Shown: positions 1-64,000 of the stretch, one piece after another
Layout of the letters: every line of letters begins with the position of its first letter
Numbering within the stretch: position 1 is the first letter of the stretch
Virus record (IMG/VR): IMGVR_UViG_3300045004_000088
Location: 64,001-128,000 of that record
Source: a virus
Length of the DNA: 64,000 nt
Reading direction: 5' to 3' (one strand)
Made by a program: the position numbers and the translations under genes
Notes under the pieces: model-generated
The model's input: the letters and a program-made list of their open reading frames with translations, nothing else
What the model was told of the DNA's origin: nothing
Database searches by the model: none

Positions 1-221
1 AGCGTTCGATGAGCAGAGGCAGGGCAGCGAGCAGAGTGAGGACGGGAAGTGGTACTATCCACAGCACCTGACCGCAAACAAACTGATCGACGGCAATCTG
101 TATTGGCTGTCTCAAAACAACGGCTGCAAGACGGTACAGCACTCGGTCGGCCCGAAGTTGAAGGTTGCAACGTATATACCCCTGGAGGATTTGAGCCGTT
201 TCTTCCAGGGAAAGTAGGAGT

Positions 222-497
222 ATGGAAAAGGGTAAACACCCATTGTCACTTAGCGATTTCAGAAAGTGGATCGAAGGCCAGGACGCCGGGTCCAAGAACC
301 TCGAAGGCAAGAGAGTGTCTTCGGCGTTGTCGCCCAAGAAGCTGTTACAGGTCGCGGAGTCCGATCAGGGCGACCTGTACGAGTCCGTAAGGCAGTTCTA
401 CCGCAAGGGCGGAACTGTGATCAGTCAAGACGGGGACCACCTGTTGATCGACGCGGGGGCAGGCACGTTCTACACCAACCGGAAAAGCGTCCGCTAA
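222..497 (+). CDS. hypothetical protein
   Basis: 91-aa ORF with balanced composition. Converges on the minus ORF 494..886. No recognisable motif. Confidence 0.3.
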   Translation: MEKGKHPLSLSDFRKWIEGQDAGSKNLEGKRVSSALSPKKLLQVAESDQGDLYESVRQFYRKGGTVISQDGDHLLIDAGAGTFYTNRKSVR

Positions 498-886
498 GAC
501 TTCCTCGTCAACATCGTCTTCTTCTTCGGGTGCTTCTTCAGGTCGGCCTTCGGCGGCAGCAAGAAAGAGGTGCCGTCGAACAAGGGTTTGCAACTCGGAT
601 ACAGCCCTTGAAAACCCCTGGCGTGTAGTTTCTTCCTCAACTCTTGGTAGTGTTCGGCCGACTCGATCCACGGCTCCCAATACATGCGATTGTCGTAAAT
701 GATCTTCTCGACACTCGCATGAATCGTCGGGGGCAGTTTCAGAGATTCCAGATCAACGAGTCGGATTGGCGGTCGCTGCGGGCCGTCCAGCACCGTGACC
801 ACTCTGGCCCCCATTTTGTCCCGCCGCGCCAGATACAGGTAACAACGACTCATCAAACCTCGCATTCTAGCTTGTACGACATACAA
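494..886 (-). CDS. hypothetical protein
   Basis: 130-aa ORF co-directional with the downstream LAGLIDADG gene, overlapping its start. No motif recognised. Confidence 0.3.
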   Translation of the reverse strand: MYVVQARMRGLMSRCYLYLARRDKMGARVVTVLDGPQRPPIRLVDLESLKLPPTIHASVEKIIYDNRMYWEPWIESAEHYQELRKKLHARGFQGLYPSCKPLFDGTSFLLPPKADLKKHPKKKTMLTRKS

Positions 887-1710
887 GCCGGCAGTTTACG
901 TTCTTGTGAAATTGTCTTCCATTTAGACAGCAAGAAGTCTCTGCTTTTGCCAAGCATAACTAACTTGTTCTGACCATTTCTGTGTTTGTAATACTTGATG
1001 TACATTGATAGATCTAAGTTTTGATTCAAAATGGACACCGCGTTCTCCAAGTCGATACGATCCCATCCTTTGGCTGATATTGAAGGTTGTGGCGATTTTT
1101 TGAGTCCATTGCTAAGACGGCCGGTTCTGGTAGTCCCCAGGTAGCCATCGTCCATGTACCAAATCATCAACCCGAAAAAATTCAGCTTGGAAATCAAGTC
1201 TACTGGAATTATGCTTTTGTCGCAGTTTTTCCTGGCCTTGTAGAATCGATCTCTCAATGAAGTAAATATCGGATGACGGGCCGTAGAAATGTGCGTCTTT
1301 TTGTTTGAATTCCATCGCGACATGAAAGGCGACAGGATGTTCATTTTCCATTCGAGGTAATCAGTCTGTTTGGAACCATGTCCTTCGCAGAAGAAGTAGT
1401 TTTTGCAGTCGTCGCTTTTGGTCACACAACCATCGCCCAACATACTGCCGATCAGTACCTGAAAAACGCAGTCGTCAAAATCAGACAAGGAAAGGTTTTG
1501 GTCGAGTTTGCAGCCATTGCGAAACCGAGCGGCCTTTTCGCCAGACCTAGAACGACACTCAGCCGTAATAACTACGCCGATTCTGTTCCTCATCTTGGCA
1601 ATGGCAGGTGCAGTATGGCCCGGCAAGCAATCAATTAATTCAGTCGAATGTTTTGACGGCCCAAGCTGACGAAGTAATTCCAACTCGGATTCAGACCACG
1701 GTTTTCCCAT
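853..1710 (-). mobile_element. free-standing LAGLIDADG homing endonuclease (double-motif)
   Basis: 285-aa ORF with two degenerate LAGLIDADG blocks, LIGSMLGDGC and LMIWYMDDGY. Paralogous to ORFs 41000..41614 and 45007..45564. Confidence 0.55.
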
Positions 1711-1912
1711 GAACTATTGTATGCGGCACGACGGGACATTTCTCAACATTCGCATCGCACTTCACCCAAAATCGATTGTTGTTTTTGTTGCCAGGACGCA
1801 GAGCCTCGGCCAGCACCATTTGAATGAGTAATTTCGCATGCGGGTCATCGGCCGCGCCAAAATTACTGAAGAAATCGTCCATCGTTTCTTTGATCAGATT
1901 GGAGTCCGACAT
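1691..1912 (-). CDS. hypothetical small protein
   Basis: 73-aa ORF directly upstream of and overlapping the LAGLIDADG gene start. Composition is protein-like. Confidence 0.25.
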   Translation of the reverse strand: MSDSNLIKETMDDFFSNFGAADDPHAKLLIQMVLAEALRPGNKNNNRFWVKCDANVEKCPVVPHTIVHGKTVV

Positions 1913-2525
1913 GAATCTTCACCTGCCGCGTTACCGCGAAGTCAAAAACAAATACTGTGTGTGCTACTTCGGGCCGTGCGACGAATACGTCACACTACTC
2001 GATGGCCTTCGGCCACAAGCCGAACAACAACTGCCCGGATTGCAAGTGTATATAGGGTGCAAAGAACACCTGTGCAACGGAGAACGGTTCGTCTCCGAAA
2101 AGGCGGCGTTTCAGATGGTCAGGGAACCGTGGGGGACACAATTCGGACATATCAAAGAGATCCGATGCGACATGAAATCACACCCTGTCCAGCAGTTCTT
2201 CAATGATTCGGGAATCAAGATCAACCCAACCGGACACAAACCGGACACGGAAAACAGACTCGTCAAGCTGGCGGCGGAAGGCATATCGCCTACCCGCTCA
2301 CTTACAGAAGAAGAAAAAACAAAGCTGACCAAGAAGTACGCCAGCCAGGGGTACGTCGTCCGAGAGGACTGTGACTGGCGTGACGCGGGCGTCGTTGTAG
2401 GGGTCGAATCGGTCGCTGTTTGGTCGGCCGCACTCGAAGGCAAAATGACGCACCTGTGCGACACCGGATTGGGGACGGGCTTCTTCCGCGTAATCTGTCC
2501 GTGGGGTGCGGTGATTTCTATTTGA
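1911..2525 (+). CDS. hypothetical Cys-containing protein
   Basis: The first ATG is at 1911 (MNLHLPRYREV...). The track ORF starts at a TTG at 1824. This start overlaps the divergent minus ORF start by 2 nt, so the start is uncertain. Confidence 0.3.
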   Translation: MNLHLPRYREVKNKYCVCYFGPCDEYVTLLDGLRPQAEQQLPGLQVYIGCKEHLCNGERFVSEKAAFQMVREPWGTQFGHIKEIRCDMKSHPVQQFFNDSGIKINPTGHKPDTENRLVKLAAEGISPTRSLTEEEKTKLTKKYASQGYVVREDCDWRDAGVVVGVESVAVWSAALEGKMTHLCDTGLGTGFFRVICPWGAVISI

Positions 2526-2579
2526 GTGCTTCTACATATAGACAGAAGACAGGGATTAGGCACCCCATCAAGGAGAACA

Positions 2580-3158
2580 ATGAGCGTATTTCGTGTAAAG
2601 CTGAACAACACTCAGCAGGGCGTATTGGACCTTAACCCGTCCACTGGCGCACAGATGTCGCCGTCGATTCAGCGGACGATGTGGGTCACCGGCCCGAACA
2701 AGACTTACCGTCAACTTTTCGACGGTGAAACCTTCACGGACTGCAACTATTGGAAGCAGTTCGCGTACCCGCAGACGACTCTGGAAAAGGCGTTCATCGA
2801 AGTCGTGACCGACGACGGCAGCATTTACTCCAGTGACCCGGCTGAGAACACCTTCCCTCGTGTTTACGACCTGACCATCGCTGGCGGTTCTGTGTACGCA
2901 TCGAACGTGATCGATGTAACGGGCGACAACGGCGCGGCGGCTGTTTCGGCGAGCATCGAGAACACGAGTGGTCAGGCGATCCGCGTGAAGATGAACGGTC
3001 TTTCGACGGCCATCTTCGACCTCTCGGCGAACGAAACCAAGACCTTCAACATCGGCGATGCCGTCATCAGCCGCTTGGAGTTCAACAACACCGCTTCCGG
3101 CGCGACCACGGCAACCGTGCAGGTCATCCTCACGATCCGCAGCACCCCGACAAGCTGA
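2580..3158 (+). CDS. hypothetical S/T/N/G-rich protein, possibly virion-associated
   Basis: ATG at 2580 is preceded by AAGGAG. The 193-aa product is rich in small and polar residues. It is followed by a rho-independent terminator at 3211..3238. Confidence 0.4.
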   Translation: MSVFRVKLNNTQQGVLDLNPSTGAQMSPSIQRTMWVTGPNKTYRQLFDGETFTDCNYWKQFAYPQTTLEKAFIEVVTDDGSIYSSDPAENTFPRVYDLTIAGGSVYASNVIDVTGDNGAAAVSASIENTSGQAIRVKMNGLSTAIFDLSANETKTFNIGDAVISRLEFNNTASGATTATVQVILTIRSTPTS

Positions 3159-3210
3159 GTACCACCCCTCGGTTTTTGAACCGATGTCTGCCCTTAATGG
3201 CCGGACAGAA

Positions 3211-3238
3211 AGCCCGACAGCAATGTCGGGCTTTTTCG
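3211..3238 (+). terminator. rho-independent terminator
   Basis: Stem agcccgac / gtcgggct with loop agcaat, followed by ttttcgtt. Confidence 0.55.
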
Positions 3239-3261
3239 TTTGAAGGCACTAAACTATAGTC

Positions 3262-4239
3262 ATGAAGATCAAGAGAAAGACACCTTCAAAAGCGCCGGCG
3301 TGGGGTCTTAGAGATTACTACGAGCGACGTGATAGGGTGCTGGTCGTTCGCGACGTTGGTGGCCTCGGCGACATCCTGATGCAAAGGATGATGTTCGAGA
3401 GCTTCAAACGTGTGATGCCCGAATGTCACATCACCTGGGCCGTCCCCCAACAATACTTGGAAGCCGCCGCGAGACATCCATTTGTTGACGAAGTGGTTGA
3501 CTGCCGCACCGTCAACAAAGCCGACTTCACCCTCGTCTACAACATCACCTTCGCGTGCGGCCGGTACGAGAACGCCATCGCACCCAGAGCCGACAAGCAC
3601 CGCAGCGACATCTGGGCCAACCACTGTGGCGTGGTAATTGGCAAGCACGAAATGTATCTCGGCGTAACGGCCGAAGAGAAGAAAGCCGCCCGTCAACTTC
3701 TGCAACGCAGCGTATCGAGTCCGAACGCTCCGATCTTGGCAATGTGTCCCGCGTCGGCTCAGATCGGCAAGGACATGTCGCCGGCACTACAGACGGAAGT
3801 CGTCACGCGAGTTTGGCAGAAGGGGTGCAACGTCGTTTGTCTGCACAACAAGTCCATGCCACACCTCGATCAGATCGGGTGCCGAACCTTGAGCGGCTTG
3901 AACACGCGACAGTGGATAACGGCACTGGACGCGGCCGACTACGTCTTGAGCGTTGACACGTCGGCGTTCCACTGCGCGGGCGGGCTGAAGAAACCGCTGG
4001 TGGGAATTTTTACCTACTGCGACGGAAAAGTGTACGGAAAGTATTTCGACTTCGTACTCGTTCAAAAGCACAGGGACGACAGCAACTGGGATTGCGGCCC
4101 GTGCTTCAACTGGTCGATGTGCAAAAAAGAGTGCAAGAAAACGATCAAGCCGTGTGCGAGCGAGATCACGTCCGACATGGTGATGGACGGTATAGAAAAA
4201 ATGATGGCGAAGTGGCCGTACAAGCCACAAATCGAATGA
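3262..4239 (+). CDS. glycosyltransferase family 9-like (ADP-heptose:LPS heptosyltransferase fold)
   Basis: N-terminal VLVVRDVGGLGDILMQ...ITWAV matches the GT9 (K/R)ILIV..S.GD.L...P...L signature. C-terminal SVDTSAFHCAGGLKKPLVGIF resembles GT9 GNDSGPMHLAAALGKPLV. Confidence 0.5.
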   Translation: MKIKRKTPSKAPAWGLRDYYERRDRVLVVRDVGGLGDILMQRMMFESFKRVMPECHITWAVPQQYLEAAARHPFVDEVVDCRTVNKADFTLVYNITFACGRYENAIAPRADKHRSDIWANHCGVVIGKHEMYLGVTAEEKKAARQLLQRSVSSPNAPILAMCPASAQIGKDMSPALQTEVVTRVWQKGCNVVCLHNKSMPHLDQIGCRTLSGLNTRQWITALDAADYVLSVDTSAFHCAGGLKKPLVGIFTYCDGKVYGKYFDFVLVQKHRDDSNWDCGPCFNWSMCKKECKKTIKPCASEITSDMVMDGIEKMMAKWPYKPQIE

Positions 4240-4281
4240 GAGATACTCGATTAAAATACGCCGGACTTAGGTAAATAGCTC

Positions 4282-4536
4282 ATGCCTCAAGTTATCAAAC
4301 CACAGAACGTGAACATCACGACCCGCGACGGAGAGATAACGGTCAGGTTGGTAATCGACCTGAATCTGAATCTTGGTGGCGGTGTGGTGGGAATGTCTGT
4401 GGCGTCGGTAGCGAGTGCGGATCAGGTGCCTGAGCAAAAGCAGATGGCACCGAAGCCCGCAGAGGCAGCAGAGTGGATGATACCTGAGTTCACACCATCC
4501 ACCGAAACGATTGAATTCGGAAAGTACGACAAGTGA
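4282..4536 (+). CDS. hypothetical small protein upstream of the actin-like ATPase
   Basis: 84-aa ORF, co-oriented with the actin-like gene and overlapping the extended frame of that gene. Confidence 0.3.
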   Translation: MPQVIKPQNVNITTRDGEITVRLVIDLNLNLGGGVVGMSVASVASADQVPEQKQMAPKPAEAAEWMIPEFTPSTETIEFGKYDK

Positions 4537-4570
4537 GATCGAAAGACCTCAAAACGAAAGGGTGAAAGAC

Positions 4571-5581
4571 ATGGCAATCGGATTTGACGTTGGCACATAC
4601 AACCTCGTATGCTCCAAGCGTGACGAAAAGGGAAACTTCGTTCACAAGCGCGAAGTCAACGCATTTATCGAGATTCCTCTCGAAAACGACTTCGTCTACA
4701 ACATGATGAATAACGCTGGTGTCCCGCTGATCAAGAGGGACAAGTTGGCTTACGCCCTCGGCGAGTCGGCGGTCAAGATGGCCTACGCGATCAACTCGAT
4801 GGAGTTGAAGCGGCCGATGTCGGACGGGTGCGTGAACCCGAAGGAAAAGGAAGCCTACCAGATCTTGAGCATCATGATCCACTCGCTGATCGAGACGGTG
4901 AAGGAGGACAAGGAGCCTCTCTACTTCTGCGTCCCGGCCAACGCAATCAACGTCGAAACGGACGCGAACTTCCACCGCCTGACGCTCGAAGGCATCTTCA
5001 AAGCCTTCAGGAACAAGGACGGAATGCGAGTCGATCCGCACCCGATTAACGAAGCCCTCGCCCTCGTTTACGCCGAACTGTCGAAGAAGGCGTACACGGG
5101 AATCGGGATCAGCTTCGGGGCCGGTATGGTCAACCTGTGTATGGCCATGTTCGGCAACCCCGTCTTCTCTTTCGCAATCGTCAACAGCGGAGACTGGATC
5201 GACAAGCAGGCGGCGCGAGCCACTGCCGAGTCGCCGACCTTCATCAACAAACAGAAGATGAAGATCGATCTCTCGAAAGCTCCCGGTGACCTCATCGAAC
5301 GGGCGATCATCAGCCAGTACCGGCTGATGATCGAACACTGCGTATCCGAAATCAAAAACGGCCTGAACAAGAACAGCAAAGTCGTAAGGACGGACGACCC
5401 GTTCGACATCGTTGTTTCCGGTGGGACCAGTTCGCCGCCCGGTTTCGTGGAAATGTTCAAGACTGTTCTGGACGACGCCAAGCTGCCGATCAAGGTGAGC
5501 GAAGTGATCCGTCCGCAGGACACCTTGTACAGTGTTGCTCGTGGGTGTCTGCTCGCTGCCGAGGCGTCAACCCGAAAGTAA
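4571..5581 (+). CDS. actin-like ATPase (ParM/Alp/MreB superfamily)
   Basis: MAIGFDVGTYNLVC matches the phosphate-1 motif DxGxxNxK. GIGISFGAGMVNLCM matches phosphate-2. VVSGGTSSPPGF matches the adenosine GGG motif. Length is about 336 aa from the ATG at 4571. Confidence 0.65.
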   Translation: MAIGFDVGTYNLVCSKRDEKGNFVHKREVNAFIEIPLENDFVYNMMNNAGVPLIKRDKLAYALGESAVKMAYAINSMELKRPMSDGCVNPKEKEAYQILSIMIHSLIETVKEDKEPLYFCVPANAINVETDANFHRLTLEGIFKAFRNKDGMRVDPHPINEALALVYAELSKKAYTGIGISFGAGMVNLCMAMFGNPVFSFAIVNSGDWIDKQAARATAESPTFINKQKMKIDLSKAPGDLIERAIISQYRLMIEHCVSEIKNGLNKNSKVVRTDDPFDIVVSGGTSSPPGFVEMFKTVLDDAKLPIKVSEVIRPQDTLYSVARGCLLAAEASTRK

Positions 5582-5600
5582 CAAAGATAGGAATCCCAAA

Positions 5601-6254
5601 ATGGATGAGACGAAAAACAAACCCAACATCAACGACCTGTTGGATCAGCCCAGGCTCCGCAAGCCGACGCTTGAGGACATGAAGACCGCAGACGACTTCG
5701 CCAAAGAGGACGAAGTCCAGAAGAACATTGACGACTGGAAGGCCGGCAAACGCAAAACAGAACGGGCCAAGTACACCAAAACCGAAGCCTACCCGGAACT
5801 GCCGAAGGGCAAGCTGCTGTTCCAGTGCGAAGAGTACGAGCAGCCGAAAGAGTACATCACGCTCACGATGAACGAGAACAAGGATCTGATCAAAAAGATC
5901 ATGGACGAGAAGGGGGCGCTCACGGACCACCCGCCGATCCCAGTGGATGAAATCAAGTGGGGCATGGAGAGCCTTGAGAACATCTACAGTGCCGTTCAAG
6001 AAGTTTTCCCAGATCCGAAGAAGGTGGAGGCCAACGACAACCGCATGTTCGAGTTGATCTCCAAATACATGGGTGGAGGCGTGGTGACATACAACCGCTG
6101 GAAGAATAAGTTGTGTGTCAAGGGCATCGAAACCAAGTTCGACATGCGTGAGATAAACGCGGCCGTGACCGCTCTGTCGGCGATCCTGCCGCCGCGAGAG
6201 GCTGAGAAGGTCGTGGCGCGTGAGTTGGGCAAGAAAATCGCAAACGTGCTATGA
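5601..6254 (+). CDS. hypothetical charged protein, possible actin-partner
   Basis: ATG at 5601 (MDETKNKPNINDL...). The product is K/E-rich. The gene ends immediately before the hairpin 6264..6288. Confidence 0.4.
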   Translation: MDETKNKPNINDLLDQPRLRKPTLEDMKTADDFAKEDEVQKNIDDWKAGKRKTERAKYTKTEAYPELPKGKLLFQCEEYEQPKEYITLTMNENKDLIKKIMDEKGALTDHPPIPVDEIKWGMESLENIYSAVQEVFPDPKKVEANDNRMFELISKYMGGGVVTYNRWKNKLCVKGIETKFDMREINAAVTALSAILPPREAEKVVARELGKKIANVL

Positions 6255-6263
6255 ACAACAAAG

Positions 6264-6288
6264 AACCGGGGAGCATGCTCCCCGGTTC
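6264..6288 (+). terminator. 11-bp perfect stem-loop, no U-tract
   Basis: aaccggggagc atg gctccccggtt, followed by caagaaggaaggcaaATG, the RBS of the next gene. Confidence 0.35.
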
Positions 6289-6302
6289 AAGAAGGAAGGC
6301 AA

Positions 6303-6764
6303 ATGAAAGAAGGAACAAAAGGTATCCCGATGCCGGTGAGCGACCTCGGCGTAGCCGCGTACATGGCCATGAAGGGTTGCGCATTGTCTGGTCGTCGCGA
6401 CAAGACGATTTTCTTTTACGTCCCGGCCGAAAAGCTCAAGGAGTTCAAACGGTGGAAGCTGGACTACCTCGTGAGTGAATTTCACCGCTTCGACCACTGC
6501 CTGATGTCTTTGAAAAAGGTGGATGAGTCCGACCCCGATCAAGACTTTTCGTCGTGCAAGTTCCTGACCGATCTGGGAGCGGCGGCGTATGTGTTGATGC
6601 ACAACTTCAGGATCATCGGGCGGCGCGGCAAGTCGTTCTACTTCGAGATCAACGACGACGACGAGGCCAAAAACTTTGACGAACTCAGGCTCCAGTACGT
6701 CACCAGTGAGTTCCACGAGTTCGACTCGTCTCTCATGTCGGTTAAGAAAATCGGAGAGTCTTGA
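6303..6764 (+). CDS. protein made of two tandem copies of a ~70-aa domain of unknown function
   Basis: Internal duplication: DLGVAAYMAMKGCALSGRRDKTIFFYVPAEKLKEFKRWKLDYLVSEFHRFDHCLMSLKKV versus DLGAAAYVLMHNFRIIGRRGKSFYFEINDDDEAKNFDELRLQYVTSEFHEFDSSLMSVKKI. Confidence 0.45.
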   Translation: MKEGTKGIPMPVSDLGVAAYMAMKGCALSGRRDKTIFFYVPAEKLKEFKRWKLDYLVSEFHRFDHCLMSLKKVDESDPDQDFSSCKFLTDLGAAAYVLMHNFRIIGRRGKSFYFEINDDDEAKNFDELRLQYVTSEFHEFDSSLMSVKKIGES

Positions 6765-6983
6765 GAAACATCACCCTCTTGTTGAAAGAGGCGAAAGCCA
6801 AATTCCCAATTGGGACCGATTTGGAATGCAACGGGTACATCTGCACGGTACACGGCTATCAAGCCGTGTGCGTGTCCAGTATCCTGATGTTCGAGAGCAT
6901 AATGCTCGTCATCGTGGGACACCCGTTTTTGCAATCCATCAACTTTGAAATTGGTTCAGCCCCTCTAAATAATCAGGGGGATT

Positions 6984-8672
6984 ATGCTGAGAACAATCGA
7001 TTTGTACGAACAACTGAGCTTTTTCGAGGGGAGCAAGGACTTCGCCTCCGAACTAGAAGCTCTTTACCAGCAACTGGCTTCCGTCAGAAGAAATCTGGAC
7101 CAGAAGGTCGTCGGACTCGTCAACGATTTGCAAACGCAGATCATGAACGACAAGCTGCCTTCCAAGCGAGGGTTCTTTACCCGCGTTCACAACTGGTGGA
7201 AGAACCTGTTCGGTAGCGACCGTCGTTCCAACCCGTACTACTGGCAAAACAAGATCGGCGCACTCGGCCGCACCGACCTCGAACCGCCCACCGTCCGCGA
7301 ATACGCGATGCTCAAAAACCTCGCGGACACCCTGTGGGAAGACGCCTCCGCAGCACCACAACCACTGATCCGAAAGATCCTAAACAACTGGACCGCCAGA
7401 CTCCGTCAGACCATCGCGTCCAGTTTGGACGACATGATGAATCGCGTTCGCAGTATGGCAACTCGTGTGGGCAGTACACCAGCACCCGAAAAGCCTCGTC
7501 CGACACCGGAGCCGACGCCGGAACCAAGAACGCCGACTGTGCATGATGACGATTTCGTGCCTGGGTCTGCCGCCGATGATGAGGGAGACGACGGCAGTAC
7601 AGCCCCGCTAAAACCGGCCGAAAAACCCGAACTGACTCTCGATAAGCAGGCTGAAAAATTTGGCATATTCAAAGACACCAGAACCACTTTTGGTATCTTC
7701 GGAAAACTCGATGATTCCAAGAAAAGACTTATTATTGGTGCTTGTCGTTCTGGACATTGTCCGAAAAATGACACGGCTGAAGACAAATACCCACTGAAAG
7801 AAATCCACGCTGCGACTAACAGATACTTGGAGCTTTTCAGGCAGAAGAAAAAGAAGGGTGACGCATGGAGTGGTCTGAACACCAGAGAACAGGAGATTCT
7901 CCGAGCGATACACGAGCCGTGGAACAAACTTGGCAAACGAAAGAATCTGCATAACAATCGCGGAAACAACGGCAAGCGGATAACTAACCGCAGCCAAAGT
8001 GGTCCGTTTACTTTGCCAAAAGTATTGCGAATTGATGATCCGAGGCACGAGATCCTCAGCAAATACTATCCCGAATTTTTCAATCAGTTGGATCTAGCTG
8101 GTCGTGTCGAACGACCGGACGATACCGAAGACAAGGTTACGAAACGAATTGCAAGACTTCTCAGAAAAGACAAAGAAGAGGGTCATCGTTCGGAAGACGA
8201 AAAGCCAGAGGTTGGCGACCGCGCCGAGATTCACAATATGTCCGATGAAAACCCAAAGGACACCGAAAAGCGGTCGGACTTCGATGACTTGAAAGCACTT
8301 TCGTCCCACGATAAAAGCGACAATTTTGAAGACAATCCAGAAACGGCTGCTGTCCAACAACGGCTCTACGAACCCCAATACGAAGAGTTCGCCTCCAAAA
8401 TTGAAAAGGTTGTCAAGACGGATCGTGAACTGGTGAAAAAGCTGATGGACACATGGGATCACATATCCGATAGCAAGACTTTAAGGAGAAAATTCTTGAA
8501 GTTGATTGAGGCCGGTAAGTACAAAGACATCCAAGCAATGTCCAGCGAGAAGAAAAAGAAGAAAACCTATGAAGACGATGACGAAGAGGTCAAAAAGCAC
8601 TTCGGCGAAGGTGTGTCGGGTTTCAAACAGAAGATGAGGGCGGTGTCGGAAAGGATCTATCGCGAGTCTTAA
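6984..8672 (+). CDS. large low-complexity charged protein
   Basis: 562 aa, including a Pro/Thr/Glu stretch PAPEKPRPTPEPTPEPRTPT and K/E/D-rich regions. No enzymatic motif recognised. Confidence 0.45.
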   Translation: MLRTIDLYEQLSFFEGSKDFASELEALYQQLASVRRNLDQKVVGLVNDLQTQIMNDKLPSKRGFFTRVHNWWKNLFGSDRRSNPYYWQNKIGALGRTDLEPPTVREYAMLKNLADTLWEDASAAPQPLIRKILNNWTARLRQTIASSLDDMMNRVRSMATRVGSTPAPEKPRPTPEPTPEPRTPTVHDDDFVPGSAADDEGDDGSTAPLKPAEKPELTLDKQAEKFGIFKDTRTTFGIFGKLDDSKKRLIIGACRSGHCPKNDTAEDKYPLKEIHAATNRYLELFRQKKKKGDAWSGLNTREQEILRAIHEPWNKLGKRKNLHNNRGNNGKRITNRSQSGPFTLPKVLRIDDPRHEILSKYYPEFFNQLDLAGRVERPDDTEDKVTKRIARLLRKDKEEGHRSEDEKPEVGDRAEIHNMSDENPKDTEKRSDFDDLKALSSHDKSDNFEDNPETAAVQQRLYEPQYEEFASKIEKVVKTDRELVKKLMDTWDHISDSKTLRRKFLKLIEAGKYKDIQAMSSEKKKKKTYEDDDEEVKKHFGEGVSGFKQKMRAVSERIYRES

Positions 8673-9025
8673 TGGAGTCCGGCCAGTTTGGACAAGGCAT
8701 TGACATCGACCAAATTATTCGACGGCGGGGGCGTAGTAGCCATCCGCCGTTTTGCTTCGATTTCGGCAATGACCGTGGCGTGTTCGGGATTGGCAGAATC
8801 CAGAATCTGTTCTTCGGCGATGCCGACGATCTGGCTGTAGAAATAGTAGTTGCAGCAGCCCGTAATGGGGTGCTGCGTCATAATTCCCATCGAATCGACC
8901 GACTTGACGATCCCGACGAAGTAGTCGCACTTCTGTCGCTCGTCAAAGTCGCGGTTGATGGGTCCGGTGAAGATGCTGACGGCCTTGCCGACAAAGTATT
9001 TGAGGTTTTCGAGAGCTTCTTTCAT
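8669..9025 (-). CDS. hypothetical protein
   Basis: 118-aa ORF co-directional with the downstream primase. The opposite-strand ORF 8672..9043 is taken as its shadow. Confidence 0.4.
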   Translation of the reverse strand: MKEALENLKYFVGKAVSIFTGPINRDFDERQKCDYFVGIVKSVDSMGIMTQHPITGCCNYYFYSQIVGIAEEQILDSANPEHATVIAEIEAKRRMATTPPPSNNLVDVNALSKLAGLH

Positions 9026-10056
9026 TTCAACCTAGCTGAGTAAGCAGCCGCGCCGAACGGCGACTCACTGTCGAGTGTGGTTTCGGCGCGAAGGACATAC
9101 TCATAGAGAATCTTCGTGCCGAATTTCTTCAACATGTCGTTCCAGTCGTTGTACCCTTCCGGCGGTTGAACCAGTCTCAACTTGTCTTTGCCGAACCGCA
9201 GACTGATGCTCATGATCTTCTGAGCCATTGCCATCGAACCCTTTTCGCCCGCCTTGTCGCGGTCCAGACAGATGACAAGCTTGTAGTCCTTGAGCAGAAC
9301 GGCCTGCTTCTCGCTCAGGTTTTTGCCGCCCGCCGCCGCCCCGTTGAAACCGCACAGCGACAGGCTCTTGCTGTTGAACTCGCCTTCGCAGAGGTGAACG
9401 GTCGAGCCAAGAGCGGGCCAAACGCCTCCCGGCATGAAGACCACGTCTTCCTTGCCGACGCCGATCTCTTTCTCCGGGCCGAGATACTTCAACTTGGATT
9501 TGCCGATGTGACGACCGTTGAAATAACAGAGATCGCCATCCCGGTCGTAATACGGTAGGATGATCCGTGCCTTGTACTTGCCGCCGGTGCAGATGTAAAG
9601 CCCGTCGTGCGGGATCTTGCGTTCGGCGAGGTACTCACGGGCCTTGTCGCCCCACCAGCCGCGCAACCCGTCGATGGCGTAGCACTCGTCCGGCAGGGAG
9701 ATGCGAACTTTGGGTTTGTTCTCGATGAACGGCCGGTCGGCCGCTTCCATCAGTTCTTCGACCTGACGTTCGAGTTCGCCGAGGTTGGCTTCCCCCTTCA
9801 AAATGGCCGAGGCTTCGTCGTAGGGGATCTTGTCAACCAACATGACGAGCTTGACGAGCGACCCTTTGTTGTCCGTCTTGAAGCAGTGGAACACGCCGTT
9901 CGCGCGTTTCTTTTTACCGCCAGACGGACTGCACCAGAGGTGGTAGTTGTGGTCGGACTCGAAAATGGAGTTGATGCGGATCTCTTTCCCCTTGACAATG
10001 GCGTCGGGGAAACGGTCCTGCACCCAGTGTTTGAATCGACCGAAATCAATTGCCAT
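9022..10056 (-). CDS. DNA primase (zinc-binding domain + TOPRIM)
   Basis: The N-terminus contains HLWCSPSGG...GVFHCFKTDNKG, a CHC2-type zinc ribbon. The central LVICLDRDKAGEKG is a toprim D-x-D motif. Confidence 0.6.
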   Translation of the reverse strand: MAIDFGRFKHWVQDRFPDAIVKGKEIRINSIFESDHNYHLWCSPSGGKKKRANGVFHCFKTDNKGSLVKLVMLVDKIPYDEASAILKGEANLGELERQVEELMEAADRPFIENKPKVRISLPDECYAIDGLRGWWGDKAREYLAERKIPHDGLYICTGGKYKARIILPYYDRDGDLCYFNGRHIGKSKLKYLGPEKEIGVGKEDVVFMPGGVWPALGSTVHLCEGEFNSKSLSLCGFNGAAAGGKNLSEKQAVLLKDYKLVICLDRDKAGEKGSMAMAQKIMSISLRFGKDKLRLVQPPEGYNDWNDMLKKFGTKILYEYVLRAETTLDSESPFGAAAYSARLK

Positions 10057-10099
10057 GACTAATCCGAATCAAAGGGTATAATGCTGGTTGGAGGTACTC

Positions 10100-10903
10100 A
10101 TGAATCCCGAAGACGCACCGAAATCCGAATTCCTGACCATCGAACACATGTCGGTGAGCCGCTACGGGGTTTGGGATCTCTGCAACCAGCAGTACAAGTA
10201 TAAGTATCACCTCAAGGTGGTATCTGACAAGCCCGAAGCGTGCTACTTCATCTACGGCAAGATCGTCCACCGCGCCGCCGAGGAGTATGTCCGACGCAAG
10301 GGCAAGACCCCCATTCTACACTGTGCCGGCGAAGTTTTCGCGGGAAAACTGCTCCTCGAAGACGACCAGAAGGTGCCGCCCAAACTGCCGGTCGAGTACA
10401 GCAAAGAGCAACTGATTTCACACCTGCGTGCCATCGAATCGCTCCACCAGAGGATCGGATTCAGTGGTGAAATCGAATGGCCGTTCCTGTTCGACCTCGA
10501 CCCGCCGCACAAGCGGTGCGTGAAGGGCTTCATCGACCGGCTGGTGTTCACGAAGGACAAGGAACGGGCGTACATCATCGACTACAAGACCAGCAAGAAG
10601 AACAAATGGCGGAAGACGAAGGCGAACGTCAACTACGACCTCCAGTTGCGGACCTACGCGATGGTCGTGAACCGCACCTTCGGGATCGCCCCGGAGAAAA
10701 TCCGAGCGGCCTTGTTTTACCTTGAAGGTGCCGAACTGGTTGACGCCACTTTCACCCAAGAGAGCATTGACTCGGCCGCGACCGAACTGCTAACCTCTTT
10801 CAAGCAGATCCAGTCGATGCGACCGGACGAAGTCTGGGGAAGTCCGGGCTACCACTGCGAACGGTGCGATTACGCCACGATTTGTCCGTTCTTCGGAGGA
10901 TAA
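10100..10903 (+). CDS. PD-(D/E)XK nuclease, Cas4/RecB-like with C-terminal Cys cluster
   Basis: GGAGG sits 6 nt before the ATG at 10100. GFIDRLVF...YIIDYKTSKK is the PD-(D/E)XK core. One N-terminal Cys plus C-terminal CERCDYATIC give a Cas4-type 4-Cys arrangement. Confidence 0.6.
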   Translation: MNPEDAPKSEFLTIEHMSVSRYGVWDLCNQQYKYKYHLKVVSDKPEACYFIYGKIVHRAAEEYVRRKGKTPILHCAGEVFAGKLLLEDDQKVPPKLPVEYSKEQLISHLRAIESLHQRIGFSGEIEWPFLFDLDPPHKRCVKGFIDRLVFTKDKERAYIIDYKTSKKNKWRKTKANVNYDLQLRTYAMVVNRTFGIAPEKIRAALFYLEGAELVDATFTQESIDSAATELLTSFKQIQSMRPDEVWGSPGYHCERCDYATICPFFGG

Positions 10904-10906
10904 GGG

Positions 10907-11422
10907 ATGTTCGAGCAGAAAGAAAAGCTGTTGATCGTCAACCACGTCATCTATCTGACCCCGGAGCAGCGAAAAACTCTGGTAGAGGAACGCCAGCAAG
11001 TTGCGGCTATCGGCATCAGCATCCCGGTGTGGTTCGATGACAACAAGGGATCGGCACCGGCGCGAGAAGTGTTCTGTCAGTACACGGTCACCAACGAACC
11101 GAAGACCCTGATGGTTGCCGTTACGCCGAGCGGCTACAGGATCAACCTGACGCAACCGAAGCCCGACGACGAGGAAACGCCGGATTACAAGAGACTGGGA
11201 AACAAAGAGGGGATGGGCTGGCTCAAGTTCAAACAACTCCAAGTGGTCGAAGCCCCCAACGGCAAAAAGAGCAAGGTGCTTCACTACGTCGAGATTCGGG
11301 ACTGGGAGTATTTCTGGGACTCCGTCAACTGGCGGGGCAGTACCGAAGTGACATGCCCATCCGCATGTTCACCGAGTCCCCAGACTGAACCGTTACCGGA
11401 TTCGTCAGCTTCGCGCTGCTGA
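10907..11422 (+). CDS. hypothetical protein
   Basis: 171-aa ORF with balanced composition. Confidence 0.4.
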   Translation: MFEQKEKLLIVNHVIYLTPEQRKTLVEERQQVAAIGISIPVWFDDNKGSAPAREVFCQYTVTNEPKTLMVAVTPSGYRINLTQPKPDDEETPDYKRLGNKEGMGWLKFKQLQVVEAPNGKKSKVLHYVEIRDWEYFWDSVNWRGSTEVTCPSACSPSPQTEPLPDSSASRC

Positions 11423-11855
11423 TCAATACGCCCGTCGTGTTTGGTTTATCTGACAAGAAGATGTTGCTGCACGGTCCCCAACTCCCGCCGACCGCCGAGA
11501 AGGTCACGATCTGACTCGACACCTGATGCACCCCGCCCGAAACCGTCATCGAGAAGCCGGTCGTAGAATTGACCGGCTGACGTGAATACCCGTTGATGAA
11601 CGGCTCGTTCTGCAAGCTCTCCATCGTATCGCCAATTGCCAGAATCGTCCTGTTGTCCAACCCCAAGTAGTAGTTGTTGGGGATGTATGTGTTCGGCGCG
11701 TTGCCGCCCAGGAACAGGGCGTTCAAAAGGAACTGCTCGCCCAGAAAGTGGAGTGTGTTGAGTACGTTCTCCTCGCGGTAGATCACGCAGCCGTCGCGGA
11801 CCTGTTCGAGAGAAAGAATCGTCATGATGCCGGGCCAGGGTTTCTTGGTTTCCAT
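11325..11855 (-). CDS. hypothetical protein
   Basis: 176-aa ORF rich in N, G and S. Its start faces a divergent intergenic region that carries a TATATAAG motif. Confidence 0.35.
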   Translation of the reverse strand: METKKPWPGIMTILSLEQVRDGCVIYREENVLNTLHFLGEQFLLNALFLGGNAPNTYIPNNYYLGLDNRTILAIGDTMESLQNEPFINGYSRQPVNSTTGFSMTVSGGVHQVSSQIVTFSAVGGSWGPCSNIFLSDKPNTTGVLISSAKLTNPVTVQSGDSVNMRMGMSLRYCPAS

Positions 11856-11906
11856 GCCGTATATAAGTTAGTACGAATGACGTTTTGGAGATTTCAGGAG
11901 AAACCA

Positions 11907-12176
11907 ATGACCTTCGCCGAGTACGTCAAAATGAGAGAGACGGCGGGCGATTCGTGGGGAACCGCACCCGCGCCTCCGGTCCAAATCATGTTGGGACCGA
12001 ACGCACCCATTGCCGGCAACACCAAAGGTGCCAGACCACCCGGCAAAGAAGAACAGTTCGGCAAAGAGAAGAAACGCAAAAAGCCGCCGCGAGAGATCAC
12101 ACAACCGAGCTACGACGACCGCGACCTAATAAAACGGAACATGTATAGGGCCAAAGAACTGGGTGTCAACCCGTGA
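11907..12176 (+). CDS. small basic protein
   Basis: AGGAG precedes the ATG at 11907. The product has a K/R-rich C-terminus (KEKKRKKPPREI). Confidence 0.35.
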   Translation: MTFAEYVKMRETAGDSWGTAPAPPVQIMLGPNAPIAGNTKGARPPGKEEQFGKEKKRKKPPREITQPSYDDRDLIKRNMYRAKELGVNP

Positions 12177-12177
12177 G

Positions 12178-12810
12178 TCACACGAAGCGGAAGACGGACC
12201 CGTATTCTTTGTAGAAGAGGATTTCGCCCGGAACGCCCGGCATATCGAGCATGTACTTCTTCCACCTCAACCACTTATGCCACAATTCCGGCTGGTTGGT
12301 CGGGATCATCGACATGATTTCTCTGAGCCGGTCGAACTCGTCCCGCTCGCTGTAAATCAGAGTGTACATCAAAGGCAAATAAACCCTGATGAACTCTCGC
12401 CAGACCCACGTCTCTTTGATGAAGAGTTGAGATTCCATCGACAGAAGCTTGTCGTAGAACCGAGTGTACTGATCGGCCGGCATGGGCTTGTTTCGGAAAT
12501 TGAGGCCGCTCGGTATGCCGATACCGTTGACCAAATTGAGAAGCCGGTGGTTGGGAATGATCACCGCATCACTGATAAAAACCTCGCCGCGTGGAATGAT
12601 CCGTTCCTGAATAGTTGGGAGCGATTGATTGTCTTCGCACTCGGTGAGATTCCATTGCCTGACCGCGATCTGATCGGGGTGGCGATAAGCGTCGTTCAAA
12701 GTAACAACCTTCCGGTCGCCACGCTCGCTTTCCAGGCAGAAAGAGCAAGGGACCGGAAGGTTGTTACGAAGATCTGTACTGCGAATGTAGAACTCCAAAG
12801 CCGCGATCAT
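12178..12810 (-). CDS. hypothetical Trp/Tyr-rich protein
   Basis: 210-aa ORF, co-directional with the poly-Asp and metallopeptidase genes. Confidence 0.4.
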   Translation of the reverse strand: MIAALEFYIRSTDLRNNLPVPCSFCLESERGDRKVVTLNDAYRHPDQIAVRQWNLTECEDNQSLPTIQERIIPRGEVFISDAVIIPNHRLLNLVNGIGIPSGLNFRNKPMPADQYTRFYDKLLSMESQLFIKETWVWREFIRVYLPLMYTLIYSERDEFDRLREIMSMIPTNQPELWHKWLRWKKYMLDMPGVPGEILFYKEYGSVFRFV

Positions 12811-12818
12811 TGCGCCTC

Positions 12819-13157
12819 TCAGAAGTTCACGTCATCGTCGTCGTCATCGTCATCGAAGTCGTCGTCGTCGTCATCGTCATCGTCATCATCCCAGTCGTCA
12901 TCGTCGTCTAGGTCGTCATCGTCTTCGTCATCGAAGTCGTCGTCATCATCCCAGTCGTCATCGTCGTCTTCGTCATCGAAGTCGTCATCGTCATCGTCAT
13001 CGTCATCGAGATCATCGTCGTCGTCCCAGTCGTCGTCATCGTCGTCTAGGTCGCCGTCGAAGTCATCATCGTCATCGACGCCCCCGCCGAATCCGCCGGG
13101 AACGCCGGACGACATCGCGTTCCGGTTCTTGTAATCGTCTTCTGGGAAAGCTGCCAT
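12819..13157 (-). CDS. extreme poly-aspartate acidic protein
   Basis: ATG at 13157. After a short N-terminal leader, the remainder is (D5-9 F/W/L)n: DDDDDFDGDLDDDDDDWDDDDDLDDDDDDDDDFDDEDDDDDWDDDDDF... Confidence 0.5.
   Translation of the reverse strand: MAAFPEDDYKNRNAMSSGVPGGFGGGVDDDDDFDGDLDDDDDDWDDDDDLDDDDDDDDDFDDEDDDDDWDDDDDFDDEDDDDLDDDDDWDDDDDDDDDDDFDDDDDDDDVNF
12838..13085. repeat. GAC/GAT (GTC/ATC) trinucleotide repeat tract with higher-order ~48-nt units
   Basis: gtcatcgtcgtcgtcatcgtc... repeated. Blocks such as cccagtcgtcatcgtcgtct..gtcgtcatcgtcttcgtcatcgaagtcgtc recur. Confidence 0.7.
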
Positions 13158-13177
13158 GATAGCCCTCTCTGGGTTGG

Positions 13178-14839
13178 TTAACACACCTTTTGACGGACGA
13201 CTTGGCAGCTTCGCACAGTACGAGAGCCGCACACTCGTTCGTTGACGTAGCACCCCAGTTTCGGTGGACGAACTGGAGGGTCTACTTTCTTCTTACAACC
13301 GGAGCAACACCCCGAATTGTTTTCTGGTTTCCACGGCTTACCAAACTCTGGCGCACCGGGCAAGGTGGCGTTGTTGAAGTAGCCGTCGTCGGAATTATAG
13401 CTGGTCCTCAGCAGCGAGCCTGATTCATCAACCTTGAAAACGTGGTGGTCCTTGACCGGCTCCCCGTGAAGGGTTACTAGGTCCGACTCCCAAATATAGT
13501 CAAGACCAAGTTTAACTTCATCGAGAATTTCCTCGTCTTCTGCGCCGTCTACGAACCCCGCCATGCCGAAGCCCTGAGCGACCAAAAGTTGCTCGTGCGG
13601 GACATCAACCTTACAGAAGTACAGCGGATTGTCAGACTGACCGACAATCATTGTATCCGCCAGTACCATCTGAGTGCTTTTTTCGCGAATCAAGAAATCC
13701 TGATCGCCGATCTTCACAGCCTTGTCGGTCGGCAAAACCTCGACGCTTTCGGTCGAGGCCGCACGAACCGTGGTCAACCCCCACGTCGCAAAAACGCTCG
13801 CAACTTCAGTTGCGTAAGGCCCGGTAGCGAGTTCTGTCAACATGGTACTCGCAATTGAAGCCATGTACCTCGGAGTCAGCGGGGCGTTTTGTACCGCACG
13901 GAACAAAACCGTAGCCATTTCGTCGCGTGCGATGATCAGTGCTTCGCGTGTGCCGATACCGCCCGGTGCCTTCACTTTGGCGTAAACGGCCATGATCGCA
14001 GCGTAAAACGCACTGCTGAACACGCGGCTGAAACTGTGGACCTCGCTGGACAACTGGTTCTTCGGCGCAGATCTCGGCAGTGTGGCCGGATCGATGTAGT
14101 AGTACGGAACCGAAGCGTCACGCAGCCCGCCGATCACCCCGTTGATCGCATAGCCCAGATCCGGTGCTACGGACGACGCAATGGTACTGCTTTGGGCCGC
14201 GTCCATCTGCTGTGCAGTATAGGTCAAAACCGGGTCAATCGACATCGCATGCAGGATCGAGCCGCAGTCGGCGAACGCTTCGTGAAACGCACCCTGTTCA
14301 ATGAATGGAGTATTGAACAGCACGGGCTTCAAAGAGTCAAGTACCGAGTGAAAGAATTCGTGGGTGACCACGTCGTTCGACAAACAGGTGTGGACCACCT
14401 GCCCGTTCACAGGGTTCCGGCCCGTGAAGAACTGCAACGACTCGCGATTGTAGAAGGCGTTCAACTGGTTCCCGGCGTTCGGGTAAACGCGAAGAACTTT
14501 GACCGCCGCCCACTTCGGGAGCGTGCCGAGGTACTTCTTCAACATCCTTTGGGCCGAGCAGAGCGTAGCCATGCAGTTGGCCGCGAGCGCCTGTGGTGAG
14601 TTCGGATCGGGGGAATAACCCTTGTAGTTCTGAACGGAAAACGGCGGGTCCGGGTTCTCGGTCGGAACCTGAACGTTTTGGATGAAGGGGGTGTTTGACT
14701 CCTCGTCCATGAAGAAACGGATCTCACCGTCACGGCGGATCACGCTCTCTGAAGGGGTAGGGGTTGGCGGGCGAGACGGACCATACGGGCGTCTGTTCTG
14801 CTGTGTCTGCGTCACTGCTAGGTTTTTCTTGGTTTCCAT
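13178..14839 (-). CDS. zinc metallopeptidase, thermolysin-like (gluzincin), with Cys-rich C-terminal tail
   Basis: VVTHEFFHSV is an HExxH motif. The downstream GAFHEAFADCGS matches the M4 third-ligand motif (NEAxSD). The C-terminus is SGCCSGCKKK...GCYVNERVCGSRTVRSC. Confidence 0.55.
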   Translation of the reverse strand: METKKNLAVTQTQQNRRPYGPSRPPTPTPSESVIRRDGEIRFFMDEESNTPFIQNVQVPTENPDPPFSVQNYKGYSPDPNSPQALAANCMATLCSAQRMLKKYLGTLPKWAAVKVLRVYPNAGNQLNAFYNRESLQFFTGRNPVNGQVVHTCLSNDVVTHEFFHSVLDSLKPVLFNTPFIEQGAFHEAFADCGSILHAMSIDPVLTYTAQQMDAAQSSTIASSVAPDLGYAINGVIGGLRDASVPYYYIDPATLPRSAPKNQLSSEVHSFSRVFSSAFYAAIMAVYAKVKAPGGIGTREALIIARDEMATVLFRAVQNAPLTPRYMASIASTMLTELATGPYATEVASVFATWGLTTVRAASTESVEVLPTDKAVKIGDQDFLIREKSTQMVLADTMIVGQSDNPLYFCKVDVPHEQLLVAQGFGMAGFVDGAEDEEILDEVKLGLDYIWESDLVTLHGEPVKDHHVFKVDESGSLLRTSYNSDDGYFNNATLPGAPEFGKPWKPENNSGCCSGCKKKVDPPVRPPKLGCYVNERVCGSRTVRSCQVVRQKVC

Positions 14840-14866
14840 TGTGCCTCCGAGGTATATAGTCGCATC

Positions 14867-15409
14867 ATGCGATCAAAAGAAGACATCATCCGCGAGCAAC
14901 GCACCGTCGAGGCGGTACGCAAGGGTCTTATGAGCGGCGAGGGCAAGCTCGCGTGCGTCGCGCGGATGTTGGGAGACAAGGTTTACGGGCGACACGGCGG
15001 CGGCAGGCGTGCCATGTTCCATGAATTCGAGAACATGATGGGCCTCGAACAGAACTTCCTCGAAGAAGACGAACTCGAAGAGGGCGAAATCCCCACGGCC
15101 GATGCGGGCATGGCCGCGAACGCCTACCTCTTTAACGGCTACAGTCGGGGGCTTCATCTGGAGATCAAGTTTGACGGCCCGGAAATTTGGGTGCGGTGGA
15201 AGGGCGAGATCGTGTACCATGAGATGAGTGGTGAACTTGGGGCGTTCGCCCCAGGCGACTGGGAAATGGAAATCGAAAAACTGGCAGTGGTTGCCCGCAA
15301 GAAAGAATACGAATACATCAACCTCGCCGACCAACGCGATGTTGCCATCGGCCAAAGGATGAAGGAACAATTCCTCGAAGAGATGAAACGAAAATGGGGA
15401 CTAAAGTAA
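14867..15409 (+). CDS. hypothetical protein
   Basis: 180-aa ORF. A TATATAG motif lies 10 nt upstream. Confidence 0.4.
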   Translation: MRSKEDIIREQRTVEAVRKGLMSGEGKLACVARMLGDKVYGRHGGGRRAMFHEFENMMGLEQNFLEEDELEEGEIPTADAGMAANAYLFNGYSRGLHLEIKFDGPEIWVRWKGEIVYHEMSGELGAFAPGDWEMEIEKLAVVARKKEYEYINLADQRDVAIGQRMKEQFLEEMKRKWGLK

Positions 15410-15714
15410 AACTCTGTTGTGAAACCGGCGTGACCCACATCTGTGGCGGGCCGGGAGCGTGGGATTTCGGCGACAACCACCCCGGCATCATCTACTGCCC
15501 GTGGTGCGGAACCAAGTTACCGGAAAAGAATATCTGCAAGTTCGAGGTGGTGGTTCGCTACGACCGTGGACTCGGAGCCGAGTTCAAAACGAAAGAAGTC
15601 GAAGCGGACAATATGGCCGACGCCAAAAAAGTTGCTGAGGACGCTGTCGCCGAGGAGCTTCGCGGCTCCAAGTTCAACGTCCTCGGCAGTCAGGTCAGAC
15701 CGATCAAGGCGTAA
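15394..15714 (+). CDS. small zinc-ribbon protein
   Basis: The product contains CCETGVTHICGG...YCPWCG, two Cys pairs. Confidence 0.4.
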   Translation: MGTKVKLCCETGVTHICGGPGAWDFGDNHPGIIYCPWCGTKLPEKNICKFEVVVRYDRGLGAEFKTKEVEADNMADAKKVAEDAVAEELRGSKFNVLGSQVRPIKA

Positions 15715-16513
15715 TCAAATCGCCCGAAGTCAGAATGTATGGCACTTCTGCGGCAGTGAGCCTGTTATTGCTGCCGTCGTAGGTGTAGGTCGTTTTCTTC
15801 GCCAAGTCCCCCACCCTCGCGCCGGCCGGGTAGTAAATCGAAGTCATCAGGTTCGTGCCGGTGTAACTGTTCTTTGTGAAGTGGAACGCATCGTTACTGC
15901 CCGCCAAGAGTTGCCAGTCGGCTTTCGGCGAGGTGTAATCCATTCCCGCGAGCGTAATCACGGCCTGATCATTGGCGTCGGCCAAGTTCAACTTCAGCAA
16001 AATGCCGACCGGCAGTTCCGGGTAGGTAGCAGCTTGTGAAATGGCGAACCGCTCGAAGTAAGAGGGCAGTTCAACAACTGCCGCCTTCTTGTTGAACCGC
16101 AGAGCATTTTCGGCCGACGTGTTGCTGATGTAGGCGCGGATAGCCGTCTTGTCCCGGCTGCTCCTGATCAGAACGGTGTTCAGGCCGTCCACTCTGGAAA
16201 CGCTGGCGGTGAAAAGGGCCGCGAACACCGCGTTGGCGTTCAGTGCGTTGACAATTTCGTAGGCTTTGGTGGCGCTCGCCGTCGAACCACTCACGTTGAT
16301 CGAGAGCGAGGCGAAGTTCGGGCTGGTGAAGTCGAGCGCGTAGTTGATTGTCAGGGTCGTGTTGACCGACAGGTCATACGGCTCCGGGTTCCACGCGATC
16401 ATCAACTCGCTGCGATTGACGTTGGCTCTGGCGACAGAGTTGAGAGAATACTGGCGGTCGGCCGAAAGCAGACTGCCACGAAATTCTTGATCGAACAGGT
16501 TCTGAAAAAACAT
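15704..16513 (-). CDS. hypothetical S/T/N/A-rich protein, possibly structural
   Basis: 269-aa ORF with a composition typical of virion or fibre proteins. Confidence 0.35.
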   Translation of the reverse strand: MFFQNLFDQEFRGSLLSADRQYSLNSVARANVNRSELMIAWNPEPYDLSVNTTLTINYALDFTSPNFASLSINVSGSTASATKAYEIVNALNANAVFAALFTASVSRVDGLNTVLIRSSRDKTAIRAYISNTSAENALRFNKKAAVVELPSYFERFAISQAATYPELPVGILLKLNLADANDQAVITLAGMDYTSPKADWQLLAGSNDAFHFTKNSYTGTNLMTSIYYPAGARVGDLAKKTTYTYDGSNNRLTAAEVPYILTSGDLITP

Positions 16514-16531
16514 GGTCCTCCTGTGTATTAT

Positions 16532-17059
16532 TTAGCTTGTACCGCTTACCTCTGCGAGTAGTTTTTTTGCATATCGAGGGTCCGCGAGCAGCTTGCTGCT
16601 GAACCGTTCGTCGGTGGCCGGCACCGCGAAGACTAGATTCTCTTTGACGAGTAACGGAACCCGGTCTGGCGTCATCTGGCCTTCCGGCATCTCGCACTCT
16701 GCCATCGCGAAGTAGGTCTGGTCGCCGTGGTCCTTGAAGAAGTCCACTTCCCACCCCTTGTAGGGGGCAGCATATTTATACCGGACCTTCTCGAACCTGA
16801 CCAGCGACTGACCCCACAGGTCGTTGTAATCGCGTTCGTCAATGTCCTGTTCGATCTCGATGACGCGGGAGCCGACGTTGTTCTTATAGGTGAAGACGTA
16901 GCTCGAACGGACGCCGTCGCGGATCTTCCTGACCCGAACCGTCATCCCCCGAACCGCACACGGGTAACCCTGCCAAATGTGCAGCGGCCGGGCGACACCA
17001 GAGAACTGGGATTCGGATTCGATCTTGATGACGTATTTCAGTTCGTTTTCCGTGGGCAT
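16532..17059 (-). CDS. CYTH-domain protein (triphosphate tunnel metalloenzyme family)
   Basis: N-terminal ENELKYVIK matches the ExExK signature (EIERKFLV). The central R-x-R / TYK pattern and the C-terminal GWEVDFF...AMAECEMP match the CYTH wEvDeF...aEvE core. Length is 175 aa. Confidence 0.5.
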   Translation of the reverse strand: MPTENELKYVIKIESESQFSGVARPLHIWQGYPCAVRGMTVRVRKIRDGVRSSYVFTYKNNVGSRVIEIEQDIDERDYNDLWGQSLVRFEKVRYKYAAPYKGWEVDFFKDHGDQTYFAMAECEMPEGQMTPDRVPLLVKENLVFAVPATDERFSSKLLADPRYAKKLLAEVSGTS

Positions 17060-17066
17060 AGAATCC

Positions 17067-17801
17067 TCACTTGTTGTGAACGCGGTTCAGAGCTTTGAAA
17101 TACTCCTCGATCATCGGACGGAACTTCTCAGGCAAATCCCTCGTGATTTCCTGCACAACTTTAGCGCGTTTCTCTGGCGGGAGCGTTCCCCACTGTTCGG
17201 CGACCTCTTTCAACTTCTTGTCATCTACTTTGCCCGACCCGGTGCCGCCCATGACGATTGAATCGGGGGCCGGACTGTTGGGCTTGCCGTTACCCGGCCC
17301 CTGCTTGTCTTTGCCGGCCTGAGCGTCCTGTTCTGACTTGGACCCCTTGCCGCCGTCTTCTTTTTCTTTGATCAACTTGTCGAGTTTGGCGACGATGTCC
17401 TGCTGGATCTTCTGGGTGTCTTTGCCGGCGCGGGCGAGATCTAGCTTGTCGGCCGACATTCTCATGTCGCGTTCGATGTCGCCGAGGTCGTCCTTTTTCC
17501 AATCCTGAAGGTCACGTTCCATGAACAGTGCCATCGCCAAATGGCGTCTTTCAAGTGGCCGGAAGCTCTCCTTGAGATTCCAGACCCACTTCTGGGCTTC
17601 GATTTTGTTGTTGAGGGCGAAATAGTTGACCGCCATCAAGAAGCAGTATTCGTTGTACTGCTCGTTTGTGGGGGCGAACCCCTTCAAACGCACGAGTGAC
17701 GCCTCATAATCTTTCTGGTACGTCAAATCTTTGGCTTGCAGAAGGGGACTGGTCGGTACGGGCTGAAGGGCCAGCACCAACGCAAGAAACAGTGCAGTCA
17801 T
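17067..17801 (-). CDS. secreted protein with N-terminal signal peptide
   Basis: ATG at 17801 gives MTALFLALVLALQPVPTSPLLQA, a hydrophobic h-region followed by an AXA-like cleavage site. The C-terminal half is K/D/E-rich. Confidence 0.45.
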   Translation of the reverse strand: MTALFLALVLALQPVPTSPLLQAKDLTYQKDYEASLVRLKGFAPTNEQYNEYCFLMAVNYFALNNKIEAQKWVWNLKESFRPLERRHLAMALFMERDLQDWKKDDLGDIERDMRMSADKLDLARAGKDTQKIQQDIVAKLDKLIKEKEDGGKGSKSEQDAQAGKDKQGPGNGKPNSPAPDSIVMGGTGSGKVDDKKLKEVAEQWGTLPPEKRAKVVQEITRDLPEKFRPMIEEYFKALNRVHNK

Positions 17802-17811
17802 TTTTGTGCCT

Positions 17812-18234
17812 TCAAGAGTGGAGCATTCTGAGGTTATCCGCATCAGTGCGGCTCTGCAAGATCTGTTCTTCGAGGAAGATTTCGATGACGCGGCCGTTTA
17901 CGCCGCCGAGTTGTTGCGCCTGTTCGAGCCGCTCGACGTAGTTCGCGACCACTTCGGTTTCCATGTCGTAGGCGTACTTGACAGCGGTCTTCGGGTCGTC
18001 AAAAACGGGCATGCCCTTCGGGATCACGGAGATGTGACCGCCGAGTCCGATGATGAGGTCTTGGAACTGCTGGACGTGTTTCATTTCGCTCGCGGCCTCG
18101 TCCAAGAACAGTTCCCGAATCTCTTGCCTGTGCAGCCCGATCAGCGTAGCCGAGTTCTGGAGGTAGAACATCATGTGACCCATCTCGTTTGCCAAGTCGT
18201 TTTGCAAAAGGCCGATCATCGTCTTCAAGTCCAT
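17812..18234 (-). CDS. ferritin-like / bacterioferritin-like protein
   Basis: ATG at 18234. NDLANEMGHMMFYLQNSA and EAASEMKHVQQFQDLIIGLGG parallel the bacterioferritin di-iron helices (ELIAINQYFLHARM; EE..EMKHADKLIERILFLEG). Confidence 0.55.
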   Translation of the reverse strand: MDLKTMIGLLQNDLANEMGHMMFYLQNSATLIGLHRQEIRELFLDEAASEMKHVQQFQDLIIGLGGHISVIPKGMPVFDDPKTAVKYAYDMETEVVANYVERLEQAQQLGGVNGRVIEIFLEEQILQSRTDADNLRMLHS

Positions 18235-18329
18235 CGCCGAACCTCCTTCAAATGCGTTGCAGTGCAACTAGATAAGCAATCGAGGCAGAAAGATCCTCAA
18301 TTATAGAGACGTTTCCAAACAGGAGAACC

Positions 18330-20255
18330 ATGCCAACAACTCCCTCCAAGTGGCGGGGTCAGTACAAGTCGCTCAAGGAATACTACGACAACGTGGTCTA
18401 CACCAAAGACGATCACGAGGTCGAAGCCCGGCCGGAACTATTGGGGCAGAAGAAGTTCCCGGCCGAATACTTCGAGTTCGACCGCTTCCAGTACGCAATC
18501 GACCCAGACGAGACGATGGAAGAGGTCGATGCTTACTCAAAAGCGAGACAAGACCAAGAAACCATCAAGTGTAAATACAGCTTTTCCTACTGGTGTCAGA
18601 AGTACGTCAAGATTCTTCACCCGATGAAGGGTTTGATCCCCTTCATGCTCTACAAGTACCAGAACAAGGTAATCCGCGACTACGAAAACAACCGCTTCAA
18701 CATCATCTCGAAGTTCCGGCAGGGTGGGCTGACGACGGTGACGCTGATTTGGGGTCTGTGGCGGGCGCTGTTCCAGACCGACCAGCAGATCATGTTGCTG
18801 TCCAAGACAGACCGCGAAGCGACGGACATCGGGATGATCGTGGACCGCGTCGTGGAATACCTGCCGTCGTGGATGAAGCCGGACAAGAATGCGGGCAAGT
18901 GGAACGACCACTTGAAGCAGATCAAAGAAACCGGCGGCGCTCTCAAATTCTACTCGCCGGAAGCTGCCCGTGGTAAGTCGGTGACGTTTCTCATCATTGA
19001 CGAAGCGGCCTTCATCGACAACATGGAGTCGCACTGGAAGGCTATGTGGCCGGTGCTTTCCACAGGTGGTAGCTGTACGCTCGTGTCAACGGTTAACGGC
19101 CTCGGTAACTGGTACGAAGAAACTTTCCACGGGGCCAAAGAGGGTCGAAACAAGTTCCACGTCATCGAGTTGGACTACTGGGAACACCCCGATTACAACG
19201 ATCCGGTTTGGGTTGAAGACCAGAAGGCACAGCTTGGCGAACGCGGTTTCGCCCAGGAAGTTTTGCGTTCGTTCCTCGGCTCCGGTGAAACGTATATTCC
19301 GCCGCACATTCTGGCAGAACTCGACCGCCAGACACGAGATCACACGCCGATCCGCAAGGCGTTCAAACAGTGGACGAACAAGGCGACTCGTGCCGAAGAC
19401 GTTGAAGCAGTCAAGGGACTGGCGCGGAACGAAAAAGAGATGGAGAAGTTGGACAATACGCCGGGGCTGGTGGCGTTCCAGCGTGGCGCGTTGTGGATCT
19501 GGCGAGAAGCCATCGAGGGTCACGAGTACATCGTGTCCGCTGACGTGGCCGAAGGTATGGGCGAGAACGGCGACAACTCCAGTTTCCAAGTCATCGACTG
19601 TGCGACTCTGGAGCAGGTGGCCGAGTTCTACTCGAACACGGTGCCGCCCTACATCTTCGCCCAGATTCTGAACGAGATCTCGTTGTACTACAACACCGCG
19701 TTACTCGTGGTCGAAGACATGGGTCCGGGTGTTGCCGTCTTGAGCAACCTTCAGAATGAGTTGTTCTACGAGAACATGTACTACGACGAGAAGGGTGCGA
19801 AGACCGGCAAGGCCGGCATCAAGATGTCTCGCGTCAACCGGCCGATCATCCTCGAAGCTCTGCAACAGCGAATCTTGACAGGCACGGTACAAATCAACTC
19901 TCGCCGTCTGGTCCGCGAGTTGAAAACGTTGGAGTATAACCCGACGACGAAACGTGCGGAAGCTCAGAAGGGCAAGCACGACGACGCGGTCATGGCGTTG
20001 GCAATGGCGCTCTACGTCCGCGACCAGATCATGCGGGACATCCCGATGGGTGCCGACGTACCGAGCGAAGTCATGGACACCTTCAAGAGTCAGACTTACG
20101 AAGACATCAAGAGGGAGATTCTCGAAGGCGCTCCGAAGAACTGGATCGAAGAGGCACCCGACTTCTTGGCGGGCGAGCGTGGCGGCATATTGCCGGGCAT
20201 CATCCTGAACCACCGACGCAAATTCGACACACTGCTCAAGGAATTCGGCTGGTAA
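18330..20255 (+). CDS. terminase large subunit (T4 gp17-like)
   Basis: AGGAG precedes the ATG. ISKFRQGGLTTV is Walker A-like and TFLIIDEAAFI is Walker B. The 641-aa length and its position heading the head module fit. Confidence 0.8.
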   Translation: MPTTPSKWRGQYKSLKEYYDNVVYTKDDHEVEARPELLGQKKFPAEYFEFDRFQYAIDPDETMEEVDAYSKARQDQETIKCKYSFSYWCQKYVKILHPMKGLIPFMLYKYQNKVIRDYENNRFNIISKFRQGGLTTVTLIWGLWRALFQTDQQIMLLSKTDREATDIGMIVDRVVEYLPSWMKPDKNAGKWNDHLKQIKETGGALKFYSPEAARGKSVTFLIIDEAAFIDNMESHWKAMWPVLSTGGSCTLVSTVNGLGNWYEETFHGAKEGRNKFHVIELDYWEHPDYNDPVWVEDQKAQLGERGFAQEVLRSFLGSGETYIPPHILAELDRQTRDHTPIRKAFKQWTNKATRAEDVEAVKGLARNEKEMEKLDNTPGLVAFQRGALWIWREAIEGHEYIVSADVAEGMGENGDNSSFQVIDCATLEQVAEFYSNTVPPYIFAQILNEISLYYNTALLVVEDMGPGVAVLSNLQNELFYENMYYDEKGAKTGKAGIKMSRVNRPIILEALQQRILTGTVQINSRRLVRELKTLEYNPTTKRAEAQKGKHDDAVMALAMALYVRDQIMRDIPMGADVPSEVMDTFKSQTYEDIKREILEGAPKNWIEEAPDFLAGERGGILPGIILNHRRKFDTLLKEFGW

Positions 20256-20285
20256 CTCAGATAACAGAAACGAATCCGAGGACGC

Positions 20286-21164
20286 ATGAACTTTTTTGAA
20301 GACTACCTCAATCGAAAAGAAGAAACCGAGATCAACGTCGAGATGGGCGAGTACATCCAGGCGGTGTTGTCGCACGTCCCGACCCATAAGGAATCCGAAG
20401 AGTCTTTGCTGATGCAGATCGAAGACTCTTCGGACAACCTCGCGGCGTTGATCGCGGCGGCGAGCAAAATCCCTCAAAAGCTCAATCTGGTTCCGAGCGG
20501 GCCGGCGGCGGGCAAATTGCGTGTGATCGTGAACGGCGGGGAGAGTCCGCTGACGTGGAACCCACACGGCGTGATCAAACAAACGGCCATGAACATGGGC
20601 CGGCTCGGACGCCTCGTTCAAATGGCTAAGGACAGTGTCCCCAACTGGGGCGGTTCCAAGATCGTCATCATGCCGTCGCTCGATGCTTTCCCGGCGAGTG
20701 ACGGCATCGTTCAACTCAACCGCTGTGGGTGCGGGAAGTCTTTCAAGGCCGGCATCCACAACAAAGGCTTGAAACTGGTAGGGCCAGAAGACGACGATGA
20801 TTCTGATCTGGCCGGTTTGATCGACAAACTGAAAAGCGGCTTCGAGTCGAAACCCAAATTGGTACGTCTGGTATTTCACGCCCCGAAGTCGATGCGTGGG
20901 AAGCTAAAAAAAGCCGGGCGCGAAATCGCCGTGCTTCGCAAAGCGTTCATCCCGGCGGTGCCGATGAAAAAGCCGAAGAAGGACAGCAAAAAGAAAGACG
21001 AAGGGCTAGATTTGTGGAGGGTCCGCGTTGACGAACGGTTCGTCGGACTTCCCATCAACGAAACGTATTGGCCCATCGAAAACGAACCGCTCGAAATCCT
21101 CAGCCTCGAACTGATTGAAAGCGAACCCCAAAAGGAAGAAAGACATGAAGACCAACACAACTGA
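20286..21164 (+). CDS. hypothetical protein
   Basis: 292-aa ORF immediately after terminase. It has a K-rich stretch (KKPKKDSKKKDE). Confidence 0.4.
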   Translation: MNFFEDYLNRKEETEINVEMGEYIQAVLSHVPTHKESEESLLMQIEDSSDNLAALIAAASKIPQKLNLVPSGPAAGKLRVIVNGGESPLTWNPHGVIKQTAMNMGRLGRLVQMAKDSVPNWGGSKIVIMPSLDAFPASDGIVQLNRCGCGKSFKAGIHNKGLKLVGPEDDDDSDLAGLIDKLKSGFESKPKLVRLVFHAPKSMRGKLKKAGREIAVLRKAFIPAVPMKKPKKDSKKKDEGLDLWRVRVDERFVGLPINETYWPIENEPLEILSLELIESEPQKEERHEDQHN

Positions 21165-21501
21165 CACCAAGCGTCTGATCCAGCAGGCTCTTGCTACGAT
21201 GCCGGCCGACAATGCGTTGTCCGAAGCTAGGCACCACTTGCGAGCCGCCCTAAACCACGTTGATCACGTCGAACAGAAACGACTGCGGCGTGAGGCGGTT
21301 CAAAAGCAAAACCAGATCAACGAGCAGTTCAAGCGAATGGGTAACGTTCAGGGCAACCCGCAAGCACTGAAAGAAACCATCGCGGCGATTGACGACATGA
21401 TCAGCAAGGAACAGAAGAAACTGGAAGAGATCGCAAACCGGAAGAAGTCGCGTCAACAGCAACCCGACGACGCTGACGGCGACGAAATGCTCACCGGGTG
21501 A
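21145..21501 (+). CDS. hypothetical basic protein
   Basis: ATG at 21145 (MKTNTTDTKRL...). The product is Q/K/R-rich and probably helical. Confidence 0.35.
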   Translation: MKTNTTDTKRLIQQALATMPADNALSEARHHLRAALNHVDHVEQKRLRREAVQKQNQINEQFKRMGNVQGNPQALKETIAAIDDMISKEQKKLEEIANRKKSRQQQPDDADGDEMLTG

Positions 21502-22099
21502 TCCGTTCGAGTGGCAGACTTTTGAGATAGTACAGGTGACGTTCGTAACAGTCTTCGCACCACGCCTCATCGCGGCCGAGACTTGTTTTACTTGTCGGCC
21601 GCATCGCCTGAAACACTTTCGGATCAAACTCGGCCTCTTCTTTCAGACCGAGAAATTTGGAGAGCGGCGTGACGTATTCCCCGCTCTCCAAGTCCTCGTA
21701 TGTCAAGAGCATACCCGTCCCCACCCTCTTGGCGATTTCGCACATTCTTCTGAGCCGGTAGCAGTAGTACATCGCCGCTTCATGCGGCCTGTAAACGCCG
21801 TTTTGCACCATCAGTCCGATTGACGGTTCCGGCCGTCGCAACACGAACAGGTAGTGGGCGTGCGGGGCAATGTTCTTGGGGCCGAGTTGGAAATTGTGAT
21901 TGATCTCCATAGCGTACATCGCCGCGAGCGAGTTCATTTTGTGGGGACTGGACGTGATAGCTTGGAGGTCGGTGTAGTCTCTTATTGATGTCTGGGTGTT
22001 GGCGAACTGGACCCGTGGGTTGTGGTTCAGCAAGCTCAACAGTTGCAGGGAACCAGAACCGAGATGAGATACCGCCAGGAGAACGCGCTTGACTGCCAT
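21491..22099 (-). CDS. possible sulfotransferase-fold protein
   Basis: Weak resemblance only. AVSHLGSGS may be a P-loop-like 5'-PSB motif, and FVLRRPEPS resembles the RDP 3'-PB motif. Confidence 0.25.
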   Translation of the reverse strand: MAVKRVLLAVSHLGSGSLQLLSLLNHNPRVQFANTQTSIRDYTDLQAITSSPHKMNSLAAMYAMEINHNFQLGPKNIAPHAHYLFVLRRPEPSIGLMVQNGVYRPHEAAMYYCYRLRRMCEIAKRVGTGMLLTYEDLESGEYVTPLSKFLGLKEEAEFDPKVFQAMRPTSKTSLGRDEAWCEDCYERHLYYLKSLPLERITR

Positions 22100-22183
22100 T
22101 TTTAACTCATTTGGGTTTAGGGTGAGCTATATACATGAGCGTGAAAACGCTAACTGTATGACAGCACGAGATAAAGGAATGAA

Positions 22184-24742
22184 ATGACACCAGTTTGGGC
22201 AGACTTTTTCAAGATCTTCACCTACCAGTTCGCTCCCGACCCCTACAGCAGACGGGCGAACACACGCGACCTTTCGGGTGCCGGCGTAACACAGCCGGAC
22301 GCCATCCCGATGATGGGGCCGGACGGCAGCATGTCCGGCAGCGGCGACTCCCGCCTCGTCAGGTTCCGCGATACCAATGAAATGATCGACCTCTCGTCGG
22401 TCAGTAACCGCCAATCACGATACAAGGAATACCAAAGACTTTTGGGCGTCCCAGAGATCGACCGCGCGTTGACAGTGTTCGCAGACGAAGCCTGTCTCGC
22501 GGGGTGGACGAAGGTGCAAACGCCACATGGCGAATTCACAATCGAGCAACTCGCCAAGACGCGGGCCAACGACCGCTTCCTCGTCTACTGCTACGACCAC
22601 AAGGCCGAGGACTACACTCTTGGGTGGGCTTACGCTCCGAGGAAAACCAAGACCGCCAAAACGCTTCAACTGGTCTTCGACAACGGCAAAATCCTGACGC
22701 TCACACACGACCACCGGATCATGACCGGCAAAGGAACATACGTTCAGGCTAGTGATGTGAAGATCGGCGATGAGATGATGCCGTTCTATCGGCTGCGTCC
22801 GAACCCCGAATTGAACAAATTGAAAACCGGGCAACAGCCGAGGATCTACTCGCACCGCAAAGGGTGGATCAACGAGCGGCAGTTCGTTGACGATTGGAAA
22901 TCCGGCAAGACTCAAGAGCGGTACGAGGAGGCCAACAAGATCTCCCGGCTCGCGGCCGGCGGCTTGGTCATGGAGCAGATCCTGAAACAGATCCCGCATG
23001 ATTGGAAGACGATCAAATTGCGGCTGGCGCGGACTGGCTTCACATACAAGGAGTTGAAGAAACTCGGCGAGAAAGAAAAAACCAGACGCATCGTTGACAT
23101 CCGGCCGGGGCCGGAAATTGATGTGTACGACATGAGCGTGGAGAAGCACGAGAACTTCTGCACAGACAGCATCGTGGTACACAACTGCCAGAAGGATGAG
23201 TTCGGCAACCTGTTTAAGATCGAGTGCAGCAACCGCGAGGTCGTTGAAGAGGCGAAGCACTTCTTCTTCCACCGTCAAATGTTGAACATGAACCGCAAGG
23301 CGTGGGCCGAGTTCAGGAAGCTGTGTTTGTTGGGCGACCTGTTCTGGGAGGCGATCATCAACCCGGAGCGGCCGGGCGACGGCATCGCGAACTTTGCCAG
23401 CTTGCCGGCCGAGTCGATGTACCGCATCGAAACAACGAAGGGCAAGCTGATCGAGTTCCAGCAGGCGCGAGAGGGGCCGGACTACAACGCCCTGGTCCGT
23501 GCGCCGATCATGCAGGCCAATGACGCCGAAATTGCACAAAGCACCGCCATTCGGTTCGCGCCGGAACAGATCGTTCACATCAGGATCGGCGACAACCGAA
23601 AAACGTTCTACCCGTATGGCGTCTCGCTGGTTGAACCCGCTCGCGGTCCAGCACACCAGTTACGTTTGATGGAAGACGCGATGTTGGTGTACCGGCTTTC
23701 GAGAAGCCCGGAGCGGCGTGTATTTTACATTGACGTTGGACAACTCCCACCGTTCAAGGCAGAGGCGTTTGTCGAGCGTCTGAAGGACCAATTCAGGAAG
23801 AAGAAGGTGGCGACCAACAGGTCGCCGTATCAAGGCGCGAACCAAGTGGAAGAAAGGTGGCACGCCCCGGCCGTGGACGAGGACTACTGGTTGCCGATTC
23901 GCGGCGACTCGCAGACCAAGATCGACACGTTGCCGGGAGCGCAGAACCTCGGCGAGATCGATGACGCCGTATACTTCCGTAATAAATTGTTCGTAGCATT
24001 GAACTTCCCTCCGAACTACCTGAGCAACGAAGACCCGAACGCAACGAGGATCACGTTGTCGGCTCAGGACGTGAAGTTCGCGAGGATGATCGAACGGTTG
24101 CAGGGCCACTTCGAGGACGGCCTGTGGGAAATGTTGGACAGACACCTGCAAATGATCGGGTATCCACCTGATGTGTACGACGACTTGGTGATCAAGATGA
24201 CGCCGCCAAGCGATTGGCGTGAACTGAGCCGTGCGGAGACGACGAACAACCGGGTGACGACGGCGAGCAGCCTGAAGTCGGCCCAGTTGATGTCGGACTA
24301 CGACGTTCACATTCGGTATCTGCGTCACTCCGAGGAAGAAACCGAGGAAATGATCGCGAGGCTAAAGATTCAGAAACTTGAGGAACTGAAGCTGCAAATC
24401 TTGGCACAGAACCCGCAACTATTGGGCGTGGGTACTCCGGGTACTGAAGGCCAAGACGGGCAGGAAATAGGATCTCAGGCCGGTGGTCCGAGTCCGATGT
24501 TGGGTGGTGACCCGGCAGCGGGCGGGGCTGGCGGTGCTGCACCGCCTCCGGGTGGTGGACTGGCGGCTGAGGAACCGCCGGAAGGTGGTCCTGGGAACGC
24601 GACACCGGACGCGCAGAAACCTCAAGGAAAGCCGCTCGCCGATCCTGAAGAAGAGGAGATCATGAAGTACGATCTCGAAATTCAGGACTACGACGCTGAA
24701 CAAGATGTGGAAGACATCGACTACAGCGTAAACAACGAGTGA
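22184..24742 (+). CDS. portal protein (T4 gp20-like), intein-containing precursor
   Basis: The extein aligns with T4 gp20. [33 protein letters not shown] parallels [74 protein letters not shown] parallels [42 protein letters not shown]. The C-terminal tail is acidic. Confidence 0.85.
   Translation: [852 protein letters not shown]
22493..23185 (+). mobile_element. intein (231 aa) inserted in the portal gene
   Basis: Block A is CLAGWTKV, starting with Cys. Block B is [11 protein letters not shown]. Blocks F/G are [12 protein letters not shown]...VVHN, followed by the +1 Cys (CQKDEF). The flanking exteins are continuous with the T4 gp20 alignment. Confidence 0.7.
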
Positions 24743-24779
24743 GCCAAACTTAAAAGGCACGCCCGCGATAGATAATGTC

Positions 24780-25859
24780 ATGGGCAAACACAACATCCTC
24801 GTAATTGACGACCGAGTCCCCGATCCGCACTTCGGGGCCGGCTTTCCGCGTGCCTACAGACTCCTGATGAGCCTGTACAAGCTCGGCCACAAAATCTGGT
24901 TCTATCCCAACATCAAGTCCAGCATCAAGGAGTTGAACGTTGAGAAGCTCAGAGAGTTCAACATCGAAGTCGTTTCCGACATCGAAACGGTGCCGGAAAC
25001 GATAGACCTGATCATCGTCTCCCGTCCCCACAATGCCCACTATTACCTCCCGCCGGCGCAGAAGCGACTGCCGCACGCCAAAACCATCTATGATACAGAA
25101 GCCCTGTGGTACAGACGGTACGACTTGCAACTGGCGTTCACGGGTCGTCTGCCGGGGTGGGCGTACCGTTACGACGAAATCGGCATGGCCCAAAAAGTTG
25201 ACCTGTGTTGGGTGGTCAACGACGAAGAGAAACAGATCCTCGAATCACACCAAGTCAAGAAGGTAGTCAAGCTCGCCCACGCTCTGGACCGCCACTGGGC
25301 CGGCGAGGACTTCAACTACCGCAAAGATTACTTGGTGGTCGGCGGGATCTTGGAGAACGATTCGTCCAACGAGGATGCCCTGTGGAACTACCTGAGCAAC
25401 GCATGGGAACTCGTCCGAGAACCCGGCATCAAAATGAACGTCACCGGCCAAGCGAGCGCGGACAGGCTGAACAATGAAGATTTCAAGAAACGGTTCTTCG
25501 ATGTGAACCTGATGGGACACGTTCCGAACCTGACCCCGCTCTACGAATCACACCGCGTGTTCGTCGCGGCGACACGATTCGCAACCGGCATCCCGTGGAA
25601 GGTACACGAGGCGATGGCAAACGGCATCCCGTGCGTGATCTCTCGACTGTTGGCGGATCAACTGAAGCTGGTGCCGGATCGGGACGCGATGGTTTGCGAC
25701 AACCGGGACGATTACTTCGAGAAGAGTCGCGAGCTTTACCACAACCGCAAGATCTGGCAGGACACGAGGCATCACGGGTACGAACTGATCAAGCGGGACT
25801 GCGACCCGCACAAGTTCATGAACGTGATTCAGGAATCAATTGATTCACTTTACGCCTGA
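24780..25859 (+). CDS. glycosyltransferase family 4 (GT-B, group 1)
   Basis: C-terminal RVFVAATRFATGIPWKVHEAMANGIPCVIS matches the GT4 E(G)FG..LLEAMA.G.PVI motif. Confidence 0.6.
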   Translation: MGKHNILVIDDRVPDPHFGAGFPRAYRLLMSLYKLGHKIWFYPNIKSSIKELNVEKLREFNIEVVSDIETVPETIDLIIVSRPHNAHYYLPPAQKRLPHAKTIYDTEALWYRRYDLQLAFTGRLPGWAYRYDEIGMAQKVDLCWVVNDEEKQILESHQVKKVVKLAHALDRHWAGEDFNYRKDYLVVGGILENDSSNEDALWNYLSNAWELVREPGIKMNVTGQASADRLNNEDFKKRFFDVNLMGHVPNLTPLYESHRVFVAATRFATGIPWKVHEAMANGIPCVISRLLADQLKLVPDRDAMVCDNRDDYFEKSRELYHNRKIWQDTRHHGYELIKRDCDPHKFMNVIQESIDSLYA

Positions 25860-26841
25860 CGACTTCTAGCAACTCGCGGTTGTTAGAAACGAACGAAGCG
25901 AAGCCGGCGGATTGCGTGCCGGCTTCGCTTTCTATTTGGTCGAACGCGGAATCAAAATCAACATCAATGTATTCGCCGCCATCGGAGAAACATTCGGTCA
26001 AAACTCCGTGACCGGCCGCTTCGACAAGCTTCCTGACCTTTCGAGTGAACCCGACGCTCATGATCGGCGTGTTGGCCGACATCGCGAAAACGTGCGAATG
26101 GAAACGCTGACAGACGGCGGCGTCCGAATCCGCGAGCAAGTCCACGACCTCTTGTGGTGAGAGCAAGTCGTTCACGCAGACCAAATCGTTGTTGACGTAA
26201 GACCTCAAGGACAAATGAACACGTCGGTCGTCGGCGTGGGCATCCCCCGAACACGGCACGCAAACCACTTGATAGCCGCGTTTCTGGAGGCTGGTGCAAA
26301 AGCGACCAAAGCTTTCCAAGAACTTCTGGCTCCGACGCCAGAACGTATCGTCTGACCGCACTCTGGATGGCATCATGTAATCCGTCAAGAAGACCGCCAC
26401 CACCGGCTTGTCTTTTGGTGCGTAACGAGACAGAACGTCTTCCCCACTGGGTTTGATAGCGAAAGCCAAATCAGGTGTGTACTCGACAACGCAGTTTGTT
26501 TTGTTGCGAACCAGATCGACATCTCTTTGGTTCCGTAAGAACCAAGCAGAGAATCCGGCTTGGGCGGCGAGATCGCTTTCCGACTCGTAGCCCAAGCCGA
26601 CGCCGAGGGCAATCTTGACGGGCGAGGCCGAGGCCGTGATGGTGGGTAGGTAGTAGGGGGTGACGACATCGCCGCCGCCTAGAACGATCACGTCCGGTGT
26701 GGGCGGCGGCGATTTGCGGTAAAGATCAATGTTGAAGAACCGCACTTCGTGTGCCTTGAAGAAGTTTGCGATGGCGGGACGAAAGGCTTCGTCCCCCACG
26801 TTCTTCATGTCGTAATACCCGACGACGTGTATCTGCATCAC
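25816..26841 (-). CDS. polysaccharide pyruvyl transferase family protein (CsaB/WcaK-like)
   Basis: N-terminal IHVVGYYDMKNVGDEAFRPAI matches the family signature GYYG..N.GDEAIL. Confidence 0.5.
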   Translation of the reverse strand: MMQIHVVGYYDMKNVGDEAFRPAIANFFKAHEVRFFNIDLYRKSPPPTPDVIVLGGGDVVTPYYLPTITASASPVKIALGVGLGYESESDLAAQAGFSAWFLRNQRDVDLVRNKTNCVVEYTPDLAFAIKPSGEDVLSRYAPKDKPVVAVFLTDYMMPSRVRSDDTFWRRSQKFLESFGRFCTSLQKRGYQVVCVPCSGDAHADDRRVHLSLRSYVNNDLVCVNDLLSPQEVVDLLADSDAAVCQRFHSHVFAMSANTPIMSVGFTRKVRKLVEAAGHGVLTECFSDGGEYIDVDFDSAFDQIESEAGTQSAGFASFVSNNRELLEVVRRKVNQLIPESRS

Positions 26842-27563
26842 TTGGCGTAGAAGTTAGGTGTTGCGGGTGTCTCTTCTCGTTCCGCCGCGTTCTGGGCGAA
26901 GTTGTTGTCGAAGTCGAAATCCTGAGTGCTAGTTTCGACCGGACCCTGAGTCACGCCCATTACAACCCCGGCGGCGTTCTTGGTGATCACGAGCGACGAT
27001 GTCTTCTTGATCACTTCGATACCGGAATTGTAGCCATATCCGTTCGGCTTGTAGCGGAAGTCTACGTCGATGGTGTACGGCATGACGACGGTTTGCGCCG
27101 GGTCGATGACCGCGTTGTTGTTGATCTGGGACTGGACGGCGTTGGCGAACCAGCCCGTGTCGATGTTGAGCTTGTCTTGGTCAACAACAAACCCGGTGCC
27201 GGCGATGCCGACCAAGTCGAGTGCGAAATCGCCGTCCTCGGTAACGGTGAGGCCGACGCCGGTGACTTCGCCGAAGTCCACGTTCAATTTGCAGTGCCGG
27301 ACGCTCAAGCCTTTGCCGGCGATTCTGGACGAGACCTCACACGGGTTGATGCACAACGCATCTTCTTTGAAGCCAAGACCGCCGCCGTCGAGCAGCTTGA
27401 GAATGAGTCTGCCCCATTCGCTAAATCCGAATCCGGCACCGGCGTCTATGGATAGCTCGCCGTTGCGTCCGCTCAGGCCGTCTCCAGCGAAGGCGAAGAT
27501 CGCTTCGGGAGGGAGTATAAGTCTGGTCACTATTCGTCTTGATTCCATTGCATCCTCGTTCAC
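26838..27563 (-). CDS. hypothetical Gly/Asp-rich protein
   Basis: 241-aa ORF. The start may be internal (MESRRIV). Confidence 0.35.
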   Translation of the reverse strand: MNEDAMESRRIVTRLILPPEAIFAFAGDGLSGRNGELSIDAGAGFGFSEWGRLILKLLDGGGLGFKEDALCINPCEVSSRIAGKGLSVRHCKLNVDFGEVTGVGLTVTEDGDFALDLVGIAGTGFVVDQDKLNIDTGWFANAVQSQINNNAVIDPAQTVVMPYTIDVDFRYKPNGYGYNSGIEVIKKTSSLVITKNAAGVVMGVTQGPVETSTQDFDFDNNFAQNAAEREETPATPNFYAK

Positions 27564-27604
27564 GGTTCAAAGGCCCAATAATGTAGTTGGGTGATCCGTC
27601 ACTT

Positions 27605-27973
27605 TCAGTTATCCCCACCTTCGGAATCGCCGCCCATAGAATCGGCCGCGTTCGGAACGACCTCGTCGCGCCCGTTCATGTCACCCAGACCCTGTTCGGT
27701 TCCAAGTGAAGACCCCTTCAGGTTTTTCTTCAAGTCTTCGAGTGCCGACTTGATCTCCGAGTCCTGCTGACCGATCCGGTCCAGCAGGCCGATCATAATT
27801 TTCGGATGTTTGTGACAGGCGACCTTCGCGATCTGAACCAGTTTCTGTCTGGTGGCTTCGCGGTCGCTCTTGTCGTTGTCGTTGTCAGTAACCGTTTCAG
27901 CGTGTTCGCGGCGACGAACGTATTCCTTGAATGTTCTCACAGGTTCCTTGTTTTTGGCGGCGACTGCATACAT
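27605..27973 (-). CDS. hypothetical protein
   Basis: 122-aa ORF with an acidic C-terminus. Confidence 0.35.
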   Translation of the reverse strand: MYAVAAKNKEPVRTFKEYVRRREHAETVTDNDNDKSDREATRQKLVQIAKVACHKHPKIMIGLLDRIGQQDSEIKSALEDLKKNLKGSSLGTEQGLGDMNGRDEVVPNAADSMGGDSEGGDN

Positions 27974-28139
27974 ATCGGTATCTAGGACTCGTAATAGCAG
28001 ATTGATCTAGGCTATTTGCCAAGAGCAAATTCTTAAACGCACTCTATATACGAGAACGAGTCACACTTGGAATTGTGGCAGAGAATACTTCGTGCCGAAC
28101 AGGTAGGCACAACAAACCCAAGCACCGGAGTAACGAGGT

Positions 28140-29990
28140 ATGAAGAGAAAACTGATCAAGTACGACGCATTCCGCCACATCGAAAACGATTCGCTGTCGG
28201 CGGCTGAGGTCGAACTCGCAGAGGCACAGGAAGTATTGTCAACTGCTCTGGGTGTTGACGGTCTTAACCTACACTGCTTCGGTGAAACCGATGTAACATA
28301 CGAAACCCCAGACGGCGAGTTCGTCCACGCCAGCTATTCATTGAGCAAAGACAACTTGGTGTTCGAGAACATCGAGCAATTGGTGATCGATGACGAGAGC
28401 GAGAGGGGCGAAGCCCGCAAGATCCTGACCGACTTGGTCGAGAGCTTGTTCGAGGAAAACGAAGGCAAGGCCGCTGGTCTGTTCGACCGCTACATGGCTC
28501 TGCCTCACACCCGCAAGAACTTGAAGGAAGCGACGATGAGCGAGGGCAAGTTCGCCTTCGGCAAGTCGAACCCGTCCGGCAAGAAGGCGTGGAACAAGGG
28601 CAAGAAGGAAGATCCGGCGACGACCAAGAAGCGGATCAAGTCCGGCCTGTTCACCAAGAGCCACATGAGCGACTCCGAGAAGAAGTCCCACAAGAAGGCT
28701 TCCGAAGCATTCAAGAAGGGTACTGGTGGCAACCCACGCGCACGTCTCTACGCCCGCAAGGTGAAAAAGAGCAAGGTCAACGAGTGGAATACGCTCTCCG
28801 AGAACGTGTTGCAGTACGTCAAGTTCCAGCAGTTGGGCGGGGTGCTTCGTGAAACGAAGTTGCGTCACGACGAGAAGGGCAACGTGGTTGCCGTCGCAGT
28901 GCCGACCGCACAGGTTCGGAACGAGGGCAAACTGTTGAGCTTCAACTGGAAGGTTCTCGACCACGAGATCAAGTACAGCCGCAACGGTGCCAAGAACATT
29001 CAGAACGAGGCGGCATTCGCCCGTGCGATTTCGGACCTGAAGCGTTACAACGCGATCTCCGACAACGCCGGTCTTGAGACGACTTTGGAAAACATTGTCG
29101 CAGCTTGGCCGCAGCTTCTGTACCTGACCCACCAAGAGTTGAGCGAGCGTATCGCACAGGCGTTGGATACGGCCGGCGTTCAGAAGTACGACGACCAGAT
29201 GTGTGACTTCATGGCAGAGGGCATCCTCCGCATGGCTCACCACGCCTACACCGACCGCGCCGACAAGATCGTGAAGATCAGCCGGATGAAGGGCGAGGGC
29301 GACGACGCCTACTCCGCGTTCCGCAGTGTGGCCGACAAGTTCCTCCCGCAAGTGGACGAAGCCGAGAACGCCCAGTACCGCGTGTTCGCGGATCTCTACA
29401 AGGCGTTGAACGAGTTCTACGAAGTCGTTCAGAAAGAAGGCGACGAGGCCACGAAGCAGGAAGTGTTCGCCTACATGAAGGACTGCGAGAGCGTCCTGAA
29501 CCGTCAGGACGAGCCGGACTTGGATCTGGCCGAGAACATCGCGACGTTCCTCCAGTCGCTGGTCGAGACGAACATCGACGGCGAAGAGTGGAACGTCTCC
29601 AACAGCACACACATCAGCATCAACGGCGACCACCCGCGCATGGCTCAACTTGCCAGTTGGGGATACACGCCGTCGAAGGACTTCTCCGGTGACTGGGGTT
29701 CGGAGATGCCGGTTTCGGACGGTAAGAACCCGCGCAACGCGGCCGAAGTCGAGAAGATGAAAAACTCTTGGGCCAACATCGGTGGTAGCGATACCGCACC
29801 GGAGTTGAAGAACCCATACGTCCCGCAACCGTTCGGTGATTACAAGATCAAGGGCGAGAAGTTTGTGGGCGACGATGACGCGACCGGCGAATGGGGTAGC
29901 AAGGACACATGGCCGGGCCTTCAGAACCCGTATGTACCGGACTCGGTTCGTCCTCCGATGAAGAGTGACAACCTCGTTCAAGACAAGTGA
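28140..29990 (+). CDS. large K/E-rich head-module protein (position of T4 prohead core proteins gp67/gp68)
   Basis: 616 aa, immediately upstream of the gp21 homologue. The C-terminus has repeated NPYVP motifs. Function is inferred from position only. Confidence 0.4.
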   Translation: MKRKLIKYDAFRHIENDSLSAAEVELAEAQEVLSTALGVDGLNLHCFGETDVTYETPDGEFVHASYSLSKDNLVFENIEQLVIDDESERGEARKILTDLVESLFEENEGKAAGLFDRYMALPHTRKNLKEATMSEGKFAFGKSNPSGKKAWNKGKKEDPATTKKRIKSGLFTKSHMSDSEKKSHKKASEAFKKGTGGNPRARLYARKVKKSKVNEWNTLSENVLQYVKFQQLGGVLRETKLRHDEKGNVVAVAVPTAQVRNEGKLLSFNWKVLDHEIKYSRNGAKNIQNEAAFARAISDLKRYNAISDNAGLETTLENIVAAWPQLLYLTHQELSERIAQALDTAGVQKYDDQMCDFMAEGILRMAHHAYTDRADKIVKISRMKGEGDDAYSAFRSVADKFLPQVDEAENAQYRVFADLYKALNEFYEVVQKEGDEATKQEVFAYMKDCESVLNRQDEPDLDLAENIATFLQSLVETNIDGEEWNVSNSTHISINGDHPRMAQLASWGYTPSKDFSGDWGSEMPVSDGKNPRNAAEVEKMKNSWANIGGSDTAPELKNPYVPQPFGDYKIKGEKFVGDDDATGEWGSKDTWPGLQNPYVPDSVRPPMKSDNLVQDK

Positions 29991-30007
29991 CCCACTACAG
30001 GAGACTA

Positions 30008-30685
30008 ATGGAAGATCGCTTGCTGATCGACTGCTGCACCAACGGCCATCTCTTCACTCTTAACTTGAACGAGTCAACCACCCGCACGGGTGGGCTGACT
30101 CGCTTCAAGGGTAAGTTTCAGGAAGCCGACGCGGTCAACAAAAACAAAAGGTCGTATCCGTTCAGGGTGCTGGACGAGAACGTGAAGAAACTCGTTGAGT
30201 GTGTGAAGGCTCGCGGTCTTATTGGTGAGTTGGATCACCCGACCGACAGCATCATTCACTTCGAGAAGGCGTCCCACGTCATCACGAAGTTGTGGTGGGA
30301 AGGTAAAGTCCTCATGGGCGAGGGCGAGATCCTCAACACGCCCCACGGCAACATCCTCAGAAGCCTTATCAGTGACGGTGTTCGCATCGGCATTAGTAGT
30401 CGTGGTGTTGGCAACGGCACGGTAGACGAGAACGGCATCCTCGTTATTGGGGAGTCCTATAAGCTCATCACCTTCGACGCCGTCGCCGATCCGTCAACTT
30501 TTGCAGCCTTCCAAGAGAAGGTCGTCGGCAAAAGTGAGGCTTTTGAATATCAACCCGTGGAAACTGTTACGAAAAAGACAAGCAGCGGCATACATAACTC
30601 TACGATCAACAAAGACGCGCTGATCGCCTGCTTGGGCGGATTCGTCAGGCACCAGACTTCCAAGATTAGAGCGAGGTTAAACTAA
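30008..30685 (+). CDS. prohead core protease (T4 gp21-like)
   Basis: Direct similarity to T4 gp21. VNKNKRSYPFRVL parallels VNRNKRLYPKRIL. GELDHP parallels GELNHP. LWWEGKVLMGEGEI parallels MWWKGNDVYGRARV. GISSRGVGN parallels GVSSRGLGS. AGGAG precedes the ATG at 30008. Confidence 0.8.
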   Translation: MEDRLLIDCCTNGHLFTLNLNESTTRTGGLTRFKGKFQEADAVNKNKRSYPFRVLDENVKKLVECVKARGLIGELDHPTDSIIHFEKASHVITKLWWEGKVLMGEGEILNTPHGNILRSLISDGVRIGISSRGVGNGTVDENGILVIGESYKLITFDAVADPSTFAAFQEKVVGKSEAFEYQPVETVTKKTSSGIHNSTINKDALIACLGGFVRHQTSKIRARLN

Positions 30686-31602
30686 TGGACAGAATTCTTG
30701 AAGCACTTCGGAAGCTGCTCCCAGAGGATCAACTCAACGAAGTAGCAGGCGCGATCAAGGCCGAACTCGGAGCGGCTCGTAAGCAACTTGAGTCCGAATA
30801 CAACTCGAATTTGGAGAAGGCATACGAAGACCTTTCCGAAGAGTTGCAGACGGCTGAGAAGACGGCGTATGCCGGCTATCAGGAAGCATACGGCATCATC
30901 AACGAGCTTCGCAACCGTCTCGAAACGCAACGCGACGAGTTCAAGACGGCTCTGGACGAGGGCTTCGAGGAAGCCTACCAGATGTTGCTCGGCGAGCGTG
31001 AGAAGAACCGCAATCTCGAAATCGAGATGTACGAGGAATACGACAAGAAGCTCGCGGACGTGAAGGACTACATGGTCGAGAAGCTCGATCAGTTCCTCCA
31101 GTTCAAGGGCGCGGAGATCTACGAACAAGCCAAGCGTGACGTGTTGAAAGACCCGCGTATGGCAGAACACAAGGTTGCTCTGGACAAGATCGTTGAGATC
31201 GCCAGCAACTACATGTCGGACGAAGAGTACACATTCGCTACTTCCGCCAAGCTGGAAGAAACGCAGAAGTCTCTTGAGGAAGCACGCGGTCAGCTTCGCA
31301 TCATGGAAGCCCGCAACATCCGCCTCAGCACCGACAACACGAAACTGACGGAGCAAAACCGCCAAGCAGCTTCGGCACTGACCGAGAGCCGCAAGGTTGT
31401 TACCGAAAGTCGCCGCCGTGAGACGGCAAAGAATGAGAGAACTGAAAGAGTTGAACGTTCACGCAATGCGTCGGGGAGAGGCCAAACCCATACGGAAGAG
31501 GGCGTTGTGATCGCAGAATATGCGAACAACAGTAACTCTTCTGAAATCAACGAACTTCTTGTTCTGAGTGGTGTAACTCAGGGCGCGAAGAACGGCAAGT
31601 AA
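30685..31602 (+). CDS. prohead scaffolding protein (T4 gp22-like, coiled coil)
   Basis: 305 aa, E/K/L/A/R-rich with heptad-like character. It lies between the gp21-like and gp23-like genes. Confidence 0.55.
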   Translation: MDRILEALRKLLPEDQLNEVAGAIKAELGAARKQLESEYNSNLEKAYEDLSEELQTAEKTAYAGYQEAYGIINELRNRLETQRDEFKTALDEGFEEAYQMLLGEREKNRNLEIEMYEEYDKKLADVKDYMVEKLDQFLQFKGAEIYEQAKRDVLKDPRMAEHKVALDKIVEIASNYMSDEEYTFATSAKLEETQKSLEEARGQLRIMEARNIRLSTDNTKLTEQNRQAASALTESRKVVTESRRRETAKNERTERVERSRNASGRGQTHTEEGVVIAEYANNSNSSEINELLVLSGVTQGAKNGK

Positions 31603-31635
31603 CTTACCAACAACCCACCTGTTAACAGGAGTTAG

Positions 31636-33108
31636 ATGAACGCAAACGCAAAGTTCCTGAACGAAGCGCGGGAGTTGGAATCTCGTTGGGGTCGCACTGG
31701 ACTTCTCAATGGCATCGAGGACAGGTACGTCCGCTCTGCCACGGCAGTATTGCTTGAGAACCAAAGACTCATGAACGAGGTTTCGACCGACACCTCAGAC
31801 ATCGCTCAGTTCAAGAGAATCTCGATTCCGCTGGTACGCAGAATCTACCCGCAACTGATTGCCAACAAGATCGTGTCCGTGCAGCCGCTGCTCGGCCCGA
31901 CTGGTCTGGTGTACTACCTCCGCTTCCGCTACTCGTCCAACAAGGGCGCGATCCGTGGTGCGGACAACAACGGCGGCTTCCCCGGCGACGACGCCAACTC
32001 GCTGATGCAGCGGGCTGACGGTACGGCGAACCTCGACATATTTTTCACTCACCAGTTCGTTCAGAACGAGTCTACCTCGACTGACGCCGGTGCGGTGACA
32101 ACTGCGACCTACGCCCCGCTGGAACACACCCCGGTCCTCGCAGGCACCATGACGGGTACGGTCTACGTCGGCTCGACCGCCGTTCAGACCTACGTCGTGT
32201 CCTCGACTGGCGTGTTCACCTTCACGGCAATCGGCTCGCCGACCGTGTTCGCGAACACCACTGGTGGCACGGCCACTGGTACTGGCGTGGCTGGTACGAC
32301 CCTGAACGTCACCACGGGTGAAATGACGGTCGTATTCAACTCCGCTCCTTCGAGCAACCACCTCGTATTGTCATACGAGTATAACATGGAGTGCAACCAA
32401 GACCTCCCTGAGATCAACTTGGTGATCGAGTCGGAAGAGATCGCGGCGAAGACCCGCAAGCTCAAGGCCGTGTGGAGCTACGAAGCTCAACAAGACCTCC
32501 GCTCGCAGCACAACCTCGACGCGGAAGCGGAACTGACGGCGGTTCTGGCGCAAGAAATCAACCTTGAGATTGACCGCGAAGTTCTTACTGACCTTCGTAA
32601 CAACGCTGGTACAATCGCCGCGTGGGACTTCAACACCGCGCTTGGTGAAACGATCAAGGAAAAGTACGAATCTCTGTACGTCAAGATCGTTGAGATCTCG
32701 GCAGTCATCCACAGGAAAACCCTGCGTGGTGGTGCCAACTGGCTCGTGACCTCGCCAGAAGTGGCGTCGATCTTCGAGACGGCGACGGCAGGTTTCGCAC
32801 CGGCACCAAGTGAAACATTCACCTCGTCACTGGGTATCCAGTACGTTGGTACGGTCAACAACCGTTGGCGTTTGTACAAAGATCCGCTCTTTCCGACGAA
32901 TCAAATTTTGCTTGGGTACAAGGGAGATTCGTACATGGATTCGGGTTACTTCTACTGTCCATATGTACCCTTGACGCAGACCCCGGTCGTGTTGGACCCA
33001 GAGAGCTTCTGCCCGCGTAAGGGAATCCTCACACGTTATGGCAAGAAATTGCTCCGCGAAGGCTCAAAGTTCTACGGACGTATGAGCATCGCAAACTTCG
33101 TGATCTGA
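31636..33108 (+). CDS. major capsid protein (T4 gp23-like)
   Basis: EEIAAKTRKLKAVWSYEAQQDLRSQHNLDAEAELTAVLAQEINLEIDREV parallels T4 IEAKSRQLKAAYSIELAQDLRAVHGMDADAELSGILATEIMLEINREV. LGYKGDSYMDSGYFYCPYVPLT parallels VGYKGPNEMDAGIYYAPYVALT. Confidence 0.85.
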   Translation: MNANAKFLNEARELESRWGRTGLLNGIEDRYVRSATAVLLENQRLMNEVSTDTSDIAQFKRISIPLVRRIYPQLIANKIVSVQPLLGPTGLVYYLRFRYSSNKGAIRGADNNGGFPGDDANSLMQRADGTANLDIFFTHQFVQNESTSTDAGAVTTATYAPLEHTPVLAGTMTGTVYVGSTAVQTYVVSSTGVFTFTAIGSPTVFANTTGGTATGTGVAGTTLNVTTGEMTVVFNSAPSSNHLVLSYEYNMECNQDLPEINLVIESEEIAAKTRKLKAVWSYEAQQDLRSQHNLDAEAELTAVLAQEINLEIDREVLTDLRNNAGTIAAWDFNTALGETIKEKYESLYVKIVEISAVIHRKTLRGGANWLVTSPEVASIFETATAGFAPAPSETFTSSLGIQYVGTVNNRWRLYKDPLFPTNQILLGYKGDSYMDSGYFYCPYVPLTQTPVVLDPESFCPRKGILTRYGKKLLREGSKFYGRMSIANFVI

Positions 33109-33142
33109 TCACGGGTTCGGCGAACCAACAGCAACAAAAAGA

Positions 33143-33178
33143 AACCCCGGCCAAAAGCCGGGGTTTTCTGCGTTTTTG
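33143..33178 (+). terminator. rho-independent terminator after the capsid gene
   Basis: Stem aaaccccggc / gccggggttt with loop caaaa, followed by tctgcgtttttg. Confidence 0.65.
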
Positions 33179-33367
33179 CACTCACCTAGATCATGAATAA
33201 GCAAGACCGAATGGGAATTGCCGGCGGCATCTGTACGCTACTTTGGCTGTGGAACTGCCGGCAGATCAAAAAAATGGAAAACCCGAAGAGGCGTTGGGAG
33301 AAGATTTGTGCGTGGTTCTACCGCGACCCGCACGGATGGGTCGCACTCAACCGCCGCGTCGAACAGA

Positions 33368-33895
33368 TCACTTGTTCTTCCGCACCCACTCGTCCAGAGC
33401 TTCCCAGAACTTGTCCGGCTCCTCATAAGCCATCGCGTGCTTCAAGCGGTTGTACTCTTTCCAGTACCTCTTGTTGAACTTGCTCTCCTTCGTCTCCATG
33501 CCTGCCCATAGATCGACTTCTGGCTCGATCTTCGCAATAGGTGCCGGCCGTGGACGCGGCCGAGGCTTGGGTCGCGGCGGGGGAACGTTAGGGCCAATAG
33601 GATTGCCCCAGATGTCGTGCGTGGGCGGCGGGGCGTCTTTGATCCAACTGTCTGGATTGGGCTTTGGAGGGCTGTAGGTGGGCGTAGGAGCCGCAGATGG
33701 CCGGTGGCGGGGCTGGCGGTAGTTCGGGTCGGTCAACGCATCATACGCATCCTGAACCTCACAGAAACGACGTGCGGCGTCGGCATCGCCTGGATTGCGA
33801 TCCGGGTGAAACTCCTTTGCCTTCTTGCGGTATGCAGCCTTGATCTGTTCGGGTGTGGCGTTCGTTGCCACACCCAGTACGTCATGATGTCCCAT
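33368..33895 (-). CDS. DnaJ (J-domain) protein with Pro-rich linker
   Basis: ATG at 33895. HDVLGVATNATPEQIKAAYRKKAKEFHPDRNPGD...FCEVQDAYDAL is a canonical J domain with the HPD motif. It is followed by PPRPKPRPRPRPAP. Confidence 0.7.
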   Translation of the reverse strand: MGHHDVLGVATNATPEQIKAAYRKKAKEFHPDRNPGDADAARRFCEVQDAYDALTDPNYRQPRHRPSAAPTPTYSPPKPNPDSWIKDAPPPTHDIWGNPIGPNVPPPRPKPRPRPRPAPIAKIEPEVDLWAGMETKESKFNKRYWKEYNRLKHAMAYEEPDKFWEALDEWVRKNK

Positions 33896-33951
33896 ACGGT
33901 ATTTACACTGCCTAAAATGATAACCAGAAGAGTAAATAACTCGGAGGTAAC

Positions 33952-34137
33952 ATGAGCAAGAAATCACACAAAGAGATCGAAAAAGAAGAGGAACGCACCG
34001 GCATCGACCTCGACGGCGACGGCGAGAAGGGCGAGTCCAAAGAACACAAAGATAAGATCGAGAAGGCCCGTCTCAAGAAATTCAAGGAGTGGCTTGTCGA
34101 AACGCACCCCGAAGAAGCGGAAAAAGCACAAGCGTAA
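33952..34137 (+). CDS. small K/E-rich protein
   Basis: GGAGG precedes the ATG. The 61-aa product is highly charged. Confidence 0.3.
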   Translation: MSKKSHKEIEKEEERTGIDLDGDGEKGESKEHKDKIEKARLKKFKEWLVETHPEEAEKAQA

Positions 34138-34444
34138 GAAGACGAAGTTCCAACTGACTCTCGAATCGCTCGGCTTCAACACCTACACCGCGTACCTCAG
34201 ATCCGACCACTGGACGGATTTCAAGAAGAAGTATTTCGACAAGCACGAAAAGGTCTGCTTCTGTTGTGGTGAAGACGCACGCGACCTTCACCACACGACC
34301 TACGAACACCTCGGAAGCGAACTTCAAAAAGACGTGAAGCCCCTCTGTCGGAAGTGCCACAAGAAGGTCCACCGGATGGTGAAGAGACGCCGCGCCCTGC
34401 TCGGCGAAGCTCACGAAGTCCTGAAAGCCACTTCCAAACGCTGA
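34094..34444 (+). CDS. HNH endonuclease
   Basis: CFCCGEDARDLHHTTYEHLGSELQKDVKPLCRKCHKKVH is an HNH motif (C-x2-C...HH...N...C-x2-C-H...H). A TTG start at 34094 sits 4 nt after AAGGAG. Confidence 0.6.
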   Translation: MSKRTPKKRKKHKRKKTKFQLTLESLGFNTYTAYLRSDHWTDFKKKYFDKHEKVCFCCGEDARDLHHTTYEHLGSELQKDVKPLCRKCHKKVHRMVKRRRALLGEAHEVLKATSKR

Positions 34445-34491
34445 AATCATCTGTGCTGGATAGATACCCACAAACACCTCAGTGGGGAACC

Positions 34492-35259
34492 ATGCACAAA
34501 ATCAAGCGATACGGTTGGAAACGCGGACTCCCGAAATACGGCGTTCCGAGGTTTGAAGCCCCGATGACCGCCGGGCCGCTCCCCAAGTACGTTGATCTCA
34601 CGTCCCAAATGCCCCCGGTCTACGACCAGGGCGAACTCGGCTCATGCACGGCCAACGCCGCTGCCGCCCTCGCCCAGTTCCTGAACATGAGGGAAGGTTA
34701 CAAGCCCTACACCCCGTCGCGGCTCGCCATCTACTACTGGGAACGAGTCATCGAGCGGACGGTTCACGAAGACGCTGGAGCCTCGCTCACGTCGGCCGCA
34801 CACGTTCTCGCTACCAACGGCGCACCCAACGAAACACTCTGGCCGTACAAGATCGACAAGTTCGCCGTCGCGCCGCCTGAGAGCGTGGTAGCGAACGGCA
34901 AGCAGCACATCGTCACCAAGCCGCTCAAGGTCAAGCAGAACATGGACGACATCCGGGCGTGTCTCGCGGCCGGATACCCAATCATGTTCGGCTTCGTCGT
35001 CTACGACTCGTTCGAGAGCGAAGAGGTCGGCAAGACCGGATTGTTGTCAATGCCCAGAGACGGGGAACAACTACTGGGTGGTCACGCCGTCGTCGCGGTC
35101 GGGTACGATGACACCACCAAACTCATCAAGGTACGCAACTCGTGGGGACCGAAATGGGGATGGAAAGGACACTTCAAGATGCCCTATTCCTACGTCCAAG
35201 ACCCCGATCTTACAGACGACCTGTGGACCGCACATTACATCACCGGCTTCAAAGGATGA
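34492..35259 (+). CDS. papain-like cysteine peptidase (C1 family)
   Basis: QGELGSCTANAAAA carries the catalytic Cys in a QGxCGSCWAF-like block. GGHAVVAVGYDD carries His. NSWGPKWGWKGHF carries Asn in the NSWG..WG..GY block. ATG at 34492. Confidence 0.75.
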   Translation: MHKIKRYGWKRGLPKYGVPRFEAPMTAGPLPKYVDLTSQMPPVYDQGELGSCTANAAAALAQFLNMREGYKPYTPSRLAIYYWERVIERTVHEDAGASLTSAAHVLATNGAPNETLWPYKIDKFAVAPPESVVANGKQHIVTKPLKVKQNMDDIRACLAAGYPIMFGFVVYDSFESEEVGKTGLLSMPRDGEQLLGGHAVVAVGYDDTTKLIKVRNSWGPKWGWKGHFKMPYSYVQDPDLTDDLWTAHYITGFKG

Positions 35260-35277
35260 AACCTACAACGGTGTAAG

Positions 35278-35306
35278 AAAAACCCGGCAAATCGCCGGGT
35301 TTTTTC
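35278..35306 (+). terminator. rho-independent terminator
   Basis: Stem acccggc / gccgggt with loop aaatc, followed by tttttc. Confidence 0.65.
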
Positions 35307-35340
35307 GCTTACTCACACTCAGGTAAAAGAAATTGCCGAA

Positions 35341-35360
35341 ACTTGCAAATTTTTGCAAGT
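35341..35360. promoter_or_regulatory. near-perfect 20-bp palindrome (candidate operator) adjacent to a TATATAAAA box
   Basis: acttgcaaat|ttttgcaagt with 9/10 arm match, immediately followed by cctatataaaacaggaggATG of the T5orf172-MerR gene. Confidence 0.45.
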
Positions 35361-35387
35361 TCAAGCCTATATAAAACAGGAGGATGG

Positions 35388-36131
35388 ATGCCATACGTTT
35401 ACTTCGCTCAGGAGCCATACGATAAGGCCATCAAGATTGGAATTTCACATAACGTGAGAAAACGAATAGCCCAACTTGAGAACAGCATGCCGCACAACTT
35501 GCAGATAATAGGAATGATGTCTGGCGATTTTGCCAAAGAGCAAGAGTTGCACATGATGTTCGAGCCGTATCGAATCAAAGGAGAATGGTTCAAACCCGAC
35601 AAAGCAATCTTGGACTATATCGAGAATAATGCCAGGATCACTGAAGTCCCGATGGATCTAAAAGAAGAAGTCAAGGAGATTGCCAAGAAGTCCAGAAAGC
35701 AAACGCCAGCGGTTAAGGAGTGCCGGAAGTTACTGGAGCTTGCGAACTATCGCGCAGAAGAGGCACAAGCCGAACGAGTAATGACCATCGATCAGGTGGC
35801 ACAACTCTTAGGTGTGACGACCGCGACTTTGCGAAACTGGGACAAAAACGGCAAACTCAAAGCTTTGAGAACCGAGGGCAAACACAGACGATACAAAGAA
35901 TCGGATGTGACCGCCATCAGGAAGCAGATGATGACGGGAGCGGAGTTCATGATTCAAGGTACGACACCGAGAACTTTGAAAGAAGAACTTGAAAAGATGT
36001 TGGCACAGTTTCAGCCTGAAGATTCGATCACACTTTCCATTCGCCACGACGCGCTGATGGACAAAGTAAGGATCACAATCGATTCGGCCGACAGACTGTC
36101 CTCGACAACAAGAAGTTTTGGAATCAGATAA
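35388..36131 (+). CDS. T5orf172 (GIY-YIG-like) domain protein fused to a MerR-type HTH
   Basis: N-terminal YVYFAQE...IKIGISHNVRKRIAQL...GEWF matches the T5orf172/Mug113 domain pattern. The central MTIDQVAQLLGVTTATLRNWDKNGKLKALRTEGKHRRY is a MerR-family HTH. AGGAGG precedes the ATG. Confidence 0.55.
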   Translation: MPYVYFAQEPYDKAIKIGISHNVRKRIAQLENSMPHNLQIIGMMSGDFAKEQELHMMFEPYRIKGEWFKPDKAILDYIENNARITEVPMDLKEEVKEIAKKSRKQTPAVKECRKLLELANYRAEEAQAERVMTIDQVAQLLGVTTATLRNWDKNGKLKALRTEGKHRRYKESDVTAIRKQMMTGAEFMIQGTTPRTLKEELEKMLAQFQPEDSITLSIRHDALMDKVRITIDSADRLSSTTRSFGIR

Positions 36132-36162
36132 CAACCTCGGCGGTTTGCCGAAAGGATGAGAC

Positions 36163-36549
36163 GTGAAAAACAACCTGTGGCTCAAGAAGGTGAAGAGGAC
36201 TACCAAAGTCAGCTTCCGAAATCCCGTAGCCGAAACGACCAGTTCGCTCGAAGTCGAGATCGAGAAGTACAACATGACCCACAACGAAAAGCTCGCGGCG
36301 GTCGTCCAGGCCGCGCTCAAGCACTTCGCTGCGGAGATCAACGAACTGTTCCACCCGTCATGCGACATGACCCAATTGGAACGACGCAAAGCATTGGTCG
36401 CAAACGCGGAAGCCAAACAGGGCAAGCCGCTGTCCGAGCCAGTGATCGAAGACAAATTCGTGCGGTTGGCCGTCGAAGGCACCTGTTGGATTCCGATCCA
36501 CAGCTACAGCAGCCGCACCGGGATCTGCGAGAAAGTGAGCCTGAAATGA
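36163..36549 (+). CDS. hypothetical protein
   Basis: 128-aa ORF, possibly with a GTG start. No motif recognised. Confidence 0.3.
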   Translation: MKNNLWLKKVKRTTKVSFRNPVAETTSSLEVEIEKYNMTHNEKLAAVVQAALKHFAAEINELFHPSCDMTQLERRKALVANAEAKQGKPLSEPVIEDKFVRLAVEGTCWIPIHSYSSRTGICEKVSLK

Positions 36550-36746
36550 AAGAAAGCACTTTGAAAACGCACTTCAAGGAAAAGAAAACCCTTGAACGAA
36601 TGATCGAAAGGTTCGGGAAAGCGGAAACAGCCAAGCGGTTGGCTTGGCTGCATGATTGCGATGAACGAAAGGTTGGGTCGTTAGTAAAGCAATTCTTGGC
36701 CGGGGATCAGCCGAAAAGCGGTTTCCAGCCGGCGGGCCAGCGGTAA
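36546..36746 (+). CDS. hypothetical small protein
   Basis: MKESTLKTHFKEKK..., about 66 aa. The end overlaps the convergent GT2 gene. Confidence 0.25.
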   Translation: MKESTLKTHFKEKKTLERMIERFGKAETAKRLAWLHDCDERKVGSLVKQFLAGDQPKSGFQPAGQR

Positions 36747-37414
36747 ATCTTCGCCGCCTTCTTGAGAGCGTCCATGTCGATCCGCTTCTTACCCATAACG
36801 CGGATTCGTTCGACGTGGTGATCTCGGTCCCAAGTGTTACTGCCGTGGAACGTGCGGCAGTAACACGTCCCGCCCTCCACAATGTGCAGCATGTTCTGCA
36901 ACTTCAATTCCTTCTTCAACACCGTGTCCTCACCCTTTGACGCGGGCGGGTAGAACTTGCCGGCGCGACGATCAAGGAACAACGTCCCCTCGATCCCGTT
37001 CGGGTCCGCGACCCACGCCACTTCGTTCGTATCGCAGAAATAGTGCAGTTGTTCCTTCAGGACGACGGCCGGGTATTCGCCGTCGTGATGGCCCTTGTAC
37101 TGCTCACTGATCCGCGTCGGCCCGTACCAGTCGTCATCGTCCCACTGGATCGTCAAGTCGCTCGGTGAATACTCCAGAGCGAGATTCCGAAGTTCTCCGA
37201 GTTTCCGTTTCCGGGCCGAGTGAAGCACGGAAACTTCACGGTCGTCACCCATGAGTTTCTTCAAAGCCTCATGCTCTTTGACATCCCCGTCGTTGACGAT
37301 GAGCAAATGCTTATTGGGGTAGTCCTGCTTCTTGAAGTATTTGTAGCTCTGCTTGACCAGCGGAATCCTTCCCGTGGTCACCATCAGAGCGGTGATCATC
37401 GGGTAGTGCTTCAT
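36707..37414 (-). CDS. glycosyltransferase family 2
   Basis: N-terminal MITALMVTTGRIPLVKQSYKYFKKQDYPNKHLLIVNDGD is a typical GT2 start (I(T/S)..M.T.NR...L......Q.Y...EL.IVDDGS). Confidence 0.6.
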   Translation of the reverse strand: MKHYPMITALMVTTGRIPLVKQSYKYFKKQDYPNKHLLIVNDGDVKEHEALKKLMGDDREVSVLHSARKRKLGELRNLALEYSPSDLTIQWDDDDWYGPTRISEQYKGHHDGEYPAVVLKEQLHYFCDTNEVAWVADPNGIEGTLFLDRRAGKFYPPASKGEDTVLKKELKLQNMLHIVEGGTCYCRTFHGSNTWDRDHHVERIRVMGKKRIDMDALKKAAKIYRWPAGWKPLFG

Positions 37415-38472
37415 GCGACCTCCGTGCTGTCTTCGTTGCGTGAGCGGAAGTAGTCCCGCATTTGATCGCGAAGGCCAATCGACCTATCGGTCAACTGCCA
37501 CAGCCCCTGGCTGTCGCGTTTGAGGTCCAAGTTCGGATCGTAGTTGTTGTCGAGCAGAATCTTCGAGCGTTCCTTGTAGCGGCGGTCCTTCTTCCGACCG
37601 TGCCAGTGGTGGAGGATGCTCCCCGGAACGTAACCGATGTTCCGACGAATGTGCCTCTCTGCCCGCTGTTCCCACTCCAACATGTAATCGACAAAAGACT
37701 TGGACCAACCCGGCCCAATCGTCTCTTTAATCCGGCCGATCAAGCCGTAGGCCATGTACCAGTCGGCCGAACCGAGAACGGCCCAGTCGATCAACCCGCC
37801 GAGGGCGTTAATCGCTTCGCGGCGAGCGGCCCATGCGTAGCCTGGGTGCGCGTAATACGGACGCGGTTGCGGCTGGAGCTTGAGATTCCGTCCTTCGTAG
37901 CAGGACATCGTCAGTTCGCCCGGAGCGTGCTGCGGGAGGTCGAACCCGCCGTTCTTGTACCTGTTGGCGAAGCCGGTGTGGTTCTTGATTACCGAGAAGT
38001 CCGGTCCCAGATCGTGCGTGTGCGAGAACATCTGCACGATGTGGAAGTGTTGCAGTTGGTTCAGAGTCTCGTTCACCCAGTCCGGTCGCGCGAAGCTGAT
38101 GTCGGGATCGATCCACGCGACGTACTCCCAGTCGGACGGCAGACGGGAAAACGCAATGTTGATCAGATTCTCTTTGTGCCAGACCTCGCTCCAAGTCCTT
38201 AGCTGGATGTGTCTTGGGTTGTCCTTGTGTGTGACGACGTGCGGACGGTTGCCGAACGCGGCTTCGGCGACCCAAAGCTGTGCGCCGGCGTCGTTGACCA
38301 TCTTCTCGAATTTCTCGAAAAGGTGGTAGCGGGTGGCGTAGCGGCATGCGTTCGTGAGGGGAACGATGACGTGAAGTTTGCTTGGTTCCCAGATGAATGG
38401 GGATTCTGGTGTTGTGTGGTACGTCGGGAAGGCCGTCTTGACGTAGGCCGCTGGCTTGTCGTGGATTGGCAT
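37411..38472 (-). CDS. putative GT-A-fold nucleotide-sugar transferase (DxD-containing)
   Basis: The start overlaps the downstream GT2 gene by 4 nt, suggesting an operon. It contains VAWIDPDISF, a DxD-like motif after a hydrophobic strand. Weak support. Confidence 0.3.
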   Translation of the reverse strand: MPIHDKPAAYVKTAFPTYHTTPESPFIWEPSKLHVIVPLTNACRYATRYHLFEKFEKMVNDAGAQLWVAEAAFGNRPHVVTHKDNPRHIQLRTWSEVWHKENLINIAFSRLPSDWEYVAWIDPDISFARPDWVNETLNQLQHFHIVQMFSHTHDLGPDFSVIKNHTGFANRYKNGGFDLPQHAPGELTMSCYEGRNLKLQPQPRPYYAHPGYAWAARREAINALGGLIDWAVLGSADWYMAYGLIGRIKETIGPGWSKSFVDYMLEWEQRAERHIRRNIGYVPGSILHHWHGRKKDRRYKERSKILLDNNYDPNLDLKRDSQGLWQLTDRSIGLRDQMRDYFRSRNEDSTEVA

Positions 38473-38544
38473 TTGATCCTTTCCTGGGGTCTACTCGAAT
38501 TATAGCTAGGTAGGGACGCCGGCCTGCCGACTCGCCGTTCTACA

Positions 38545-39213
38545 TCACTTTTTCAAACTCGATCTGTATTCTTGGGCTTGTGCATCTCGGCCTTCCTTGT
38601 CGTCCGCGACGAGTTGCTCAATGATCGGCTGTGCGGCACGGAGCCATTCGGCGTAGAAGTTCTTCCAGGCACGGATCAAATCCACGAAATCTTCCGGCTG
38701 TATGAACTCTTTGACCAACTGTTGTGCGGCTTTGAATCCTTTGTAACACTCTTTGAACCGCATAATGTTGACTTGGAAGTTGACGACGTGCGGTCGTTTC
38801 TTGGCCTGTGGCTTCTCTTGTGGTTTGCTCCACCACCATTCATTCTGATTGTGAAGGAATTGTCTGAAAGTCTGCCAAAGTTCAAGTAGATTCGAGCAAA
38901 CTTTTTGCTTGTCGGGATAAAGCTTGGCGACATCGCATATCATGTCCTCGAAATTGTCTTGGTCATAGTGCCAGTGAGCGTTAAAAGCTCTGGAAGCTTG
39001 CTCAGGCGAAGTGTACTTCGGCGTGCCTGAAAAGTTCTCGATACTTTTGCCGTCTTTGCGCCGATTTTTGAGTGTGGGGTCTACGCCGTTAAGGACGCGG
39101 ACCATTAGTCCACGAAGATCCCCCTGCCCGACAACGAAATCGTCGTTGTCGTCCTGGCCGTGCATCGTTTTGGAAACGGTGGGGCTGTTGTCGCTAGACG
39201 GCGTTTTTACCAT
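38545..39213 (-). CDS. hypothetical Trp-rich protein
   Basis: ATG at 39213 (MVKTPSSDN...). The start is divergent from the 39369 gene. Confidence 0.35.
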   Translation of the reverse strand: MVKTPSSDNSPTVSKTMHGQDDNDDFVVGQGDLRGLMVRVLNGVDPTLKNRRKDGKSIENFSGTPKYTSPEQASRAFNAHWHYDQDNFEDMICDVAKLYPDKQKVCSNLLELWQTFRQFLHNQNEWWWSKPQEKPQAKKRPHVVNFQVNIMRFKECYKGFKAAQQLVKEFIQPEDFVDLIRAWKNFYAEWLRAAQPIIEQLVADDKEGRDAQAQEYRSSLKK

Positions 39214-39368
39214 AGCGTGATCTTGCGAACGAGGCGGCACATAATCGACCGTCGCGGCTCCCAAGTCAACCTCGGATTTTTCCAGCCAGTTTCTGAAGCC
39301 TTCTATACGGTTATCTATTGACACCGGCCCCAGAACGGACGATATAAGAGGTAAGAAGGAGGAATGAC

Positions 39369-39866
39369 ATGAGCAAGACAACCGAAGACATCCGCAAGAC
39401 GAACAAGACCGAACCGGCCAAAGTGCAGGCCGGTCACCTGATGGCGATCATCTACTACGTCACGGTCGAAAACACCGCCTACAACGGCGAGCGGTTGACC
39501 GTGAAGGACGTGGTGGGCGATACCGGAAAGATCGACATCAACGGCAAAAGTCTGATCGAAACCGCACTGTCGGCCGACCAGTTCCAAGAAACCGTGAAGG
39601 TGAACAGGACGCAACTGGCTCAACTCCTGATCGAGTCGCACAACCGGCCGTTCACGGTCGTGTTCGACAAGCAGGAGAGCAAAGACGGGAAGGACAAAGA
39701 GAGGAAATTGCGAGGCCGACTGATCAGCCACGAAGCACTCCTCGGCCGGTCGCTGGTCGAAGATCTGGACATCGACGCGAAAGATCCGAAGGGCCGCACG
39801 CGACTCGTGGACCACCGGACGCTCAAATCACTTATAGTCGATGGTGTCAAGTACGAACTGAAGTAA
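39369..39866 (+). CDS. hypothetical protein
   Basis: 165 aa, AGGAGG RBS, GATATAAG motif upstream. A strong terminator follows downstream. Confidence 0.4.
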   Translation: MSKTTEDIRKTNKTEPAKVQAGHLMAIIYYVTVENTAYNGERLTVKDVVGDTGKIDINGKSLIETALSADQFQETVKVNRTQLAQLLIESHNRPFTVVFDKQESKDGKDKERKLRGRLISHEALLGRSLVEDLDIDAKDPKGRTRLVDHRTLKSLIVDGVKYELK

Positions 39867-39954
39867 ATACCTGCAAGCACTCCGAGAAAGTGCTGGTGTG
39901 GACGCAGGGGAGGGCAGAGTGCCTTCCCCTTGAGAGAAACACGACAGGGAAATG

Positions 39955-39984
39955 GCCCCCGAAACTTCGGGGGCTTATTTTTTG
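39955..39984 (+). terminator. rho-independent terminator (overlaps stop of convergent phosphatase gene)
   Basis: Stem gcccccg / cgggggc with loop aaactt, followed by ttatttttt. Confidence 0.7.
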
Positions 39985-41009
39985 TACTTGGCTGCGTCCT
40001 CGGTCAGATCGACCATCCGACCCTTTTTGCCGCAGTGGTGCGGGCTGTAAGCCAACCCCACGTCCAAGTTGACGGCGCGGCCGTCGCAGTATTCCATCGG
40101 CAGGTGTTCGCCGAACAGACGAGTATGTCCGTGGCAGACCTTCTTCGCCCCGCCGAAATACTCCAGATGGTGCGGGATGATCTCTTCACCGGAATCCCAG
40201 TAGCGGCCCGAAGTCGTCACGCCCCAGAACTTGTAGCCCGGAGAGATCGAAGACGAGAGCAGTCCGAGGGTCAGGGCGTTGTTCGCCTTCTGGATCGGGT
40301 CCGTCTTGTCGCTGTCATCAATGGACTCGAAGAACTTGTACACGCGGTGCGAATCACAGTGTTGAAACAGGACGCCGTCCTTGAGGTACATGGCGGGCCA
40401 GCCGACCGCCCACATCATCAAGTCGGGCGACTCCATGAACTTGACGAGGTCTTCAAGGTTCATGCCGTTCGCGAGCATGTCGGCGATCTGATCCTTGAAG
40501 ACGCGGAGTTCGCCGGCTTCATCGGGGAGATCGGACTCGTCAATACCTTCGGGGGTGTCGGGGTTGGCGGCGTAGTTCGCGCAGGCGTTCATGACGGCAC
40601 CCATCCGCCAGTGCTTCTTCTCGCGGTACAGGGTGCCGCCGTCGTTGGACTCCTTGAACGTGTCCTCGCGTGAGCCGTTGTTGATCTTGGAGATCAACTC
40701 CCTGAGCTTCGGTCGCCGGACCAAGAATATGGCGCAGTTGAGGAAGCCGATGTCGTGGTTGCCCATCGTGACAACGAGGTCGCCACCGGCGGCTTCGGCC
40801 TGCTTGTGGAGGTTGTAGGCTTTCTCGATGGTTTCGTAGCCGTGCGGCCCACGGTCGGTGAGATCGCCGGTGAGAACGAGTGTGCCGTCCTCGGAAGCCC
40901 AGTCGCCGTTGGAGTCAACGACACCCTTGTCTTCGAGGTTGAGCATCATTTCGCCGAGCATGCCGTGGATGTCGCCGATCCCGAACAATTTTTTTGTCTT
41001 CATGCGCAC
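39975..41009 (-). CDS. calcineurin-like metallophosphoesterase (Ser/Thr phosphatase / diadenosine tetraphosphatase-like)
   Basis: GIGDIHGML, LVLTGDLTDRGPHG and TMGNHD are the canonical metallophosphatase motifs I-III. Confidence 0.7.
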   Translation of the reverse strand: MRMKTKKLFGIGDIHGMLGEMMLNLEDKGVVDSNGDWASEDGTLVLTGDLTDRGPHGYETIEKAYNLHKQAEAAGGDLVVTMGNHDIGFLNCAIFLVRRPKLRELISKINNGSREDTFKESNDGGTLYREKKHWRMGAVMNACANYAANPDTPEGIDESDLPDEAGELRVFKDQIADMLANGMNLEDLVKFMESPDLMMWAVGWPAMYLKDGVLFQHCDSHRVYKFFESIDDSDKTDPIQKANNALTLGLLSSSISPGYKFWGVTTSGRYWDSGEEIIPHHLEYFGGAKKVCHGHTRLFGEHLPMEYCDGRAVNLDVGLAYSPHHCGKKGRMVDLTEDAAKYKK

Positions 41010-41614
41010 CTTTCTATCTTATACCTCATACACTTAGGCACAAACGGTTCAACTAAAGGAAGGAACTTCTCTATCTCTGTCATCGACACCAGTCGGATCG
41101 CCTTCTGATTTATCCTGAAGTCGAGATCGAACTTATCCTTAAAAAACCTGATCATGGTCTGACGTTCTGCGTCCGAGAAACACTGAGTAGATATGGTCAG
41201 ATGCTTTGTGTCAGAAGTCCAATACAGGTTGCCGTCGTCACAGTACCAGATGGCGATAGCTTCAGGCGTCAGTGCTGTCAGTAGCTCCATCGTCACTATT
41301 TTCTTGTCTTCTTTGCAAAATTGTTCATACAAAGCATTGAAGCCAGGATGCGCCTTCAGACAGGCGGTGAAAGAGGAGTATGTCTTGCCTGTTCTCTTGT
41401 CAAATCGCGACCTCTCAAATGGCGTCCAATCAAGTCCGACCTGTTCTGCCTTCCAAACCGCGTAGTCTTTTTGTTCAGCACCATGCTCCCACCTGATGGA
41501 TCTATTTTTTTGTCGAACTGCCATTTTGGGGAAGAACGCATCGCCAAGTAGCGTTCCCATTAACAGATCCGCCTGTCGGTCGCCTATGGCGTGGAGGCGT
41601 TGTTTTTTGTTCAT
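41000..41614 (-). mobile_element. free-standing LAGLIDADG homing endonuclease
   Basis: LLMGTLLGDA and IAIWYCDDGN blocks. Paralogous to 853..1710. Confidence 0.55.
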
Positions 41615-41703
41615 TTTGGTCGCTTTCTGACGTGTCCCTTAATGAGTATACGCCTAGCAAGAAGAAGAATTTCTGGTATCATACGGTGAAGGGGGAATTT
41701 TCC

Positions 41704-42231
41704 ATGAAACTCGAAAAGGTCATCAGCGGCGGGCAGAACGGCGTCGATCAGGCCGCGCTCCGAGCCGCCAAGTTCCTCGAAATTCCGACCGGCGGCTGGA
41801 TGCCCAACAGATGGATGACTTTGGACGGACCCCGCCCGGAGTTCGAGGAACTGTACGGGATGAAGGAGTGCTACGCCGGGTACAGGGCCAGAACCGAGGC
41901 AAACGTCATCGACGGGGACGCCACCCTGATCTTCGCGGCGGATTTCAAGTCCCCCGGAGAAATATGTACGTTCAGGGCGATCTCCAAGTTTCAAAAACCC
42001 TTCTTCAAGGTCCACGTTGACGACAACTTGATCGAGAAACTCGAAGAGGGGTTGGCGTGGCTGTCTTGGACCGAGGGCAAGACCCTGAACGTGGCCGGCA
42101 ACAGCGAGAACACCTCGTCGGGCATCGGCGAAAAGGCCGAGCAGTTTCTCACCGAACTATTTAGATGGTATGTGCGTCGTCCCGACATAAATAAAGCATG
42201 CACGAAGACCGAACCTCCGTTGACGCACTGA
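41704..42231 (+). CDS. SLOG-superfamily Rossmann protein (MoCo-carrier/LOG/DprA-like, PF12694-like)
   Basis: VISGGQNGVDQAALRAAKFLEIPTGGWMPNR...YRARTEANVIDGDATLIF matches the SGGQTGVDRAAL...GGW.P.GR...Y..RTE.NV.DSDGTLI signature. AGGGGGA precedes the ATG. Confidence 0.5.
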   Translation: MKLEKVISGGQNGVDQAALRAAKFLEIPTGGWMPNRWMTLDGPRPEFEELYGMKECYAGYRARTEANVIDGDATLIFAADFKSPGEICTFRAISKFQKPFFKVHVDDNLIEKLEEGLAWLSWTEGKTLNVAGNSENTSSGIGEKAEQFLTELFRWYVRRPDINKACTKTEPPLTH

Positions 42232-42337
42232 AGGCGAAGCTCGAACGTTACCTCAATGCGTTGGCGCGACTCGAACAGATGGTTCCCAAACCCGACCCGA
42301 CCCCCGGACTGTTGGCCGTGCGGGTCAAGGCGGTGTC

Positions 42338-42667
42338 GTGAGCGACATCAACATTCGCGGCTGTGCCGCGACCTCGGCGACCCGCTACTTCTACTACAAC
42401 TTCTCGGTCGGGTCGGTCGTCTACTTCGTCCCCAAAGCGAAAAAAGGCGTTCTGGAGCCTCACACGGTGAAGGAAGTCGAACCGTTCATGCGGAACGGGA
42501 ACTACATGCACTTCAAGTTCCTGTACCGGGACACCTTCAACGCGATCTTCAACGAGGACGAACTATGTTCGGAGGCCGACGCCATCGAATACGCTAAAAC
42601 GTACTACGAAACGGCCATCGCGGAACTGATCGAATTGATCAGAATCAAAGAATGCAATAATTCTTAG
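42338..42667 (+). CDS. hypothetical protein
   Basis: 109-aa ORF with a GTG start at 42338. It overlaps the stop of an unlisted 47-aa ORF at 42198..42341. Confidence 0.3.
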   Translation: MSDINIRGCAATSATRYFYYNFSVGSVVYFVPKAKKGVLEPHTVKEVEPFMRNGNYMHFKFLYRDTFNAIFNEDELCSEADAIEYAKTYYETAIAELIELIRIKECNNS

Positions 42668-42731
42668 CGCAATTCCAGAAACTTGTGGTTTGACAGCTTT
42701 TAAGGATGTCGCCCCAACCTCTCGGAGTGCA

Positions 42732-43250
42732 ATGAACAAGAATCTACAGGCCGAATTGAACACAATGGGCTACGGAGATCACGCCGTAGCAATCAGCACT
42801 GAAGCGGATCAGGACTTCCTGATCATGTCCAAGCTGCTCCGTATCACCAAGACCGTCGATTTCGAGCCGGAAGAACTCGAATACTACACCTGGATGTCCG
42901 AGAACATGGACGCCGCCGGCCACTTCGCACGCGGCAAGATACAAACGCCCGACTTCACCCCGGAAGAACTCCGCGAGTACCAATGGGCTGCCGAACACCC
43001 GACCGGCTCTTGTCGCGGCTTCCGTCTGACGGACGAGCCGACCGAAGAAGAGGTCAAGGGCTGGCAAGAGACGTTGGAATTCTTCAACAAGATGGACTTC
43101 GCGGCCGTTCGAGCGAAGATTGAGTTCTACGACCGCGAGGAAGAGAAGCCTTACGACAACGACCCGTGGTTCTCGGATCGAACCGGGGAGTGGCTGGCCT
43201 GTTGTAACCTCGGCCGCGACCCGTACTCTCAGAGCGACGATGCGTGGTGA
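42732..43250 (+). CDS. hypothetical acidic protein
   Basis: ATG at 42732 after GGAGTG. The product is E/D-rich. Confidence 0.35.
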   Translation: MNKNLQAELNTMGYGDHAVAISTEADQDFLIMSKLLRITKTVDFEPEELEYYTWMSENMDAAGHFARGKIQTPDFTPEELREYQWAAEHPTGSCRGFRLTDEPTEEEVKGWQETLEFFNKMDFAAVRAKIEFYDREEEKPYDNDPWFSDRTGEWLACCNLGRDPYSQSDDAW

Positions 43251-43981
43251 GGCCAGTCGCCCAGAGTGGCCGTCAGTTCGTCTTGCAACGCGATGTATTC
43301 GCGTTTGTCGCGTCCGGGCAAGCACTTGAACCGCTGACCTGTACACAGATCCCTCGAACTCATGAACCCGTGCCAGACGTATTGGGCGCGAGGCAAGTTC
43401 GCGTCCCGCCGATTGTCCACGTCGCGAATGTCGCCGGTCATCAGGGACATCGCCTGAACGCGGTCGAAGAACGTCTCGTTGTTCTTCCACGAAGCGAGCG
43501 TAAGCTTCCCGGTCGCATACTCGGTGGTTTTCACGTCAACGGTCAAGCCGTCCAAGATGAAGTCGCCGTCATCGTCTTTGACTTTGCGGGCCGCGACGGA
43601 GATTTGACTGGTCGGGAAGAGGTTGAACAGTTTGCCGAAAGCGAGTTCCCCCGCAATGCCGTTCTGTTCGATGAACCGCTCACGTTCAGAACCCGGTGCG
43701 CCGTCTTGGATCATGTTCTTGACGCCGGCCGACCGAGCCGCCTGAGTCCGTTTGGGGCCGATGACCATGCACGAGGCGATCTCGAACCGGGAGAGTTGGA
43801 TCTTGTAGCCTTTGGCGGGAACGAGAGGGGCAATTTCTTCCGCCCACGGACGGAGGTCGAAAGCCTTGTAGGGGTAGACACCCCGTTCACGACAGTCCTC
43901 CCAATAGTCGGTCAATTCGGCGCGAGAAACGTCGTTGCGGACGGCGTGGCGTTGATCGAGAAGCCAGCTTGACAGGTCCAT
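43229..43981 (-). CDS. hypothetical protein, possible PD-(D/E)XK-like nuclease
   Basis: GIAGELAFGKL ... DDDGDFILDGLTVDVKTT resembles an E...D...(D/E)xK arrangement. Weak support. Confidence 0.3.
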   Translation of the reverse strand: MDLSSWLLDQRHAVRNDVSRAELTDYWEDCRERGVYPYKAFDLRPWAEEIAPLVPAKGYKIQLSRFEIASCMVIGPKRTQAARSAGVKNMIQDGAPGSERERFIEQNGIAGELAFGKLFNLFPTSQISVAARKVKDDDGDFILDGLTVDVKTTEYATGKLTLASWKNNETFFDRVQAMSLMTGDIRDVDNRRDANLPRAQYVWHGFMSSRDLCTGQRFKCLPGRDKREYIALQDELTATLGDWPHHASSL

Positions 43982-44339
43982 GTGAAGCCTCCGTTTGAAG
44001 GTAGTTTACCACCTTCAACATCGGCCGTCAACGCCGGTACGTCCATTACTTTTTCTTCATTTTCGCGGCGGGAGATGCGGCCGTCACGGGAGCGCTGGCC
44101 CCGGCGGTGCCGCCACCGGGCGGGTCTGTTGCACACGGACCAGTCGTTCCCGAACAGCCCTTGTTGTTGAGCTTGTACTTCGGGTAGATCTTGGCCGCGC
44201 GACCGGCCGGCGTGTCATCGGATTTGAACGGGTGGCCTGGACATCCCATCGTGCCGCACGACTCTTCGTTCTTCAGCCACTCTTTGAACTCTCCCATGAC
44301 AGTATCTATGAAAACAGCACGCATTGCTGCGTGCTGTTT

Positions 44340-44609
44340 TCACCAGTTCCAATCGTCATCGAGATCGCGGAACCGGGGTGGCGGTTCAATAACCACTGCG
44401 GGTTCGACCGGCTGTGACGGGCCGGGGTCGAGTACCACAGGGGTTTGAGTCAACGGTACTTGCGGTGCATAGAAGTAGCCGCAGTCTCGGAGGTCGTCGG
44501 CTGTGACGCCTGCAAGAATTCCTTTGAACGCCCCAGAAGACACTGTTTTGCCAGACGCTGTTGCCACGGGATCTCGCTTTCGCATACGACGATGATCATC
44601 GCCGCACAC
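44340..44609 (-). CDS. short ORF carrying a major-capsid-protein C-terminal motif (gp23/gp24-like fragment)
   Basis: CGYFYAPQVPLTQTPVVLDPGPSQP matches the MCP segment GYFYCPYVPLTQTPVVLDPESFCP. The DNA differs from the MCP gene by many synonymous changes. Confidence 0.3.
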   Translation of the reverse strand: MCGDDHRRMRKRDPVATASGKTVSSGAFKGILAGVTADDLRDCGYFYAPQVPLTQTPVVLDPGPSQPVEPAVVIEPPPRFRDLDDDWNW

Positions 44610-44845
44610 ATTTTAGCGTCCACCACCGAGAGCATGTTGAGGAAGACCCACGGCCAGACCGGGCCGTGAGCATCCTTGTCATACTTCGCCATGATGTTCG
44701 GGGCGAGGGACAGGCATGTGTAGTAGATGTCTTTTCGAGCGGGCTTGGGGAAAAAGCTCTTTGCGATTTTCTTCGCGGCGCGATGCAGAACGTCCGAGTG
44801 TTCTCGGCGCGACTTCTGCTGCAACCACACGTTGTCGGTGTTCAT
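44450..44845 (-). CDS. hypothetical protein
   Basis: ATG at 44845 (MNTDNVWLQQ...). The C-terminus overlaps ORF 44340..44609 in another frame. Confidence 0.3.
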   Translation of the reverse strand: MNTDNVWLQQKSRREHSDVLHRAAKKIAKSFFPKPARKDIYYTCLSLAPNIMAKYDKDAHGPVWPWVFLNMLSVVDAKMCAAMIIVVCESEIPWQQRLAKQCLLGRSKEFLQASQPTTSETAATSMHRKYR

Positions 44846-45006
44846 TGCTGCCTCTGTTGTTGAGATCCCGCAAGAGACGCAGGATCGTACTGTATGTAGT
44901 CTAAATCGGCCAGTCGGCCCGTCATGTCGGATGATATTGGAGGAACCCGCCCCCGTCAACGACACTTCAAAGAAAACATATCCCTTTTTCTGCCTTCATT
45001 ATACGC

Positions 45007-45564
45007 TCAGATGTACTTCCTGATGCGATAGGGATTCGCCTTGTCCAGCAGGTACTTGGGGAAACACGGGGTAACCATCTTCAACAATTTCTTGGCCGAC
45101 TCGCCCTCGAACACCGCGATCTTCTTCTTCTCGTAACACGGATACCCCACCTCGTTGAAATACCGGATCGCGACTTGATGATCGACCAGATTGGCGAGTC
45201 GAATGTAAACGCGGTTGCCGCAGATCCCGCCCTTGTCCAAAAACCAAGTGGCGATCCCGTCGCACTTCAACACGTCGAGCCACTTCATGGTGACCGCCTT
45301 GCGGCCATCGGCGTAACAGAGATCGCGGAACTCGTTCCAGATCTCGTGAGAACAAGACTCCCAAGTCTTGTTCTCAAAACCGCAAGGATCACGCGCGTAT
45401 TGTTCGAGGTGCTTACACTTGACTTTGAACCAGTTGAAGTCGTCCGTGGACCTCATGTACAACGAATAGTTCTTGCCCTTCGGGTGCTTTCGCACACACG
45501 AAGTTCCCAAGATGGTTCCCATCACGACCTGTCGCTGGTATTCGTATAGCTGAAATGAACGCAT
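45007..45564 (-). mobile_element. free-standing LAGLIDADG homing endonuclease (degenerate)
   Basis: VMGTILGTSC and IATWFLDKGG blocks, arranged as in 853..1710 and 41000..41614. Confidence 0.45.
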
Positions 45565-45677
45565 GCCCCTATGTAGTCAACTTCGGCGTAATTCCCGCAA
45601 GCAGTCACTCAAAGAACGGAGTTGGTGATTATCTACTATACAAGCGAGAAATTCGCGTCTCTTACAAGGAGGATCAA

Positions 45678-46013
45678 ATGGGTGCAACATCTGTAACCGG
45701 CCGTGGTAACGGCAGTGCAGACGGAATGAATAAGGGCAGTTCGCGGTCAACTTTGGGTGTTGACCACTTGATCGGCCCGCGCGTCGTCAATGCCGGTGTG
45801 GTGACGATGTCGGCTTCGACCAAAGACGTTGACTTCCCGACACTGTCGGGCGTGGTCGGCGACTACAGCGTTCAACTGACCGCTTCCAACTCGACGGCTG
45901 TCTTCGTTACGGATTTCACCGTTGATGGCTTCACCATCAACGGTGCTTCCGGCCAGACGATCTACTGGTCGCTGTTCAAGAACGGTCTGTCCGAGAGCGA
46001 CGTGCCGAACTAA
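45678..46013 (+). CDS. small S/T/G-rich protein, possibly virion-associated
   Basis: AAGGAGGA precedes the ATG at 45678. Two hairpin terminators follow the gene. Confidence 0.4.
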   Translation: MGATSVTGRGNGSADGMNKGSSRSTLGVDHLIGPRVVNAGVVTMSASTKDVDFPTLSGVVGDYSVQLTASNSTAVFVTDFTVDGFTINGASGQTIYWSLFKNGLSESDVPN

Positions 46014-46100
46014 ATGAAACAACCGACGAGGGCGTGCCTCGTCGGTCAGAAGGGTACGCTTTACATCGACGCAAAGCGTGGAAACGTCTCATCCTTCGGC

Positions 46101-46136
46101 AAACCACGGGTTCACGCCCGTGGTTTGTTTTTTTGG
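46101..46136 (+). terminator. rho-independent terminator
   Basis: Stem aaaccacggg / cccgtggttt with loop ttcacg, followed by gttttttt. A second hairpin lies upstream at 46023..46045 (ccgacgagg gcgtg cctcgtcgg). Confidence 0.7.
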
Positions 46137-46158
46137 ACACCCTATGTACCTGAGTTGA

Positions 46159-46674
46159 TCAGAAAATCGCCCCGGACTCGCCGAGGGTTTTGAAAAGGGC
46201 CATCAGGTGTTTGCACATGCCCGACATCTCTGCCGGATTCACAGCCGCGCCGCTCCCGTCGTATTTCTTTCTCTTGTTTCCAAAAAGTGAACCGTCAACC
46301 CAGTCGTAGTAGTTGAACCGCCACTGGAAGTCCGGGCAATTGCACCTCAGCATCAAATCCGTTCCGCCCGACTCGAACCGCTCGAATGCGTACCGCTTGT
46401 CGTCTGCGACGATCTCGAACAGCCCGGTTCCGGGGCGACCGTAGTTGACGCCCTTGAACAAGATCATGGGGCGGTAGTCCGTTCCCTTGACCGTATTGTG
46501 TGCCTGTGCGGAAATGAAGAGGGTCTTTACTCCTAGATATGGTGTCCACTCCAGTTGGTCGATCTCGATTTGATCAACGACGTGCTGGCGGTAGCGGGTT
46601 TTCGGGAACGCCCTGACGCTACTGTCGTGGAGTTCGGCTTGGGTGCTTTCGGCGAGCCACCGGCTGAAATTCAT
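46159..46674 (-). CDS. SWIM zinc-finger protein
   Basis: ATG at 46674 (MNFSRWL...). The C-terminal RCNCPDFQWRF...MCKHLMALF fits the SWIM pattern C-x-C-x(n)-C-x-H. Confidence 0.5.
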   Translation of the reverse strand: MNFSRWLAESTQAELHDSSVRAFPKTRYRQHVVDQIEIDQLEWTPYLGVKTLFISAQAHNTVKGTDYRPMILFKGVNYGRPGTGLFEIVADDKRYAFERFESGGTDLMLRCNCPDFQWRFNYYDWVDGSLFGNKRKKYDGSGAAVNPAEMSGMCKHLMALFKTLGESGAIF

Positions 46675-46715
46675 GGAGTGTTTCACAAACCTATCTAGTG
46701 AAACTAAGGTAGAGT

Positions 46716-47042
46716 ATGAGCCAACTTGTTGATGCACAGGGTGTACCATTCGACCTTCCGCCCGCACCGATGGGGGTGGACGGCAAACCGAAGAAGCGGT
46801 TCGAGGTGCGGTTAAATCTCGTCGGGGGCGGGCTTCAAAAAGAAGTCTACATCGACGGCGAAAAACTGGACTGGTCAATCGACATCGCTTCGTTCGTTGA
46901 CGCCCATAGAATGGGATTGAAGTACAAACTCGAAATACAAAAGAGCATTGCACAACACTTCACCAAATCTGTCGGAGAAGTCCTCGGCAGATTCGTGAGT
47001 ATCGCCGAAATCAAAAACGCCATTCAGACCGGGTGGATCTAA
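46716..47042 (+). CDS. hypothetical protein
   Basis: 108 aa. The end overlaps the aminotransferase start (ATGCTCGAC...). Confidence 0.4.
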   Translation: MSQLVDAQGVPFDLPPAPMGVDGKPKKRFEVRLNLVGGGLQKEVYIDGEKLDWSIDIASFVDAHRMGLKYKLEIQKSIAQHFTKSVGEVLGRFVSIAEIKNAIQTGWI

Positions 47043-48334
47043 TGCTCGACCAAATCGCGACCGAAGATGCAGTTGAAATCATCCGGCGTCACACCATCGG
47101 CGACGGATACCCGTTCGTCGTATCGCTCGACAGCCACATGAGCAGGCTCATTGATGAAAAGAACAATGTCTGGTACATCGACTGCGTTTCGCAATACGCC
47201 AGTCAACCTCTCGGCTGGAACCACCCGGCACTGGGGGTGCTTGACAAGGACGCACCCAAACTCATCAAACACAAAATAGCGAATCCAGACTTCTACACGA
47301 AAGAGAAGGCCCGGTTCGTTCGCGACATCGCCGACGTACTGCCGGACTTCAAATACTTCTTCTTCGTAGAGGGCGGCAGCCTCGCGGTCGAAAACGCACT
47401 GAAGGTCGCGTTCGACTGGAAGGCCCAGAAGATCGGTTGCCCGCCGACAATTACTCCAGACTTCGACGTGGTTCACCTGAAGCACGCATTCCACGGTCGG
47501 AGCGGCTACACCCTGTCTTTGACGAACACGACTCCCGACAAAACGATGTGGTTCCCGACGTTCAAGTGGACCCGCGTCGATCCGCCGGCCGTCAACCTGT
47601 ACCCGGACCCGGACGAACAGTTGGCTGTCGAGGAACGGGTGCTGAGGGAGATCTGGCACGCGATGACTTCTCGAACGGTCGCCGCGTTCATCATGGAACC
47701 GATCCAGGGTGAAGGCGGCGACAACTACTTCACCCCGCGATTCTTCAAGATGCTGCGAGAGATGTGCGACGAACTGGAAGTGTTGCTGATTTTTGACGAG
47801 GTGCAAACAGGCGTCGGCATCACCGGAAAGATGTGGGCGTACCAGCACTACGGCGTAGTTCCCGACATCATTTCGTTCGGCAAGAAGACACAAGTCTGTG
47901 GGATTGCGGCCACGGGACGCATCGAAGACGTGAACCACGTCTTCAAGGCGAGTAGCCGGATCAACAGCACTTGGGGCGGCAACATCGTAGACATGGTGAG
48001 GTTCTCGGCGATCAAATACGCCATAGAACAAGAAAACATGCTCGAATCGGTCAACAAGGTTGGAGAACACCTGCGTTCTCGACTGAAAGAAATGCCGCTG
48101 ATCAAAAACGTCCGTGGACTGGGACTGATGGTCGCTTTCGATATGGAAGACGCGGCCCAAAGGGACGCGATGCTCGAAGCAATGGAAAAGAACTACCTGC
48201 TCGCTTTGAAGTGCGGCCCGAAGTCGATCCGACTCAGACCGCACCTGACTTTTTCGTTATCGGACGCCAACACCGCATGTGAAGCCATCTCAAAGGCGAT
48301 CACATGTATCCGGCCTTCGGTTTCGGCGGAATGA
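47033..48334 (+). CDS. class-III PLP-dependent aminotransferase, L-lysine 6-transaminase (LAT)-like
   Basis: LIFDEVQTGVGITGKMWAYQHYGVVPDIISFGKK is the class-III DEVQTGFGRTG...PDI...GK motif including the PLP Lys. N-terminal PFVVSLDSHMSRLIDEKNNVWYIDCVSQYASQPLGWNHPAL resembles LAT-family N-termini. Confidence 0.75.
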   Translation: MDLMLDQIATEDAVEIIRRHTIGDGYPFVVSLDSHMSRLIDEKNNVWYIDCVSQYASQPLGWNHPALGVLDKDAPKLIKHKIANPDFYTKEKARFVRDIADVLPDFKYFFFVEGGSLAVENALKVAFDWKAQKIGCPPTITPDFDVVHLKHAFHGRSGYTLSLTNTTPDKTMWFPTFKWTRVDPPAVNLYPDPDEQLAVEERVLREIWHAMTSRTVAAFIMEPIQGEGGDNYFTPRFFKMLREMCDELEVLLIFDEVQTGVGITGKMWAYQHYGVVPDIISFGKKTQVCGIAATGRIEDVNHVFKASSRINSTWGGNIVDMVRFSAIKYAIEQENMLESVNKVGEHLRSRLKEMPLIKNVRGLGLMVAFDMEDAAQRDAMLEAMEKNYLLALKCGPKSIRLRPHLTFSLSDANTACEAISKAITCIRPSVSAE

Positions 48335-49166
48335 TGCTCTTGAAGAACTCGTCGTCTTGACGCTTCTGAATGTTGTGGTACTCGTTCAAGGCGTCACCGA
48401 TACAAGCTCTCCAGTCATGGAAGTGCTTGGACCAGACGAAGTTCTTGTTGTCTTTACCCGAATTGATGTAACGCTTGATCTCGTCCTCGGCCTGCTTCCA
48501 GTGGGCCTTCTTATCCCACCAGTCGTTACCGTGAAGATCGTCGCCTTTCGACGTGTCACCCCTGCCGTGTGCGGCTTCCTTCTGCTTGCGAATGTGTTCG
48601 GCGCGGCTCGCGACCCACCGGGTCCAGTCGGGCGTACCCTCGACGGGCAGTTTATTCTTCCACTCATCGTGTTCCGCGTCTTGGAGTGGAGTGTGCGGCT
48701 CGTCCATCTTTTCCGCTGGTGGTGTCGCAACGCCGGGCGGCGTTTCGCGGCTCAGTTGACGACGGGACTTGCCCATGTCGGCGAGCGACTGAGACACGTC
48801 TTCTTCGCTAATCTCGCCAAGTTCGTGTTCGAGTTCGGAAAGGCTCTTTTCAACGCGGGTGAGCGTTTCGTCAATCTTGTCGAACCGCTTCGGGCCGTAG
48901 ATTTCGCGAAGCACGTTTCTCAGTGTGGACGTAACGTCACCGCCGCCGCTCCTCTGTTGGCCGAGGTGCTGCGGTTCGCTCATTGCCTTCTTGAAACTGT
49001 GGAAGGCACTCATCATCTGCTGGCCCGGTTTCGAGATCGCTGCCAGAAAACTTTGGATGAGCTTGACGCCCTTTTCGTGGAACTTGGCGGCATCACCGCT
49101 TTCGTGAACGTAGGTGCGGACGCTCACCGCTTCTTTGAGTGGGTACAAGGTGAAGTTCTTTCTCAT
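48300..49166 (-). CDS. hypothetical charged protein
   Basis: 288 aa, E/K/D-rich with Trp pairs (NDWWDKKAHWKQ). Confidence 0.35.
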   Translation of the reverse strand: MRKNFTLYPLKEAVSVRTYVHESGDAAKFHEKGVKLIQSFLAAISKPGQQMMSAFHSFKKAMSEPQHLGQQRSGGGDVTSTLRNVLREIYGPKRFDKIDETLTRVEKSLSELEHELGEISEEDVSQSLADMGKSRRQLSRETPPGVATPPAEKMDEPHTPLQDAEHDEWKNKLPVEGTPDWTRWVASRAEHIRKQKEAAHGRGDTSKGDDLHGNDWWDKKAHWKQAEDEIKRYINSGKDNKNFVWSKHFHDWRACIGDALNEYHNIQKRQDDEFFKSIIPPKPKAGYM

Positions 49167-49978
49167 CGAGTCTTCCTTTTCTTCGGTTGCGGTACGCCCG
49201 CAAGAATCAAGGCTTCGGCGAACACGTCGCCTCTGTGTACTGTGTGCGACGGATAATATTTCTCAACGGGAGTTGACCCCCCGCCGTGTTCCGATCCGTC
49301 AGCGGCAGGGGTTGCCGGTGTAGCAGGAGTCGCAGGGGTTGCCGGTGTAGCAGGAGTCGCCGGTGCAGCAGCACCACGCTCGGCTTCGTCTTCGGAGCGA
49401 ACGTCGGCCAATTTACCTTCGAGTTCCTGAACGTAGTTCGGGTCACGCTTGATGGCGTCCGCGACGTGTAGTAACTGGGAGTGCTGGCCGAGTTCTTTCA
49501 TCTTTTCCAAGACGGCGTGTAGCTCGTCGCGGAAATTATCATAGCCGGCGGCGTCACCGCCCTCTTGTTGGTACTCGTCGGGAATGTGGATCGTCTTGAC
49601 GACGCTATCGACTTTGGTGATGGCCTTCACAGCCTTGTCGAAGTTCTTGGCCGCGCCACCGCCACTAAACAGATCGTTGAGCCAACCGAGGAACGAACCG
49701 TGTTGGACTTTGTTGGCCGGACGTGCGCCGGGCTTATCGCCGTCACCACCAGCAGCCGGGGCATCCGGCGAACTTCCGCCGCCTGACGGTGGGTGAGGTT
49801 CGTCTTCGAGGTAAATGGATTCGAGGAGAGGTCCGTAGAGGCCGGGGTATCGAGCCTCTACGAAATCGAGAACGAATTTTTCCGGGTCGTTGGTCTTACG
49901 AGCCAGTTCGTTCGCCAGCTTGCCGACTGACATCAAACTCTTGCGATCCGACAGGTAAGATCTGAATGTGAGCATCAT
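49163..49978 (-). CDS. hypothetical protein with (ATP)n repeat
   Basis: It contains AAPATPATPATPATPATPATPAADG, encoded partly by a perfect 27-nt tandem duplication at 49306..49359. Confidence 0.4.
   Translation of the reverse strand: MMLTFRSYLSDRKSLMSVGKLANELARKTNDPEKFVLDFVEARYPGLYGPLLESIYLEDEPHPPSGGGSSPDAPAAGGDGDKPGARPANKVQHGSFLGWLNDLFSGGGAAKNFDKAVKAITKVDSVVKTIHIPDEYQQEGGDAAGYDNFRDELHAVLEKMKELGQHSQLLHVADAIKRDPNYVQELEGKLADVRSEDEAERGAAAPATPATPATPATPATPATPAADGSEHGGGSTPVEKYYPSHTVHRGDVFAEALILAGVPQPKKRKTR
49306..49359. repeat. perfect 2x27-nt tandem repeat
   Basis: caggggttgccggtgtagcaggagtcg occurs twice in tandem, coding TPATPATPA on the minus strand. Confidence 0.8.
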
Positions 49979-50847
49979 TCCCCTTGCGTTATTTCCTCCC
50001 AGTCTATCGGCTCGTACTTCAACTGGACGACCGGGAGCTTCGGTACTTCTGACTTGGAGTTATATACGAAGCTCAGGGTGTTATTTTGCTCATTGTCCAG
50101 AACCTTGACGGTTCCAATCGGGATGCAGAAAGAAATCCCCGTCACCGGGAACGGCTCGCCCTGGAACCGTGTGATCTTGATGGCCTGCATCAGACCGATC
50201 AGTTTGTTTTTGTAGTAAGCCGGCCCGCCGCTGTCGCCAAACACCGTCATCATGTTGGTTCGGTACACGTCGTTGGGGTGCGGACGAACCCTGCCCTTCA
50301 GCCCCGTGATCTGGCCCTTGTCGAACCGTGGGTCTTCGCCGGCACCACAGCCGACGTGCAGGATCTCGTTACCCATCGAGAGACGAGTCTCGAAGTCCAT
50401 TGTCGCGACGTGGACCGGATGGTTCGTAACGAAGACGCAGATCGCGATGTCGTACTTGTAGGAATAGTGATAGACGACGAGAGGGTTCTGTTCCCACTCT
50501 ATGAACTTCGTGCCATCGGCTTCATAAACGGCTAGGTCGGCCGTGTAATTCTGGCCGGGAATCACGCAGTGCGCACAGGTGAGCATCACGTTGACGTACT
50601 GATTGGCCTTTTTGTTTGAAGGAACTGCTTCTGAACGGATTACGACGCCGGTTCCGAATTGAGGTCTTTTGGTGTTTACGACACGGACGGCTGGGTAGAT
50701 GACGTTCTTGTGAAGGGCTTCATCGAAGTCTCGGACTACGGCACGCGGGGCAGGGGCTTGCTCCACGGGTTTGGGAAGTGCTTGTGAGAACGTGACGCTG
50801 CCCAGTGCTAGGGCCAGGAACGTGGCCCCTAAGATGCGAGTGATCAT
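49975..50847 (-). CDS. secreted trypsin-like serine protease (S1 family)
   Basis: N-terminal MITRILGATFLALALGSVTFSQA is a signal peptide. LTCAHCV carries His in the TAAHC motif. GDSGGPAYY is the catalytic Ser motif GDSGGP. Confidence 0.7.
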   Translation of the reverse strand: MITRILGATFLALALGSVTFSQALPKPVEQAPAPRAVVRDFDEALHKNVIYPAVRVVNTKRPQFGTGVVIRSEAVPSNKKANQYVNVMLTCAHCVIPGQNYTADLAVYEADGTKFIEWEQNPLVVYHYSYKYDIAICVFVTNHPVHVATMDFETRLSMGNEILHVGCGAGEDPRFDKGQITGLKGRVRPHPNDVYRTNMMTVFGDSGGPAYYKNKLIGLMQAIKITRFQGEPFPVTGISFCIPIGTVKVLDNEQNNTLSFVYNSKSEVPKLPVVQLKYEPIDWEEITQGE

Positions 50848-51248
50848 TAACCACCTTGTTGAGAGTTCCGGTCGAACAAGACGGGTTCCCGCGACTCGCT
50901 GTCGGCCTATATTATTTAAGCACGGTGAGCGCCAAAAAAACAGGCCCAGGCGTCAAACGCTTCATCAAAACCAAACATTTATCTCAAAGCCTGTCTGCGC
51001 TGGCAGTTGCGCGCTGTCAATTTTCAAGAAAATGGTAGTCAAACGGTGTTTTTGCCGATGACAGCAGTGAAAGAAACTGTTATAACGACAAGTGACTTGC
51101 CGTTGTCAATCCGAACACAGGCGGTTCGCGACTTGGGGTCAAAAGAGATGACGTTCCACGCCGACGCCGGGAGGTTGCTGAGGAATTCTCTTACAGGGTC
51201 AGTGGGCAACAGGAGGTTGATCAGGTTCCTCTGAGAGAGTGCAATTTC

Positions 51249-51509
51249 GTGTGTCGAGCATGCGTTTTGTGGCATGTGGTATCTAGGAGAGAGATGGGAT
51301 CAAAAACCGAACAAGTGCAACTGGACTGCTACTTTTTTGTGGGCGAGGGTACGGACGAGGATCGCAAGATGGAGGCTTGGTGCCTCGATTGCAGGGGTGC
51401 GAAGCGGCCGAACACGGGATGGTTCTGGAACGGCAGCACAAAAGGTTACGGGCCGTGGGACATCAAGTGTCACGCCTGCGGAAAATACATCCACCGGGTG
51501 AAAAAATGA
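51249..51509 (+). CDS. small zinc-finger protein
   Basis: CLDCRGAKRP...CHACGKYIH gives a C2/C2-H arrangement. The stop overlaps the Dam start (ATGA). Confidence 0.35.
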   Translation: MCRACVLWHVVSRREMGSKTEQVQLDCYFFVGEGTDEDRKMEAWCLDCRGAKRPNTGWFWNGSTKGYGPWDIKCHACGKYIHRVKK

Positions 51510-52339
51510 AAACGACAGCAAGAAAGTCAGCGATTCTGCGTCCTCCATTCAAATGTCATGGTGGCAAAGCATACCTAAAAAAATGGGTCATCGATAACTT
51601 CCCGTCCGACTACGAAGACATGACTTATGTCGAGCCGTATTCGGGGGCCGCGAGCGTATTGCTCAACAAAGAACCGAGCAAAGAAGAGGCGATGAATGAC
51701 CTTCATCCGGGGGTCATCGAGATCTTCAAGGCCATTCGGGATGACCACGTCGAGTTCGCCAAGCGACTGAAGAAGCTTTCTTACAGTCAGAGGACTTTCG
51801 ACCGGGCGTTGAAGCAGTCGGTGGGGCCGCTCGACGGCCATCTGGATCTCGCGGTGAACGAATACGTTTTGCGGCGGATGTCGCGTGGCGGGATGAAGAA
51901 GGCGTTCGCGTGGAGCGAGCGGTTGCGGGGCGGTCAGCCCGGCGACGTGAACGCATGGAAGACCGCACTCAAACTGATGCCCGACCTGTCGGAGCGGCTC
52001 CAGAGCGTCTACATCTTCAACAAACCGGCCGTCGAGGTGATCAAGGCGTTCAACAAGCACAACACTCTGTTGTACGTCGATCCGCCGTACCTGCACTCCA
52101 CGCGGAAGGCGAAGAAGGTCTACGAGAAGTACGAAATGACCGAGGACGACCACAAAAAGTTGTGCGAAGTTCTGGTGACCTTCAAGGGGAAGGTGCTGAT
52201 CAGCGGGTACGACTCCGAGTTGTATGACAGCTACTTCCAGAACTGGCACAAGATCTTCCGCGACATCGCCAATCACAGCAGCCAGAGCAAAAAGAAGGAA
52301 TTCAAGCGAGAAGTATTATGGATGAATTTTGTCAAGTGA
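51506..52339 (+). CDS. dam: DNA N6-adenine methyltransferase (Dam family)
   Basis: FKCHGGKAYL, VEPYSGAASV and the catalytic DPPY motif. ATG at 51506. Confidence 0.75.
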   Translation: MKTTARKSAILRPPFKCHGGKAYLKKWVIDNFPSDYEDMTYVEPYSGAASVLLNKEPSKEEAMNDLHPGVIEIFKAIRDDHVEFAKRLKKLSYSQRTFDRALKQSVGPLDGHLDLAVNEYVLRRMSRGGMKKAFAWSERLRGGQPGDVNAWKTALKLMPDLSERLQSVYIFNKPAVEVIKAFNKHNTLLYVDPPYLHSTRKAKKVYEKYEMTEDDHKKLCEVLVTFKGKVLISGYDSELYDSYFQNWHKIFRDIANHSSQSKKKEFKREVLWMNFVK

Positions 52340-52494
52340 TTACGAACAGTTTCTGTGACATGATTTACAAGGAGGCTACCGTCTTCTTGAAGAGGAAGAA
52401 AGAAGTGTTCGACAATGCCAAGAAGCTTCATCGACCGGGCATCGGCAAATACACGAGAAAGAAGAACTTCGCGTGATGCTCGTCTAAATAGGAC

Positions 52495-52740
52495 ATGCTC
52501 ACTTTTCGCGAATGGCTGGTAGAGGCCGGGGCCGAAATCGGAGTCGTGTACTCCAACCCCGTCAACGACGAGCGATACTCGGAAAAAGGGGTTCGGAGCA
52601 ATCGGGAGGGCGACAAGCCGCCACCGATGCCCGGACCCCCTAACGTTGATCCCGATGACATGTACGTCACCGGAAAGAAACGCGCCCGTCGTGGCAGGGA
52701 GCTTTCCGCGACAAAAGTCAAGGAGCGAGTGCTTAAATAA
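52495..52740 (+). CDS. hypothetical small basic protein
   Basis: 81-aa ORF (MLTFREWLVEAGAE...) with a K/R-rich C-terminus. Confidence 0.3.
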   Translation: MLTFREWLVEAGAEIGVVYSNPVNDERYSEKGVRSNREGDKPPPMPGPPNVDPDDMYVTGKKRARRGRELSATKVKERVLK

Positions 52741-52761
52741 TGAAGCCCCATAAGGAGGACC

Positions 52762-53070
52762 ATGCAACCTAAACCAGCTATTACCTTCCGCGCGAACACA
52801 GAAACGTTGGACCGCCAGGGGCATCTCGTCCCGAACCGGACGACGCTTTCTGGCGGCGAGACGATCTCGGAAGCCGACGAACAGAAGTTCAACAGGACCG
52901 TTGCTTTCGTTCCGGGTGTGAACGCCGGCATGAACGTGACCGGATACCACCACGGCGAAGAGTTCACGCTCTACGGCAACAACGCCCTGTACTTCAAGAA
53001 CCTACACTGCCCCGGTAACGCCGACGACCTGTTTGTGGTCGTATCGACGGACTGGGACGATCACGGCTAA
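52762..53070 (+). CDS. hypothetical protein
   Basis: 102 aa. GGAGG precedes the ATG. Confidence 0.35.
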   Translation: MQPKPAITFRANTETLDRQGHLVPNRTTLSGGETISEADEQKFNRTVAFVPGVNAGMNVTGYHHGEEFTLYGNNALYFKNLHCPGNADDLFVVVSTDWDDHG

Positions 53071-53079
53071 GGAACCCAA

Positions 53080-53400
53080 ATGGTGTCGTTCCAGAAACTG
53101 ATGGAACACATGGATGGGTTCCGCAAAGAACAAAACGATAAGAACGCCAAGAAATCGGCCGAGGCCATCAGAACGGGCATCAACATCCGTGATGACTTCT
53201 GGGACGATTTCTTGGCGTTGCTTAACAACTCGTCGGCGTTGGCCGAGCTTCTGAAAGTCCCCTCCACAAAGATCTCGGCTTGGCGGGCGAGAGTTCAGAA
53301 GTACCTCGACCAAGTTCGAGAAGAGGACGAAACCCCCGATCCGAAGAAGCGTTCGACCATGATTCGCGCCGAGAAAGATCCTTTCGATTTCGACTGGTAA
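53080..53400 (+). CDS. hypothetical protein
   Basis: 106 aa. Confidence 0.35.
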   Translation: MVSFQKLMEHMDGFRKEQNDKNAKKSAEAIRTGINIRDDFWDDFLALLNNSSALAELLKVPSTKISAWRARVQKYLDQVREEDETPDPKKRSTMIRAEKDPFDFDW

Positions 53401-53411
53401 CAAGGAGAGCA

Positions 53412-53726
53412 ATGGGCAAGTTCACTGAATGGGTCAACGAGATCAAGTCACAGGATCTCAAAGAGTTCTCGGCACTCGACCTCGCACGCGCGAAGTCTGA
53501 CAGAGCTTTTGGCGGCGTGGCCGACAGCAAGTTCAAGACGACCGGCGGGCTGACTCAGATCGTTTACGGCGACCTGAAGAACATCTTGGAACGTCGCGGG
53601 AGCGAAGACCCATCGGGCGACAAGAACGCCATCTTCAAGGCGATCAAAGAAGCCTACAGGATGCTGGTGAACGAACACAGGAAGGCTGCGACCGCGCAAC
53701 CCAGTGCCTCAACACCCGGAACCTAA
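53412..53726 (+). CDS. hypothetical protein
   Basis: ATG at 53412 after AAGGAGAG. MGKFTEWVNEIK... Confidence 0.35.
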   Translation: MGKFTEWVNEIKSQDLKEFSALDLARAKSDRAFGGVADSKFKTTGGLTQIVYGDLKNILERRGSEDPSGDKNAIFKAIKEAYRMLVNEHRKAATAQPSASTPGT

Positions 53727-54748
53727 TGAGCCGAGTAGTTCAAAACAAAGCGTCACGTCAAGAACTACAAGAGAAAATCAAACGGGCTATGGAGAAAAAG
53801 CCGAGTTCAAACGGCTTGTGGTCCCGTTCGTTTCCTCCTGTGGCCGCGAACGCGACGGCACGAAACAACCTGCGAGGAGTGGTGAAGTCTACAAAGAAGA
53901 ACGCTCCAGTTCGTCCGGTCCCGTCACGCCCGATCAAAGAGGGCAAGCCCGCGAGGGCAACGTTTTTGACCGGGGAGGCTTTCCTCCTCGAACAAAAAGT
54001 ACGCCGCCGCAGTATGTCGCCATTCGTGGCAAGAGAGAGGTTCCCCGCCGGCCACCACGGAACATTCAAGCACTCTGGCGACCTGGGCGACCTCTGGTAC
54101 AGCCTGCCGATCATGAGGTACATGGGGTCGGGCGACATCTATTTGGTCGAAGACGGTCTGAAGTCAACGAAGGCAGACGGGACGCCGAGCGGCCTGAGCC
54201 GCAAACTGATCGACATGGCGAAACCGTTGCTCGAAGCCCAACCCTATATCGGCAAGTGCGAACTGTGGGGCAAGCAAGAGGTTGAAGTTGACATGGACAT
54301 CTTCCGCCGCATCAACCTGTACGGCGACATCAACCTCTGCGAACTCATCCTGCAAAATTCGGGTGTGCCGTTCCGCGAGAGCGATACGCCGTGGTTGACT
54401 TGCAACAAGAACCGGGTCGCGGCTAGAGTTTTCGCACGGTCCCCGCGATACCACAACCCGAACATCAAGTGGGCCGAGATCTATAACGCCTACAAGACGG
54501 ACGCGGTGTTCGTTGGTTTGCCATACGAACACCAACTGTTCGAGGCCAAAGTCGGGCCGATCCCGTACCGGCCGGTCAAAGACTTCTTGGAAATGGCCGA
54601 AATCATCAACGGTGCGGACCTCTTCATCGGCAATCAGTCAAGCCCGATGGCTATTGCCATCGGCCTCGGCAAGAACTTCATTCAAGAAGTCTGCCTGAAC
54701 TGCCCCAACTGCATGTTCGACCGGCCGAACGCGAAATACTTGACATGA
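53726..54748 (+). CDS. glycosyltransferase family 9-like (second heptosyltransferase-fold gene)
   Basis: HSGDLGDLWYSLPIM is the GT9 GD(L/V)L motif. C-terminal ADLFIGNQSSPMAIAIGLGKNFIQ matches GT9 LVIGNDSGPMHLAAALGKPLV. An alternative ATG lies at 54014. Confidence 0.5.
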   Translation: MSRVVQNKASRQELQEKIKRAMEKKPSSNGLWSRSFPPVAANATARNNLRGVVKSTKKNAPVRPVPSRPIKEGKPARATFLTGEAFLLEQKVRRRSMSPFVARERFPAGHHGTFKHSGDLGDLWYSLPIMRYMGSGDIYLVEDGLKSTKADGTPSGLSRKLIDMAKPLLEAQPYIGKCELWGKQEVEVDMDIFRRINLYGDINLCELILQNSGVPFRESDTPWLTCNKNRVAARVFARSPRYHNPNIKWAEIYNAYKTDAVFVGLPYEHQLFEAKVGPIPYRPVKDFLEMAEIINGADLFIGNQSSPMAIAIGLGKNFIQEVCLNCPNCMFDRPNAKYLT

Positions 54749-54755
54749 ACCGTCT

Positions 54756-55433
54756 TTAACCGCGTTGAATGTCGGCGAGGTGATCCTCGGTTCGACGCTT
54801 CTGGAACGTAGCGACACCGTGATCGGTCTTGAACGTCAGACCACGCAAGTCGCCGTTCTTGAACAACTGTTTCATCTGAGCAGGTACGCCGCCGTACCAC
54901 GGGTGTTCGAGACACCAGAGGTCGTGGATGCAGATGATCCCGCCCGGCGTCACTCGCGGGAACAGGGTCAACAGTTCGTTGTACCGCTCTTTCAGTTCCG
55001 TGTCGAGCCAGAGGAAATCGTAAGTCAAATCCGGGTGCATGCCCGCAAAGAACTCGGTGGTAGTGGTAGTCACAACCGTCGCGAACGAACTCAGACCCAT
55101 CGCCGCCAGTTTGTCTTTGGCGCGACTGGCGACCGTTCCGTCTTTCTCAATGGTCGTAAGGTGGCCGAAACCGTTGTCGCGGAGGGCCAGTGCCATGTAC
55201 TGAGCCGAGACGCCGATGTTGGTGCCGGTTTCCAGAATCGAAACCGGCTTAACCATCCTGACCAAACCGTAAAGGAACTCGCCCTCTTCGATGGCGATCC
55301 CGGTAGGGTCTTGCATGTCTTGGAAGTCGGAGTGTGACAGCATGCTGTCGCGGCTGACGGGTCCGTACTTTTCCTTGTGAGAAAGGATCTTCTTGTGCGG
55401 ATCGAGTTCTAGCAACTTGTCGGTGGCGTTCAT
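54756..55433 (-). CDS. class I SAM-dependent (O-)methyltransferase, family-3 OMT-like
   Basis: VSILETGTNIGVSAQYMALAL is the LE.GT..G.S SAM-binding motif. GGIICIHD is motif post-II. Confidence 0.6.
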   Translation of the reverse strand: MNATDKLLELDPHKKILSHKEKYGPVSRDSMLSHSDFQDMQDPTGIAIEEGEFLYGLVRMVKPVSILETGTNIGVSAQYMALALRDNGFGHLTTIEKDGTVASRAKDKLAAMGLSSFATVVTTTTTEFFAGMHPDLTYDFLWLDTELKERYNELLTLFPRVTPGGIICIHDLWCLEHPWYGGVPAQMKQLFKNGDLRGLTFKTDHGVATFQKRRTEDHLADIQRG

Positions 55434-56119
55434 TGTATCCCTTTGTTGACAAAAGCGAACAACCGAAGTGGTTCTTGGTGTTGGTAGCAGAATTCGGCCG
55501 ACACGTCCTCAAAGCCCTCGAACTCTTTCCTGAAATCATCGAACGTGCGTTCGTCCCGCTGATGGAATTCGCCGACTATGTACTTGGTCTTCGCCAAAGT
55601 TCGCTTGGCTTTCGCCAAAAACCATTCGCCACCTTCACAGTCGGTTTTCAAAAGGTGGATTCTCTCGTAGCCGCTCATCAAGTTGTCCAAATCAACGCGG
55701 GCCACAGCAACCTCGGAGCAATTCTCCAGAGGGCGAGGTTCTGCAACGAAACGGCGTCTGAAGCCCCAGTCGTCGTTGCGTGAGAACCAGAAGATCTTGT
55801 TGCACCCCAACGCTCCTTCGATCACCGTGATCGCGTTGCCGGCGTTGTTCAAAGCGATGTTGTGTCGCAGGATCTCGATGTTCTCTGGGAGCGGTTCGAT
55901 GGCGACACAGACCATGCCCAACTGTGCTGCGAGCAAAGAGGCGTGGCCCGCGTAAGCGCCAACGTCCAAGAAGACTTCGCCGGCTTTGGCGAGCCGGCGA
56001 ATGTTGTACTCGTCCGAATCGATGGCGTCACGGCCGATGATCGCGGTCGCGATGTTGGTGTCGGTGCTGTTGGGTCGAACGGCCGACAGCACACCTTTGA
56101 AATTGATGACTTCGTTCAA
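55430..56119 (-). CDS. FkbM-family methyltransferase
   Basis: VFLDVGAYAGHASL matches DVGAN.G..S. LLKTDCEGGEW matches the FkbM KIDVEGAE block. Confidence 0.6.
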   Translation of the reverse strand: MNEVINFKGVLSAVRPNSTDTNIATAIIGRDAIDSDEYNIRRLAKAGEVFLDVGAYAGHASLLAAQLGMVCVAIEPLPENIEILRHNIALNNAGNAITVIEGALGCNKIFWFSRNDDWGFRRRFVAEPRPLENCSEVAVARVDLDNLMSGYERIHLLKTDCEGGEWFLAKAKRTLAKTKYIVGEFHQRDERTFDDFRKEFEGFEDVSAEFCYQHQEPLRLFAFVNKGIQ

Positions 56120-57162
56120 CGCAACTCCTCAAGGAATCTTCTGACGCGAGCGGCTTCGTAGTCCCAGTTGAACAGCCCCTTAGCCGTTTCCCAACAGGCA
56201 TACGACATCTCGTTGGCGCGGTGGATGTTGTCGGTAATGATCCTGATCGTCTCGACCAGAGAAGCCAAATTCCAATCCGCCTCCAAGCATGTGCGGAACG
56301 GCATCAGGTACTGCCGGGCTGTCCGGTACTGGAAGAACCGACGTGGGATGATCGGAATGCGACCGAGGGCCACGCTCTGCAAGAGCGAGTGTCCGTAACC
56401 TTCGTAGGTCTTGAAGTAGTAGCCGCAAGAACTCGATTGGTAAGCGGCTGGCATGTCTTTTTCGGCCAACATGCCGTAAGTATTGTTGATGCCGTAGTCC
56501 TTGAAGGTACATTCGGGCATCGCCGTTTTCAAATCGTTCCACAGGCCGAACACACTGATGTTGTTCGTCGGCGCAACGTTGCCGCTCTCGCAGTGTGGGC
56601 AAACGTCCCCCCAACACCAGCAATCCTTGTCCCAGTGCCAACCGTTGAAGGAGGCGAGACAGTTCGTAAAGGTGGCGACCGTCTTCAGGTCTTCGGCTTT
56701 GATCGGGACGAATTCTTTCTGATGGTACTGGTAGCCGAGTTCCTGCGAATAGAAGATCTTGTGGGCCGAGGACCGCATGTAAGAACCGTAGTCCGACGAC
56801 ATGAAGTTCTTCACGAACGACCAGTCGTAGATGGACTTCTCGTTGCCGGCCTGGGCGATGATCTTGATGTTCTTCTTGGGGTGCGACTTGAGCAGGTTCT
56901 GGAACAGTGGCAGGCTCTCGCACCGCGTGATCAGAACCGCGTCCCAGTCCGTAGCCAAGAACTGATCCCGGTTGATGGCGTAAGGGAAGTGCTGGATGTA
57001 CTGGTCGGGTACGCCCTGGAGGTTTTTGTAGTGGTCGGTTGTTACCGGGAGCCACACCCCGATCATGCCCTGAGCCGTCACCCAGTTGACGAAATCGGGA
57101 TTCGGGAAATACAGTTCGTGTCCGAGTCGCTCGTGGAACAGCAGGAACAGACTGCGTCCCAA
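56116..57162 (-). CDS. putative GT-B-fold glycosyltransferase
   Basis: C-terminal TYEGYGHSLLQSVALGRIPIIP resembles the GT-B E(G)FG..LLEAMA.G.PVI motif. The product is Trp/Cys-rich and otherwise unrecognised. Confidence 0.35.
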   Translation of the reverse strand: MGRSLFLLFHERLGHELYFPNPDFVNWVTAQGMIGVWLPVTTDHYKNLQGVPDQYIQHFPYAINRDQFLATDWDAVLITRCESLPLFQNLLKSHPKKNIKIIAQAGNEKSIYDWSFVKNFMSSDYGSYMRSSAHKIFYSQELGYQYHQKEFVPIKAEDLKTVATFTNCLASFNGWHWDKDCWCWGDVCPHCESGNVAPTNNISVFGLWNDLKTAMPECTFKDYGINNTYGMLAEKDMPAAYQSSSCGYYFKTYEGYGHSLLQSVALGRIPIIPRRFFQYRTARQYLMPFRTCLEADWNLASLVETIRIITDNIHRANEMSYACWETAKGLFNWDYEAARVRRFLEELR

Positions 57163-57197
57163 CCCGCCATGATGATGATCTGAAAATATCTTAATGA

Positions 57198-58010
57198 CTA
57201 CTCCTTGAAACCACCGTGTGGTTTTGCCAATGCCGCTTCCAAAGACATGCCCGAATTAAGTCTCTTTGAAAGAGTGTGATAGTTTATGTTGTATTCTTTG
57301 GCGATCCTCTTCCTGTCGATCTTTTGCAAAGCGGCAATCAAATCGCCGTCAAACTCTTTCTGAAGTTGCTTGTATGAAACTCCTAGCTTCCTAGCCAAAG
57401 ACTTCAAAGTGAATGGAACACCTTCCCACTTTACGATTACATATTTCGACTTGACATTAGCGGCTTCGGCTACAGACAAACCGTTTCTAAGTTTCTGCCT
57501 GAATGTGGTCTAGTTGACGCCGAAATGGTCTGCCCAATCCTTCGCAGACTTCGACTGACCCTCGTGTTCAAACAACTTAGCTGGATTATGCGGAATGGCT
57601 CCCTGTTTCAATCGAGCCGTCCTCAGTTTTTGTCGCGTTGCCACCGAGTGTGTGAGTCGTCCATCGGCCGGGACCATGACGTTGTATCCTTTGTCGGGGT
57701 CACAGCTTTTCGCCACGTCGATGTGGAAAGTTTCTCTTGCAATTAGATTGTCGGCGGGACAGTTTTCCAACACGCTCATCACGAACACATCGCTGCCGTA
57801 CTTGTTCCAAGCATTTTGGAGGTGCGGGTTATGGTGAGTGCCAAGACGCAAATGACGACGGTGACGATACCATCGAGTCTTGATGTTGACTGCACTGCCG
57901 ACGTAAACTTTGCCGTTAACGCCATTCTCGATTTTGTAAACACCGGACTTGAGGTGGTCGCTGAAGATCTTCAAGCTCACCTCATTATTCTGTTGATGAA
58001 TTCGACCCAC
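57198..58010 (-). pseudogene. GIY-YIG homing endonuclease interrupted by an in-frame TAG
   Basis: The N-terminal ORF (58010..57510) has SGVYKIENGVNGKVYVGSAVNIKTRWYRHRRH, a GIY-YIG core. A TAG at 57510..57512 is followed in the same frame by 10 open codons and a 93-aa ORF with repeated NUMOD1-like helix motifs. The readthrough gives GVN*TTFRQKLRNGLSVAEAA, which mirrors the later GINYHTLSKRLNSGMSLEAAL, so the stop sits where a Tyr is expected. Confidence 0.6.
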
Positions 58011-58897
58011 TCAGGACCGACTTTCTTCACGTCGAACCGTTCTCGGTTTTTCAACGAGTTCTGGTGGGCGATCTCACGAAGGTTCTTGTCAGCCAGTATC
58101 CGGCGGGCGTTGCTGATCATGGCGGGAACTTCGCGGTCCAGATAGAGTGCCATGTTCTCTTCTTCTAGACCGTGGCCGTTGTTGTAACAGACGGTCGGAC
58201 AGCCGGCACACCACGCCTCGATTTGCGACATGATCAGGGCTGCCGGAACGGTGCCGAAAGAGACGAAGCAGGCACTGTCACGGAACCGTTCTCGCATCTG
58301 CGGTTCGGGGATCTCGCCCATCCCGCCGACCTCGTCCGTTTCCTTGCCGGAAAGCATGACGGGTACTTCCTTCTTGAACTGCTTCATCAACTCCCAACCG
58401 CAGCCGTGGCCGCGTTTGTGGATGCTGTTGCAGGTGGCGTAGCAAACGGGGTACTTGCCGGTCCACGGCTCGAAGTCCTCGAAATACTTGCCGAAGTACA
58501 AGAGCTTTTGCTTGTGTTCGGGACAGCCGGCCTCACGATGACGACGGTGGTCCTTGACCGAGTACGGAGCGATGTATGCGTGCGGGTAATCACGCGCCAT
58601 CGCCGAAACAGCCTCGTACTGCCAAGTGTCGGCCTGTCCGAAACTTACGAGGACCACCCGTTTGCCCTTGTCGAGCAAATCTTTCATCACCGCCGCGTAG
58701 TTCGGCACTTGGTGAAGGACGATCAATTGGAAGTCATTGATGTTCGAGTTGGCATCGGTGACGCCGGGTATTTTTGGTCGCTGTTTCGATCCGATGTCCC
58801 AGTCGCCGCCGACCGAATAGCCGAGGTCTTTGAACATTCGGGCGTGGTCGTATTCCAGCGAAGCATGGCAAGATTGCACAAAAAGACGATGACTCAT
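57977..58897 (-). CDS. putative glycosyltransferase (GT-B-like C-terminus)
   Basis: ATG at 58897 after AGGAGG. C-terminal FGTVPAALIMSQIEAWCAGCPTVCYN weakly resembles the GT-B EAMA.G.PV motif. Confidence 0.3.
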   Translation of the reverse strand: MSHRLFVQSCHASLEYDHARMFKDLGYSVGGDWDIGSKQRPKIPGVTDANSNINDFQLIVLHQVPNYAAVMKDLLDKGKRVVLVSFGQADTWQYEAVSAMARDYPHAYIAPYSVKDHRRHREAGCPEHKQKLLYFGKYFEDFEPWTGKYPVCYATCNSIHKRGHGCGWELMKQFKKEVPVMLSGKETDEVGGMGEIPEPQMRERFRDSACFVSFGTVPAALIMSQIEAWCAGCPTVCYNNGHGLEEENMALYLDREVPAMISNARRILADKNLREIAHQNSLKNRERFDVKKVGPEWVEFINRIMR

Positions 58898-58949
58898 GGC
58901 ACCTCCTACTCCTAGTATAGTTAGGCTCGCTATTACAAAACGGAGACAC

Positions 58950-60152
58950 ATGGCCAAAATTGATCTATCCAAAGAATTCTGCTACCTGCCCAACTTCGTT
59001 CGCGAAGACATCCTGATGGCCCAAACTGTCGGCCAGCAGTTCGGGTGGCAGATCCAGAACTTCGACCTCCCTTCAGCTTGGAAGGACACATGCGGCACTG
59101 GCGTCAACGTCGCCGTCCTCGACACCGGGGTCGATTTGACGCACCCGGACCTAATCGAGAACCTGATCGAAGGTTACAACGTCATCAACCCCAAGCTGCC
59201 GCCGACCGATGATAACGGTCACGGTACGCACGTCGCCGGCATCATCGCGGCGTCGAACAACGCAATCGGCGTCGTGGGCGTTTCGCCGTGCGCAAAGATC
59301 ATCCCCATCAAGGTTCTGAACCGGATGGGTGCGGGCAGGATGGATCACGTCATCGAAGGCATCAAAGTCGCTGTTGACAAGGGTGCCGATCTGATCTGCA
59401 TGTCTCTCGGCACCCGCAACCCTCTGGACGAGGTATTGAAGGCGATCAAGAAAGCGGCCGACAGCGGGGTCGTGTGTTTCGTGGCCGCAGGCAACGCCGG
59501 CCGCACGGCACAGCTACTGTATCCCGCCGCGTATGACATGACCATTAGCATCGGTGCCGTGGACGAGAACTCGATGCGAGCGTCGTTCAGTTGCACCGGC
59601 CCCAATCTCGACTTCGTCGCGCCGGGCGTGGACATCTACAGCACCGTGCCTGTTTCGAGCTACGCGGTGATGTCGGGTACTTCTCAGGCCGCTCCGTTTG
59701 CGTGTGGTGTCGGCGCGTTGCTGTTGTCGCACCACCGAATGACCAAGCCGGGGGCCAAGTTCAAGAAAGAAGACTACGTCAAGGCACTGAGCAACAACGC
59801 ACTGACCGTCGAAAACCTCGACGTGAAGTACGCGGAACTGGGTAAGAGATTCTTTCAAGGCTTCGGGATCATCAACCCGGTCAACTTCTTGGACTGGGTC
59901 GAGAACAAGAAAGTCGATTCGGTGGCGCAGACCATCGCCGGTGCTTTGAGCGACGTGGGCATGCTCGATACCACGAAAGCCGACGTGTCGGCTTTGCGTA
60001 AGTTGTCTACGGATTTGAACAAGGCTCTGAAGCAGTTCCCGAAGGTGAATCAGAAGGCGGCGTCGAAGAAGGCGGCGGTTCAGAAAGAGATGATTTCATC
60101 TGCTTTACTACGTCGCGTATCAAAGCAGCCCGCTCATAATCCTCAGCCTTGA
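58950..60152 (+). CDS. subtilisin-like serine protease (S8 family)
   Basis: GTGVNVAVLDTGVD carries the catalytic Asp. HGTHVAGIIAA carries His. MSGTSQAAPFACG carries Ser in the GTSMAxP block. ATG at 58950 after GGAGAC. Confidence 0.75.
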   Translation: MAKIDLSKEFCYLPNFVREDILMAQTVGQQFGWQIQNFDLPSAWKDTCGTGVNVAVLDTGVDLTHPDLIENLIEGYNVINPKLPPTDDNGHGTHVAGIIAASNNAIGVVGVSPCAKIIPIKVLNRMGAGRMDHVIEGIKVAVDKGADLICMSLGTRNPLDEVLKAIKKAADSGVVCFVAAGNAGRTAQLLYPAAYDMTISIGAVDENSMRASFSCTGPNLDFVAPGVDIYSTVPVSSYAVMSGTSQAAPFACGVGALLLSHHRMTKPGAKFKKEDYVKALSNNALTVENLDVKYAELGKRFFQGFGIINPVNFLDWVENKKVDSVAQTIAGALSDVGMLDTTKADVSALRKLSTDLNKALKQFPKVNQKAASKKAAVQKEMISSALLRRVSKQPAHNPQP

Positions 60153-60672
60153 TGCAGTCTTTCATCCGACCTTCAAGGTACTTGATGCGTTCAGGCAGCG
60201 GCACGCCACCGTGCCGCTTGACCGTCGCGAGCGTGCGATCAACGGTAGACTCTTTGGGTTCGCCACGGTCCTTGCGTTTCTTCCACGCTTTCGGCACCTT
60301 GCCGTTGTGAATCATGTCGCCGTGGTGGTTCATCAACATCGTCTCGATGTCGTCGCGGAAGGCATCGTAGCAGGCCGGGCAGCCGAACTGATTGGCCTTT
60401 TCGATTTCGAGCGGGTTGATGCCACAGACGGGGCATTTGTGCGAGGCGGCTACGGCTTTGGCCGCTGCCGCCTTTTGCATCATTTCTTGAAACTGATTCA
60501 AGGAGTTATTCAGCACGGGAAGCGATTTGGCCGAGGTGGAGGGAGCGGCCCCCTGACCGAGAGCGCACTGGGGACAACACTGAATCGTCTTGGTGCCTTG
60601 CGGAGTGATCTCCGCAAGGGTGAGATTCTTGGGATTGGAACAGGGTTGGCCGGTGCGGGGGCAAACGCTCAT
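60007..60672 (-). CDS. zinc-ribbon protein with C-terminal UVR domain (McsA-like architecture)
   Basis: It has several CxxC pairs (CPRTGQPC, CCPQC, CPVCG...CPAC). C-terminal ERIKYLEGRMKDCIKAEDYERAALIRDVVKQMK matches the UvrB/UvrC UVR motif. Confidence 0.45.
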   Translation of the reverse strand: MSVCPRTGQPCSNPKNLTLAEITPQGTKTIQCCPQCALGQGAAPSTSAKSLPVLNNSLNQFQEMMQKAAAAKAVAASHKCPVCGINPLEIEKANQFGCPACYDAFRDDIETMLMNHHGDMIHNGKVPKAWKKRKDRGEPKESTVDRTLATVKRHGGVPLPERIKYLEGRMKDCIKAEDYERAALIRDVVKQMKSSLSEPPPSSTPPSDSPSGTASEPCSNP

Positions 60673-60674
60673 GA

Positions 60675-61322
60675 TTACTTCTTCTTGCGTTCGATCAGTT
60701 TGTTTTCGTCGTTGTAATCCCTGATCTTCTTCAACAGTTCCGCGATCTCGTCCTTCGTCAACTTTTCCGCGTTGTCCTTCGTGAACTTCTCGGCGTAGTT
60801 TTCGAGGATCTTGGCGGTTTCCTTGCGAAGATCAGTGAGTTTTTCGACGTAGCCCTTCAACTCGTCCAGAGTCGGCGCGTTCTCGTGGGTGGGCGGCTTC
60901 AGGGCATACTTCTTCAACTCATCTTGCCAGAAACCGTTGAGTCTTGTCAACTCGAATGTGAGCCGTTGCAGGTTGGAAAGGTAGAAAGACTGACGGTCGA
61001 ATTCGGGCAAGTCTTTTACCTTCAGTTCCTTTTTATCGCTGACCCGCGTCAGGGTGACGTTTTTCCAGTATTCGGGGTCGTTGAACTTTTTGCTCCACTC
61101 GGTGTAACGCTTCAGTGCGTGTTCGTAATCTGACTTGACCGGCAGATCTTCTTCCAGCTTGGGAACGGCCTGCACTTTCTTGTTTTCCACTTTCGTCGGG
61201 GGCGGCACCTGACCCGCGAAGGACGTGCCGATCAAAGTCGCAAATACCAACATCGATGCAAAGAGTTTCATTTGAATTTCCTCGTTGTGGAACCGGACAG
61301 GGTCATTATAGTCCGTTTTCAC
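60675..61322 (-). CDS. secreted protein with signal peptide
   Basis: MKLFASMLVFATLIGTSFAGQ followed by a K/E-rich helical body. Confidence 0.4.
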   Translation of the reverse strand: MKTDYNDPVRFHNEEIQMKLFASMLVFATLIGTSFAGQVPPPTKVENKKVQAVPKLEEDLPVKSDYEHALKRYTEWSKKFNDPEYWKNVTLTRVSDKKELKVKDLPEFDRQSFYLSNLQRLTFELTRLNGFWQDELKKYALKPPTHENAPTLDELKGYVEKLTDLRKETAKILENYAEKFTKDNAEKLTKDEIAELLKKIRDYNDENKLIERKKK

Positions 61323-62140
61323 GGAAACGCTGTACCGCTGACCAGAACCGCGCCCCCGTCAGAGGCAAGAGCCGAAGAACCGGCCGCAGTCGTCCTTCTT
61401 ACCCAAACGGGATACCCCTCTGTCGGTCCTAAATGCCCAATGGAAAGCGGATTTTCCATTGATGGCGTGTAGAAGCTGACGCCGGTTGGGGTTGTGGTCG
61501 GTGCGTCGATGAGCGGCGCGATCCCGTTAATCGGACTGCCGGGTACGATTTTGGATGTTGTCACGGTTGACGCGGGAGTCAAACCGTTTGAAGTCACCGT
61601 CAGCGTCGGATGAAACCGTTTGCCAGAAGTTCCGGCGAAAATGACGGTAAACACCACGGTCGTGGACGGGCCGATGCCCGTCTGGGCCGTAACCGTAACG
61701 TCTTCGAGGCCATCGACGGTACGAATGGCCGTTTGGAAATTCGCTGCCCAAACGCCGAGGTCGGAGTTGTAAGAAAACGTAAAGTCTTCGTCGCCGTGGC
61801 CCAACGTCAAGCTGCCGGTTGTCGGGTCACCGACCACGGTAACGGTTTGTATTTCGTCAACGAACGCGAAGCCCAGTGCCATGTCGGACCCGCCGGCAAC
61901 TTCGTCGGTTATGGCGACCGTCGAGTTCCACAGCGTTTCGGTGTTGCTGTTGTTGAAGACGTAGAAGCACATGTAATCAACGAGTCCGTCTTCCTGCTCG
62001 TCGGCCGTGACGTTCTCGAACAGATTGTTTATCCCGTTCGGAACGGGATAAGAGGACGGATCGCCGCCGAGTGAGGCGAATTGGTTTTGGTTTGACGCTC
62101 CCCCGGAGAGGACGTGTACGATGTCGCCGTCTTGAATCAT
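61319..62140 (-). CDS. hypothetical T/S/G-rich protein, possibly structural (Ig-like)
   Basis: 273 aa with β-rich, low-charge composition. Confidence 0.35.
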   Translation of the reverse strand: MIQDGDIVHVLSGGASNQNQFASLGGDPSSYPVPNGINNLFENVTADEQEDGLVDYMCFYVFNNSNTETLWNSTVAITDEVAGGSDMALGFAFVDEIQTVTVVGDPTTGSLTLGHGDEDFTFSYNSDLGVWAANFQTAIRTVDGLEDVTVTAQTGIGPSTTVVFTVIFAGTSGKRFHPTLTVTSNGLTPASTVTTSKIVPGSPINGIAPLIDAPTTTPTGVSFYTPSMENPLSIGHLGPTEGYPVWVRRTTAAGSSALASDGGAVLVSGTAFP

Positions 62141-62195
62141 AAAACCTCCCGACTATCTAGGACGCTACAATAACAGTTATAGTACGGGAGGAACG

Positions 62196-63110
62196 ATGGG
62201 AACTACCTTCGGGTGCGACAGCGAGTTCATTTTGACCCTCCACGGCAAGTACAAAAGTGCCGTTCCGGTTTTGCGAGGTACGAGGGACAAACGTCAGCGG
62301 ATCGACGGCGTAGAAATCTTTCACGACAACGTTCTGGCCGAAGTCGCAATCGAGTACAGCAACACTTGGCACCAAGTACGCGGCAGTTTCCATCACGCCT
62401 TGAAGACGCTCGCACGGGCGGTCGATCCCTGTAAGTTGAACTTGTTCGCATCGGCCGACTACCCGCGTTCCGAGCTTACTGACCCGGAAGCAAAAGAGGC
62501 CGGCTGTTCGGAAGAGAAAGACGCCTACACCAGAAGCACGTTGCCGTCTCAGGAAGACAAGATCAAGACGGGAGCATTCCGAACCGCCGGCGCACACATC
62601 CATCTCGGTGGGGACGGCGTTCTACAGAACAGCATCCGATTGAAACTCGTGGTTTACGCGATGGACCTGTTCGTGGCGGTGCCGTCTTTGTTCCTAGACG
62701 ACAACATTTTCGCCCGCGAGCGGCGGGCGATGTACGGTCGGGCGGGCAGCTACCGGGAGAAACCATACGGGCTGGAGTACCGCGTCCTGGGTCCGTTCTG
62801 GTTGAGATCCCCTTCTACGGCCGAACTGTTTTACAACTTGTCGATGTTCGCGTTGGACTTTGTCGAGTCGGGCAAGTTCGACAGGTTCTGGAGCATTGAC
62901 GAGAAGAAGCTGTTCGACGGCAAGAAAGACGCCTACCAGTGTCACGGTTACAACAAGGATCTGTTGATCGACACGATCAACACCTACGACATGGTAGAAG
63001 CGGAGAAGTTCTTGGAGTTCATCTCGCACTTCTTGCCGGCGCAACTGGTAAGAGATTTCGAGCGTGAACGCGAGAGCGAGCCGGACCTCTACACGTCGTG
63101 GGACATTTGA
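62196..63110 (+). CDS. hypothetical protein
   Basis: 304 aa. GGGAGG precedes the ATG. No motif securely recognised. Confidence 0.4.
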   Translation: MGTTFGCDSEFILTLHGKYKSAVPVLRGTRDKRQRIDGVEIFHDNVLAEVAIEYSNTWHQVRGSFHHALKTLARAVDPCKLNLFASADYPRSELTDPEAKEAGCSEEKDAYTRSTLPSQEDKIKTGAFRTAGAHIHLGGDGVLQNSIRLKLVVYAMDLFVAVPSLFLDDNIFARERRAMYGRAGSYREKPYGLEYRVLGPFWLRSPSTAELFYNLSMFALDFVESGKFDRFWSIDEKKLFDGKKDAYQCHGYNKDLLIDTINTYDMVEAEKFLEFISHFLPAQLVRDFERERESEPDLYTSWDI

Positions 63111-63790
63111 TCTCTGACCTTGCGGCAGATCGGCCGGACATCAACCTTGCGACACTTCTGGCACTGCCATTTTTGATCGAGGGACGCGAAGGCTCGTACT
63201 TCAAGTACGAGCCTCGTTTTGTGAATGTACGAACGGCGACCGCACTCGTTGCACAAGCTCGCCGTGTGGTTGGCCTTCTTGCCGTTTTGTTGGGGCTTGG
63301 CCGTCTTGATGTCGCGGTAGTGCGAGTAGAGCAGGTTGACGAGGGCGGTTGGCATCGGCGGGGCGGGGAACGTCGATTTCTTGAGCCACTCGTAGACCTT
63401 GCCGCTCTTGTGGACGCTCGGCGGAACGACCGACTGGTGACGCCGACCCCGAAACTCGATGCCGTCGAACTTGCAGATGGTAATGTTCGGATTCGGCGAG
63501 AGGAACAGATGGTGGCAGGACTTGTTGCTCTTGAACATCGGGTGCGGGCAGTGCCGCGTAAGATCGAAGATCATCTCGTTGGCTTCTTCGGTGTCCCCCT
63601 CAACGTCCATGACGGTGCCGAGCAAAAATCCCATGTTGGCGTCGGGCATCTGATCAAAGGCGGCGCGATACTTGTCGGCAGACCAATCAACTTGCCAGTC
63701 TTTGAAGACGGGAATCTTGCTTCCGGGGTACAAGGCGATGGGGTTGAAACCACAGGTCAGGTACGCTTCAAAGTAATTCGCGATGTCCAT
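63089..63790 (-). CDS. Prim-Pol (bifunctional primase/polymerase N-terminal domain) protein with zinc fingers
   Basis: YPGSKIPVFKDW and GFLLGTVMDVEGD match the Prim-Pol P.SK.P..GW and vDvD motifs. The C-terminus has CNECG...CQKCRKVD. Confidence 0.5.
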   Translation of the reverse strand: MDIANYFEAYLTCGFNPIALYPGSKIPVFKDWQVDWSADKYRAAFDQMPDANMGFLLGTVMDVEGDTEEANEMIFDLTRHCPHPMFKSNKSCHHLFLSPNPNITICKFDGIEFRGRRHQSVVPPSVHKSGKVYEWLKKSTFPAPPMPTALVNLLYSHYRDIKTAKPQQNGKKANHTASLCNECGRRSYIHKTRLVLEVRAFASLDQKWQCQKCRKVDVRPICRKVRDQMSHDV

Positions 63791-64000
63791 GCTCAGTCGT
63801 CCTGAACGGAGAAAATGCGGAAACGCGGCGTGCGTCTCTCGTCCCGACCACCACCGGCTAGGGCTTCTGAAATTTGGTCGGGCGTAAGAGACGCGACCTT
63901 CACTCCATTATCCCTGGCCCATGTAATAATACGAAGAATGTCTTTGGCCCGTGAGCGGGCCACCCACGGATTGTTATCGAGGAGGTACGGCGTGAACGTT
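63787..64000 (-). CDS. partial ORF running off the window end
   Basis: Open frame from the window end down to a stop at 63787, co-directional with the Prim-Pol gene. Confidence 0.2.

Follow-up and report, generated by a model that had tools for sequence, protein, structure and literature searches.

A minus-strand block of candidate glycosyltransferase and methyltransferase genes, interrupted by a homing endonuclease and faced by a convergent GT9-like gene, raises the question of what a phage might glycosylate and methylate with enzymes of its own. The block lies in the 64-kb stretch of DNA analyzed here (the window), out of a genome of about 476 kb, and the phage carries a T4-like head module with Pfam matches to Gp23, Gp20 and Gp21. 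The locus is an example of an already known sort of phage glycan-decoration cluster. With moderate confidence, we lean towards a long-resident cassette that assembles a short glycan and O-methylates it within the host cytoplasm during infection, with virion proteins as our leading guess for the acceptor.

Gene organization of the locus

Open reading frames were re-read from the window, and all six genes of the original prediction were recovered at approximately the same positions. Since full-length homologues are conserved on independent metagenomic contigs, these frames are real genes and not chance occurrences. The locus comprises the following features:

57977..58897, minus strand: P7, soluble GT4-like GT-B glycosyltransferase (306 aa) by predicted fold; opens the minus-strand block
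57198..57980, minus strand: pseudogene of an I-TevI-like GIY-YIG homing endonuclease (HEG); catalytic domain, in-frame TAG, then helix-turn-helix repeats
57954..57980, minus strand: native P4 start and codons 1-9, now the HEG 5' end, as judged from the sequence and from relatives
57510..57512, minus strand: in-frame TAG within the HEG frame, by comparison with related contig L001
56116..57195, minus strand: P4, divergent GT4-like GT-B glycosyltransferase (359 aa) by predicted fold, with an invariant CPHC-containing Cys insertion
55430..56119, minus strand: FkbM-family SAM methyltransferase, 229 aa (PF05050, TIGR01444)
54756..55433, minus strand: Methyltransf_24/family-3 (cation-dependent type) SAM O-methyltransferase, 225 aa (PF13578, PF01596)
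53726..54748, plus strand: P1, basic N-terminal extension plus mini GT9-like core (54038-54748), weak GT9 signal

Overlaps of 4 nt occur between P7 and the HEG (GTGA), P4 and FkbM (TTGA), and FkbM and the O-methyltransferase (ATGA), that is, at three of the four minus-strand junctions rather than at each of them as first described; the HEG and P4 are separated by a 2-nt gap. P1 converges on the minus-strand methyltransferase genes across a 7-nt gap. The P7 start at 58897 agrees with homologue lengths of 304-307 aa and lies 5 nt downstream of a GGAGG. The second glycosyltransferase gene exists as predicted, but its start falls at ATT 57195 instead of TTG 57162: the 359-aa product matches its homologues in length (359-362 aa), the conserved P4 N-terminus IKIFSDHHHGG is encoded from this ATT, and an AAGGAG Shine-Dalgarno sequence (57201-57206) is located 5 nt upstream.

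The homing endonuclease insert

The HEG matches the GIY-YIG family (PF01541, E = 1.2e-10, 57510-58010) and a PHROG homing endonuclease profile (6.5e-25), and its catalytic domain aligns with that of I-TevI (1mk0, E = 4.5e-16), HEG residue 10 falling on I-TevI Met1. It constitutes one frame, 57198-57980, which most likely starts at GTG 57980 and not at 58010, with a single internal stop, TAG at 57510-57512. The stop site reads HFGVN*TTFRQKL in the window versus HFGINYTTFRQNL in L001, a Tyr codon having changed to TAG; L001 has a remnant of 215 aa at this insertion point, 56% identical to the HEG over 180 aa. Its portrayal as a decaying invader is borne out by this stop, by a low GC3 (0.571, with GC 0.481, against a GC3 of 0.71-0.77 in its neighbours) and by the truncated or remnant copies in relatives, where the same insert is found at later stages of decay or is absent.

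The GTG at 57980 overlaps the P7 stop codon (GTGA), and the segment that it opens, 57954..57980 (GTG AGC TTG AAG ATC TTC AGC GAC CAC), encodes VSLKIFSDH in frame with the HEG. In the HEG-free relatives L010 and L002, P4 begins at this same GTGA overlap, and homologues P0004 and P0009 begin with MSLKIFxD. On our reading, the HEG landed at the overlapping P7/P4 junction, took over the native initiation region of P4 (codons 1-9) and has since begun to decay; P4 survives through a replacement 5' end combining a strong ribosome-binding site with a weak ATT start codon. The HEG is a selfish insert with no part in the glycan pathway. It resembles I-TevI and the free-standing GIY-YIG HEGs of T-even phages in the succession of catalytic domain and helix-turn-helix DNA-binding repeats, in its low-GC foreign composition, and in its presence, degeneration or absence at one site among relatives. 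It departs from them in not being intron-borne, in sharing a reading frame with the first nine codons of the gene that it entered, and in using the GTGA-coupled start of that gene, which is rescued by a duplicate 5' end with synonymous recoding.

Glycosyltransferases and the P1 family

Neither P7 nor P4 has a Pfam match above threshold. Both are GT-B proteins by predicted fold, in agreement with the original prediction, and their best structural neighbours include PglA, PglH/WlaC, PimA, WaaB and WbnH. On our reading of the alignments, both depart from the canonical GT4 EX7E signature, with E...Q in P4, where the Q is invariant, and A...E in P7, which counts against the reading favoured below.

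P1 consists of a very basic N-terminal extension (residues 1-105, calculated pI 11.9) followed by a core of about 230 aa. The GT9-like label is overstated. The GT9 signal is weak: P1 matches TIGR02201 at E = 0.0038 across 33 residues, and 14 of 48 family members match PF01075 at E<=0.1 (best 1.1e-5). The core belongs to a separate family of about 790 members, whose profile found no solved GT9 structure and gave no significant alignment to the window's own GT9. As far as sequence comparison indicates, this is a large, almost unannotated and apparently viral family with a weak link to GT9. In several of its proteins the core is joined to a methyltransferase domain of the TylF/Methyltransf_24, FkbM or class-I type. 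The P1 homologue is full-length in L001 (67% identity) and reduced to the core within the L002 operon (39%).

Conservation of the cassette

Comparison with related phages had been proposed to establish whether the locus is a cassette, and it proved to be common to related phage contigs and to distant ones from large phages. The P7-P4-Methyltransf_24 module recurs in L001, L002, L003-5, L006, L009 and L010 at 33-81% identity (P4, 43-78%), usually accompanied by a gene for an NAD-dependent sugar epimerase/dehydratase and by one for a P1 core. In some copies, genes for UDP-glucose dehydrogenase, sulfotransferase, cytidylyltransferase or GT9 are also present, all of them well-known partners in glycan pathways. 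Phage multidomain proteins named "Methyltransferase FkbM" also contain a P7-like GT-B domain. A tblastn search of the five proteins against 50,697 phage records returned no match except one marginal O-methyltransferase (E about 4e-4, two Enterococcus phage records). The glyco genes have GC and GC3 values of 0.55-0.565 and 0.71-0.77, close to those of the capsid gene (0.563 and 0.713), a match that suggests a long-resident accessory of a huge T4-like phage lineage.

Methyltransferases and their substrates

The FkbM and family-3 O-methyltransferase labels agree with profile matches above cut-offs, to FkbM PF05050 (2.1e-14) and TIGR01444 (7.6e-22) for the former and to Methyltransf_24 PF13578 (6.9e-14) and Methyltransf_3 PF01596 (4.6e-7) for the latter. 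The "TylF/CmcI-type" designation did not hold, with no match to PF05711 or PF04989 and Methyltransf_24/family-3 as best family. Both proteins fall in small-molecule/sugar-type SAM O-methyltransferase families rather than grouping with nucleic-acid methyltransferases.

We infer sugars as the methyl acceptors from context only, because enzymes of the Methyltransf_24/family-3 and FkbM families act on substrates other than sugars as well. Known substrates of these families include macrolides, catechols and CoA esters. The methyltransferases might instead act on a protein, a small metabolite or a nucleic acid, or the block might make a glycosylated, methylated small molecule. The nearest solved relatives of the Methyltransf_24 protein are family-3 O-methyltransferases (2gpy, 5.5e-7), its PDB neighbours being mostly of the catechol/caffeoyl-CoA type, and FkbM shows a weak likeness, at cut-off, to Trm5/Taw2 tRNA methyltransferases (PF02475, 1.9e-6). 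The presence and position of FkbM also differ between close relatives: in the window it is interposed between P4 and the Methyltransf_24 gene; among close syntenic relatives it occurs only in L001, at another position and 47% identical; and a Pfam Methyltransf_21 gene in the clusters of L003 and L008, which are more distant, does not match the window FkbM. Against these alternatives, a Methyltransf_24 orthologue follows P4 at every examined locus, with a 4-nt overlap in L001, L002 and L006 and a spacing of 3-30 nt in L003, L009 and L010. Methyltransferase domains are, moreover, repeatedly fused to P1-core or GT-B domains, and the partner genes are sugar-nucleotide enzymes, with polyketide, NRPS and other scaffold-building genes absent. 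We give these alternatives only a slight chance.

Other glycan genes in the window

Pfam agrees with the original prediction on four further glycan genes, all possibly related to the cassette:

3262..4239, plus strand: bona fide GT9 heptosyltransferase-family gene (PF01075 2.5e-8, above cut-off; TIGR02193 7e-11)
24780-25859, plus strand: GT4-type glycosyltransferase (Glyco_trans_1_4 6.5e-13)
25816-26841, minus strand: polysaccharide pyruvyl transferase (PS_pyruv_trans 3.4e-16, CsaB 8.7e-14)
36707..37414, minus strand: GT2 (GT-A) glycosyltransferase (PF00535 5.8e-12)

The claim of a complete decoration pathway was not supported: the window holds no nucleotide-sugar enzyme, and its copy of the cassette lacks the epimerase/dehydratase present in all relatives examined except L006, the most distant. 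Given this absence and the non-canonical ATT start of P4, the pathway could be altered or weakened in this phage.

The four further glycan genes bear on a second possibility, remodelling of the host envelope. The substrates would then be host glycans, either lipid-linked or already assembled (LPS core or O-antigen, capsule, or a pyruvylated secondary cell-wall polymer). With priming and export left to the host, the enzymes would alter the cell surface during infection, for instance so as to block superinfection or to prevent progeny from adsorbing to lysed cells. The window GT9, CsaB/WcaK-like pyruvyl transferase and WcaA-like GT2 are typical envelope-polysaccharide enzymes, the best structural neighbours of P7 and P4 include enzymes that use undecaprenyl-PP-linked or lipid acceptors, and comparable GT/epimerase/O-methyltransferase clusters, found in T4-like jumbo cyanophages of the P-SSM2 type, have been read as LPS or capsule modification that pre-empts other phages (PMC7824862, Iyer et al. 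2021). Those clusters likewise accompany a T4-like head module, combine several GT families with O-methyltransferases and NAD-dependent epimerase/dehydratases, occur sporadically, are polymorphic from one relative to another, and have predicted roles; the window cassette, by comparison, is much smaller, is devoid of sugar-nucleotide enzymes, and includes GT families (P4, P7 and the P1 core) that escape Pfam. However, we know of no phage cluster of this cyanophage type for which experiments have demonstrated host-envelope modification. The 59 candidate genes of the window include no multi-pass membrane protein and none for a flippase, polymerase, ligase or priming phosphoglycosyltransferase, and no membrane segment is predicted in any of the five cassette proteins. 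Host-envelope remodelling is possible but rather unlikely.

Proposed mechanism and acceptor

In the favoured reading, a cytoplasmic cassette decorating a short glycan, P7 and then P4 would transfer sugars from nucleotide-sugar donors to the acceptor, the translationally coupled Methyltransf_24/family-3 O-methyltransferase and, in this phage, the extra FkbM would methylate hydroxyls of the added sugars, and the convergent P1 might add or prime a further sugar; we infer the order P7, P4, methylation. As a guess guided by analogy, acceptors are ranked with virion proteins first, host envelope glycans second and DNA last.

The virion target is suggested by two systems. In cluster-O mycobacteriophages, the capsid and tail tube are the targets of an O-methyltransferase and tandem GTs (PMC11600133, citing Freeman 2023). 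Cluster O/F phages (Corndog, Che8 type), in which the O-methyltransferase gene precedes the tandem GT genes, resemble the window in tightly linking soluble GTs to an O-methyltransferase, without export machinery, in a lytic genome. Their acceptors are capsid and tail-tube proteins, whereas the acceptor of the window cassette is a putative one. Its proteins have no detectable sequence relationship to those operons, gene order and number differ, and FkbM and the mini-GT9 are additional. In the chlorovirus PBCV-1, A064R (two rhamnosyltransferase domains and a methyltransferase domain) and A061L, a second methyltransferase, cap the N-glycan on the major capsid protein with di-O-methylated rhamnose (PMC9614988). 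This virus-encoded, cytoplasmic set of two sugar-transfer activities and two SAM methyltransferases offers, by analogy only, a concrete model in which sugars are transferred one after another and then O-methylated in a set order. PBCV-1, however, is a eukaryotic giant virus whose A064R carries the domains fused in one protein, domain 1 being of GT-A-type fold, while the window GT-B enzymes are separate proteins and lack sequence similarity to A064R.

Alternatively, P7 and P4 might in succession glycosylate a hydroxymethylated base in the phage DNA, with the methyltransferases acting on the DNA-bound sugar and the P1 extension binding DNA. Phage DNA-glycan pathways, such as those with T4 alpha/beta-GT or with GTs linked to 5mYOX or ThyS, employ GT-B folds and sequential GTs or GT+epimerase pairs, the latter seen in cassette relatives, and their GT-B enzymes, too, resemble MshA and PglH (bioRxiv 10.1101/2023.12.21.572611). 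The basic P1 extension would fit nucleic-acid binding no less well than a role directed at proteins, and in close relatives the syntenic neighbours include genes for a Dam methylase, a COOH-NH2 ligase and a Prim-Pol. Base-hydroxymethylating partners, on the other hand, were seen at none of the inspected loci, which for this phage covered 64 of about 476 kb: no C5-cytosine methyltransferase, 5mYOX/TET-JBP or thymidylate-synthase-like hydroxymethylase was found in the scanned window genes or the L001-L010 flanks. P4 and P7 have near-neutral calculated pI (6.7 and 7.6), T4 GTs are not their nearest structural neighbours, and we know of no O-methylated, sulfated or pyruvylated DNA glycans, nor of methyl, sulfate or pyruvyl decorating enzymes in phage DNA glycan pathways. 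DNA hypermodification accordingly has little more than a slight chance.

Two side observations concern genomic setting. The lack of multi-pass membrane proteins among the 59 window genes was counted for a cytoplasmic, non-exported acceptor. The GT4/pyruvyl-transferase pair (24780..26841) directly follows the portal gene, and in L002 and L006 the cassette adjoins the large terminase; this adjacency to packaging or head genes at three loci may be a coincidence in mosaic genomes, and was counted weakly for a virion target.

Genomic setting of the locus

The window derives from a T4-like tailed phage, as indicated by Pfam matches to genes of the head module.

Head-module genes matched by Pfam
18330-20255, large terminase
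22184-24742 (+), T4-type portal protein with an intein (Intein_splicing, 6.5e-10)
29987-30685, prohead protease
31636-33108, Gp23 major capsid protein

P0001 and P0059, JGI proteins that are both encoded on a 475,914-bp contig, are 100% identical to proteins of the window. The nearest sequenced relative is LR756511.1, an uncultured phage of 595 kb, with 78% identity in the capsid protein. The source is therefore a huge phage. The GC content of the window is approximately 55%. Glycosylation genes that the original prediction had placed elsewhere in the window were confirmed by family searches, and the GT4-type and pyruvyl transferase genes form a pair directly after the portal gene, within the head-morphogenesis region (24780-26841).

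Glycosylation genes outside the locus
3262-4239, GT9 (2.5e-8)
24780-25859, GT4-type glycosyltransferase (6.5e-13; best NCBIfam model, PEP-CTERM/XrtA-system glycosyltransferase, 1e-13)
25816-26841, polysaccharide pyruvyl transferase, CsaB/WcaK-like (3.4e-16)
36707-37414, GT2 (5.8e-12)

All of the open reading frames originally proposed for the locus itself were also present in the ORF listing.

Genes of the locus
53726-54748 (+), P1, GT9-like, with a conserved core at 54038-54748
54756-55433 (-), O-methyltransferase (OMT; Methyltransf_24, 6.9e-14; O-methyltransferase family 3, 4.6e-7)
55430-56119 (-), FkbM methyltransferase (PF05050, 2.1e-14; TIGR01444, 7.6e-22)
56116-57195 (-), P4, predicted GT-B glycosyltransferase
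57198-57980 (-), GIY-YIG homing endonuclease (HEG) insert
57977-58897 (-), P7, predicted GT-B glycosyltransferase
58896-60152 (+), S8 subtilase

Scans of 53000-60500 for promoters, terminators and repeats returned no signal exceeding shuffled expectation. The annotated 418-aa S8 ORF overlaps the divergent start of P7 by 2 nt, and its N-terminus is probably shorter than annotated, judging from the 371-384 aa of its relatives. Besides the prohead protease, this subtilase is one of three unrelated proteases in the window, together with a papain-like C1 protease at 34354-35259(+) and a trypsin-like protease at 49975-50847(-). The window also encodes, at 4511-5581(+), a 356-aa actin-fold protein with a full-length match to the Pfam Volactin model (5.7e-69, 233 bits versus a cut-off of 35). 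Volactin has been described as a haloarchaeal actin, and this huge-phage actin homologue may, like the phage tubulins, form part of a cytoskeleton.

A P7-P4-Methyltransf_24 core is conserved across viral contigs

A blastn search of 53000-60200 against 50,697 phage records gave zero matches, and in the same records tblastn returned no match for P4 and, for concatenated P1, OMT, FkbM and P7, just a marginal O-methyltransferase match in two Enterococcus phage records. The cassette is therefore missing even from the nearest sequenced relative, LR756511.1. The gene contexts of homologues on viral contigs (L001-L006, L009 and L010) share a P7-P4-Methyltransf_24 arrangement, which makes the locus a cassette.

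Gene order in homologous loci
L010 and L009 (close, syntenic): S8 and P7-P4-Methyltransf_24; on the opposite strand, epimerase/dehydratase, P1, small ORFs and Dam; without FkbM
L001 (Logan 72.5-kb contig): as L010 and L009, plus FkbM after the OMT, a LAGLIDADG gene and a 215-aa HEG remnant between P7 and P4
L002 (49 kb, about 50% identity): P7-P4-Methyltransf_24-epimerase-P1 core in one operon, just downstream of the large terminase
L003-L005 (165-kb freshwater contig): P7-P4-Methyltransf_24 converging on an operon with two P1-core paralogues, a class-I methyltransferase, UDP-glucose dehydrogenase, FkbM, epimerase and sulfotransferase
L006 (more distant): GT9, cytidylyltransferase, P7-like, P4 and Methyltransf_24, adjoining the terminase

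A 586,525-bp contig is also recorded as carrying the P4, P7 and P1 proteins of L001. L006 belongs to GCA_038893975.1, binned as a Candidatus Methanomethylicaceae archaeon; since the same contig encodes a large terminase, it is probably viral rather than archaeal chromosomal sequence, and may represent an archaeal virus or a mis-binned phage.

The invariant core of these loci consists of P7, P4 and the Methyltransf_24 gene, with the epimerase and the P1 core as frequent partners. FkbM is variable: the window copy lies between P4 and the OMT and shares only 47% identity with the L001 copy, versus 74-81% for the flanking genes. This variability agrees with that of flagellin glycosylation islands, where FkbM genes are likewise variable add-ons (PMC4875605). 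The epimerase of the relatives was not found in the window by tblastn, so that the "complete" methylated and pyruvylated glycan pathway originally envisaged is an overstatement. The third-position GC (GC3) of the glycosylation genes (0.71-0.77) equals that of the capsid gene (0.713), which argues for long residence in the phage genome.

P7 and P4 are predicted GT4-type glycosyltransferases

Homologues of P7 form 36 clusters, every one of them metagenomic, and their length of 304-307 aa places the P7 start at 58897; an alternative 331-aa ORF with a hydrophobic leader (start 58972) was ruled out by the same lengths. P4 homologues form 22 clusters without any Pfam domain, and the TTG start at 57162 that had been listed for P4 was ruled out by homologue N-termini and by the sequence upstream. 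AlphaFold models built on the homologue alignments (P7, pLDDT 93.9 and pTM 0.90; P4, pLDDT 86.3 and pTM 0.84) both present the two Rossmann-like domains and inter-domain cleft of a GT-B fold. Neither P7 nor P4 itself scores above the curated threshold of PF00534, PF13692 or PF13524: P7 gives just a sub-threshold Glyco_trans_1_4 match (E=0.019, 15.7 bits versus a cut-off of 27), and P4 as originally listed (56116-57162) has no Pfam or PHROG family. GT1 Pfam models are passed, however, by members of both families, namely two distant P7 relatives (P0055 and P0056, PF00534) and one member of the P4 family (P0187). The link of P7 and P4 to the GT4 Pfam families is thus transitive, since it is their relatives, and not the window proteins, that pass.

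Among viral predicted structures, the matches of P7 are group-1 glycosyltransferases from uncultured tailed phages, giant viruses and archaeal viruses. Two of them are multidomain phage proteins that bear the name "Methyltransferase FkbM", and the T4 enzymes do not appear among the best 50. An exhaustive profile search for the P4 family collected 476 representatives at E<=1e-3, of which 45 reached E<=1e-30. As only one of ten sampled members (P0187) passes the Pfam GT1 models, the family is a divergent GT4-like group mostly missed by Pfam. P4 carries five invariant cysteines, among them those of a CPHC motif within an insertion of lower pLDDT. The EX7E region, placed by eye in the alignment rather than by superposition, appears non-canonical in both proteins, reading E-x7-Q with an invariant Q262 in P4 and A-x7-E with an invariant E227 in P7. 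Taken as modeled, P7 and P4 are two GT-B enzymes of GT4 type, for which nucleotide-sugar transfer is predicted.

P1 is a mini GT9-like protein

P1 has a full-length homologue in L001 (67% identity), which includes the N-terminal 105 residues, a strongly basic extension (pI 11.9, net charge +17.5). Residues ~105-340 define a large family: the protein search gave about 790 hits, and most members are unannotated proteins of 227-262 aa. The original assignment of P1 to GT9 goes further than the profiles allow. P1 has no Pfam or PHROG family, and its match to TIGR02201 (E=0.0038) amounts to 16 bits across 33 residues, versus a cut-off of 170. PF01075 was detected at E<=0.1 in 14 of 48 P1-core family members (best 1.1e-5), the family profile found no solved GT9 chain, and an hhalign comparison of the P1 core with the window's own GT9 was insignificant, though the same C-terminal motif was aligned. 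The conserved core spans just ~230 aa, short of the two-domain GT-B architecture of about 320-350 aa of the WaaC/WaaF type. Because the link to GT9 is weak, P1 is designated here a mini GT9-like protein rather than a member of GT9.

On two other viral contigs (L008, 4474-5196(-); L003, 5392-6009(+)), P1-core genes lie beside a GT_PLOD-type (collagen-lysine glycosyltransferase-like) gene and beside sulfotransferases. Such neighbours hint at protein-directed and at sulfated glycans in relatives.

Two O-methyltransferases and a proposed order of reactions

Both SAM methyltransferases are assigned by profile searches to O-methyltransferase families. The OMT matches PF13578 (53 bits versus 26.3) and PF01596 (29.8 bits versus 22), and its nearest PDB neighbours are family-3 O-methyltransferases. 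FkbM matches PF05050 (54.4 bits versus 22.7) and TIGR01444 over the whole domain (78.3 versus 37.7 bits, positions 1-143 of 143). The OMT had also been likened to TylF/CmcI enzymes, a label that is too specific: neither TylF (PF05711) nor CmcI (PF04989) is listed by Pfam for it at E<=0.1, and its C-terminus yields weak matches of ~30 residues to MycE- and TylF-type chains (E 0.0065-0.015).

The glycosyltransferase and methyltransferase genes are translationally coupled and co-conserved with sugar-nucleotide enzymes. Methyltransferase domains are also recurrently fused to predicted P1-core or GT-B domains; for the P1 core, the fusion partner is TylF/Methyltransf_24 in P0087, P0090, P0091 and P0109, FkbM in P0145 and a class-I methyltransferase in P0160. 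As blastp found no direct homology between the window methyltransferases and those fused to the P1 core, this argument is valid at the superfamily level only. Sugars would be transferred sequentially by P7 and P4 and then O-methylated, an order and a choice of sugar acceptors that we infer. PBCV-1 A064R/A061L offers a worked precedent, in which two sugar transferases and two methyltransferases modify, in a fixed order, the rhamnose that terminates the capsid glycan (PMC9614988). The locus is real and well conserved, and it belongs among phage glycan-decoration clusters, built of families that current annotation does not recognise.

Candidate acceptors

Decoration of virion proteins is a credible reading, although it falls somewhat short of being probable. 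The 64 kb contain no membrane machinery, glycosyltransferase genes adjoin terminase or portal genes in three loci, and cluster-O mycobacteriophages provide an experimental precedent (Freeman et al. 2023, as cited in PMC11600133 and PMC12619734). Purely as speculation, possible acceptors are a 273-aa protein rich in Thr, Ser and Gly that is encoded near the locus (61319-62140(-)) and a Thr-rich insertion at capsid residues ~140-250 (31636-33108). Modification of host-envelope glycans is unlikely but deserves consideration, given that the nearest structures to P7 and P4 act on lipid-linked acceptors, that GT9, CsaB/WcaK-like and WcaA-like genes are also found in the window, and that Iyer et al. 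read comparable jumbo cyanophage clusters in this way (PMC7824862).

DNA is a very improbable acceptor. Phage DNA hypermodification does use the GT-B fold, sequential glycosyltransferases and glycosyltransferase-plus-epimerase pairs (bioRxiv 10.1101/2023.12.21.572611), and P1 has its basic extension; however, P4 and P7 are near neutral and a base-hydroxymethylating enzyme is encoded in none of the loci examined. No dCMP/dUMP hydroxymethylase, and no C5-methyltransferase plus 5mYOX, was identified by Pfam in about 59 window genes or in the Pfam annotation of L001-L010. The window also encodes a class-III aminotransferase (47033-48334(+), 1.9e-80), a phiEco32-like COOH-NH2 ligase (62196-63110(+)), a Prim-Pol (63089-63790(-)) and a circularly permuted YpsA SLOG protein (41632-42231(+)). 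Links to systems that modify nucleotides or DNA bases have been described for some of these families, and through such links these genes bear on the DNA reading.

Returning to virion proteins, P7, P4, Methyltransf_24 and the mini GT9-like protein might together constitute a widespread, essentially unannotated phage-specific system by which huge phages and other large environmental phages coat their virions with O-methylated glycans, with the P1-core family as a new minimal glycosyltransferase family priming protein acceptors; we regard this broader proposal as tentative and rather doubtful. The glycans may be sulfated in relatives and pyruvylated here. If true, bacterial viruses would possess a counterpart to the capsid glycans of chloroviruses and mimiviruses. 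Glycan decoration encoded by phages affects host range, immune recognition and superinfection, and to our knowledge has scarcely been studied experimentally beyond mycobacteriophages and T-even DNA glucosylation. The module is compact and conserved, with two GT4-like enzymes invisible to Pfam, a coupled O-methyltransferase and a mini-GT9-like protein; it recurs among huge phages and on further large viral contigs, and three protein families gain a structural or functional label missing from current annotation.

A decaying homing endonuclease separates P7 from P4

The GIY-YIG ORF at 57510-58010 (-) matches Pfam (1.2e-10) and a PHROG homing endonuclease family (6.5e-25). The two GIY-YIG ORFs of the insert are one frame with a single internal TAG at 57510-57512, a position occupied by Tyr in the L001 homologue (56% identity over 180 aa). 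The frame encodes an I-TevI-like catalytic domain (E=4.5e-16), with frame residue 10 aligned to I-TevI Met1, as well as helix-turn-helix repeats, but the in-frame stop leaves it interrupted. The HEG is a pseudogene unless the TAG is suppressed. General TAG recoding (code 15) was rejected, as long ORFs (553-852 aa) run without interruption under the standard code and the L001 codon is Tyr. TAG is unusually rare as a stop in 58 candidate genes (TGA 41, TAA 15, TAG 2), yet one lies in frame inside the HEG; no tRNA genes were found in the window, and a suppressor tRNA may reside elsewhere in the ~476-kb genome.

The nine HEG residues that precede the I-TevI-like domain are the native P4 N-terminus, VSLKIFSDH (compare MSLKIFSDSHHGG in P0004). 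The GTG at which they begin and the P7 stop overlap (GTGA, 57977-57980), and in the HEG-free L010 and L002 P4 starts at just such a GTGA overlap. After the HEG stop (TAG, 57198-57200), the sequence AAGGAG-tagtc-ATT AAG ATA TTT TCA GAT CAT CAT CAT GGC GGG encodes IKIFSDHHHGG, the conserved P4 N-terminus, with ATT as the apparent start codon. This ATT (57193-57195) follows a perfect AAGGAG with a 5-nt spacer, and the L001, L009 and L010 orthologues have GTG or ATG at that codon. The duplicated KIFSDH codons differ at 7 of 18 positions, all synonymous. The locus hence illustrates how a gene whose start overlaps its neighbour can survive invasion through duplication and recoding of its 5' end.

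The relatives form a decay series that bears out the original view of a decaying endonuclease: the window copy is full length with one stop, L001 has lost the N-terminal catalytic motifs, L009 retains 26 codons of the C-terminus within a spacer of 89 nt, and L010 and L002 retain nothing. One lineage thus displays the whole HEG cycle of invasion, degeneration and loss. The insert has no pathway role, except that P4 is left with a weak start codon.

The insert (GC 0.481, GC3 0.571) resembles in composition the three LAGLIDADG genes and one T5orf172/MerR-HTH gene of the window (853-1710(-), 41000-41614(-), 45007-45564(-) and 35343-36131(+)), whose GC3 is 0.52-0.55 versus about 0.72, except for the copy at 45007. 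With the GIY-YIG gene and the portal intein, this is an unusually high load of selfish endonucleases for 64 kb. In L009, the S8 protease gene (3556-5937(-)) carries an intein with a LAGLIDADG endonuclease, an intein that the S8 gene of the window lacks.

Follow-up and report, generated by a model that had tools for sequence, protein, structure and literature searches.

An in-frame TAG in a free-standing GIY-YIG homing endonuclease gene of an uncultured huge phage: a probable nonsense mutation in a degenerating gene

Introduction

I-TevI, encoded by the td intron of phage T4 (PDB 1MK0/1LN0), consists of an N-terminal GIY-YIG nuclease domain of about 92 residues with catalytic Tyr/Tyr/Arg/His/Glu/Asn, a flexible linker, and a C-terminal DNA-binding region made up of a zinc finger, a minor-groove helix, and a single helix-turn-helix (HTH). 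Its catalytic domain alone has little affinity for DNA. Free-standing GIY-YIG endonucleases are represented by the Seg family of T-even phages, while MobE, in the nrdA gene of Aeromonas phage Aeh1, is an insertion that disturbs its host gene. Free-standing endonuclease genes of phages are inserted between or into conserved genes, are patchily distributed, and are thought to spread through double-strand-break repair with co-conversion of the flanks. In the model of Goddard and Burt, homing endonuclease genes pass through a cycle of invasion, fixation, degeneration, and loss. The I-TevIII open reading frame (ORF) is truncated in T4 and intact in RB3. TAG-recoded phages (genetic code 15) include members of the crAss-like and Lak groups (e.g., PMC9523058, PMC10607447, and PMC8346664); in recoded genomes, many genes contain an in-frame TAG, for example 41 ORFs of phAss-1 according to one abstract.

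Here, we describe a GIY-YIG gene interrupted by a TAG in a stretch of 64,000 nucleotides from an uncultured phage (IMG/VR record IMGVR_UViG_3300045004_000088, positions 64,001 to 128,000), referred to below as the window. The gene resembles that of I-TevI in its N-terminal GIY-YIG domain with the same catalytic residues, its linker, and its C-terminal HTH-type DNA-binding region. It differs in being free-standing rather than intron encoded, in having three tandem beta-beta-helix-helix-helix modules, in carrying 7 extra N-terminal residues from a neighboring gene, and in its TAG interruption. Like the Seg and MobE genes, it is a free-standing endonuclease gene in or between conserved phage genes and patchy among relatives; it differs in that it lies 7 codons into the downstream gene, takes over the start of that gene, and supplies a replacement that is now ATT, and in its host, an uncultured huge phage with a genome of about 400 to 476 kb. 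With degenerate homing endonuclease genes it shares an apparently disabling single lesion and relatives that are intact, otherwise damaged, reduced to a relic, or empty. It differs from them in nothing essential: it adds a case from huge phages to a familiar pattern, that of such a gene probably caught early in decay. The likeness to TAG-recoded phages lies in the in-frame TAG and in a relative, LR756511.1, that carries a tRNA with anticodon CUA (tRNA-CUA); however, the 64 kb contain just this one interrupted gene, and TAG demonstrably serves as a terminator.

Results and discussion

Among the proteins encoded in the window are a portal protein, the large terminase, and a major capsid protein of T4 type; the last shares 78% identity with its counterpart in LR756511.1, an uncultured phage of 595 kb. 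JGI metagenome contigs carrying the locus are 140,679, 403,392, and up to 475,914 bp long. The source is therefore a huge phage. A nucleotide search of GenBank phages with positions 56000 to 60000 gave no match, and neither did a tblastn search of the GenBank phage collection with the protein of gene B, the downstream neighbor of the endonuclease gene. Scanning a metagenome contig collection with the gene B alignment produced 171 pattern matches, none of which was a relative.

The features of the locus are as follows.

57977 to 58897, minus strand: gene A, the upstream neighbor, 306 aa, with weak glycosyltransferase group 1 similarity; stop codon TGA
57954 to 57974, minus strand: captured gene B start plus the first 6 codons, TTG AAG ATC TTC AGC GAC CAC (MKIFSDH), fused in frame to the endonuclease
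57513 to 57974, minus strand: upstream endonuclease ORF, 154 codons from TTG 57974
57510 to 57512, minus strand: in-frame TAG, aligned with TAC (Tyr) in related contig L002 and with CAT (His) in related contig L003
57201 to 57509, minus strand: 103 open codons past the stop, encoding the rest of HTH module 1, a degenerate module 2, and module 3; terminal TAG at 57198-57200
57198 to 57479, minus strand: 93-aa ORF from TTG 57479, beginning 10 codons past the internal stop at the third helix of module 1
57212 to 57218, minus strand: insertion of 7 nt (CACGGTG) when aligned at the DNA level with L002 and L003, by which the basic tail (PVKRR.../PVRRR...) is frameshifted to PHGGFKE and a stop
57193 to 57206, minus strand: Shine-Dalgarno sequence AAGGAG (57201-57206), a 5-nt spacer holding the endonuclease stop, and ATT (57193-57195)
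56116 to 57195, minus strand: gene B, glycosyltransferase-like, with the conserved N terminus (K/R)(I/L)F(S/A)DHHHGGLGRS and with the endonuclease lodged between codons 7 and 8

The I-TevI-like ORF runs on the minus strand from TTG 57974 to the TAG at 57512-57510, past which the same frame stays free of stops for 103 codons, up to the TAG at 57200-57198. TTG 57974 lies 2 bases past the gene A TGA (57979-57977) and is preceded by GAGG; GTG 57980/58010 are alternative starts (JGI call; ORF list). The frame begins MKIFSDH-LKSGVYKIENGVNGKVYVGSA, and in its 154 codons the 7 derived from gene B are followed by the GIY-YIG domain, then by the linker, and finally by the beta-hairpin and first helix of HTH module 1. 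No Shine-Dalgarno-like motif was found upstream of TTG 57479, in contrast to the endonuclease start (GAGG) and the gene B ATT (AAGGAG).

The upstream ORF matches Pfam PF01541 (E=1.9e-10) and PHROG homing-endonuclease families. In a phmmer comparison, it matches the I-TevI catalytic domain (1MK0) with E=1.4e-15, Met1 of I-TevI aligning with residue 8, and all catalytic residues (Y, Y, R, H, H, E, and N), including the tyrosines of GIY and YIG, are present. An intact ortholog, P0002, is encoded at the same locus of L003. Its AlphaFold (AF2) model, with a mean pLDDT of 87, shows an I-TevI-like nuclease (TM score of 0.84 to 0.89 to 1LN0/1MK0), a helical linker, and three beta-beta-helix-helix-helix modules, in that order, so that nuclease and DNA-binding modules, split by the TAG in the window, form one chain of 256 aa in P0002. 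The residue equivalent to the stop, His147, opens the second, recognition-type helix of HTH module 1 in the model. Termination at the TAG leaves half of this module, and a restart at TTG 57479 would omit the recognition helix. Because the TAG falls inside a folded HTH module and not in the linker, it looks like an accident rather than a designed split. No second intact GIY-YIG copy able to complement the gene was found in the window.

Minus-strand translation confirmed the single in-frame TAG within a GIY-YIG ORF that an initial annotation of this DNA had reported, and the coordinates given there, together with the 93-aa ORF from TTG 57479 located 10 codons past the stop, were correct. The catalytic domain, said there to end at the TAG, ends near residue 99, and the TAG lies 55 residues further on, past the linker and inside the first HTH module. 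In place of the two NUMOD1-like repeats described, we found three HTH-type modules, and NUMOD1 was not called by Pfam in this protein. The proposed alignment of the stop with a tyrosine holds for P0003, the protein of L002 (TAC), and for both later internal repeats, GVSY and NINY (the latter had been read as GINY); the intact P0002, however, has His (CAT). With TAC in L002 and Tyr at the equivalent place in modules 2 and 3 of the window, one C-to-G change would explain the TAG.

A group I intron was considered, as suggested by the JGI name "group I intron endonuclease" and the exon-like MKIFSDH, and was ruled out. No family of Rfam matched at the gathering score across the window, and none at E<=1 in 56900 to 58200. 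The ORF occupies the whole insert, with only 2 nt left before the start of gene B, so there is no room for non-coding intron sequence.

Genes A and B (306 aa and about 360 aa) are adjacent across a family of related contigs, the lineages of which are about equidistant (71 to 83% protein identity). Their junction is found in five states.

Empty (five lineages): L004, L006, L007-9, L012/13, and L014; gene B starts 1 to 8 nt past the gene A stop, with a 4-nt overlap in L014
Intact endonuclease: L003; P0002, 256 aa, 58% identity over 95% of the read-through product
Nuclease half deleted: L002 (10001-10648); P0003, 215 aa, lacking the N-terminal half of GIY-YIG; also on a 586,525-bp NCBI contig
Relic of 26 codons: L010 (2412-2500) and L011 (212-300); an 89-nt A-B spacer encoding MKLINYSTLIRRGVPLEQSLSKPIQR and then a stop, recognizably the last HTH module, the rest being deleted
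TAG interrupted: the window lineage

Relatives that are otherwise collinear thus differ in whether this one site is occupied by the gene, which is the behavior of a mobile gene, and the patchwork of empty, intact, damaged, and relic sites is what a cycle of invasion, fixation, degeneration, and loss predicts. The DNA-binding region of P0003 is well kept, with 4 unique changes past the stop position versus 4 in the intact L003; either its deletion is recent or a nuclease-less DNA-binding protein has been retained. The endonuclease gene of the window (57198-57974) is compositionally foreign to the phage: its GC content is 48% (43% past the stop) versus 55% for the window, and its GC3 is 57% versus 71 +/- 7% for window genes. 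Other endonuclease genes occur nearby in related contigs. The S8 peptidase beside gene A in L012 (1-1526) carries an intein with a LAGLIDADG endonuclease, giving a product of 775 aa versus 418 aa in the window, and L002 has a free-standing LAGLIDADG/NUMOD3 gene (13978-14823) a few kilobases from the locus.

At empty sites, gene B begins (A/T/G)TG (AAG/CGA/AAA) AT(C/T) TTC (AGC/AGT/TGT) GAC CA(C/T) CA(C/T) CAC GGC GG(T/C), with the product M(K/R)IF(S/C)DHHHGG; the more divergent L012 has MLLFADSHHGG. In the window, the endonuclease is flanked by two copies of the first 7 gene B codons, at 57954-57974 and 57175-57195 (minus strand), which encode the same KIFSDH with other codons (AGC versus TCA for Ser). 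The left copy is an empty-site-type start in a GAGGTGA context, with the endonuclease frame following CAC (codon 7); in alignments, this captured MKIFSDH start directly opens gene B in the empty L004, L006, and L007. The right copy follows the endonuclease stop and reads TC ATT AAG ATA TTT TCA GAT CAT CAT CAT GGC GGG, or (I)KIFSDHHHGG. AAGGAG and a 5-nt spacer precede it, as they do at the endonuclease 3′ end in L002 and L003, which have GTG as the start. The endonuclease's own start has been lost in the window, which has CTC where L003 has GTG. To judge from these sequences, the left copy looks like the recipient allele and the right copy like sequence imported with the endonuclease. From this we infer an imprecise homing event, with the break at codons 7-8 of gene B as the putative target.

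ATT occupies the position at which all gene B orthologs have ATG, GTG, or TTG. These orthologs are 359 to 362 aa long and all have DHHHGG, a motif dropped by the 348-aa JGI call (internal TTG 57162), and no canonical in-frame start was found upstream of the ATT. Gene B therefore probably initiates at ATT, an arrangement that the insertion of the endonuclease would have created. Genes A and B belong to a sugar-/nucleotide-modification-type cluster (54756-63790) that also includes two methyltransferases, an ATP-grasp-like ligase, a Prim-Pol, and the S8 protease; the cluster is kept across the huge-phage group and is absent from the GenBank phage collection as searched with gene B by tblastn.

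Synonymous sites are saturated between all lineages, making dN/dS unusable; residue changes unique to each of three lineages were counted instead.

58 aligned residues before the stop (linker): window, 1; L003, 5; L002, 6
97 aligned residues past the stop: window, 31; L003, 4; L002, 4
Past the stop, minus module 2: window, 9; L003, 3; L002, 3

The window differs from the other two in its distribution of changes across the stop (31 versus 8 past it against 1 versus 11 before it; Fisher P=1.6e-5), and the contrast persists without module 2 (P=0.014). The first 16 codons past the stop have 0 lineage-unique changes, and the conservation of module 1 is perfect both before and after it. The excess starts about 17 codons past it and is concentrated in module 2, which has a 2-codon deletion between 57333 and 57332 and has lost its conserved R..G.S.EEAL signature. 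The nuclease of the window scores 156 bits with an outgroup HMM, versus 144 for the intact L003, and departs from conserved columns 3 times versus 6. In a simulation of neutral change, the probability of the frame still being open was 0.47, 0.33, 0.18, and 0.06 after 20, 30, 50, and 100 substitutions. The well-kept nuclease, the unchanged 16 codons past the stop, and the lack of a second stop point to a TAG that arose later than most of the divergence. Among the 120 matches listed, no donor for the divergent modules 2 and 3 was closer than P0002/P0003; module 2 may have diverged for a different reason, for example through earlier relaxation or through retargeting, and part of the excess may predate the stop and have a source besides pseudogene drift.

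We consider it likely that the TAG arose by nonsense mutation of a TAC codon and that the free-standing homing endonuclease gene carrying it is degenerating. A free-standing I-TevI-like GIY-YIG gene would have invaded the junction of the conserved sugar-modification genes A and B in a huge-phage lineage, taking over the original ribosome-binding site and start codon of gene B and providing, at its own 3′ end, a replacement ribosome-binding site and start (now ATT). A single-base change from TAC to TAG would then have struck the Tyr codon at the beginning of the recognition helix in DNA-binding module 1. Translation would stop after the nuclease and linker and leave the three-module DNA-binding region detached. 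An I-TevI-type enzyme without this region should miss its target, which makes homing most likely non-functional. The gene would stand early in a cycle of invading, becoming fixed, decaying, and being lost.

Decay had also been the preferred reading of the initial annotation, and it gains from the intact ortholog, the TAC in L002, the independent degeneration or loss of the gene in sister lineages, and the use of TAG as a terminator. It gains further from the place of the stop within a folded module, the excess of window-specific changes past the stop, the foreign composition of the gene, and three additional lesions of the window copy: the 2-codon deletion in module 2, the frameshifted tail, and the lost start codon. 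The description of the mutation as recent is plausible and has rough support in the nuclease, the linker, and the 16 codons past the stop, all of which are without excess change; modules 2 and 3 are strongly diverged in this lineage. Against decay stand the 103 codons without a further stop, an upstream part that is unworn, with nuclease and linker if anything better conserved than in the intact homolog, and the tRNA-CUA encoded by the closest complete relative, LR756511.1, about 68 kb of the window phage's 403- to 476-kb genome having been scanned. A broken homing endonuclease gene matters little by itself, since decay after fixation is routine. The locus is of modest value in showing, at one site in uncultured huge phages, the empty, intact, nonsense-interrupted, nuclease-deleted, and relic states, with one copy that captured the start signals of its neighbor and left that neighbor with an ATT start.

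The conservation of the upstream part is also what would be expected if a truncated protein had been retained, that is, if selection maintained the 154-aa fragment as a low-specificity nuclease or a regulator, possibly together with a 93-aa HTH protein made by re-initiation at TTG 57479. The linker has 1 lineage-unique change in 58 residues, the nuclease matches the family consensus better than the intact homolog does, and the downstream ORF remains open. Sister L002 keeps the converse product, a slowly evolving DNA-binding region without the N-terminal half of the nuclease. Nevertheless, we regard a selected one- or two-piece protein as unlikely. The break hits a folded module, not a linker, just where the recognition helix begins; a product re-initiated at the TTG lacks that helix, and no Shine-Dalgarno sequence precedes the TTG. 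Modules 2 and 3 evolve fastest, and module 2 is without R..G.S.EEAL. The low DNA affinity of the isolated I-TevI catalytic domain likewise speaks against a selected nuclease fragment.

Whether TAG is always a stop in this phage was addressed by a census of TAGs with at least 60 open codons on each side. Under the standard code, coding density is about 90% of the window (crude self-trained gene model), and the large structural genes are unbroken. No other TAG in the 64-kb window has a clear coding signal on both flanks. The endonuclease TAG ranks second in the census on a weak score, which reflects its atypical codon usage. Prim-Pol (63089-63790, minus strand) stops at TAG exactly where its L002 ortholog stops at TAA, 5 of the 30 JGI gene calls in the overlapping contig L001 end in TAG, and the TAG-terminated genes (Prim-Pol and the endonuclease itself) lack tandem back-up stops. 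ARAGORN found no tRNA in the window or the extra 4 kb of L001 (together about 68 kb of a 403- to 476-kb genome), nor in the related loci, and Rfam found zero RNA families, and so no tRNA, in the whole window. The checks that the initial annotation had proposed, for further in-frame TAGs and for a suppressor tRNA, thus turned up neither, in the 64-kb window and in those 68 kb, respectively. TAG recoding was rejected for the readable part on the basis of its standard-code density, the lack of a second in-frame TAG, and the role of TAG as a genuine terminator.

LR756511.1 encodes about 64 tRNAs, a tmRNA, and one tRNA-CUA (about 179,588-179,661, or L018 29888-29961, minus strand), which ARAGORN labels Pyl. 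It uses the standard code: across the 8,065 residues that align with window proteins, a single stop was found, a TAA lying ahead of a true start, and its conserved genes are free of in-frame TAG. About 19% of its predicted genes end in TAG, with no enrichment of same-frame TAG junctions. Sites with coding flanks number 6 for TAG versus 30 for TAA; all 6 have a start codon 0 to 3 codons downstream, which marks them as ordinary same-frame gene junctions and not as evidence of read-through. The genes flanking its tRNA-CUA map to 39.4 kb and 46.2 kb of the window in differing orientations, a synteny too loose to conclude that the window phage lacks this tRNA.

These data bear on amber read-through, in which a suppressor tRNA (CUA) of the phage or its host, or leaky termination, would yield some full-length endonuclease in a small or time-restricted amount. 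Read-through would account for the 103 open codons, the perfect conservation of module 1 across the stop, and the absence of decay in the nuclease, and LR756511.1 shows that a tRNA-CUA can accompany TAG as an ordinary stop. We nonetheless judge it quite improbable, given zero tRNAs in the window and the extra 4 kb of L001, TAG-terminated genuine genes without tandem back-up stops, and no second in-frame TAG in 64 kb. The variable arm of the LR756511.1 tRNA-CUA is short, so that this is presumably not a bacterial-type tRNA-Tyr, and with a GC content of 42% versus 55%, LR756511.1 is not a close proxy for the window phage. A stronger form, in which the TAG is a programmed switch and the potentially toxic full-length endonuclease is made only upon expression of an amber-suppressor tRNA such as LR756511.1 shows this clade to be able to encode, strikes us as highly improbable. 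If read-through by a phage suppressor tRNA were true, the gene would be a suppressor-gated selfish nuclease and would suggest a function for the puzzling suppressor tRNAs of standard-code phages.

The nonsense mutation preferred here presupposes that the TAG is real. L001 (JGI sample 3300045005) equals the window across 16,491 bases, bar three clustered positions far from the locus, and L005 (JGI sample 3300044451) is identical to it across 6,047 bases. Single-base errors do occur in metagenome assemblies generally, but nothing specific was found here, and a sequencing or assembly artifact with a true codon of TAY is scarcely credible, since both contigs carry the TAG in identical sequence in independent assemblies from two samples and the split ORFs were called independently by JGI. 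The three positions at which the window and L001 differ are 49260, 49261, and 49263, each with A in the window and G in L001.
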